A DNA stretch of 45,978 nt, filler included, from Jimgerdemannia flammicorona (lineage: Eukaryota): the NCBI GenBank assembly GCA_003990765.1. It is 2 parts of 2 records of this genome, joined end to end, with 100 filler letters (N's around TTAATTAATTAA, not from the genome) between each part and the next. Parts side by side here need not be neighbours in the genome. Positions count along the whole stretch, not along the records: positions 23,041 to 45,978 come from RBNJ01001181.1; 1 more part is not named here. One strand, given 5' to 3'. Positions 1 to 45,978 of the stretch are shown here, piece by piece. The position numbers and the translations under genes were made by a program. The notes below the pieces were generated by a model. The model was not told the DNA's origin. It worked only from the letters and a program-made list of their open reading frames with translations, and did no database searches. Position 1 is the first letter of the stretch. Every line of letters begins with the position of its first letter.

Positions 1-2260
1 TTTTTAACAGACTTAATGTCCCACAGATTTTTATTGGAAGGGAACCTAGACTATATAGGCCAAAACCCTCCCCCACCACTCATCAAGCACTGCCCCCCCA
101 TTAATCTAGGCTAGCTATTGTCCAGTAGCTCAACCATGCCAGGTACAGCAGGACCTATGGTAGCCTGCACTTCATTCTGCATACCATGCTCTTCCTACTA
201 CCAGGGGAAACCCAACCATATGCCAATGACCAAAAGTATATGCCTGAGAACCCAATGTATGTACAAGGCCATGCTTGAGCTAAATAGAATAGCCCCTGCT
301 ATCTCAAAGAGAATGACAGATAAAGAAAAACCCTCATCAAAGTACAATATGGTGGGTAGGGCCTAGTTCTCTCAGTTGAGGTGAGTAAAGGACTTATATG
401 TAAGGCAGGAGGAGACCCCCAATACCCCACTACTCAAGCCTGCAGGCCTCAATCACATTGCCATATCAGCTCTCAGTTCCAGTTGAGTGCAGCCAAGACA
501 CCTGAAATGGGTAGCCTTGGGCCCCCTAACCCCCCCTGATGACCGGGGCCTAACCTGCCAACTTGCTAAAAGAAGCCAAGAGTGTCACCTACTACCTAAC
601 TATGCTGCACTAATCAAAAGGCCCCACTGAAGCAGCACCTGCCCCAGCCCTGATGACTGCCCCAGCCTGGTACCCTACTGGTTCACCATTATCGCCCATC
701 CTCCTATCTGTGACAGCCATCTTCCCTCCCATCCTGACAATACCTGAAAAGCAGTCACCTATACCAGAACTATGCTTGCCGGGAAGCTCACCAATGTTAG
801 AGGGCCCCACCATAGATACTGTAAGAGGGTTACTTTTTAGGGTAACCATTACGTAATTCTGGAAAGGTTTTCTGGATATTCTGGATGTTCTGGAAGACTG
901 TTTTCTTATGGTCAAGATCAATTTCATATGGAGTATGTCCTCTATGCTTATTGATTTCAAGATCGGGTTGACATCTCAACCAAAGTCCTTTTTTTGGACT
1001 AGTTCTAGATGTTCAGGATTTTCTATATTTCAGGAAGTTCAAGAAACTAAGACCAGCTTAGTTGAATTGGCATATCGCTGCAGGCAATACCCAATTAGAA
1101 AATTCGTGACGGAGTTGATGTCCTTCATGGCATATCCAACTTGGGGCATTTGCAGGATGTGATCATTGGGGTGTGGGAAGGTTCTGTCTGTGGTTTCAAT
1201 GTACTCGAGGTACTTGTGGTTGAGTTCTTGTATCATGTCATTGATTTGGCTGTAGGACAGGGTAGCAACCATTTCACTGGTAGTAACTCGAAGGCAGGGA
1301 ATAAAGGTGCTGTACTTATAGAAGAGTTCTCGATGTTTGCGGGCGATGAGCTTCTGGTGTTGAGACATCTGGGTAATGTCCATATCGTGATGGTGTTCAA
1401 CCATGTCTTCCAGGAGGCAGCCGATCTGGTAGTAGCTTGAGATTTGTCCGATTTGGTGGGCCTTGCTAAGCATATTCAGAGCATTCCATCAGGCTTCTAT
1501 GAAGTAGAGGGGTGCTAGGCTATGGATATTCATGAGGGGCAGAGGGAGTATAGCTCAGTTGACAATGGCATTCCAAATGTCAGCATGGATGCAGTTGTAG
1601 ATCTCAGTGGTCATGTTTGTGTGTTTGGAAGTTATGGTTGTTGTTTGTTTTGGTTCTCTGATTCAATGCGTCTCGGTGCTCGGTATATATGTATTTGGTC
1701 CTGATTAGTAAGATCTCATTTGTGTAAATCTTGTGTTCTGTGACTTCATATTGACTCAGCTTGCATACTGTGACTTCAGTTTGACTCAGCTTCGTGATCA
1801 AGCAGGTGATTTCCAGATTTATTCAGAGGTCACATGTGATTTCAGTGGCTTGTTCAGAGGGTGACATATAATTTCGGTGGCTTGGAGGTTGTGCGCTTAC
1901 AGATACCAAGAACCTGCAGGTAACCTATATTAAGCACTTGATGCCCAAGGTCAGCTGACTCCCTATGTAGCCTGATATACACTGAGATACTACCTTGTTG
2001 GCAACAGCAAAAGGAAGAAGGCACCACACCAAAACAGATATACTCTAGATGCAGCTGAAGGCACCAGAAACTGTAAAAAAGTGGAGAAGACACTGATCTG
2101 ATACTGATAAAGGGGCAACTCATCACCATTGCCTCTCTCCCTCTGCCCTGCAATAGGTATAGCAAACCATCCTAAGGTAGAGGGGGTAATAATTGTGGAA
2201 AGTGGACTCAGAAGGTTGCCTACCAAACCATTGTGACTGGTAAGGTAGCAGAGAAAGGAG
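1..2260 (-). mobile_element. Non-autonomous poly(A)-tailed retroelement (~1.2 kb, SINE-like), copy 1, interrupted by a solo LTR at 820-1901
   Basis: 1-819 plus 1902-2260 is the reverse complement of 28112-29700 minus its MITE. The window begins in its poly(T). It has the same 5' end (CTC(C)TTTCTCTGCTACC) as copy 2 and abuts gypsy-B gag sequence at 2261. Confidence 0.85.
820..1901 (-). mobile_element. Solo LTR of Ty3/gypsy family A with a ~1 kb internal deletion
   Basis: Termini TGTAAG...CTTACA; perfect 5-bp TSD GATAC (815-819 and 1902-1906). Colinear with 41910-43973 except for a deletion at ~1117. The empty site is visible in copy 2 near 28465. Confidence 0.95.
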
Positions 2261-3010
2261 CATCTGACAGCAGTCACTATCAAGCCTCAGAAGCCCAACA
2301 CTTTTGATGGTCAAAGAGGAGGACTGTCTACCAACACCTGGCTTTTCCAATTGGAGCAATATGGAGAACTGACCAATTTGGAAGAAGCAATACTAGTCCA
2401 ATTTGCTGCCACACTCCTCTGAGGGAATGCTGCAATCTGGTGGTGAAATCATATCTAGAATACCAGATTCTCTGGCTGAATCAAGACCTGGGGTGAATTC
2501 TCTGATGCTATTCAAGGCCAATTCAAACCAGTCAACAGCACCAAGGCCATGCAAGACCATCTGGTAAATGTCAAACAACTCAAGTCTGTGCAAGCATACA
2601 ATGTACAATTCCTATCAATCCTGCTAGAATTACTATATGTCACTGAAGACAAGAAGGTCAATAAGTACATCTGAGGCCTGAAAGGTCAAACCTGAGTTTG
2701 TGTTGAACTAGAAGAACCCAAGAACCTAGATACAGCAATGAAAATTGCTGATAGATTTGATATCATCACCTATGGTCACTGCTTTGAATAGAAGAGATCA
2801 CCTTTCAACAACAACAACAACCACAGAAGAGAGGAACCCAAAGTCAGAACTGTTGGACCTGCCCCTATGGACCTAGATACCATCGACAAGAACAAGAAAG
2901 GCTAGCTTACACCTGAGGAAAAAGAGTGCCTCAAGAAGGCTAGAGTCTGCTTCTTTTGCCATCAGCCTGGTCACATTGCAACCAAATGTCCCAAGAAAAC
3001 TACTGAATCA
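2261..3010 (+). pseudogene. gag: gag of family B (capsid region, PMDLD motif, CCHC zinc knuckle)
   Basis: KPQKPNTFDG...AAIWW...GPAPMDLD...CFFCHQPGHIATKC (2948-2989), with in-frame stops. Confidence 0.9.
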
Positions 3011-3059
3011 AAGAGGATTCTGGTCCTGTCCAAAGACACCCAAGGTCAACCAGTTGAAC

Positions 3060-3485
3060 AAGAAGTGGTACTCAATTTTATGTGAGTCAACCCCAAGGCC
3101 CAGATCTCTCAAGCACAGTCAGAAGGAGCCATTGGTTTGGACCTTCAAGCAGTACAACAAGTCACTATTCCTGTACATAAAAGAAGGCTCATTCCAACTG
3201 GCCTTTTAGTCGAAATCCCCAAGAAATATTATGTAAGAATTACACCAAGATCTGGCCTCAGCTTCAAGCACTCATTGGATATTAGTGCTAAAGTCATTGA
3301 CCCTAACTTTTAAGGTGAAATGCAAGTCCTGCTAGTCAACCACAAGAACCAACCATACACTGTCAATGAAGGAGACAGAATTGCACAGCTCATTCTGGAG
3401 CAAGCCACCCTATCAGTTATCAAAGAAATCACTAAGCTGTCTTCAATCAAGCGAGATCAGCAAGGCTTTGGCAGTACTGACAAAG
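3060..3485 (+). pseudogene. dut: dUTPase domain of family B
   Basis: All five trimeric dUTPase motifs in order: GLDL, PRSG, VIDPNF*GE, GDRIAQL, RDQQGFGST. Same frame as gag and protease. Confidence 0.92.
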
Positions 3486-3517
3486 TTACAAGTATAGCTG
3501 AGAACTGAGCCAATTCA

Positions 3518-6500
3518 ATGCTCATCTTCAAAGGTCTAGTCAAGGGACAAGAGCTAGATGTTCTCATAGACAGTGGAGCTGTTGGGAACTTCATCAATAA
3601 GAACTTCATTGATAAGCTCAAGATTCTCACCAAACCAGCTAGTAAGAATGGTGGAGTTGTCACTACAGATGGCACCACCTTACCAATTGACTCAATTGCT
3701 ACTAAACTTCCCCTCAAGATCCAGAAGTACTGGGAACATTTAGATTTCAAGGTAGCACCACTAAGAGACCATGACCTGATCCTAGGCAAACCCTGGCTTA
3801 CATGGCACAACCCTCAGATTGATTGGACCAAGAATGAAGTCACCTTGATTCAGGATAGAGCCAACATTACCATCAAATCAGACAAGACTCAGACAAGAAT
3901 CCCAATTGCTACCCTTTCAGCAATTCAGTTCAAGAAGACCCTCAAGAAAGCTATCTATGCCTTTGTGGTACTAATCTGACCAAAGAAAGAAGACAAGAAG
4001 CTATTAATTAGTGAAAGTGTCAAGTTACTACTGAATAAGTACAAGGATGTCTTCCCAGACAAACTACCTGGTCTACCACCTTCAAGAGACCATGACCACA
4101 AAATCAAGTTGGTACCTGATGTAGCTATACCTAAGAAGAAAATATACTGCATATCTCTACTCGAAATTGAAGTAGTCAAGAAGGAACTCAATGAACTCAT
4201 TGAGTGAGGAGCCATCCAACCAAGCAAGTCACCCTTTGGCTCCCCAGTCCTATTTGTCAAGAAAAAGGATGATACTCTGTGAATGTGTATAAACTACCAT
4301 GCACTCAACAAGATCACAGTCAAGAACCATTATCCGCTACCACTCATAAATCAAATCTTTGATGCTCTCAAGAATGCAAAATACTTCACCAAGATTGATC
4401 TCACCTCTGGGTATCACCAAATTTGAATCAAGCCAGAAGACATACTCAAGACTGCCTTCATGACACTCTTTGGACTCTATGAATTCCTAGTCATGGCCTT
4501 TGGTCTCACCAATATGCCAGCAACCTTTCAAGATCTCATGCAAACTATCTTCAAGGATCAGCTCTATATCTTTGTACTTGTATATATTGATGACATCCTG
4601 ATCTTCAGTAGCACTGAAGAAGAACACCTCAAGCATATTGAACAAGTCCTCAAGATTCTCCGTGAGAACAAGCTCTATGCAAAGCTCAAGAAATGTGAAT
4701 TTTTTAAGGATCAAGTTGAATATCTTGGACACATTATATCAGCCAAAGGAATTCAAGTAGACCCAAGGAAAATATAAGCCATTGAACAGTGGTCTGTACC
4801 AGCAAACCTCACTGAACTCAGGTCCTTCCTTGGTCTGACTAGATACTGCCATTGATTTGTCAAGAACTTCTCTGGCATCACAGAATTCTTAACAAATCTC
4901 CTGTGAAAGGAACCCAACTCTGACCTCTATATCTCCTATATCTGAGATACTTTCTGTTAACAAGCTTTTCAAGAACTCAAGAACCACCTGACCCATACAC
5001 CTGTCCTTAGAAATATGGACCCAAACTTGAAGTTCATGGTTACTACAGATGTATCTAACTTTGCCATTGATGCAGTCATTTCTCAAGATGATGGTCAAGG
5101 ACACTGACCTATTGCCTTTGAGTCAAGAAAATTGTCCACAGCAGAACAAAAGCTGGCTACTCATGAAAAGGAACTCCTGGCAATCATGCATGCCCTCAAG
5201 ACCTAGTGATACTATCTAGAAGGAGTTGAATTTGACATGATCACTAATTACAGGTCTCTTCAATATATCAACACTCAACCAACCCTTTCTTGCCAACAAG
5301 CTAAGTGGAGTCAACTACTTCAGACCTTTACCCCAAACATCATCTACAAGCCTGGCAAAACTCTAGTTGTACCAGATGTACTTTCAAGAAGACCTGACCT
5401 TGCCATAATTTTACAAGTCACTGTGGCACCTGAATTCCTCAATCAGATCAAGAAGGCATACAAACAAGATTCTCTGGTTCTACAAAGGAATACCAAGGAA
5501 TTCAAGAAAAAGTACACCATTAAGGACAACCTCATGTACTATTAAGACAAAGTATATATTCTTACCAACCCTGAACTATGGTACAAGATTCTTCATAAAC
5601 ATCATGACTCCCCACTAGCTGGTCACCTTGGAACTGAGAAGGCCATCAAGAATATCCAACAAGACTACTACTGGCCAAACATGCTCAAGGAAATCAAGGA
5701 GTATGTCCAAAGCTGCAATCTTTGCCAAAGAAACAAGTCAAGCAACCAAGTACCTACCAGTCTTCTACAACTCTTGTCAATTCTGACCAAGAAGTTCAAA
5801 TAAGTCACAATGGACTTCATTGTACAACTTCCACGAACCAAAACAGGCTATGATGCTATTGTTGTATTTGTGGACCATCTCACCAAAATTACAATTGCTG
5901 AGCCAACCACAACCAATGCTACTGCTCCAGAAATTGCAAGAATCTTCTTCAAGACTGTCTTCTACCATTATGGACTTCCCCAAGTAATTATCAGTGACCA
6001 CAACCCCAAGTTCACAAGTCACTTCTGGCAAGCACTCTTCAAGACTCTTAGAACCCAAATTACAATATCCACTGCCTTCTACCCTCAAACTAATGGACAG
6101 ACAGAGCAAATGAACAGAATACTTGAATAAATGCTCAGAAACTATATGTCTTATGAGCAAGATGATGGGGACCACTATCTGACCTATGCTGAGTTTGCCT
6201 ACAACAACTTTAAAAAAAAAAAAAGAGTTTGCCTACAATAACACCAACCAATCATCAACTAGTCTTTCCCCATTTCAGCTACTTCATGGTCAAAACCCCG
6301 AGACCTCTGTGAGCCTAGTCCAATTCCTGCAATCCAGTCACACACAAGTCCCCACAGCCCAGAACCTTATTGACAAAATGGATTCCCTTCTCAAGATTGC
6401 CACTATGAACTTGCAAAAGGCTCAGCAACATCAAGCTAAGTATGCAGATAAGAAGTAGCAAGATGTCATATACAACATTGGTGATATGGTTCTACTCAAA

Positions 6501-6900
6501 GCTGATAACATCAAGGCTCAATCTTAAGTCAACTGCCAGTCAGCCAAATTCCAGCCCAAGTACCTTGGACCCTTCGAGATCACTGAGCAAGTCTCCACCT
6601 GGTCTTATTATCTCAACTTGCCAACAACCATGTATATTTACCCAGTATTCCATATGTCACAACTCAAGGCCTAGAACCAGTCACCCCTATACCCTAGCTG
6701 AATTCTGACACCATCAGCACCAGTCATAGTTGAAGACTACATCAAGTATGAAGTTGAGAAAATCTTAGACAAATGAGTCTGATACCATCACACAGAATAC
6801 CTAGTCAAGTGGATGGGTTACTCTGAATATGACACTATCTGGGAACCTGCTGCCAATCTCAAGAACTCCCAAGACCTCATCCAAGAGTTTGAGCAAAAAG
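3518..6900 (+). pseudogene. pol: pol of family B: aspartic protease, RT, RNase H, integrase, chromodomain
   Basis: LIDSGA; MAFGLTN and YIDD; TTDVSNFAI (RNase H); HHCC, MDFIVQLP and TNGQTEQMN (integrase); GPF; YEVEKIL...YLVKWMGY...TIWEP (chromodomain, ~6745-6895). Many stops. Confidence 0.95.
6191..6242 (+). mobile_element. Minimal retrotransposition scar: TTT+A13 flanked by an 18-bp TSD
   Basis: GAGTTTGCCTACAACAAC (6191-6208), insert 6209-6224, GAGTTTGCCTACAATAAC (6225-6242). It frameshifts integrase. Confidence 0.85.
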
Positions 6901-7224
6901 GAACTCATTGACTGCCTGTGAGATTCTCCTCTTGGATAGTAGATGACCTACTGTACTGATCAGGCATATTATATATCAGGGCTCTCTAAGGGATATAGCA
7001 TCAGAAATAAGAGATATAGGAAAACCCTATCAATTTTGCAACCAATGAGGTTCAAACCAGTTCTCATCTGATCAAGATGATACTTTGGCCCTCACCTTAT
7101 ATAAGGATGGCCAATTCTTATCAATGAGTTGATACATTTAATTTGAAGTTTCTTTTAGCCTTATTGTTTGTTATATATAACTTTAAGAATTCAACAAGAA
7201 TATTGATTCTTAAGGAAGGGGAGA

Positions 7225-7628
7225 TGTAATATTTTAGTATAGTTTATTTCTTTTCTTTGTCTTTCTTCAATATTCTATGATCTTTCAGTACTTTTTAAAT
7301 ACTTAGAAATCCTTTCTTAGTGCCGAGCATCCTCTAGTACTTATTTAGCTAGTCACTGAATATCCTGGAAACTTGTAGAACTTTATTTGTCATCATTTGT
7401 CATCTTTGCTGAGAACTTTTCTCTTGGCATTTTCCTTTGATTTCTCAGATCCTTCTGGATCCTTCTTTCAGATCTTGTATAAATATCTCCTTTGTTCTCA
7501 TGAATAAAGTCTCAGAATATTTTCTCTCAGAAATCCTTCAAGAATACTTGAGTCCTTAAGTATCTCTTCGAGCTACTTAGAACTACCAGAACTAGTTGCT
7601 TCCTCATTTAGAAACTAGAACCATTACA
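7225..7628 (+). repeat. 3' LTR of family B (404 bp)
   Basis: TGTAAT...ATTACA immediately after the PPT; TATAAATA at ~7478; AATAAA at ~7503. Confidence 0.88.
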
Positions 7629-10600
7629 TATAGGGTACTTCTTGACATAGGAATATTTTTACTTAGCTGAAGGGATTGGAGGCCAATCTCTTCCTCTTGC
7701 AGGATGTCAGATATGAGGATGATTTAGATAGACTGGAATGGACAAAGGAATGGAGAGGTGAGGCAGTTTGGAAGAGCAAGGTTGGGATTTTAGTCCAGAA
7801 AGGCAGAGGAGAGATACAGAATATGAGGAGCTGGGGAGATAGATTGGTCAGGGAGAGTGAATACATACAGGTTGGGAGTCAGTCACAGTGGGCTCCTGTT
7901 ACTGTTCTGCTGTACAGAGTGAGCATGTAGATTGGGTAAAGGGTCTCCAGGAGAGTGGGGTTCTTGCAGAGACTGGGGTGGATGTATTTGGTGGAGACTT
8001 CAATATGGTCCAGGACATATAGATGGATAGAACAGATGGTGGACAGAGAGCTGAGAGTAGGAGTAGAGGGCTGGCAGCATGAGAGGATGTAGAAAGGCTA
8101 AGTACTCTGGTAAATACTGGTAGGGAGTATTGGGGGGATAGAAGGATATACATGCACTGAGCAGGGGGCCTGGGGACAAGGATTGACTGGATATTGACAG
8201 CTAGCTGCTGGGGATTGGATGTTTGAAAGTCACTGGAGGTAAAATGGTGTCCTTGGTCAGATCATTGAGGGCTGTTAGAGCAGAGATATTTTGGGGGGAG
8301 TGGGGATGGGCCTGGACATTGGTACCTCAATTCCTCTTTATTAAATAATAGGATCCAGTAGGATGAGTAGGCTGAAGACATTCAACTGAGGATAGAGAGC
8401 TGGAGACAGAAAGGTACTCCAGTTGGTGTTTGGTGGATGAGAATAAAAGAGATGGCCAGGGTCTACTAGAGTGAGACTGGCAGGAAGGTTGGAAAGCAGA
8501 GAAGGTAACAGATGAGATGGACTTTGGTTAGACTGACTAAACTCTTGGAGTATTAGGCAGGACTAGTGATGGTAGAGGGGAGAGAGGATTGGAGACTAAT
8601 AAGGGCAAAAATAGAAGTTAGAGAATTTCAACATGCTGCAGGATGAGGAGGAGGCAAGAGTGCAGAGCTTAGCAGCATGGCTTTATTGACAGGATTTGGA
8701 GGAAGGAGAGAGGCCCTCTAAGTATCTCACAAGGGCCCTTCAGGTGAGAAGGATATAGCAAAGGTGGGAGGGGGTGCTTGACTCTGATGGAATGCTGGTA
8801 TATAGTATATAGAATATTCTTGGTTCATTAAAGGAGTAATAGAGTAGATTATAGAGTGAGAAGGAGGATGGGGCAGATGCTGCTGACATTGACTAGGCAT
8901 TGGAGGATTGGCACCCTCCATGAGTGGATGGGCTGGGTGACTTGGTATTGCCAGTATGAGAGGAAACGATCCACCAGGTTCTTGCTGCAACAACCCTGGA
9001 TATGGCATCTGGGGAGAATGGTCTGCCCCGAGAATTCTGGAAGAAGATGATGAGAGTCTCAGGAGTACTGGGTGAGATGACAGTATTATGTAACTTTATA
9101 TTATAGACAGGGAGATGGGTGGGGGAGCAGGATCTGGGGCTGGTGACATTGCTTTACAAGAACAAAGGAAGGTGAGAGGACTGGAAGAACTGGCAGCCAA
9201 TTATACTACTAGACATGAACAGAAAGTTGGTGACTAAGATAGTAGTTGCAAGGCTACAGAAGGTGGCCCAGTAAGTCTTGAGTGTTGAGCAGAGGGGCTT
9301 TATAGGAGGCTGGCTCATTAGAGATGGCACAGCCTGAGTATATGGAGTTATTGAAGGGATACAAGCTTGTGGACTGGATGGATGACTGGTCTTCTTGGAC
9401 CAGGAGAAGGCTTATGACTGGGTGTAGTGAGTCTGGCTGGTGAAAGTATTGGATAAGACTGGGGTACCACACCAGTTCTGGTCAGCAATGATCAGCCTAC
9501 TGGAAGGGAGTAGGGCTGCACTCATATGTAATGGATATAGAGAGGTATTATTTCCCCTGGGTAGGGGTGTACCCCAGGGGGACCTACTATCTCCCATTCT
9601 ATATACTCTTTCTCTAGAGCCCCTAATGGATAGAATCAGACAGAAGATAGTAGGGCTCTCTGTCTTTGGAATTGGGTGGAAAGTAGGGGCCTTTGCTGAT
9701 GATATGGTAGTTGGCCTAGGGTCTATTGCTGATATTGAGGAGTTCAAGGAGATGGTGGAGTAATATAAGGAGAACTCTAGAGCTAAAATTAATTGGTACA
9801 AGTATAAAACAATGGTATTGGGTAATGACCTAATAGGAGGGGATGTTATTGGAACAATTGTCCCTACTGGCAAGACAGTATGGTACTTGGGTATTTATTT
9901 ATCAGTATATGGGTCAGTACTACCTAGACTTTGGTGGGAGCAGAGGGTTTAGAACCTGGGGGGAGGCCCTGCAGAGCTGGGGGGGTCACCACTTATCTCT
10001 AGTAAGGTATATCTCAATTTTGAATGTCTATTGGCTGCTGAAGTTATGGTATCTGGTATATCATCTGGACTTCTCAGCCTAGGTAGTGAAGCAATTGATG
10101 AAGCTGGCCAAGGGGTGGATCTGGGCTAGAAAAAGGAGTCAGATCAGTTGAGAGATCTTATCCTTACTGGTGGCAAGAGGAGGGCTTGGGCTGGTCAACT
10201 TTCCAAAGAGACTACACTGCTTGAGAGCATGGTGATTAAAGAGAGCAGTAGAGTTGAGAGGGAGTAGTTGGGTCTCCCTATTGCAGAAGGTCTAAAAGAT
10301 GAGGTTCTCACCAAGAGGCTCAGCAAGAGATCTCTTATCATTAGTTGGGCTTCAAAATACTGCACAACTGTAGTACAAAGGCTTCTGGTGGAGAGTAGCA
10401 GAGGAAGTACACTATATTGAAATTCATTGATAGGGTAATGAAGGAGAGATGGCTTGGGACCCAGCAATGTGAAGATGGGACTGAGTGCTGCTGGGAGGTA
10501 TTCCCTTAATTGAGTTTGACATTAGCAAAGGGATAGATTGCCAAAGGGGACAATGCCAGGATCTGTGGTCTAGCAGATGATAGAGAGTAGATATTGGAGA

Positions 10601-11300
10601 AGATTGGAACTAGTATAGCATATGGGCCTAGAGTATCAAGGTGAGAAGGTGGATATTGCCAAAGTACTAGGTGGTTTAGTAGCACATGCTGAGGAAGAAT
10701 ATAATGCTCAATTTCTGCTTGGGTCACCTTATCAAGAGAGATGCTTTGACTGTGAAGAGTGCCACAATGTAGGGCAGAAAGGGAGATATATGCAGACATC
10801 TAAACATTGGCTAGGAGAGTGTGAGGTACTTAGTGACTTCTGGTGAGCTATTGGGAATCATTTGGAGGTAGTGTGTAGGGGAGATGGTACATGGGGTCAG
10901 TGGGAGGATTTGAGAAATAGACTGGTGGGGGGGGGGTGGAAAAGGAGTAGCTTACCTTAGACTGAGTTTTGGCAATATAGATAGGGCTAGATAGTCACTG
11001 GCTATTTGTTTTTAAAGATAGAAAGAGACTAGGCTTGGGGGACTAGTTGCTGCATTGGCATAGCCTTATAGAAGATGCCTTGACAGGCTGGTGGTTTTAT
11101 TGGAGGTTGCAGAGTGGTTGAAGGCATTGCTTAGTGGAGAAGATCTATAGGTAGAGTGGGGGGAGAGTGGGAGTAGTGGGTGAAAAGGTGGTCTTTATTT
11201 GTGATGATACAGAGAGAGGCTCTCCTATGGGTATTGGGTAGTGGAGGAGATACTGTAAACTTATTAATAGATTGGTAATAAATGGTAGAGTCTAAGTAAC

Positions 11301-11359
<59 letters not shown>
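7629..11359 (+). mobile_element. L1-like LINE copy 1 (ORF2 APE-RT, 3' UTR, poly(A)); 5' part displaced by gypsy B
   Basis: APE motifs LFLLQDV, GGDFN, RIDWIL, SDH; RT motifs GVPQGDLLSP and AFADD. Poly(A) at ~11304-11359. Colinear with 15796-19490. Confidence 0.92.
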
Positions 11360-11362
<3 letters not shown>

Positions 11363-12955
11363 GTATGTAAAGAGATATTTATAGAGAAGTATTCAGGAGT
11401 TGTGTTTGAATTATTCTTGCCTGAGTTTCTGAGGTCTAGGAGAGGGAGTATTTGTGCACTATCTGGACTATACTAAATATAGATATAGCACTTAGTACCT
11501 TATTAAGTTGAAATGCAGTTATATAGTATAAGTGTGAACTGATATATCAAGAGATCATCTGACTGCTGAGTTAGTATACAGTTATATCATATAAGGCTAA
11601 TTTAACTATACTAATAACTGCTAAGCTATCTATAGATTTAGATATTATCTGGGTAGTCTTTAATGACATTATCATCAATAATATTATCTCTGATGAAGTA
11701 GTTATCTAAGAAGAGTAATTCTTAGATTACTTCTCCCTATTCACTTAGATAATAATATATTGGGATCATATTATCATCTTACAGGATAGTATTATCTGTT
11801 TCATATATTAGATAAGATATCAGTAAGTGAAGAAGGGATACATTATCTTCACTTTCATCAGATTTTCTATCTGTATATCTTCTATAGATAATGATACTAT
11901 GAGTTGTAGGGTTGTAGTATAGTGGCAGCTGTGACTCATTTCATTTATACTCAGAAGGTGAGGTTGTTGGTTCAATCTCAAGAGTTATCTGGAGATATAG
12001 GTTATATTCTCTAGTCTTTTCATTGTAGTTGAAGTAGTTGAGTATAAATATAGATTGATACTTATACTAATGGTCATTATCTCAATAGATCTCATAGGTG
12101 GTTATAAACTGTTGTAAGTTCATTAGCAGAATTGGCAGAGTAATCAGAGCTGATAGGGATCCTTGGCTGAAGGTCATATCAGTATCAGAGAGATCATTAT
12201 CTTCTACTTCATTATTATTGAACTGGATTATATTATAAATATTCTTCATGATATATCTAACTTAGGGCATTTGTAGGATGTGGTCATCAGAGTGTGGGAA
12301 GGTTCTGTCTGTAGTTTGAATATACTTAATATACTTATGATTATCTTATACTATATTATTGATTTGGCCATAGGACAGAGTGGTAACTATTTTAGTAGCA
12401 GTAACTCAGAGGTAGGAAATAAAGGTGCTGTACTCATAAAAGGGTTCTTGGTGTTTATAAGTAATGAGTTTCTAGTATTGAGACATCTGAGTAATGTCTA
12501 TGTCATAGTGATATTCAACCATATCTTCCAGGAGGTAACCAATCTGGTAGTAGCTTGAGTTTTGTCCAATTCAGTGGACTTTACTGAGTATATTCAGGGT
12601 ATTCCATCAGGCTTTTGCAAAGTAGAGAGGTGCTAGGCTATGGATATTTATAAGGGACAGGAGAGGTGTGACTCAGTTGAATGATATTCCAAATGTCAGC
12701 ATAGATGTAGTTGTAGATCTCAGTAGTCATAGTTGTATTTATGTTTAAAAGTTATAGTTATTTATTTGATTTATTATAGTTCTTCATTTCGATATATCTG
12801 AGTACTTAGTATATATATATTTGGTCCTGATTAATAAGGTTACATTTGTGTAAATCTTGTATTCTATGACTTCAAGTTAATTTAGCTTTATGATATTGCA
12901 TATTTATTCTGAGAGTGATATGTAATTTTGGTAGCTTGGAGGTTATGTGCTTACA
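11360..12955 (-). mobile_element. Old, heavily mutated family A LTR (partial; interrupted by LINE copy 1)
   Basis: Colinear with ~42300-43973 and ends ...GTGCTTACA at 12955. Confidence 0.9.
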
Positions 12956-13764
12956 GAAGCTTAGTGGAGTGATAGAATGGAGGGCAGTTATATAGAAGAC
13001 TTATGAGATATTGATATATTTGGAGATAGTAAATAGAAAGAGGTAGTAAGTAGATAAGGTATTATGAGAGAAGACTCAGAAGGATAGACCTATAGTTGGG
13101 ACTGGAGAAGTTACTGGTAGAATAGTAATAAGCACTTGGGCTGGAGATAGAGCTAGAGTAATACTGAGAGGTGTGGTAGAGAGTAGAGAGAATAGAGCTA
13201 TATGGCTATATAATGAGAGAGTGCTAGAGATCTGGGAGAAAGAGGAGAGGCTGGAGACAAGAACTAATGTATGAGTTGTGGAGAATAGAGCAGATGTGGA
13301 GATAAGAGATATACAGAGGGTTTGGTTTGGAATACCTAATGTAGTGAAGGTGGGGCAGATAGTTGATGTTACTAAGGATAAGCTGCAGGATATTTCTGAG
13401 GAGAGATGGAATGAGTTGGCAAGTATATATACTAATATCACAATACTGGAGGGGAGAGATCAGTAACTCTTAAAAAGAAGCAGATTGGGGACTTGATGTA
13501 GATAATTAAGATAATAGATAGATTGGCTATTGAGAAGCTGGAGGGGGAGAGTAGACTTATAGGTGATTAGTAAGGAGCAATTGATATAAGTACTGAGGGG
13601 AGATAGACTGGTATATCTTTCTTTGGTACTATTTAGGTTATATAACCTTTGGAAAGAACTTACAATATTATTTTTGGAGAAAAGAAACTAGCAACATAGT
13701 GACTGATAGACAATCTGAGGTATGTACTGGATAGGGTGGCCCTAGTATATTCAACTGGCAGTAT

Positions 13765-15720
13765 ATGGGGAGAGGCTCTGGCCTGGGGGATGGTATGAGG
13801 GGGCTGTTGGCAGGAGGATGCAGAAGGGGAGGAGGCAGTGGTGGAGGACAGGGGTCTGGGAGGGTGAGCTTTGCAGAGATGGTGAAGGAGAGACAGCAGA
13901 CATCTGGGCTAGAGAGATGGCTGAGGAAAGGCAAGGAGATGGGGAAGGTAGCAGCACATGGGGGAGTAGCCCTTGGCAGTGGAGGCAGTGGAGCTGGGGG
14001 TATAGTGGCTGGGGGGAGTATGATAGCTGATGGCAATGGGACTGCCAATCTGGAAAAAAATCCAGATATAACTGCTGATAGTATGGCTGAGCAGCTGGGG
14101 ATTAGAAGGCAGAGAAATTTAGCAGATGGTATGATAGGCCTAGCAGTGGCCCCATTACTCAAAAAATCAATCTTGACATTTATGGTTACACTGTACTTCT
14201 GGGGTCTAGCAGTGATAGCAAAAATAGTACTGGGGCTTATTGCTAAGCAGATGGCTGGAGCAGCATCTATAAAGTTTCTAAAGGGATTAGAGAGAGTAGA
14301 GATGGGCTTTGAGGAGACTGGGCCCTTAGAGGAGGTGCTGAAGATTGGACTAACTATGGGGGAGGTGTGTGTTCCAATAGTATATTGCCTGAGATAGGAC
14401 CTCAGGGTGGTACAACTGCTGGTAAAAGGAGTGCCCATGATGATAGTAGTGGAGACAAGAAGGAGAGTTGAGGAGGTCATAGAGGAGTATGGAGAGATAG
14501 TGGATATCAAATTCAGAGTCTGGGAAGAGACCTCACTCAGGACTGGGGATATTGATGTAAGAATTCAGCTAGCAGAGAAGGAGGCTACCAGGAAGGTAAG
14601 GGACTGGCCTTTGGTGATGATCTGGAGGGCAATCTTGTACAAGATGATGAGGGTGAAGGGGAGTGAGGAGGAGGAAGAGGATTTATTGAAAGTGCTAAAA
14701 GAGCTGAGTGGTACTGTGGAGCAGTGGGCAAAGGCTTGAAAGGTCTTTGCGGAGTCAACACACTTGGAGGTAGTGGATGGAAAGTAGATTTGAGTGAACA
14801 AGGGGCAGTGGGAAAGAGCTCAGGGACATAAGAGACAGAAAGAGCTACTGGCTAAGCTGGAGAGTAGACTACAGAAGGATGCAGGCAGAATGGTAGAGGT
14901 GGGGAGTGCTAAAGTGAGTATCTGGGCTGGCAAGGATAGCAGGAGTGCAGGAAAGGAAACAAGAGTGGACAGAGAGGTGACTGGTAAGGACCCATATGCT
15001 AATGGTATATTTGAGGTCTGAGAGGAGGACTAAGAGATCTCACCTACCTCTACTTCTCTTATCAGGTGAGGTCTAGCTTTCTGAAGTAGGGTGGTAGAGG
15101 ATGTGTCAATGCGGGGGGGCCAGTGAGTGCAATTTGGGGTACCAGAGATAGCAAATGAGGGACAAGTAGTGACAGTTAGAGAAGAGAAACTGGTAGATAT
15201 CCCAGAGGTATACATATGAGTCTGTGAGTACCAGGGCTGACACCACAATGCTGGATAGAGGGAGGCTGGTGACTTCTAGAGAGAAGGAGGTGGGGAATCT
15301 ACTTTGGATGTATAGGATAATGAATAATCTGGTGGCTGAAGAGTTGGGAGAGGTGGACCTGAGAGTAATGAGTGATGAACATTGGGCATAGATCCTGCAG
15401 AGAGATGGAGTGGTGATGGCTTTGAAGACAGAAATTCTTATAGTATATCTGGAGAAGGAAGGGTATGAGGTGGATAAGGAGCAGGAGGCAGAGCTGGCAG
15501 GTATTATGGGTGAGAGGGCTAAATACTGCTAGACCAAGTGTCATAGATTGCAGCTCTGGCAGGAGATCTGCCTGAAGTATCAGGAGGAGTTTGAGAAGAA
15601 GGCAGATGGGGAGATGAATGAGCTATTGACTGGATTGGAGGCTCAGAGAGCTGAAGAGGAGGCAGTGACTGCAGAACATAATCTAGATATAGCACAGAAA
15701 GAGATAAATATAGAGCAGTA
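13765..15720 (+). pseudogene. LINE ORF1 remnant
   Basis: Long, mostly in-frame ORF pieces (13765-14397, 14407-14739, 14794-15021) upstream of ORF2; glycine-rich N-terminus. Boundaries approximate. Confidence 0.7.
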
Positions 15721-15752
15721 GAGCTAGACTTGATGACTTACCATATTTCATT

Positions 15753-18700
15753 ATGAATAGTATAACCAACATTTTTTCTCTAAATATAAATGGGCTGCAG
15801 GGTACTTCTTGATATAGGAACATTTTTACTTGGCTAAAGGGATTGGAGGCTGATCTCTTCCTCTTGTAGGATGTCAGGTGTGAGGATGATTTGGATAGGC
15901 TGGAATAGACAAAGGAATGGGGAGGTGAGACAGTTTGGAAGAGCAAGATTGAGATTCTGGTCTGGAAAGATAGAGGGGAGATACAGGATATGAGAAGCTA
16001 GGGGGATCAATTGGTCTGGAGAGAGTAGATATGTACAGGTTGGGAGCCAGTTATAGTGGGCTCCTGTTACTGCTCTGCCATATGGGGTAAGTATGTGGAT
16101 TGGGTGAAGAGTCTCCAGGAGAGTGGGGTCCTTGCAGAGACTGGAGTAAATATGATTGGTGGAGACTTCAATATGGTCCAGAATGTACTGAGAGATAGAA
16201 CAGATGGAGGACAGGGAGCTGAGAGTAGGAGTGGAGGACTGGCAGTATAGAAGGAAGTAGAAAGACTAAGTGCTCTAGTAGATATTGGTAGGGAGAGTTG
16301 GGGGGATAGGAGGGTATATATACATTGGGCAGAAGGCCTGGAAATGAGGATTGACTGGATTCTAACAGCCAGCTGCTGGGGCATGGATGTTTGGAAGTCA
16401 CTGGAGGTGGAATGGTGTCCATGATCAGATCATTGGAGGCTGTTAGGACAGATGTATTTTGGGGGGAGTGGGGATGGGTCTAGACATTAGTACCTCAATT
16501 CCTCCTTATTAGATGATAGGATCCAGTGGGATGAGTGGGCTGAAGACATTCAACTGAGGGTGGAGAGCTGGAGGCAGGAAGGTGCTCCAGTTGGTGTTCA
16601 GTAGATAAGAATGAAAGAGATGGCCAGGGTCTACTGGAGTGAGGCTGGCAAGGAGGCTGGGAAGCAGAGGAGGTGCCAGGTGAGATGGGCTTCTGTTAGA
16701 CTGACTAAGCTCTTAGAGGATTAGGTAGAGCTAGCAACATTGGAGGAGAGAGAGGATTGGAGAGTGATGAGGGCAAAAAGAGAGGTTGGAGAATTACAAC
16801 AGGTATTACAAGAAGAAGAGGAGGCAAGGGTACAGAGTTTGGCAGTTCAGCTTCATTAGCAGGGTTTAGAGGAAGGGAAGAGGGCCTCAAAGTATCTCAT
16901 GAGGGCGCTTTGGGCAAGAAGGGTACAGCAAAGATAGGAGGGGGTACTTAACTCTGATGGTGTACTGATGTATAGTATATAAGACATTCTTGGGTTGTTA
17001 AAGGAGTGATAGAGTGAACTGTGGAGTGAGAAGGAGGTGGAACTAATGCTGCTGCCATTGACTGAGTATTGGAGGATTGGCATCCCCCACAAGTAGAGAG
17101 GCTGGATGACTTGATGTCACCAGTACAAGAGGAAGAGATCCACCAGGTTTTTGCTATGACAATTCTGGGTACAGTACCTGGGGAGGATGGTCTGCTCTGA
17201 GACTTCTGGAAGAAGATGGTGGAAGTCTCAGGAGTATTAGGTGAGATGATAGCATTGTGTGATTTTATACTACAGATAGAGAGATAGGTGGGGGAGCAGA
17301 ATTTAGAGCTGGTAATATTATTTTACAAGAACAAAGGATAGTAAGAGGACTGGAAGAACTGGCAGCTAATTATGCTGCTAGACATAGATAGAAAGTTAGT
17401 AACTAAGGTGGTGGTTGTAAGGCTATATATAGAAGGTGGCTCAGCAAGTCTTGGGTGTTAAGCAGTAGGGCTTTGTAGGAGGCTGGCTCATTAGAGATAG
17501 CACAGCCTGGGTACATAGAGTTATTAAAGGGGTGTGAGCTTGTGAACTAGATGGGTGACTGGTCTTCTTTGACCAGGAGAAGACTTATGACTGGGTGTGG
17601 CGAGTCTGGCTGATGAAAGTATTAGATAGGACTGGGGTACTGTACCAGTTCCAGTCAGCAATGATCAGCCTACTGGAAGGGAGTAGAGCTGTGCTTATGT
17701 ATAATAGACATAGAGGGGTGTCATTTCTCCTAAGTAGAGGTGTGCCCCAGGGGGACCCACTGTCCTCTATTCTGTATGCTCTTTCCCTAGAACTCCTAAT
17801 AGACAGAATCAGGTAGAAGATAGTGGGGCTCTCTGTCTTTGGAATTGGGTGGAAAGTTGGAGTCTTTGCAGATGACATAGTGGTTGGCCTGGGATTAATC
17901 ACTGATATTGAGAAGCTCAAGAAGACAGTGAAGTGGTATGAGGAGAACTCTGGGGCTAAACTCAATTGGCACAAGTGTAAAACTATGGTGTTAGGCAACA
18001 GTCTGATGGGAGGGGATGTTATTAGAACAATCATTCCTACTGGTGAGGTAGTGTGGTACTTGGGTATTTATTTATCAGTATATGGATTGGTCCTACCCAG
18101 ATATTGGTGAGAGCAGAGGGTTGGAATTTGAGGTGAAGCCCTACAGAGTTGAGAGAGTTGCCACTTGTCTCTAGTGAGATATGTCTCAATTTTGAATGTC
18201 TATTGACTGCCAAAGTTGTGGTATCTGGCTTATCATTTGGACTTCCCAGCATAGGTGATGAAGAGATTGATAAAGCTGGCCAAGGGATAGATCTGGGCTG
18301 GAAGAAGGAGTCAGATCAGTTGGGAGATCTTATCCTTACCAGTGGCAAGAGGAGGCCTTGGGCTGGTAAACTTTCCAAAGAGACTATACTGCTTAAGAGC
18401 ATAGTGATTAAAGAGAGCAGTGGAGTTGAGAGAGAGTGGTTGGGTCTCTTTATTGCAGAAGGTCTGGGAGATGAGATTCTTATTAAGAGGCTTAATAGGA
18501 GATCTCCTATCTTTGATTAGGCTTCAGAACACTAAAAAATTGTATTATAAAGGTTTCTGGTGAGGGGTAGCAGAGGGGGTGCACTGCATTGGAATTCATT
18601 AGCAGGGGAATAAAGGAGAGGTAGCTTGGGACCCAGTGATGTAGAGATAAGACCAAGTGTTGCTGAGAGGTATTCTCTTAATTGATTTAAATATTAGTGA

Positions 18701-19380
18701 TGGGATTGAATGCCAAAGGAGACCAGGCCAGGATCTGTGGTCTAGTGGATGACAGAGAGTGGGTATTAGTGAAGAGTAGAACTGGCATAGCATCTGGACC
18801 TAGAGTGCAGAGGTGAGGAGGTAGATGTCACTGAAGTACTGAGTGGTCTGGTGGCAAATGTTGAGGAGGAATATAATGCTCAACTTTTGCTTGAATCACT
18901 TCATTGAGGGGGGTTGCTTTGACTGTAAGAAGTGCCACAATATAGGACAGGAAGGGAGATATATATAGATACCTGAATATTGACTAAGAGAGTATGAGGT
19001 ACTTAGTGACTTTTGGCAGGCTATTGGGGATTGTTTGGGGGTAGTGTATAGGGGATATGGCATATAAGATCAGTGGGAGGATTTGAGAGATAGACTGGTG
19101 GGGGGAGTGGGGAAGGAGTAGCTTATCTTAGGCTGGGTTTTGGCAATTTGGGTAGAGCTGACCAGTCACTAGTTGTTTGTTTTTGAGAATGAGAGAAGAC
19201 TGGGCTTGGGAGACTGGTTGCTGTATTGATATAGACTTATGGAAGACACCTTGATAGGCTGGTGGCTTGGTTGGGGGTTGCAGAGTAGTCAGAGATATTG
19301 CTTGATAGAGAAAACCTGTGGGTAGAGTAGAGGGAGGATTGGAGTAGTGGGTGAGAAGGTAGTCTTTATTCATGATGATG
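15753..19380 (+). pseudogene. LINE ORF2 remnant (APE endonuclease + RT)
   Basis: MNSITNIFSLNINGL, GGDFN, RIDWIL, SDH, GVPQGDPLS, VFADD. 3' end approximate. Confidence 0.9.
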
Positions 19381-20522
19381 TGGGGAGAGGCTCCCCTATG
19401 GGAATTGGATAGTGAGAGGTGATACTGTAAACTTATTAATAGACTGGTAATAAATGGTGAAGTCTAAGTGAAAAAAAAAAAAAAAAAAAAGGAGATAGAC
19501 TAGTAGAGAAACTGAAGACTGAAGTGCTGGCAGTCTTACTAAAGAAGGAGGAATATGAGGTTGATGAGATATAGAAGGTTGAATTGGTAGTAATAGTGAG
19601 AGAGAGAGTAGCATTTTGATTTAAGTAGAGGTATGGCTTACAGTACTAGTAAGAGACTTATGTGGAATATATATAAAGAGGAGATAGAGAAAAAGAATGA
19701 TGAGGTAATTACTGATATTTTAGTGGGTCTGGAGACAAAAGAGGCTATAGAGGTAGAGAATATAGCTAAGTATAGTCTGGACTTAGTGTATAAGGAGATA
19801 AGTATAGAGCTATAAGAAGTTAAATCTATTCTATAATATTTTCTCATTAAATGTAAATAGTTTGCAGAGCTTTGTGAGATATCAAAACATTTCTCTTAGT
19901 TAAAGGAATGGAGGCTGATCTCTTTCTTTTGTAGAATGTATATTGAGAAAAAGACTTAGATGAGCAGAATTAGATAAGTAAATAGAGTGGTATAGTAGTT
20001 TGAAGGAATAAGGTTAGAATACTAGTATAGAGTGATAAAGATGATCTTTGTGAAGTTGAAGACTAGAGTGGCTGATTGGTATAGAGGGAGTGATATAGGC
20101 CAGAGTAAGAGTTTGTTATTATTAGCTCTTACTATTGCCTAACAGTATAAGGTGAGTGGATTGAGTGATTGAAGAGACTTCTAGATTACAGAGTATTGGC
20201 TGAGATAGGGGTGGATGTGCTTAGGAGAGACTTCAATATGGTCTGAGATATGTTGTTGAACAGAACTAATAGAGAAAGGAGTATAGATGGCTATACTAGT
20301 AATCTAGAGATGTGAGAGGAAATAGAGAGACTAGACTTCTTAGTAAATACTGACAGGGCATTGTAGGGTGACCAGTAGGTCTATACTTACTGGGTAAATA
20401 AACTTGGAATGAAGATTGACTAAATGCTAATAGCTGATTAGTGAGGGATGGATATTTGAACAAGATTAGAGATTAAGTAGTATATCTAGTCTTATTATTA
20501 AGAATTAATAAGATGTGGTCAG

Positions 20523-21294
20523 TGTAATAACTCTCACTTCTACCCCTCTCTTATCCTTTGGATAATTAGGGAAGTGGACTATTACTTAGGGACTTAGTAC
20601 ACAATATATACCAAGAAGCCTTCAGTTGAGAAAGCACTCACTTATAAGTAGTTGTAGCAGTAGTGCCTTCTATTTTAAAGGTCTTTCTTTGATTTGCCCT
20701 ATCTTTCAAGAGTCTTGTTCTTTGCTGTGCACAGACTGAATTTGCCTTGGAATTCAGGTTCAATTGGGTTTACTTAAGTCTTTGGGGATTTATATACTGG
20801 TCTCAGTTATGGCAGAAGTTAGCTAGGCTTCTGGAGTTTAATCAGAAACACTAGAGTCACTTAGGTGTTATTACTAAGACTCAGGGAATGTGTGTGTATG
20901 GGGGGGACTTAATTCTTGTATCAAAGACTGAACTAAAACTGCTTTATTTCAGATGGAAACTGGGGGGTATTTATACAAGTTGGTCCACGATTTCTGACCA
21001 AGTATGAATGACTAATTTGGTAACTATAATGAGGTTTGTGATCACAACCTTTGTCAGGCAGTTTTTGGCAAAAACAACTTTGTGATCAAGACCTCAATTA
21101 CTAGGCAATGATCAGCTGCTGTGGCAACAGTTTCTGTGGCGTCGATTGTTGGGGATAAGCTGGATATCGTTTTTCGCGTCGTTCGTTTGCATCGTTCGTT
21201 CGTTCGTTATTCATATGTCGCGCTCGATCGTATGATGACGTCATCGCTCGCCAGGTCACGTGATCGCTCGTCGCGTCTCGTTCGTTCTATTACA
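20523..21294 (-). mobile_element. Solo LTR family C (772 bp)
   Basis: TGTAATA...TATTACA with perfect TSD GTCAG (20518-20522 and 21295-21299). Minus-strand GTATAAATACCCC at ~20963-20976 gives the orientation. Confidence 0.92.
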
Positions 21295-22805
21295 GTCAGT
21301 TTGAGAGAAGTAGAGATAGACTTAGATATTAGTATCTTAATTTCTCCTTGTTGGCTAAGCAAGGGCTTTGGAATACTTGGGTAGAAGATATTGGTCTGAA
21401 AATTGCTTGCTGGAATCAGAAGGAGTGTCCAGTCAGGGTCTACTAGGTAAGACTAAAGGAGGCTACTAGAGTTTATTAGAAAGAGGCTGACAGGTTTGCT
21501 GGAAGATAGCAGTGAAGGAGAGTAAGGTGGGCTTCAGTTCAGTTGACCCAGTTACAGATGGATTGGGTAGACATATTGAACCTAGAGACAGGAGAAGATT
21601 GGAGGTGAGACTGAGCTAAGTTAGAAGTAATAGAGATATAAAGAGTATTAAGGGAAGAGAAGAAGACTCATATAAAGGAGATGATAGCTCAGCTGTATTG
21701 GCAGAGACTTGAAGAGAGTGAGAGATTTTCAAAATATCTGTTACAGCTTCTTTAGACAAAGTGGATAAGATAAAGGTGGGATGATATACTTAATATAGAG
21801 AACTTACTAGTATATAGAATATAATAGAACTTGAGTTCTTTAAAGAGATAGTAAGGAGGTCTGTGGAGTAAGAAGAAGGGAGGTACTGATGTAGTGGCTA
21901 TTGAGCATACTCTGATAGATTGGCAATCTCTACTGGTAGACAGTCTTAGTGATCTGATTCTGCCAGTTCAGGAGGAGAGTACTGTACTGAGTAAAAATAG
22001 TCTACTATGGAACTTTTGAAAGAAGATGGTAGAGGTTCCTAGAGTATTAGGAGTAATGACAAAGTTATATAATTATATACTCATATCTGAGATATGGATC
22101 AGGAAGCAGGATCTTAGTCTGATTATACTACTATTCAAAGATAAGAGTAAGTGAGAGAATTAAAAAAACTGGCAGCTAATCATACTTCTGGATATAAATA
22201 GAAAGATAGTTATGAAAGTGATTATAGTAAGACTGCAAAAGGTAGCTCAACAGATACTGAGTGAGAAGCAAAGAGACTTTATTAGAGACTATCTTATTAG
22301 AGATGAGATAGTATAGATATATAATATTATTGAAGAAGTAAGAACTAGTAAGTTAGATGGGAGATTGGTCTTTCTAGACTAGAAGAAGGCCTATAATTAT
22401 ATGAGGTAAGTTTGGTTAGAGAAGGTATTGAATAGGATTGATATCTCTTAGTAGTTCTGAGTATTGATGATCAGTCTACTAGAGGGTAGCAGAACAGTAC
22501 TTATATATAATGATCATTATAGTATTATATTTCCACTAGAGAGAGGAGTTCTTTAAGAGAATCCATTATTTCCAATCTAATATACTCTATCTTTGGAATC
22601 TTTAATAGATAGAATTCACTATAAGATAGTTGGACTCTTGATCTATGGAATAGTCTGGAAGATTGGAGTCTTTACTGATAATATAGTAGTTGATCTTGAC
22701 TCTATCACTAATGTGGAAGTGCTGAGAGAGTCTGTGGAATAATATAAAGAGCACTCTGAGATAAGGCTTAAGTAGTATAAGTATAAGACAATAGTACTGA
22801 TTAGG

Positions 22806-22940
22806 TATAAGAGGGTTGCTTTTAGGGTAACCATTACATAGTTCTGGAAGAGTTCTCTGGAAGTTCTGGATATTCTGGAAGACCATTTTCTTAAGGTCAA
22901 GATCAATTTCATATGGAGTATATCCTCTTTTTTTTTTTTT
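22806..22940 (-). mobile_element. End of another family A LTR, interrupted by a poly(T) at the contig end
   Basis: TATAAGAGGG... matches 41910 onward; T-run 22928-22940 precedes the gap. Confidence 0.8.
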
Positions 22941-23040
22941 NNNNNNNNNNNNNNNNNNNNNNNNNNNNNNNNNNNNNNNNNNNNTTAATTAATTAANNNN
23001 NNNNNNNNNNNNNNNNNNNNNNNNNNNNNNNNNNNNNNNN
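22941..23040. other. Assembly gap with artificial TTAATTAATTAA all-frame-stop linker
   Basis: N-runs flank TTAATTAATTAA (22985-22996). Confidence 0.95.
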
Positions 23041-23053
23041 AAAAAAAAAAAAA

Positions 23054-23911
23054 GAACCAAGATCTGTTATCCTTGTACAACCACTACCACCAAGAATAGT
23101 CTTAATCTTACAAGAGATAGAAGTGATGACACCTTGAAACTGATGATGTCAGAAGTCAGAAAACTGCTCAAACTTTGCCAGCAATGATGTCATCAATAGT
23201 GATGTCATCAAAGACTACCCAGACAGCATCTAAACCTATAAATAGCTTAGCAGTCATAGTATAGTTAGATTAGTCTTGTATGATGTAACTGTGAACTAAC
23301 TCAGCAGTCAGACGATCTCTTGACATGTCAGATCACACTTATATTACATAACTGCATTCCAACTCAGCAAGATACTTAGTGCTACATCCATATTTAGCAT
23401 AGTCCAGATAGCCCCTCACTAGTATAAATACCCCCTCCCCCAGACCTCAGAATCTCAGATCTAAACAATTCAAACACAACTCCTGAGCACTTCCCCACAA
23501 TATCCCTTCATATAACTACTCCTAATATAGCAATATCATAAATAGCGAATAAATCTATTTAATAACCCACAACCCACTCTTAAGTAAATCTGCTCTCCAT
23601 TAGGTCCCACTCCTAACTCTCTTACAAAATTTCCTAATTGGGTATTATCTGCAGCAATACACCAATTCAACTAAGCTGGTCTTAGTTTCTTGAACTTCCT
23701 GAAATATGAAAAATTCTGAGCATCCAGAACTAGTCTGAAAAAGAACTTTGGTTGAGATGTCAACCCAAACTTGAAATCAATAAGCATAGAGGATGTACTC
23801 CATACAAAATTGATCTTGACCATAAGAAAATGGTCTTCCAGAATATTCAGAACTTCCAGAAAACTCTTTCAGAACTATATAATGGTTACCCTAAAAAGCA
23901 ATCCTCTTATA
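23054..23911 (+). mobile_element. Family A LTR (variant) in opposite orientation, inserted into another family A LTR
   Basis: ~23195-23911 is the reverse complement of 41910-~42620 and ends CTCTTATA. The minus-strand LTR resumes at 23912. Confidence 0.85.
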
Positions 23912-24639
23912 GATGCAGTTGTAGATCTTGGTGGTCATATTTGTATATATTCAGAAGTTGTGGTTGTTGTTTGTTTTGGTTCTCTGTTTCGACATATCTT
24001 GGTACTCAGTATATATGTATTTAGTCCTGATTGATAAGATTCTGTTTGTGTAAATCTTGTATTCCATAACTTCATGTTGACTCAGCTTTGTACACTGTGA
24101 CTTTGGTTTGACTCAGCTTTGTAATCATGCAGGTGATTTCCAAATTTGTTCAGAGGTCATGTGTGATTTTGGTGGCTTGTTCAGAGGGTGACATGTGATT
24201 TCAGTGGCTTGGAGGTTGTGTGCTTACAACTCTCCCCTTCTTAGCTTTCGACATCCTCATCGGGGCCTTCTAATTTGTTCTGGTGTTGTTGTACCATTTG
24301 GATAGTTCTTATAGCTATATTTATTGAGGATTTGTTCAACTTTGTATTCTTCTTGGTCATTAATAATGACAGATACAGGTGGTTCTGTGGTTCAGTTCAG
24401 AAATGTGTCTCAGACCTTCTGGAGTAGTGGTCTGACACAGCTGTCAACTTTGGAAAAGTCTTCTTCAGAGTTCTCAGGTTCTCCTTTGGATGGGCAGATG
24501 GAGATAGCAAAGAGAGGGCATTTCTTGGCTAATTTCTTGAGTTGTAGCTTGTTGATGTGAGTGATCTTTGGTCCAGAGTCACTAGAGTTGAGTGGGTCCT
24601 TTTTATCTTGCAGTTTGAAGTTGTGGTGTCCTTTCTTGA

Positions 24640-24975
24640 TAATCAGAGAATGGTTTACCCAATTGATCATGGGGTTCTCTTGTTTCAACCATAGAGTCCT
24701 AAGGATGATTTCATTGTCAGAAAGTGGTATGATCTGAAGGGTAACATATACTCGATAGTCACCAATTCAGAAGGGCAGATTGCAGACTTCTTTGTTAATG
24801 ACATGTGAGGTTCCATCAGCTATAGCAACTGCTCGAGTTTGTTATACCAGAGAGGTGAAGACCTTGAGTCTGTTGGCTGTTTCTTTATTGATGAAGTTGC
24901 CTGAAGCACTACTGTCTATCATAATCTTGACAGGTGCTCAGTTGACAAAAGCTTTAAGTATAAGCAGTTTGTCTG
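24640..24975 (-). pseudogene. Aspartic protease of family A
   Basis: IMIDSSASGNFI...IILRTLWLKQENPMINW. Confidence 0.85.
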
Positions 24976-25184
24976 ATCCAATGGTAGTGATTTCAGTTAT
25001 AGGAGCTTTCCTTCTGTTGGTTCTTCTTTGAGCCAATTCATTGACACAAGAGAAGCAATCATCAATTATTTGGAAAGAGTACATTCCAATACCATGGAGA
25101 TATTGGCCACTTGGTACATATCTATCTTCAATTTTCTTATAGAATTGTTCTTCCTTGCTCATGGTAGGTTGGGCTGGGGTCTTG

Positions 25185-25600
25185 TTTGATGAGCCAAATT
25201 CTTTGGATCCTTGGATAGTGGGTAGTAGTTCAGGGACTTCCTTGATTGTCAGAGTTGACTCAATTTTCTCAAATAGGATCTGGGTAATGCAGAAACCAAT
25301 AGGGATCTTGAAGGGTGTCTAACTTTTGGATGAGGATAATAATTTCGCCTGTATAATCTTTGTCAATGACTCCTCCTTCTACTGAGAGTTCTTTCAATGC
25401 TAGGCTGCTGTGACAGCATATTCTTCCAATATATCCTTCAGGAATTTGGATGCTGATTCCTGTATAGACTTGCTTGACTTCTCAGTTGGAAACTGTAGCT
25501 TCTTCAGCTACATACAGGTCATATCCAGCTACTTTTTGACTTCCTTTGGTTGGGGTCTTTACAGTTTGTCTTAACTTGACAAAGTCCAGTATTCTGGTAG
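25185..25600 (-). pseudogene. dut: dUTPase domain of family A
   Basis: AGYDL, TGISIQIPEGY.GRI, GGVIDKDYTGEI, ITQIL, QGSKEFGSS. Confidence 0.9.
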
Positions 25601-25619
25601 TCAGGTTATTGAGGTAGTA

Positions 25620-26654
25620 CAGAGTAGTAACAGTTGCTTGTGTTGCTGTTCAGGGTTTTCAGTTGGGGCAGGCACTGGCCATGTGTTCTGTCTTTCGGTA
25701 ATAGAAGTATACTCCACTTCTTCGAAGTTCTTTCCTTTCTCCTTTGGTGAGTTTCTTGAAGATACTTGGCTAGGTGGGTTCGTGATTTCTGGGTGTCCAT
25801 GAGGTGGATGTAGAGGGAGCTTGGGATGCTTCATACTTGGGTTCTTATTTCTTAGTCCAAGTCTTTTCCTTATTGTTAAATTGTCTTTAGGGCAGAATTG
25901 GTCCAGCTGTTAGGATTTGCTTAACCATAGTCTTGATTCTTGCTAGGCACCATTATTGGTGATCACAACCAACTGGGTGGCCTTGTTCTCAGATTTTTCT
26001 AGTAAGTCATTCAGGCAGGACATCAAATAGATGGTCTGCTCTTATACCATTTTGTGCTTCATCATTGGTGATGTATCCTAGGCCAACAGTGTTCAGGAGT
26101 GACTTGAGTTTTATACAGAAGGTTTTGAATTCTTCTTTGCCATATATATCAAATTTGAGATTGTGGAGTTTTACTTGAGATTCAGCAATCATGATTTCGC
26201 TGCAGTATTGAGCAATCATGAGTTGTTTCAGTCCAGGAGCTGCAGGATGGGCTCCATATCCTGGGGCATTGTTTGCTGCATTCTGAGCAACTACTACAGG
26301 TTGAGTGTCCCATGTGAGGGATTTTTCAGGAAGGGTTTGCCACCATTCTTCAGCAGGTCCTCGGAAGAATATAACAACTCAGCAGACATAGGCTGTAGTA
26401 GTAGCAAAGAGTTGTTCCAGAGTGTGGTCTTGATTGTTTGTCAGAAGGTGGTTAGCAACTCACTCATTGATCCATTAATTGACTTCAAAGTTGGTATCAA
26501 CTATACTAATGAAGCTTTGGACTTCTTGTGCAGTACCATTGAAGGTAGATAGGCTCAGATTTTTGGTAGGTTGGGTCTGTTTAGCTAGGGCAGTAATGGT
26601 TGCTGCCATTATAGCTACTTGAGCTGTAAGATCTAGAATCTGTTGGTTTGCCAT
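25620..26654 (-). pseudogene. gag: gag of family A
   Basis: MANQQILDL...STFNGTAQEVQSFI...FRGPAEEWW; decayed knuckle YFYYRKTEHMASAC at ~25712-25670. Confidence 0.8.
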
Positions 26655-28111
26655 ATTGTTCACTGGAGGTGGTTGGACTATTGGTAGTAGTATTACTGGT
26701 ACTACTTGAGGTACTGGTGCAGTGTGTGAGAGTGTTCTTTGGGTCTGTGTAAGTTGCTAAAGTAATAGTTGTGGGTCTGGAGTGAGAGCTTGATAGATAG
26801 CTATTTGTTGCTATATAGGTGTATTCTGTCCTGATGGAGGTGCATCTCCTTTAGTAGTATATCTGGGATTGAATTCACTGAGATACTCCTCCTCCTCTTC
26901 AGTTTGGTCCATGTATAATTGGGTTTGTTCAGCATCAAAGTAGATAGAATTAGTTATATATCTGATTTCAGATGGACTTAATTCAAAGTCAAGTTCAGGT
27001 TCAGTGTTGGTTTCAGATTTAGGTAGGGTAGTAGCAGGGCCTGCTTCTGATTCAGGGTCTAGTAGTTGATGAAGGGTTTCTCTTACTTCTTCTTTAAGAA
27101 TATGGCAGGCCTTGTTGTTCTGGAATCGGTAATATAGTGCGGTCTTGGTCCTGGTACAGTGAAAGTCAGTAGAGTTGAGCCACTTGGCTACAGAGACTTG
27201 GGCTTCGTGAGAAACTAAGGCTAGAAAGACTGCTGCTGGTTGTCCTAGGTTACTCAGATTTGTAGAGCTGACAAAACTCTTATTGAGAAGAGTAAAGAAG
27301 GCTTCTATAAGACCTTCTTCATCTTGACTTGCTGGGTATAGTGCAAGGAGTTCGGTGAATAGAATTTCACCTATTTGCTGATTTAATCGGAGTACTTCTT
27401 TCTTTGAATGAAGTTTGTCCCACTTGTTGTAGATGTAGAGGTCAAATTGTCCTTATATGTCAGGTTCAATTCTCTCCAGATTGTCAGATAGTTCAGGATA
27501 AATTCCAGTTCAGAGGTTGGGCTTTATATCAATTTGTAGAAATTCATAGAAGGGTTTGTAGCAGAGTGAGGAAGCATCTTGAAGCAGAATTGGATTATAA
27601 ACTGCTACTATCAAGTTATAAGAGAGTTACTTTTTAGAGTAACCATTACATAGTTCTGGAAGGGTTTTCTGAAAGTTCTGGATATTCTGGAAGACCATTT
27701 TCTTATGGTCAAGATCAATTTCATATGGAGTACATCCTTTATGCTTATTGATTTCAAGATCAGGTTGATGTCTCAACCAAAGTCCTTTTTTGGACTAGTT
27801 CTAGATGTTCAGGATTTTCTGTATTTCAGGAAGTTCAAGAAACTAAGACTAGCTTAGTTGAATTGGCATATTGCTGCAGACAATACCCAATTAGGAAATT
27901 TCGTGATGGGGTTAGGAGTAGGACCTAATGGGGAGCAGATTTACTTAAGTGGTTTATGGGTTATTAAATAGGTTTATTTGCTATTTATGATATTGCTATA
28001 TTAGGAATAGTTATATAAAGGGATATTGTAGAAGTGCTCAAGAGTTGTGTTCGGATTGTTCAAGTCTTCAAGTCTGAGATTCTGAGGTCTGGGAGAGGGG
28101 GTATTTATACT

Positions 28112-29672
28112 CTCTTTCTCTGCTACCTTACTGGTCACAAGATTTGGTAGGTGACCTTCTGAGTCCCCTTTCCCCTATTATTACCCTCTCTACCTCAGGT
28201 TGGTTTGCTGTACCTGCAGGGATATGGTGAGAGAAGGGCAATGGTGATGAGTTGCCTCTTTATCAGTGTCAGATCAGTACTTCCTCTACTTTTTTGTAGA
28301 TTCTAGTGCCTTCAGCTATATCTGGGGTATACCTGTTTTAGTATGGCACCTTCTTTCTTTTGCCATTGCCAATGAGGAGTTGTCTCGGTATATCTCAGGC
28401 TATGTAAGGAGTTAGCTGACCTTGGGCATCAAGTGCTCAGTATAGATTATCTATAGGTCTTTGGTGTCTGTAGTAGGGCCCTCTGGCTTTGGCAAGCTTC
28501 CCAGCAAGCACAGTTCTGGTATAGGTGACTGCTTTTCAGGTGTTATTGGGATGGGAGGGGAGATGGCTATTACAGATAGGTGGAAGGGCAATAACAGTAA
28601 ACCAATAGGGTACCAGACTGGGGGCAGTCATTGAGGCTGGGGCAGGTACTGCTTCAGTGGGGCCTTTTGATTGGTGCAGTGCGGTTAGGTGGTAGGTGTC
28701 ACTCTCGGCTTCTTTTGGCAGTCAGCAGGGTTGGGCCCCAGTTGTCAGGGGGGGTCAGGGGACCTGAGGCTACCTATTTCAGATGTCTTGGCTGTACTCA
28801 ACTGGAACTGGAAGCTGACATGGCAACATGATCGAGGCCTGCAGGCTTGAGTAGTGGGGTATTGGGGGTAGTGCTCCCAATGAATTGAATCAAGGGTTCA
28901 ATTTGATTTGATTCAAATCAAATCAAAGGTCCAATTCGATTCAAAGTTTGATTTGAACCTTAATTTTCAAAATGTAATAACTCGACGAAAACTCATCCAA
29001 ATTTAACGTATTTTAGCTTGTTAGATTCACCGTATTAATGTGATTCTAACAAGCTAAAGTACGTTAGATTTGGATGAGTTTACGCTGAGTTATTGCATTT
29101 TGAAAATTAGGGTTCAAATCAGAACCTCAATTCAATTTGACTTTTGATTCGATTTGAATTAATTTGAATTGAAAAATCCCCAATTCGATTTGACTTATTT
29201 AACCCTCAATTCGATTCAATTCGAATTGATTGATTCGAATTGATTCGACTCATTTGGGAGCACTAATTGGGAGCTTCCTCTCACCTCATGTGTAAGTCCT
29301 TTACTCACCTTGACTGGGAGCCTATCCACTATGTTGTACTTTGATGAGGGTTTTTCTTTGCCTGTCATCCTCTTTGGGGTGGCAGGGGCTATTCTATTTG
29401 GCTCAGACATAGCCTTATATATACATTGAGTTCTCAGGTGTATGCTTTTGGTCATTGGCATATGGTTGGGTTTCCCCTGGTGGTAGGAAGAGTATGGTGT
29501 GTAGAATGAGGTGCGGGCCAACATAGGCCCTGCTGCACCTGGTATGGTTGAGCTGCTGGACAATAGCTAGTCTAGGTTAATGAGGGGGCAGTGCTTGGTA
29601 GGTGGTGGGGGAGGGTTTTGGCCTATATAGTCTAGATTTCCTTCCAATAAAATTCTACAGGACATGAGTCTA

Positions 29673-29700
<28 letters not shown>
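28112..29700 (+). mobile_element. Non-autonomous poly(A) retroelement copy 2, inserted at the LTR TATA box
   Basis: 17-bp TSD GAGGGGGTATTTATACT (28095-28111) / GAGAGGGTATTTATACT (29701-29717); AATAAA at ~29646; poly(A) ~29675-29700. Confidence 0.9.
28869..29265. mobile_element. hAT-type MITE 1 (397 bp)
   Basis: TIR TAGTGCTCCCAA; 8-bp TSD ATTGGGGG / ATTGGGAG; TTCGAT-like subterminal repeats. The empty site is in copy 1 at ~416-423. Confidence 0.9.
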
Positions 29701-29704
<4 letters not shown>

Positions 29705-29904
29705 GGGTATTTATACTAGTGAGGGGCTATCTGGGCTATACTAGATATGGATGTAGCACTAAGTGCCTTGCTGAGTCAGAATGCAGTCATATAGTACAAG
29801 TATGATCTGACATATCAAGAGATCGTCTGACTGCTGAGTCAGTTCACAGTCATATCATATAAGACTAATCTAACTATACTATGACTGCTAAGCTATTTAT
29901 AGGT

Positions 29905-31002
29905 TTAGATGCTGTCTGGGTAGTCTTTGATGACATCACTATCAATTGCATTATCTCTGATGAAGTAGTCATCTAGGAAGAGTGGTTCACAGATTACTTC
30001 TCCTTGTTTACTAAGATAATAATACATTGGAACTTTGTCTCTGTCCCATTAGATGGCATCGTCAGTTTCATATGCTGGGTAAGATGTTGGCAGGTGAAGG
30101 AGGGGTGCATCATCTTCGCTTTCATCAGATTTGCTGTTTGTATACCTTCTGTAGATTATAGTACTATAAGTCGCAGGGTTGTAGTAAGCTGGTAGCTGTG
30201 GTTCATATCATTCGTACTCAGGTAGTGGAGTTGTTGGTTCGATCTCGAGAGTTGTTTGAAGGTACAGATTGTGTTCTCTGGTCTCTTCATTGTAGTTGAA
30301 GTAATTAGGGGTGAATGTGGGTTGGTATTTATGCTAATGGTCATTGTTCCAATAGATCTCATAGGTAGTTATAAACTATTGTAAGTTCATCGGCAAGATT
30401 GGTGGTGTGATCAGGGTTGGCAGGGATCCTTGGCTTGAGGTCATGTTGGCATCAGAGGGATCATTGTCTTCTGCTTCATCTTCATCAAATCAGATTATGT
30501 TATAAACATCCTTCATAGTGTATCTGACTTGAGGCATTTGCAGAATATGGTCATCAGAATGTAGGAAGGTTCTGTCTGTGGTTTCAACATATTCGAGGTA
30601 CTTGTGGTTGAGTTCTTGGATCATGTCATCGATTTGGCTATAGGACAGAGTAGTAACCATTTTGCTGGTAGTAACTCAGAGGTGGGAAATAAAGGTGCTG
30701 TACTCGTAGAAGAGTTCTCGATGTTTGCAGGCGATGAGCTTCTAATGTTGAGATATCTGGGTAATGTCCATATCATAGTGGTGTTTGACCATATCTTCTA
30801 GGAGACAGCCAATCTGGTAGTAGCTTGAGATTTATCTGATTCAGTGGATCTTATTAAGCATGTTCAGGGCATTCTATTAGGCTTTCACGAAGTAGAGGGG
30901 TACTAGGCTATGGATATTCATGAGGGGCAGAGGGAGTGTGGCTCAGTTGACAATTGCATTCCAAATGTCAGTATGGATGCAGTTATAGATCTCAGTAGTC
31001 AT
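29905..31002 (-). pseudogene. Second full-length copy of the family A U3 ORF
   Basis: ATG at 31002 to TAA at 29905; same 1098-nt span as 43685-42588. Confidence 0.7.
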
Positions 31003-32150
31003 ATTTGTATATGTTTAGAAGTTGTAGTTATTATTTGTTTTGGTTCTCTGTTTTGATGTGTCTTGGTACTTGATATATATGTATTTTGTTCTGATTGGTA
31101 AGATTCTGTTTGTGTGAATCTTATATTCTGTGACTTTGTGTTGACTCAGCTTTGTGTACTGTGACTTTAGTTTAACTTAGCTTCATGATCATGCAGGTGA
31201 TTTCCAAATTTGTTCAGAGGTTGCATGTGATTTCAGTGGCTTGTTCAGAGGGTGACATGTGATTTCAGTGGCTTAGAGGTTGTGTGCTTACAATACTTAT
31301 AATTAATTTTATAATAAAAAATTACACTTTAATATCACAATAATAATATATATATTACTAAATATAATATTATTAGATTTATATTACCAGTAATATTATA
31401 TACTAGAAAACTCAATAATATTAATAAGATCATAGCAATTCTATACTGATTTCAGTCTATAATAGTATAAGAATACTTATAAATTTTAGACTTAAGTTAG
31501 AATTTTACAAAACTGAAACATAGGTCAAGCAGTTCTTAAGTTCTTAAAATACTTATTAATAAAAAAGGTCTCAGATATAAGATATAGTGATCTGAGTATA
31601 GTATTTTCTTTATTAGATTTGTGAGAGACTTAGCAATCTCAGATAAGTTTCTGATAAAGCAGTAGTAATAACTGGGCTAAGCCAAGAAAAGATCTGAATT
31701 CTATAAGATTTGCTAGTTCTGACTATTTTTAAAATACCTTTATCTTGTAGTAAAGACAATATAGCTAAGATATTTGACTTATTCCTTCTTGAGCTTTATA
31801 TATTACTTTGACCGGTCTTGGCATCTAGACGAGCCCTGGAGCAAGAGCTAAACCAAGCTCCCTGTTAAGGAAAGAGAAATGTGTGATAGTAATAACAAAA
31901 ACCCCGCTTGTTATACACCTTAAACGAATATCCCATCCCTTATTCCGATTGATATGTAAGCCCTCGTGGTTAATAGTAGTCGGATTCGTAAGTAAAATTT
32001 TGTTCTCTTGGTCAACCATTATTTGCATTAGACATAATATAAAATGCGCAGCAGCTATAAACAGTGGCGATATATACGTTGAGAACGAGAAATGGCAGAC
32101 CAGCGAGGATATATAAACATGCATGTCACCCACTCTATCGCAACCCCAAC

Positions 32151-35100
32151 TCAAAATGGACCAGGCCCACCCGGCGGCACCCTTATAATGGCCCACCTCT
32201 CCTCGTACCCTGCCCACGCTGTCCACCCAAGCTCCGTGACGATCTCAAGCCTCAGCACCCACACCTTCTTGAGGTCCTTGCCGTTCTCGCCGGTGACCCC
32301 CGAGTCGGCCAGGAACTTGTTCAATGCCTTGAGTGCATTCCCCGCGCGGCCGGCACGGCGCTCGCGGTTCACGTACAAGAACAGGGTGCGCAGATCGGTC
32401 GCCGAGGAGGCCGCGGTGTCGAGCCACTGCTGCATGGCCGCGTAAGTGTCGTCGAATTCCTGCCGCGTAGCGGAGGAAAGCGACCAGAGCGCGATAGACT
32501 TGCTTCGCAGGGCGTACACGACCAGCTGTTTCTTCTTGTCATTGTCTTTCTTGATCTGCTTCTTCGTCTTGCCGGAGTCTACAGAGGCGCTCGACGAGAT
32601 TGGGGGGGCACCGTCGATCTGCTTGATGCCGTAAAATGTCGCAAGGTCCTTGAGGTTGATGGCGGCGAGGATGCGATCGGCCACGATGACGACTTCTTCG
32701 GCCTTCTCGGCCGCGAGCGGGGTCAAGCCGTCGGCACCATTCATGTGGATTTCGAGCTGCGCCTCGAGCACAGGGAGTGTGGACGTGTACGAAAGTTCAT
32801 CGAGCGCAGTGAGAAGCTTGGCGCGTGCGGGGGAGCTGGCGGGGAGCTTCTTGAGGTGAGAGAGCTGGATATCGCGAATGGCGTCGGCGAGCTTCTGCGC
32901 GAGCTCTTCTTCCTTCTCGGCCTCACTCTTGGTAGCACTTGCCCCGTTGACATCGCCGTCGGACGGGCTGATCTGCTTGGGTTTGACGGGCTCTGGGGGG
33001 ACAACATGCAGAGCCCTGTATTGGCCGCCGTCGACCCTTTTGGAGTTGATGAAGGTCAGGTTGCCGACGAGCAGGTCGCCGGCCTTGGCATCCTTAGGGT
33101 AGCTGGAGTAGTCATTGGGCGCGGCGAAGAAGACGGGCTTACGCTGGCCCTTGTCTAGGGAGGTCTTACCGAAGGTCGACTTCTTGCTGTTGTAAACGTC
33201 ACCGATGGTCTTGTGGGTATCAAAGGAGATCGACTTGGAGAGCGAGAAATCGAGCTGGCAGATAATATCGCGCATGCGATCGAGCACTTCCTCGCTGTCC
33301 GACGTGACTTGCCAACGGACTGTGTAGTCACCCTTGGTGTCGATTTTAACATTCTTGAGGTAGATATCCAAGTTAGCGATGACCCTGTTGTTGGCATCAT
33401 AAACTGTTTGGTATAACAATGTCGAGCAATTGGGGTATGATCGCAGGTGAGCATCCAGTAAAATAATCTCAAAACGTCAACAGTAGTAACGTTATTTCGA
33501 AATGACATGACCTACCCACGCCAAGCACGCCCGCCACAAAGTGATCGTATAATTGATTCTGCAGCGCTGGAATTCCGGGGGTGACGGTAACCGGATCCGA
33601 AACACGGAACGGGTATGTCAAATGGAGGCCATAGATCTGGCGGCCATCGGGAAGAACATCGCGATGAGCGCTGAGAGGACGAAGCGTGACCTCCGTGGGG
33701 CGGATAAACTTGCGCAGCGTGTCTGAAATGGAACGACCCAGATTGGTTTCAGTCACAGGAATGAGTGTGACTTGCCCTATAAATAACATACGACAAAATC
33801 CATTATAACCTACCGAATGACACCCTCGGGTTCACCTCATCCTCCCTCCGAATCGATGCCACAATATCCAGCCTAGAAAGTGTGCCAAGGTAAATTGCAC
33901 CCCCAGCATCGGCAACGCTACCGGCAAGTTGGATACCATGGAAGGACACCTCGAGATCGACTACATGGTTACCAAGGCTGGACCAAAACTGCGCCAAGGC
34001 AAACTGGTAAAAAATGGTGTGTAACGTCAATCAGTATAATGTTTCTGGAAGTATATGGCGTGTATCCTTCGCGTGTAATGGCAATCCTGCACAACTCCTC
34101 CAACCCAATCCAAATAGCTCAACCAACCCACCTCGATAGTCAGACCGCTTTTCACAGCGAGCCTGCGCGTTTCGATCTGTTCCTCCGCGTGAGCCTCACC
34201 GTAGGATCCCTTCCCGACCGTGAAGGCATATTCGATCTTGCCCTTGTGGCTCTTTAGCGGCACGAGCTGAAGGACGTGAAGGTAGAAGCCAGCGGGCACG
34301 ATCGCTTGCCCAGGCAACGACCTCACTGTGACGTCTACATAACACATCCACGAAATCGTGCACGTCAGCAAAACTAAGGTTACCGTGCACCAATTAAACA
34401 GACTCGAATATCTACATGTACCTACCGACAAACGTAGCGCCATCCGGCACCCTCACGAACCTCCGGTTGATCGTCCCAGGACCGTATTGCAACGACGAGA
34501 ACCGCAGGGTAGGATTCGTCGTAGTGTCAAGGGGTTTGGCAACGAAAACCGGAACGGAGAACAAGGGCCCGCGCGCAGGGCACGTCGAGTCGTAGCCCAG
34601 GATTTCGGCGGAGTAGAACTGGCCGGCAGTGAGTTGCGTTGGATCGACCTTGATGCCGAAGGAACGGCCTGCGATTTGTTAGAAGGTATTTTTCACCTTG
34701 AGAAAGCTTCACTTTATGGCCTTGCCGTTCGTAACAGACTTCCAGAAGATACCCTTTAACCCCTCCCTCCCACTTCTCAACTAATCCACTCACCTCCATT
34801 GTGCAGATACAAAAAATCCGGCGCCCTAACCCAGGTCTCAGTGGACACGAGCGTGATCCGACTCTCGAACGCGACCTTCTCCTCGTTGCGATCCCCCGTC
34901 GTGGGCTCTAGATCGCGCATGAAGGTCGATTCGACAAAGGCATTGAGATGGTGCGTGCGGTTGCACTCGTCGTGTCCGCGGAGGTACACACCGCGAGCGT
35001 TATCGCGGTCGAGGATGGAGATCTGGGGAAAAGAGATCAAAGATGTTAAAGCCGGTTGTATATGGCTGCTAGCTATGACATTGCGATTTCCCATCACAGT

Positions 35101-37952
35101 CATTCCCTAGCCCCCATCTTCCACGCCAGCTTACCTGGAACAAGATATCCATCTCCGGCCTCTCATAATACGTCTGCAAATAATCCCACGCCCTGTCCAC
35201 CTGAATGAACCCGACCCCCAACGGGTCGTCGACCGACTTCGCCGTATTCACCACTGCCGTCTTAATCCTATACGGCGCGAACCCCTGCTTCTGGGCCCTC
35301 AATCCGGACACCAGCAACGCGACACACCCGCACGCATTGGGACTGGACATGCTCGTCCCGTTCTTAAGCATAAACTTGGCCAGCCCGTACAAGGGCACGC
35401 TCGTGATGGCAGACCCGGGCGCAAATATATCCACGCCGGGGTATCCGTCCACAGTGGGCCCGCGCGAGGACCAAGTGAAGGGGTTCTCGGGCACGGCATC
35501 GAGCAGAGCGTACTCGGCTTGCATCTGCGAGTGCTTGACGTAAGCGCCTACCGTGATTAGGCCGGCCCACATGCCGGCGGGGGCGCCAATGGACGAGAGC
35601 GTTGGGCCGTCGTTACTGGCCGACGTCACGAACACGCAGCCGTGCTTGCCTACCGCCTCGCGTGCGAGTTGCTCTATGAAGTAGCCTGAGGTTGGGTTGC
35701 CCGACGCCTCGCCGTAGGACATGTTGGCCAAATCGCACCTGTGCGCCGCGAGGGCGCTCGCCGCGCGGGTGAGGCTTATGCCGGTTTCCATGGAGACTGT
35801 GGATGGTTGGTTGAGTGACGCACAATGAGACCATAGGTTGAAAAGTGACATTCATTGATGGACATTTCTGTCATCCTCATGAAACTATATACAGTGTCCA
35901 TACACTACACGAGCTTACTTACCAAGGCGGTTATCACCAATCTTCAACGACACAAGCTGTGCACCGGGCGCAATCTAAACCGCCAATCGTGACCAAGGAA
36001 AATCGAACTTTTAGTCATCGTCCCCTTTATGCTATCATTTCTTTTCCAATGCACCAATTACCCACGGCCTCATTGAACACCCGACACACTTACGCCGTTC
36101 AGCATAGGTTCGTCGGGGAAATTGGCGGCGGTGATGCCAGACACGTGCGTTCCGTGGCAATTGGCCATCGTGACGATACTGGAGAGCAGAGAGATTGCAG
36201 ATCAAAGAAAGGAATCAAAAAGTATTATTATCGTAGAAAAACAATACGAATGACTGCGTCCCAAAAGTATGGCGATTCAGCCTCTCAAAACTTTCATTTT
36301 GGCACAGCTTACCTGAGCAAGTCGCCGTCATCATAAATATTCACAGAGAAATCCAGCAGATCCTCCTTACCGAATCGGTGGTACTTGAGCTCCGTACGGT
36401 AATCCGTGAGAGTGGGTTGCTCTGAAAAAGATCGTTTCAAGTAAAAAGAACGTGGATTGAGCCATAATATTTCACCGTCAAACGAGCATTCCTTCGAAAA
36501 TAAAAAAGAAATCTCTTCTCCCCTTGCCCATCCATCTACCCACCCCTAAGATCCCCCGTCTCCTCGACATCGACGACGGCCCTCCAGTGCTGTCCGTCGT
36601 GGAAGACGACGCAGTCGAAGATCATACCCGGGTCGTCGTAACTCTTCATCCAATCCTTGAGCACGCCGACGCGGGCCTCGAGGTCCGCGCGCACCTGCAG
36701 CTCCTCCGCGGGGGCCGTGCTCGACGAGGCGTGCGCCCGATCCCACGCCGCCAGCGCAGAGGCCGCCGAGGTATAATGCCGGTGATGTTCTAGCTCGAAC
36801 TTCTCACGGCGTTCCTGGGTGGGTGAATCGGTTGATGGGCAGGATATTAAGCGAAAATCCGTAATATTTTTACTTTGTTCATCCTTACTCATTGGCAACA
36901 TGACTACCTAACTCATAACTTCCATTTGCGAAGGTCTTCCTTCTCCCCATCACACTCCCGAACCTTTCCTCCACATCCCCTCTCCCGTTCCCTACTCCAC
37001 CCACCTGTTTCAACCTCGCGACCAACCTCTCCGGGAACAGGTGGTATGCGGGCTTCACACCGAGCCTATACTCGCCCGATGGGTTTGCCCAGCTAGCGTT
37101 TACGATTAGCGTGCGACCGGACAGGCCCTGCAGCGTGAGCAGGTCCGCCTCGTCGCCCACGTCCTTGACGACGGGCTTGGCGATCGTCGTCGTCACCACG
37201 TCGCCTGAAATCGTTTAGGTGTCAGTACTGACATCCGAGAGGAATGTGGAAGCTCGGGTATAGCCTCGTGAGTAAATCCAAATCCTCGTTACGAGTGAAA
37301 GGGATACAAACCGGATCCAGTGCAGTCTACGATGTCAATGATCTTAGGCTTGCCGTCTGTGGTGACCTGATGCGAAATGTACAAAGAGAAGTCAGCCAAT
37401 GTTTGGTTACCCGCGAAGATATTCGCGGGAGGCGCTCCACCGTATCCCTATCCTGGTGCATAACAGAATATCCACGCGTCCTGCGGCCTCATTTGAGTAT
37501 ACATAGTGAGATATCCCTCGCGTGCGACTGTGCCACTTTGAATAATGCTCCAACTGTCTGATGCTCCGCCCTTGAACCGAATGCTGTAACTCGTGTGTCA
37601 TGGAGATAGAACATACCTGCAAACCAGCTGCGCCAGGGTCAATACCTGCAATACCATAAGAGTCATAAGAGTGAAAGTTGAGTTTGGTAGCATCAACGCA
37701 CTTTGGCCAAGCTCCTCCTGAGCCTCTCAACCCAAACCACATAATTACATTCAACTCTCCCCCAACTAACACGCCTCCTCCACACCTCATCAACTCACCC
37801 GTATCCAAAATAGCAATCACGGTCCCCCGCCCGTCAAACTCTGGGTGCTTCTTGAGGAACGCGGCAGCCTCGGTATCTTCCTTCGGGAGGAGCCCACTGG
37901 CGGGAAACTCTGGGATCGGTCTGGAGGGTCTGGTAGACTTAATGTTCGTCAT
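32151..37952 (-). CDS. TPP2: Tripeptidyl-peptidase II (peptidase S8), 15 exons, 1313 aa. Exons: 37952-37799, 37645-37617, 37366-37312, 37204-37005, 36814-36544, 36421-36313, 36178-36094, 35974-35923, 35796-35135, 35022-34794, 34668-34426, 34334-34132, 34003-33814, 33722-33516, 33403-32151
   Basis: FPASGLLPKEDT...FDGRGTVIAILDTGIDPGA; catalytic D (LDTG), H (HGTHV), S (GTSMSSP); FTWSSRGP. All introns are GT-AG, phases are compatible and exons sum to 3942 nt. Confidence 0.96.
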
Positions 37953-38086
37953 GATTCTCGTTTACCGTCGTATGAAGTTGTTCTCTGGCGAATTTTGTAC
38001 CCCCGGGTCACGCGTCACGACCTCCTCGTGACTTACCGCGCGAGCTTTAGCCGAGGTTATTGGACTGACTTGTTGTTATTTATTAG

Positions 38087-38544
38087 TAGTGCTCCGAACG
38101 AGTCAATTTAACCCGATTGGATCCCATTCGAATCAACGATTGTTTTGATTTCCAAATTAGACAATTAAATGTTTACATCAATAACTTGATGAATAATCAT
38201 CCAATTTTGATAATATTGGTGTCATTTGAAAGCTCTTAATAAGGCCTTTCTAATAATACAAAGAACATTAAAATCAGATTACGCGTTGCCGAGCTATTAA
38301 GGAAAATGTTCTTTTGAAGAAATTTCCAAAATTGGCAATCCAAAATTGGTGAGTCAGATGTTTTCCTTGATAACTTAGCAACATATGATCCAATTTCAAT
38401 GTTCTTGGTATCAAGATCATCAAAATTGGATGATTATTCATTGAATTATTGATGTAAATATTTAATTGTCTAATTTGAAAATCAAAATAATGGTTGATTC
38501 AAATTAATCTGGATGGAATTCAAATTTGATCATTTAGAGTACTA
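38087..38544. mobile_element. hAT-type MITE 2 (458 bp), 135 bp upstream of the TPP2 ATG
   Basis: TIR TAGTGCTCCGAACGA / TCATTTAGAGTACTA; 8-bp TSD TTTATTAG / TTTATTAA; >100-bp inverted arms. Confidence 0.88.
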
Positions 38545-38843
38545 TTTATTAATTATAGATCTAAGTTTTTATATTTCTTAACTCTTAAGATAAAAAATTA
38601 AAATATTTATATATTTTAAAAGCTTTTTAAGTAAGATTAACTATTAATTAAAAAAATTAAATATACATATATAAAGTTATTTAAAAATAATATAAAAATT
38701 ATATTATAAATATAAATAATAATAATAATAATTTATAATATTATTTTTAAAATAATTATTCTAAATTTTATCTAAAACTTATAATATAATATCTTATTAT
38801 ATTATATAGTAATTATATTCTCTAAGTTAATAATCTTTAGTAT

Positions 38844-40176
38844 TGTAACAAATCAAATATATGTATCATCCAAATTATAACTTAGCCAGATGATGCAAAC
38901 AATTAGCATACTTAACCAGATAACATGGGCTCCCAGCATGACATCCAGTATATCATAATTACTTATGCTGCCACACTTATAATTAGCCAGACATATCAGA
39001 TAGGGTCTGTTTATCTGTACAGACTCTGTATACTATATAGACTTTATATACTATACAGGTCCTATACACTGTACAGACTCTATATATCTACCATAAATAG
39101 TAAATCTATAGTTAGCTATATAGCAACCAGATAGCAACCAACTTGTATAAATTACCCCAGAGATAAGAGTGAATAAACCTCAGTCTGAATTGAAGTATAA
39201 ATCAAAGAAGTCTTTAAAGATTGAGCATTGGTCTCCTTATTCCCACTCTGATCTACTTTCTAATACAAAGCTTGAAGATTTTGCCACCAAGTTTAAGTGA
39301 AGAACTTTGCTGCCTTTGGAATTATTGATACACTTGTCAGACTAAGCCTGAAGAACCTAAGTTTGCCACTAAGTTCAAGAAAGAACTTTACTACTGTTTC
39401 CAAGTTATTTGCTATATTTCTAGAGAGCCCACTCTTCTTGCCACAAACTAGTCTCTTGATATAACTTTGCAGAGATCTGTTTATATAAACAAAGTCAGTC
39501 TAGACATAACTTGTTAAGAATCCAAGTTATTTTTCAGTTGAAGTTATCAATTTAGAAAGAATCTATGCTACCTAAGTAGTATTCTTAGAGAGCCACTGAT
39601 TCAGGAAAAATCTATATTATCTGCTATTTTCAAGTTATCTATATTTCCAGAAGAGTCTGATTTGTGCTATCTGAGTTATCTATTATTCCCAGTGAGCTCA
39701 AGTTATTGAGTTATCTACTGCCAGTATTATTCTCAGTTAGAAGAACCTGCATCAAATTGAGTTATCTGCCAGATTACCAGATTGTACTGCATAAGGAATC
39801 CACTTGTGCTATATAGAATCATTATGCAGAGATCATTATACTACATAGAGATCATCATGCAGAAATCGCATAAAGAGAACTGACAAATTGCCAGACTGTT
39901 ATATATAAGGAAGATCATTACACTATACATGAAATTCTACCAATTTCCAGTTGATCCAAGAAGAAAATCTATTCACACACAAATTACTACTATATCCAGA
40001 GAACTGTCCCAATAAGGAAATCACTCACAGATATTCAGTTTTGACTATTATATCACTAAATACCAAGAACCTCAGAAATCTTAGAATATTTTATTACTTT
40101 TTAACAAAGTAACTGGAGGCTCAAGCTAAACTACACCAATCTTATAATTTGCTTCCATTGAGCCAGGCATGTTACA
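38844..40176 (+). repeat. 5' LTR of family D (1333 bp)
   Basis: TGTAACA...TGTTACA followed by a PBS; TATAAAT at ~39146. Confidence 0.82.
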
Positions 40177-40178
40177 TT

Positions 40179-40195
40179 TGGGGGCTCAACTGGGA
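40179..40195 (+). promoter_or_regulatory. Primer-binding site, tRNA-Pro-like
   Basis: TGGGGGCTCAACTGGGA, 2 nt after the LTR; resembles the canonical Pro PBS TGGGGGCTCGTCCGGGA. Confidence 0.75.
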
Positions 40196-40299
40196 AAATT
40201 TCAAATCGATGTAACTTTTTAGCTCACAAGAACCTACAGTTAAACTGGATACATTTGATACAATACCAATCTCTGCCACTATAGGAGAACCTGTTATTA

Positions 40300-41909
40300 C
40301 TAGTATCTGGACAGGAAGAGAAGTAATTACATCAAGACTTGCCAACTACCCAGTATTAGAAGGATCTCAACCAGAACCAGAAGGCAGTATAGCCCGAAAT
40401 CTCTAACTAGATCAATCAGACAACATAGGTGGCCCTGTTGGAAATTTTGAAGAACTTGTACAAGAACTAGAAGATCTTATTACACAAGCCCAAGATCTTA
40501 CAGCCAGACACTCTATACCAGTTCCATCAATTTCATCAATAGAACCTTTATCACAACCCTTTGCAGAATTGGAAGTAGCTCTTACAAGAATACCTAGGCT
40601 CATTCCACTTCATTCAATGTCCAGGACACCATTCTCAGGATACCCAAGCACCTCTATCTCCAGTGACAGTTCAGAAAGTGAATCAGAATCAGAATCTGAA
40701 CCAGAATCAGAATTAGAAGAAAGTGATAATAAAATGACCACCTCATTGCCAATCTTTACAGGATACCCAGAGGAAGACCCCAGAGAATTCCTTGACAGAA
40801 TTGAAGGAATTGTAGCCCTGAGGAATCTCTCAGATAAAAAAAAAATTGCCATCTATAAGACTCAGCTCAGAGAACTAGCCAGAGGAATTTTCTACCAAAC
40901 AGCAGATAACCCTGATTCAGAATTGGCAAGACAGATATAAGCAGCAATATCTTATAAGCTAGAATATGTAGCTATGGTCTACTGACTTATCGAAAAGTAT
41001 GCAAGAAATAAAACCCACTACAATGCTTAAGAATCTATTATAGAGATGAAGATGAATCTTGAAGAATCTCCCAGAGTCTTTTTATAAGAATCCTGAAGAG
41101 AATACATACTGCTAGGTTCAATGCCACCAACCAGGACATCATAGGTCCAATGACCTTCATAAATGAAATTCCTCTGAACATCACCCAGCATATCCACACC
41201 CTAGACATCATAAGGTCTGAAGAGCAAGTTGATACAGTCCAAGAATTCTTTGATGTCAGACAAGGAACTACCTGGAGTGATCATAACAAGAAAGAAGACA
41301 AAGAAGATATCCTGGTCAAAGCCCTATAAGGACTCCTTTAAGGATAAGAAAGATCTGAGGAAAGAAGGCCAGCAAAAGAAGGAAAGAAGAACAGAAGTAA
41401 AATCTAAGACCTTAGCTCCAAGTTGGATCAATTGGTTGGACAGATTGAAAAACTCACCATATGTGAAAATCAGAGCTATCAAGACAACAGAGGATATCCA
41501 CCACAGAGGAGCTAAGGTTATCCACCAAGAGATAAAAGGAACTACCAGTAAGAAGAAAGAAGATACTCTGTCTGAGACAGAGTTCAAGTCTAATGCTTCC
41601 ACTATAGACAACTTAGACACTACACTACTAAATGTGATAACAAAAGAAGTGACCAAAGGGACTCAAAATCATCAAACTGAAAGAATGACACTCAGTACAG
41701 AAAGACTGAAGCTCATCCTGTTGAAGATTTTGAGAAAGTAAGCAATAGTGCAGACTACAGTGATCTAGACTTATACCCTACCAAGGTTACTAAGTCTATC
41801 TAACAGAGAAAAGAAAGAGACCTATAGGAAGGCCATCCAGAAATATCAGCAGAAGAATCATCCAAGAAGAAGATAAAGAACATGAAGAGGAGTAGATTGA
41901 AATACCTTC
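40300..41909 (+). pseudogene. gag: gag of family D, interrupted by the family A insertion at 41910
   Basis: LPIFTGYPEEDPREFLDRIE; decayed knuckle CFHYRQLRHYTTKC at ~41594-41635. Confidence 0.8.
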
Positions 41910-42587
41910 TGTAAGAGAGTTACTTTTTAGGGTGACCATTACATAGTTCTGGAAGAGTTTTCTGGAAGTTCTGGATATTCTGGAAGACTGTTTTCTTATA
42001 GTCAGGATCAATTTCATATGGAGTACATCCTCTATGCTTATTGATTTCAAGATTGGGTTGACGTCTCAACCAAAGTCCTTTTTTGGACTAGTTCTGGATG
42101 TTCAGGATTTTCCGTATTTCAGGAAGTTTAAGAAACTAAGACCAGCTTAGTTGAATTGGCGTATCACTGCAGACAATACCCAATTAGGAAATTTCGTGAT
42201 AGGGTTAGGAGTAGGACCTAACAGGGAGTGGATTTACTTAAGAGTGGTTTGTGGGTTATGGAATAGGTTTATTTGCTATTCATGATATTGTTATACTAGG
42301 AGTAGTTGTGTGAAGGGATATTGTGGGGAAGTGCTCAGGAGTTGTGTTCAGATTGTTCAAGTCTGAGATTCTGAGGTCTGGGGGAGGGGGTATTTATACT
42401 AGTGAGGGGCTATCTGGACTAGGCTAGATATGGATGTAGCACTAAGTGCTTTGCTGAGTCGGAATGCAGTCACGTAGTATAAGTGTGATCTGACATGTCA
42501 AGAGATTGTCTGACTGCTGAGTCAGTTCACAGTCACGTCATACAAGGCTAATCTAACTATACTATGACTGCTAGGCTATTTATAGGT

Positions 42588-43685
42588 TTAGGCGCTGTCT
42601 GGGTAGTCCTTGATGACATCACCATCGATTGCATCATCTCTGATGAAGTAGTTGTCTAGGAATAATGGTTCGCAGATTACTTCTCCTTATTAGCTGAGGT
42701 AGTAATACATTGAGACTTCATCTCCGTCCCACAGGATAGCATCGTCTGTTTCGTATGCTGGATAAGGTGTTGGTGGGCGAAGAATGGGTGTACTGTCTTT
42801 GCTTTCATCAGATTCGCTGTCTGTGTACCTTCTATAGGTTACAGCACTATGAGTTATGGGGTTATAGTATGCTGGCAGCTGTGGTTCATGTCACTCGTAC
42901 TCAGGTGGTGGAGTGGTTGGTTCGATCTCGAGAGTTGTCTGAAGGTACAGGTTGTGTTCTCCAGTCTCTTCATTATAATTAAAGTAATCGGGGGTGAACA
43001 CGGGTTGGTATTTGTGCCAGTGGTCATTGTCCCAATAAGTCTTGTATGCAGTTATGAACTGTTGTAAGTTCATCGGCAAGGTTGGCAGAGTGATCAGGGT
43101 TGGCAGAGATCCTTGGCTAGAGATCATTTCGGCATCAGAGGGATCATTGTCTTCTGCTTCATCTTCGTCGAAGTGGATTATATCGTAGACATCCTTCATG
43201 GTATATCTGACTTGAGGCATTTGCAGGATGTGGTCATCAGGGTGCGGGAAGGTTCTGTCTATGGTTTCGACATACTCGAGGTACTTGTGGTTGAGTTCTT
43301 GTATCATGTCATCGATTTGGCCGTAGGACAGGGTAGCAACCATTTCGCTGGTAGTAACTCGGAGGCAGGGAATAAAGGTATTGTACTCATAGAAGAGTTC
43401 TTGATGTTTGCAGGCGATGAGCTTCTGGTGTTGAGACATCTGAGTAATGTCTGTATCATGGTGGTGTTCGACCATGTCTTCCAGGAGGCAGCCGATCTGG
43501 TAGTAGCTTGAGATTTGTCCGATTCAGTGGGCCTCGCTAAGCATGTTCAGGGCATTCCATCGGGCTTCTACGAAGTAGAGGGGTGCCAGGCTATGGATAT
43601 TCATGAGGGGCAGAGGGGGTGTGGCTCGGTTGACAATGGCATTCCAAATGTCAGCACAGATGCGGTTGTAGATCTCAGTGGTCAT
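42588..43685 (-). pseudogene. LTR(U3)-encoded orphan ORF: 264 aa to the TGA at 42891, or 365 aa if that TGA is a decayed CGA
   Basis: MTTEIYNRICADIWNAIVNRATPPLPLMNIHSLAPLYFVEARWNALNMLSEAH(R)IGQISSYYQIGCLLEDMVEH... reads without frameshift. Confidence 0.75.
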
Positions 43686-43754
43686 GTTTGTGTGTTTGGA
43701 AGTTGTAGTTGTTGTTTGTTTTGGTTCTCTGATTCGACGCGTCTTGGTGCTCAG

Positions 43755-43955
43755 TATATATGCATTTGGTCCTGATTGGTAAGGTTCCGTTTGTGTAGAT
43801 CTTGTGTTCTGTGACTTCGTATTGACTCAGCTTTATGCACTGTGACTTCGGTTTGACTCAGCTTCGTGATCAAGCAGATGATTTCCAGATTTGTTCGGAG
43901 GTCACGTGTGATTTTGGTGGCTTATTCAGAGGGTGACGTGTAATTTCAGTGGCTT
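43755..43955 (-). promoter_or_regulatory. Putative promoter/enhancer array at the start of U3
   Basis: Two ~33-bp repeats with GTCACGTG/GTGACGTG, two ~30-bp repeats with TGACTCA, then CCAAT (~43779) and TATATA (~43760) about 75 nt before the ATG. Confidence 0.55.
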
Positions 43956-44399
43956 GGAGGTTGTGCGCTTACAACTCTCCCCTTCTTAGCTTTTGACGTC
44001 CTCATCGGGGTCTTCTAATTTGTTCTAGTGTTGTTACACCATTTGGGAGGTCAAAAGTCTGGTAAGGTCCATTTTTTTCAGAAAGTGGCATGCTCGTAGT
44101 AAAGTTGCCTAACGCGTTGGATTCACATGTTAAAGGGTCATGTGTTCAATGCCGTGCACCGGAAGTGATTCTGATGTCATTTATTGCTGGAGAATTTCCT
44201 CTAAGAAATCTTCTTAAATGTCTATGCCTTGTTTCCCACCAGTGGTACAGGGAGAATAGGCTTGCTTTCAGTTTTGCTATTTTTCCAGAGGGTTGGTATT
44301 CTTATCTTGTTTTGCTGAGTTCTTGATTTGGTTCGTGATAGTTATAATGTTCAGGAGGGTAATATATAGTATGTATGGATAGGTGCAGAGTATTTGGTT

Positions 44400-45978
44400 C
44401 TAGTTGTTCAAGGAATCATATTCCTGAACTAGGTCGGTAGCATTCTGGAGATTGGTCTTAGGTTCCCAGGTTGCATTGTGGATCAGGTAACCTTTCCATT
44501 TGACAAGGTACTCAGGATGGTTCTTATTACCACGTTTGTTGAGGATTTGTTCAACTTCGTATTCTTCTTGGTGATTAATGATGACAGGTGTAGGTGGTTT
44601 GGTGGTTCGATTTGGAAATAGCTCGTTATCATTGTCATTGTATCGCTTGAGATGTTGAACATTAAAGACTGGGTGAATCTTAATGGTGTCTGGTAGCGCC
44701 AGTTTGTAGGAGGTTGGAGAGACTTGTGCAATGACTTCAAATGGTCCAATGAACTTGCTGTTCAGCTTTGTAGATGGTCTGTGCTTGAGGTTGTCAACTC
44801 GGTATCCTCTGATGTCTAGTAGAACTTTTTCTCCAATGTCAAAGGTTTCTTCTCGGCGGTGTTGGTTAATATACTGTGATTGTTGTTCTTGAGCTCGTGA
44901 TAAATTCTCAATTGTGATCTGGCTTAGATTGCACATTCGGAGTAGAAATTCTTCAATGGCTTCGACTGTGGAGGGTTCTTCAGTGGTTCAGATAAGTCTC
45001 AAAGGGGTGTTTGGGTTTTGTCCAGTATTAGCGAAGAATGGAGTCATTCCAAGAGAGGCTTGCTTGCTGTTGTTGTAGGCAAACTCAACTGCAGTGAGGT
45101 GTTCATGCCAATCATCTTGTCTGTAAGAGACATAGTTTCTTAGCATTTGTTCCAGAGTTCAGTTCATTCTTTCTGTTTGGCCGTCGGTTTCAGAGTAAAA
45201 GGCTGTGAATAGTGCAAGTTTTGTTCCAAGGTGTGCATGGAGGGCTTTCCAAAAGTGGCTGGTGAATTTCGGATCTCGGTCACTAACAATGATCTTGGGA
45301 AGACCATGATAGTGGAAGATGTTGTCAAACAAGAGTGTGGCTATGTCTGGTGCTGTTGCAGTAGTGGTAGTAGGCACAAAGTGAGCTTGTTTGCTGAGAT
45401 AGTCCACAAAGACAACAATTGCATCTTTTCCGTTCTTGGTTCGGGGTAGTTGTACAATGAAGTCCATAGAGATTTGTTCCCAATTTGTGGATGGTACTGG
45501 GATAGGGTGAAGTAAGCTGGGTTTTGCTAATGTTGAGGACTTGTTTTGTTAGTAGGCATCACAGGAAGTGATGTAGGTCTTAAGCTGATCTGCCATGTGG
45601 GGCCAATAGAAGTTTCGGGAGATAACTTCGTAACATTTATCAAATCCTAAATGTCTAGCTGTAGGAGCATCATGACATTCGAATAGGATAGTCCTTCGGA
45701 GGTCTCGGTTGTTTGGGACATACAGTCTGTCCTTGTAGTAGATAGCATTGTCCTTGAGTTGGTATTGATTGTACCGGGTATGCTTGTCAGCATCATCATT
45801 GTTCAGGATTTCTCGGAGTGCTTGAGCTTCTTTATCATCAACACATGCTGCAATGATTTGTTTCATGATAGTGTTGGTAACCAACGTCAGAGTTTGGATA
45901 ACCTCTTCGATTGGTGGTCTGGAGATTGCATCGGCAACAATATTTTCCTTGCCAGGGCGGTACTGGATTTCATAGTCA
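44400..45978 (-). pseudogene. pol: 3' part of family A pol: integrase + chromodomain
   Basis: HDAPTARH, MDFIVQLP, VSDRDPKF, TDGQTERMN, GPF, YEVEQIL...YLVKWKGY...ATWEP; a few stops. Confidence 0.95.

Follow-up and report, generated by a model that had tools for sequence, protein, structure and literature searches.

A probable 365-codon orphan gene inside the long terminal repeat of a Ty3/gypsy chromovirus from Jimgerdemannia flammicorona

The chromovirus and its long terminal repeats

The 45,978-nt stretch of DNA analysed here (the window) comes from Jimgerdemannia flammicorona, a soil fungus of the Endogonales (Mucoromycota). It contains a long terminal repeat (LTR), copy A1 of a repeat family named A, together with part of the retrotransposon to which this LTR belongs (Table 1). 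On the minus strand, the LTR begins with TGTAAGC at 43973 and ends with CTCTTACA at 41910, giving TG..CA termini. Five additional copies of the unit (A2 to A6), full or partial, were found within the window. The same polypurine tract precedes A1 and A5, and the flanks of A2 and A4 are unrelated. A primer binding site (PBS)-like sequence of the TGG type, TGATAGTAGCAG (27613-27602), lies 3 nt past the LTR end of A2 and is followed by gag-like ORFs; a weak Retrotrans_gag match was obtained behind this copy (26010-26378). We also compared contigs, the only form of data used, from four public sequencing runs: X1 (a soil metagenome), X2 (organism A), X12 and X19, the last two bearing the label "RNA?", which is a guess. 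Runs X2 and X12 contained less decayed forms of the PBS-like site, TGGTAGCAG, in their loose ends. The pol part of the A1 element gave the Pfam matches PF17921 (2.4e-16), PF00665 (7.9e-09), PF24626 (1e-18) and PF00385 (1.6e-16), and thus encodes an integrase with a C-terminal chromodomain, as chromoviruses do. The window contains no family-A element in complete form. Because of the TG..CA ends, the shared polypurine tract, the unrelated flanks, the PBS-like site with gag-like ORFs, and the integrase, SH3 and chromodomain matches, the 2064-bp repeat is a true LTR of a chromodomain Ty3/gypsy retrotransposon, in line with the chromovirus LTR named in the original prediction.

Table 1 Features of the family-A element and its LTR copies in the window. 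Positions count along the whole window.
Feature	Position	Strand	Remarks
LTR, copy A1	41910..43973	(-)	Family A, 2064 bp, TG..CA; 3' LTR; chromovirus pol runs past window end
Polypurine tract AAAAGCTAAGAAGGGGAGAG	43975..43994	(-)	One base ahead of LTR; identical tract ahead of copy A5
Integrase zinc finger, integrase core, Tf2-type SH3, chromodomain	44400..45977	(-)	Same element; split into three ORFs
Main TATA box GTATAAATACCCCC (putative)	42386..42399	(-)	Downstream of ORF; read from sequence
AATAAA	42268..42273	(-)	Candidate polyadenylation signal in R
5' part of LTR, candidate ORF promoter	43686..43973	(-)	Paired direct repeats, CCAAT, TATATA, leader
Accessory ORF, copy A1	42588..43685	(-)	365 codons + stop; broken by TGA-54, TGA-265, TAA-332, TAA-333
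Copy A2, 5' LTR	27617..31292	(-)	ORF 29905-31002, 12 stops
Copy A3, most decayed LTR fragment	11359..12892	(-)	ORF ~11638-12735
Copy A4, LTR with ~1 kb internal deletion	819..1901	(-)	ORF codons ~1-164/172 (1614-1099) kept
Copy A5	23911..24301	(-)	Internal-region end, polypurine tract, first ~316 nt of LTR including ORF start
Copy A6, LTR variant	23196..23913	(+)	Last ~35-50 nt of ORF plus TATA, R and U5 only

The A1 LTR encloses an ORF, which is followed after 189 nt by the putative main TATA box of the LTR. The U3/R border would lie about 30-60 nt beyond this box, and the ORF is tentatively assigned to U3 by the TATA and AATAAA motifs. In the 5' part of the LTR, paired repeats (CACGTCACC/CACGTGACC, and GCTGAGTCAA..GAAGTCACAG twice), which we take to be CACGTG-type and TGAGTCA-type motifs, precede a CCAAT (43779-43775) and a TATATA (43760-43755) situated 75-95 nt 5' of the ATG. 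No ATG was read in the leader between the TATATA and the start codon at 43685. This array is conserved across three to four of the window copies. Both elements of the predicted layout, an ORF upstream of the main TATA box and a separate set of repeat, CCAAT and TATA motifs ahead of it, were therefore read in the sequence.

Copy A6 is a variant without the ORF body. The 155 nt ahead of it (23041-23195) had no match elsewhere in the window, and its junction recurs in one contig of run X12. Therefore, not every LTR of this kind would be an ORF cassette, contrary to the original suggestion that every solo LTR would be one.

Decay of the copies and selection on the reading frame

The A1 ORF runs in the sense orientation from the ATG at 43685 to the TAA at 42590-42588. 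Its span of 1098 nt is shared by copy A2 (31002-29905), as had been stated for the two complete copies. The whole ORF (43685-42588) is inside the LTR (43973-41910), and through A2 it is found in a 5' LTR too. A frameshift-free ORF had been noted in the LTR, with four copies in the window; freedom from frameshifts stands for A1 and A2 over the full span and for the N-terminal part retained by A4 (1614-1121, about the first 164 codons, with the deletion thereafter), but not for A3, which carries one 2-nt and one 3-nt deletion. A2 is interrupted by a solo LTR of another family, B (28112-29700). Stops number four in A1 (codons 54, 265, 332 and 333), 12 in A2 and 12 in the part of A3 that was read. 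All four ORF copies in the window are dead.

Transitions exceed transversions about 10:1 between the full copies (147:14, 227:23 and 213:23), with a preference for CpG. In the corrected consensus, 28 of the 62 CpGs are mutated in A1, 49 in A2 and all 62 in A3. Apart from the stop at codon 265 and the A1 TAA-332, the listed stops derive from CGA, CAA, CAG, TGG or other sense codons of this consensus; those at A2-171, A2-318, A3-319 and A3-338 can be reached only by several changes or by a transversion. At codon 333, most contigs of the DNA runs have C, not T, as the first base (depth 306.4/330.7 in X1 and 23.2/23.2 in X2). C>T/G>A changes account for almost all the window stops; this decay, biased towards CpG, killed the copies as well as the pol of the element.

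Correction of C>T/G>A changes, a check proposed with the original prediction and run here on the window copies, left the frame nearly open: the terminal stop was kept and the internal stops fell to two, an ambiguous codon 332 and TGA-265, which stayed. In the ancestor of these copies, the ORF had an open frame. Such a correction deletes stops by design, and the antisense frame aligned to the same codons likewise retained just three; the open frame might thus be an artefact of composition and correction with no gene behind it, a reading with which the poor in-silico folding of the product (see below) would also agree. However, the four other frames retained 12-22 stops after the same correction, and the family-B LTR under identical treatment yielded no ORF longer than 121 aa. 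A long ORF as a recurrent trait of the LTRs of this genome was rejected on the same family-B comparison.

Transversions were chosen for the selection test because C>T/G>A decay does not yield them. The 30 transversion columns of the ORF fall mainly on codon position 3 (20, against six on position 1 and four on position 2; binomial P=1.9e-4). Sixteen are synonymous and 14 are not, when 334 of 2178 possible transversions would be synonymous (P=1.5e-6, ratio about 0.16). Under a null model that preserves each base change, 4.96 synonymous changes were expected and 16 of 29 observed, a value reached in none of 200,000 simulations. Behind codon 265, nine of 15 columns are on position 3. The flanking LTR parts contain 10 and 12 transversion columns of inconsistent phase, and their internal gap runs number 0-5 per copy (mostly 1-5); among the four copies the ORF has two indels, both in A3. 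The codon periodicity and the synonymous excess are those of purifying selection and support a real gene that was under such selection while the LTR copies or element lineages diverged. They also speak against an artefact, since, read in register on the antisense strand, these changes would be on position 1, and so does the intact relative with 66% identity described below. We therefore disfavour the absence of a gene as very improbable.

Relatives and predicted structure of the protein

Only two relatives were found among about 15 billion proteins. P0002 is an intact 247-aa fragment beginning at Met-115 on a 998-bp contig; over the codons compared (115-364) it shows 66% identity to the window ORF, with only two gaps of 2 aa. 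It has Gln at codon 265 and ends one residue beyond the match at query codon 364, as the window ORF does. P0003, a 128-aa fragment, shows 91% identity over codons 1-128 and has Arg at positions where the window copy reads Cys or Gln. In neutral simulations, the probability that P0002 would contain no stop was 0.011-0.043, or 0.068-0.153 with half the divergence on its branch. Because of these values P0002 alone is moderate evidence, and it was also ascertained as a called ORF. A test for heterogeneous conservation along P0002 gave only a weak signal (permutation p=0.047). Two further candidates, P0004 and P0005, were rejected as repeat proteins with matches limited to 38-40 residues. JGI metagenome contigs were scanned for the DNA of the relatives, and tblastn confirmed none of the stretches obtained (74 with the alignment, 92 with P0003).

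The relatives bear on two of the stops. Codon 54 is TGA in A1, A2 and A3, CAA in A4 and Arg in P0003, a pattern that supports the ancestral CGA proposed earlier. The TGA at codon 265 (42893-42891) is common to all three copies that cover this codon, and the protein had accordingly been put at 264 or 365 aa. We favour the 365-aa reading because P0002 reads through codon 265 and ends like the window ORF, and because the position-3 bias continues past this codon. As TGA-265 is fixed in three of three copies, the subfamily in the window may have made only 264 aa.

An alternative origin would make the ORF a passenger, namely a gene taken up from the host or a foreign source, or part of another mobile element, that is useless to the retrotransposon, with selection acting before the capture or for the benefit of the host. 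The 5' halves of LTRs can be modular: A6 has another 5' part, and the crapaud subfamilies of Podospora are described as differing in the LTR 5' half (PMC10787394). The synonymous excess was, however, measured among LTR copies and thus arose after the gene had entered the LTR. Moreover, no homologue beyond the two LTR-type fragments was detected among 1.84 billion cluster representatives or in a set of 5.8 billion clusters, and tblastn against the window revealed no paralogue or other similarity beyond the known LTR copies. A passenger is, in our judgement, quite unlikely.

The protein is predicted to comprise a helical N-terminal region of about 140 residues, an acidic linker and a very acidic C-terminal half (pI about 4) rich in Tyr, Pro and other aromatic residues. 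The composition of P0002 (46 D+E against 10 K+R, 23 Tyr and 24 Pro in 247 aa) agrees with the acidic, Pro/Tyr-rich tail noted at the outset. A PPxY-type motif was considered and rejected, since PPPEY in A1 corresponds to PLSEY in P0002 and PLPEY in A2. No Pfam family matched at E<=0.01; the sole match at E<=5 was RAMP (0.034), below its cut-off. The best E value of the PDB sequence-profile search was 0.26, and Foldseek against the PDB returned nothing at E<=0.001 (best E 0.6, generic helical bundles). AlphaFold2 gave a pLDDT of 32.1 for the whole protein (six alignment rows) and of 61.0, with a helical model, for residues 1-128 (four rows). The ESM Atlas model of P0002 (pLDDT 0.39) gave no usable feature match, and an Atlas search with P0003 stayed under the recognition threshold (<=155 of 256 features shared). 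Therefore, the profile and AlphaFold/Foldseek searches proposed earlier, run with the window protein and its residues 1-128, matched no captured host or transposable-element gene; the protein is of no recognised family, as first noted, and no DNA-binding or other domain was recognisable by Pfam, PDB profiles or Foldseek.

Possible expression and role, and comparison with known systems

On this evidence, the ORF is a genuine orphan gene carried by the element and positioned ahead of the main TATA box of the LTR. We consider it probable, though by no means certain, that the locus represents an LTR-borne 365-codon orphan gene of a Ty3/gypsy chromovirus, situated in U3 and served by a separate transcript. 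Located in U3, upstream of the putative TATA box at 42399-42386, the gene would be present in the genomic RNA at its 3' end only. The likeliest mRNA would be a separate transcript of about 1.4 kb, whose start follows the array of repeats, CCAAT and TATATA about 75 nt 5' of the ATG and whose end is at the AATAAA of the LTR itself. This mRNA could come from either LTR of a full element and also from solo LTRs that bear the ORF.

The array could instead drive the element as a whole. The element RNA would then start at about 43730 and the ORF would be its first cistron, a leader gene or "ORF0" in an R region of about 1.4 kb present at both RNA ends. The position of CCAAT and TATATA 75-95 nt before the ATG, the ATG-free interval and the conservation of the array between copies would fit this. 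On the other hand, the ORF is followed by a canonical GTATAAATA box and then an AATAAA, spaced from the LTR end as is usual, and an R region of about 1.4 kb is unusual among LTR elements. The ORF-less A6 retains exactly the downstream TATA/R/U5 module, suggesting that this module is the core promoter. We regard a leader gene as unlikely and retain the separate transcript from U3.

In the public runs, no credible sense-strand intron was seen among the listed contig joints, which are repeat-number or deletion variants. The summed contig depth in X12 and X19, whose RNA label is guessed, was far higher over 41986-42414, past the main TATA box, than over the ORF or the integrase, and in X1 and X2 the difference was just 2-3-fold; contig depth of this kind cannot rank parts of a gene, and we do not take it as evidence.

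The most likely role of the protein would be that of a trans-acting factor boosting the propagation of its own element. By analogy with the 3'-end or U3-overlapping regulators of complex retroviruses, it might be an acidic protein of the activator or adaptor type that influences LTR transcription or counters silencing by the host, a guess that we hold as doubtful. It is conceivable, although we would not expect it, that a fungal retrotransposon has independently arrived at the layout of complex retroviruses, with U3 housing both the gene of a trans-acting regulator and a promoter for it. Two gene copies would then come with each integration, and ORF-bearing solo LTRs would be small cassettes serving as a public good for the family in a genome with >77% repeats.

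Lentiviral nef and foamy-virus bel/bet are retroviral genes that reach into U3. In MMTV, the superantigen ORF sag is described in U3 of the 3' LTR (PMC2118998). Like these, the Jimgerdemannia ORF would be a sense gene in or overlapping U3, after pol and before the LTR TATA box, and such a gene is therefore duplicated at both provirus ends. In contrast, searches with Pfam, PDB profiles and Foldseek linked the Jimgerdemannia protein to sag, nef or bet neither by sequence nor by fold, and it belongs to a chromodomain Ty3/gypsy element without env in a fungal host. Apart from this case, protein genes internal to an LTR are known mainly in complex retroviruses. Retrotransposon LTRs are viewed as non-coding promoter and terminator modules, masked by annotation pipelines and seldom examined by gene callers. 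A literature search, mostly of papers outside subscription, found no earlier case of a selection-maintained protein gene inside a fungal Ty3/gypsy LTR, in accordance with the original remark that no U3-encoded protein was known there. If the proposed reading is true, this would be the first such case found for a fungal Ty3/gypsy element, and MMTV sag and the nef/bet-type genes would have a counterpart outside the retroviruses; solo LTRs would be possible gene copies rather than relics. It would also offer an entry point to the expansion of a retrotransposon family in Endogonales genomes, described as about 240 Mb in size and repeat-dominated (PMC10386755).

Plant LTR retrotransposons possess additional ORFs (aORFs) beside gag and pol, often lineage-specific and without assigned function (PMC7264820). 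These occupy the interval from the 5' LTR to gag or that from pol to the 3' LTR, and the review text contains the wording "in/within/inside the LTR" zero times (PMC7264820). The Jimgerdemannia ORF lies wholly inside the LTR and not, like these, in the internal region. In Botrytis cinerea, Boty-like elements reportedly carry an antisense extra gene, brtn. This is likewise an accessory gene of a fungal Ty3/gypsy element, but it is described as antisense, whereas the gene described here is sense and inside the LTR. Some fungal chromoviruses carry an "add. ORF", by the figure legend an extra ORF beside gag and pol as here, the position of which could bear on novelty (PMC2864245).

LTR units beyond promoter and terminator, present in two copies per element, also exist as RNA modules. 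Cassandra TRIMs carry 5S RNA. Retrozymes have hammerhead ribozymes in their LTRs (PMC9695139), and foamy-virus miRNAs are encoded in the LTR (PMC7104284). The unit in Jimgerdemannia shares this location and copy number and differs from all three in being a 365-codon protein gene.

The LTR unit and its accessory ORF

The 2064-bp unit of family A is an LTR, as the original prediction had held. Integrase, SH3 and chromodomain remains and a polypurine tract lie upstream of copy A1 (see table), and 3 nt beyond the end of copy A2 lies a TGG-type primer-binding-like site, with gag-like ORFs after it. The unit is thus found downstream of pol as well as upstream of gag. The window contains no complete family-A element. 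The polypurine tracts ahead of A1 and A5 are identical; the flanks of A2 and A4 are unrelated.

Features of the two joined contigs
Feature	Position	Strand	Remarks
Integrase zinc finger, integrase core, Tf2-type SH3, chromodomain	45977-44400	minus	three broken ORFs, Pfam
Polypurine tract	43994-43975	minus	one base before LTR A1
LTR A1, 2064 bp	43973-41910	minus	begins TGTAAGC, ends CTCTTACA
LTR copy A2	31292-27617	minus	interrupted by 1.6-kb solo LTR of other family
LTR copy A3	12892-11359	minus	from repeat comparison
LTR copy A4	1901-819	minus	about 1 kb deleted
LTR copy A5	24229-23911	minus	LTR start only
LTR variant A6	23196-23913	plus	last 35-50 nt of ORF, then TATA, R, U5
Accessory ORF, 1098 nt	43685 (ATG) to 42590-42588 (TAA)	minus	read from A1
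Family-B solo LTR, about 1.6 kb	28112-29700		inverted, inside A2 at its main TATA position (A1 equivalents 42384-42400)
Second family-B element	about 2257-7000	plus	protease, RT, RNase H, integrase
Tripeptidyl-peptidase II host gene	32061-38000 (about 32.1-38 kb)	minus	Pfam TPPII, Peptidase_S8

The accessory ORF spans the same 1098 nt in both complete copies (A1 and A2), as had been claimed, and about its first 164 codons are retained in A4. Its description as frameshift-free held for three of the four copies and failed for A3, which carries a 2-nt and a 3-nt deletion. The LTR variant A6 lacks the ORF body, and the 155 nt ahead of it had no match anywhere else in the window. The A6 junction was also found in a contig of the public run X12, guessed to be RNA, so that the variant is recurrent. 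The ORF block therefore behaves as a module of the LTR 5′ part, and LTRs of the family-A kind without it occur. In the crapaud family of Podospora, subfamilies are likewise distinguished by their LTR 5′ halves, but the consulted parts of that study report no ORF (PMC10787394).

Decay of the ORF and selection on its frame

No copy of the ORF in the window is intact, with four stops in A1, 12 in A2 and 12 in the part of A3 that was read. Transitions far outnumbered transversions in the three pairs of full copies (147:14, 227:23 and 213:23). Of 62 CpGs in the corrected consensus, in which C>T and G>A changes were undone, 28 were mutated in A1, 49 in A2 and all 62 in A3, indicating a CpG preference. 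Measured on 42588-43685 and its copies, CpG loss was 45% to 100% in the repeat copies, and CpA and CpC were less affected. From its mutation pattern, this decay looks like RIP or 5mC deamination in a Mucoromycota genome. Classical RIP is not known to have been described in Mucoromycota.

After correction, the only stops in the ORF frame were TGA-265, an ambiguous codon 332 (TAA, AAA and GAA across the three copies) and the terminal codon. The codon-aligned antisense frame contained three stops and the four other frames 12-22. The same correction of the family-B LTR gave no ORF longer than 121 aa. All listed stops but 265 and TAA-332 of A1 derive from CGA, CAA, CAG, TGG or another sense codon of the corrected consensus, and those at A2-171, A2-318, A3-319 and A3-338 need either a transversion or at least two changes. 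Codon 333 begins with C in most contigs of two DNA-type runs holding family A; thus the stop at this codon is private to A1.

Because CpG-type decay is neutral and post-insertion, the selection test was limited to transversions. The 30 transversion columns fell mainly on the third codon position (20, against six on the first and four on the second; P = 1.9e-4). Sixteen transversions were synonymous and 14 were not, against a share of only 334 synonymous ones among the 2178 possible (P = 1.5e-6, ratio about 0.16). Under a stricter null, in which each observed base change was retained and placed at a random site having the same base, 4.96 synonymous changes were expected and 16 of 29 observed, a value reached in none of 200,000 simulations. 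The third-position bias was seen on either side of codon 265 (11 of 15 columns before it, 9 of 15 after). Since the same changes would sit on position 1 of the antisense frame in that register, it is the sense frame on which selection acted. In the LTR parts flanking the ORF, the 10 and 12 transversion columns showed no consistent phase, and each copy had 0-5 internal gap runs, mostly 1-5; the ORF had two indels, both in one of the four copies.

Relatives and properties of the ORF product

Searches across 1.84 billion representatives regardless of length, and across 5.8 billion clusters of near or shorter length, uncovered only two genuine relatives. P0002 (ENA; 247 aa, on a 998-bp contig) is 66% identical to codons 115-364, and P0003 (JGI; 128 aa, on a 1180-bp contig) is 91% identical to codons 1-128 and has the same starting Met. 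Against the corrected consensus, the identities were 167/246 and 119/128, respectively. P0003 has Arg at codon 54, in line with the CGA predicted as ancestral there, and also at Cys-10, Cys-66, Cys-92, Cys-107 and Gln-95 of A1. P0002 aligns with two 2-aa gaps and no stop, has Gln at 265 and Glu-Asn at 332-333, and ends, like the ORF, one residue beyond the match at codon 364. TGA-265 had been noted as shared, and is present in all three copies covering this codon. Since codon 54 has exactly such a pattern, with independent proof of Arg, a CGA>TGA change in all three copies is plausible from the sequence; alternatively, the copies may belong to a subfamily with a genuine TGA-265. In neutral simulations, the chance of 249 codons staying open at the divergence of P0002 was 0.011-0.043, or 0.068-0.153 with half of the divergence on the P0002 branch. 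The open P0002 frame is supportive of a gene, less strongly than the transversion test, and P0002 was ascertained as a called ORF.

As originally stated, the product belongs to no recognised family: it had no Pfam family, no PDB sequence match and no usable Atlas match. For residues 1-128 AlphaFold2 reached a pLDDT of 61, against 32 for the full-length protein, with helices predicted over about the first 140 residues, and Foldseek matched the model to generic helical bundles only (best E 0.6). P0002, representing the C-terminal 247 aa, has a pI of 4.05, 46 Asp+Glu against 10 Lys+Arg, 23 Tyr, 24 Pro and no Cys. In the window copies, Cys residues arose from Arg codons.

Position in the LTR, known systems and genomic setting

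A stretch of 189 nt separates the ORF from the main TATA downstream, GTATAAATACCCCC (42399-42386, minus strand), which is followed by AATAAA at 42273-42268. These motifs make it likely that the accessory gene is located in U3, and in the genomic RNA the gene would then occupy the 3′ end only. The 288 nt from the LTR start to the ATG, conserved in three to four copies, contain two direct-repeat pairs, a CCAAT and, 75 nt ahead of the ATG, a TATATA; the leader lacks any upstream ATG. This array is a separate candidate promoter, from which an mRNA of roughly 1.4 kb might terminate at the LTR's own terminator. That the array is instead the true promoter of the element, placing the ORF within a very long R region, seems unlikely.

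Behind the main TATA (41986-42414), summed contig depths reached hundreds to thousands in X12 and X19, both of them small runs that are RNA by guess. In these two runs the ORF body (42558-43558) had depths of 0-19 and the integrase depths near 0, although the depth of contigs is no basis for ranking parts of a gene. In two DNA-type runs, 41986-42414 and the ORF or integrase differed just 2-3-fold.

The observation of a protein ORF inside the LTR of a fungal chromovirus is confirmed, and this ORF is a genuine accessory gene. LTR retrotransposons with an accessory ORF are of a known kind; here the accessory ORF has a probable retrovirus-like U3 position. Retroviral nef and foamy-virus bel/bet are comparable to an LTR-borne gene, and Cassandra 5S is an RNA module inside an LTR. 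Other RNA modules in LTRs include, according to the sections consulted, retrozymes (PMC9695139) and foamy-virus miRNAs (PMC7104284). The closest analogue in layout is the ORF inside the LTR of MMTV (PMC2118998). A full-text literature search, with most subscription journals outside its scope, found no fungal or plant retrotransposon with a protein gene within its LTR. The available text of a review places additional ORFs of plants in the internal region and uses the phrase "in/within/inside the LTR" 0 times (PMC7264820), and in a figure legend of Novikova and co-workers, some fungal chromoviruses carry an "add. ORF" of unknown function (PMC2864245).

In the window, a mosaic of nested and decayed retrotransposons surrounds one host gene, tripeptidyl-peptidase II. 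Because a 441-aa stretch of its product matches a protein that NCBI assigns to J. flammicorona at 100% identity and one from Endogone sp. at 65%, the host is, by sequence, an Endogonales fungus (Mucoromycota). The gene has a GC content of 51-58%, and the adjoining AT-richer transposon remains 26-47%. For the genus Jimgerdemannia, a review passage gives about 240 Mbp with repeats above 77% (PMC10386755).

A 3.7-kb direct repeat (7632-11322 and 15799-19490; 81.6% identity, spacing ~8.17 kb, strongly positive GC skew) has low-complexity ORFs without Pfam match, and LTR fragment A3 sits between its copies; an element with very long LTRs, or a tandemly duplicated one, is a possible explanation. Two Lys/Glu-rich ORFs of 177 and 175 aa without significant Pfam family (40407-41741, plus strand) stop shortly before 41910, where the LTR is inserted, and may be gag of another, disrupted element. 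Between N runs at 22941-22984 and 22997-23040 lies TTAATTAATTAA, with poly-T and poly-A at the sides. It resembles an artificial six-frame-stop linker, so that two separate contigs are probably joined there.
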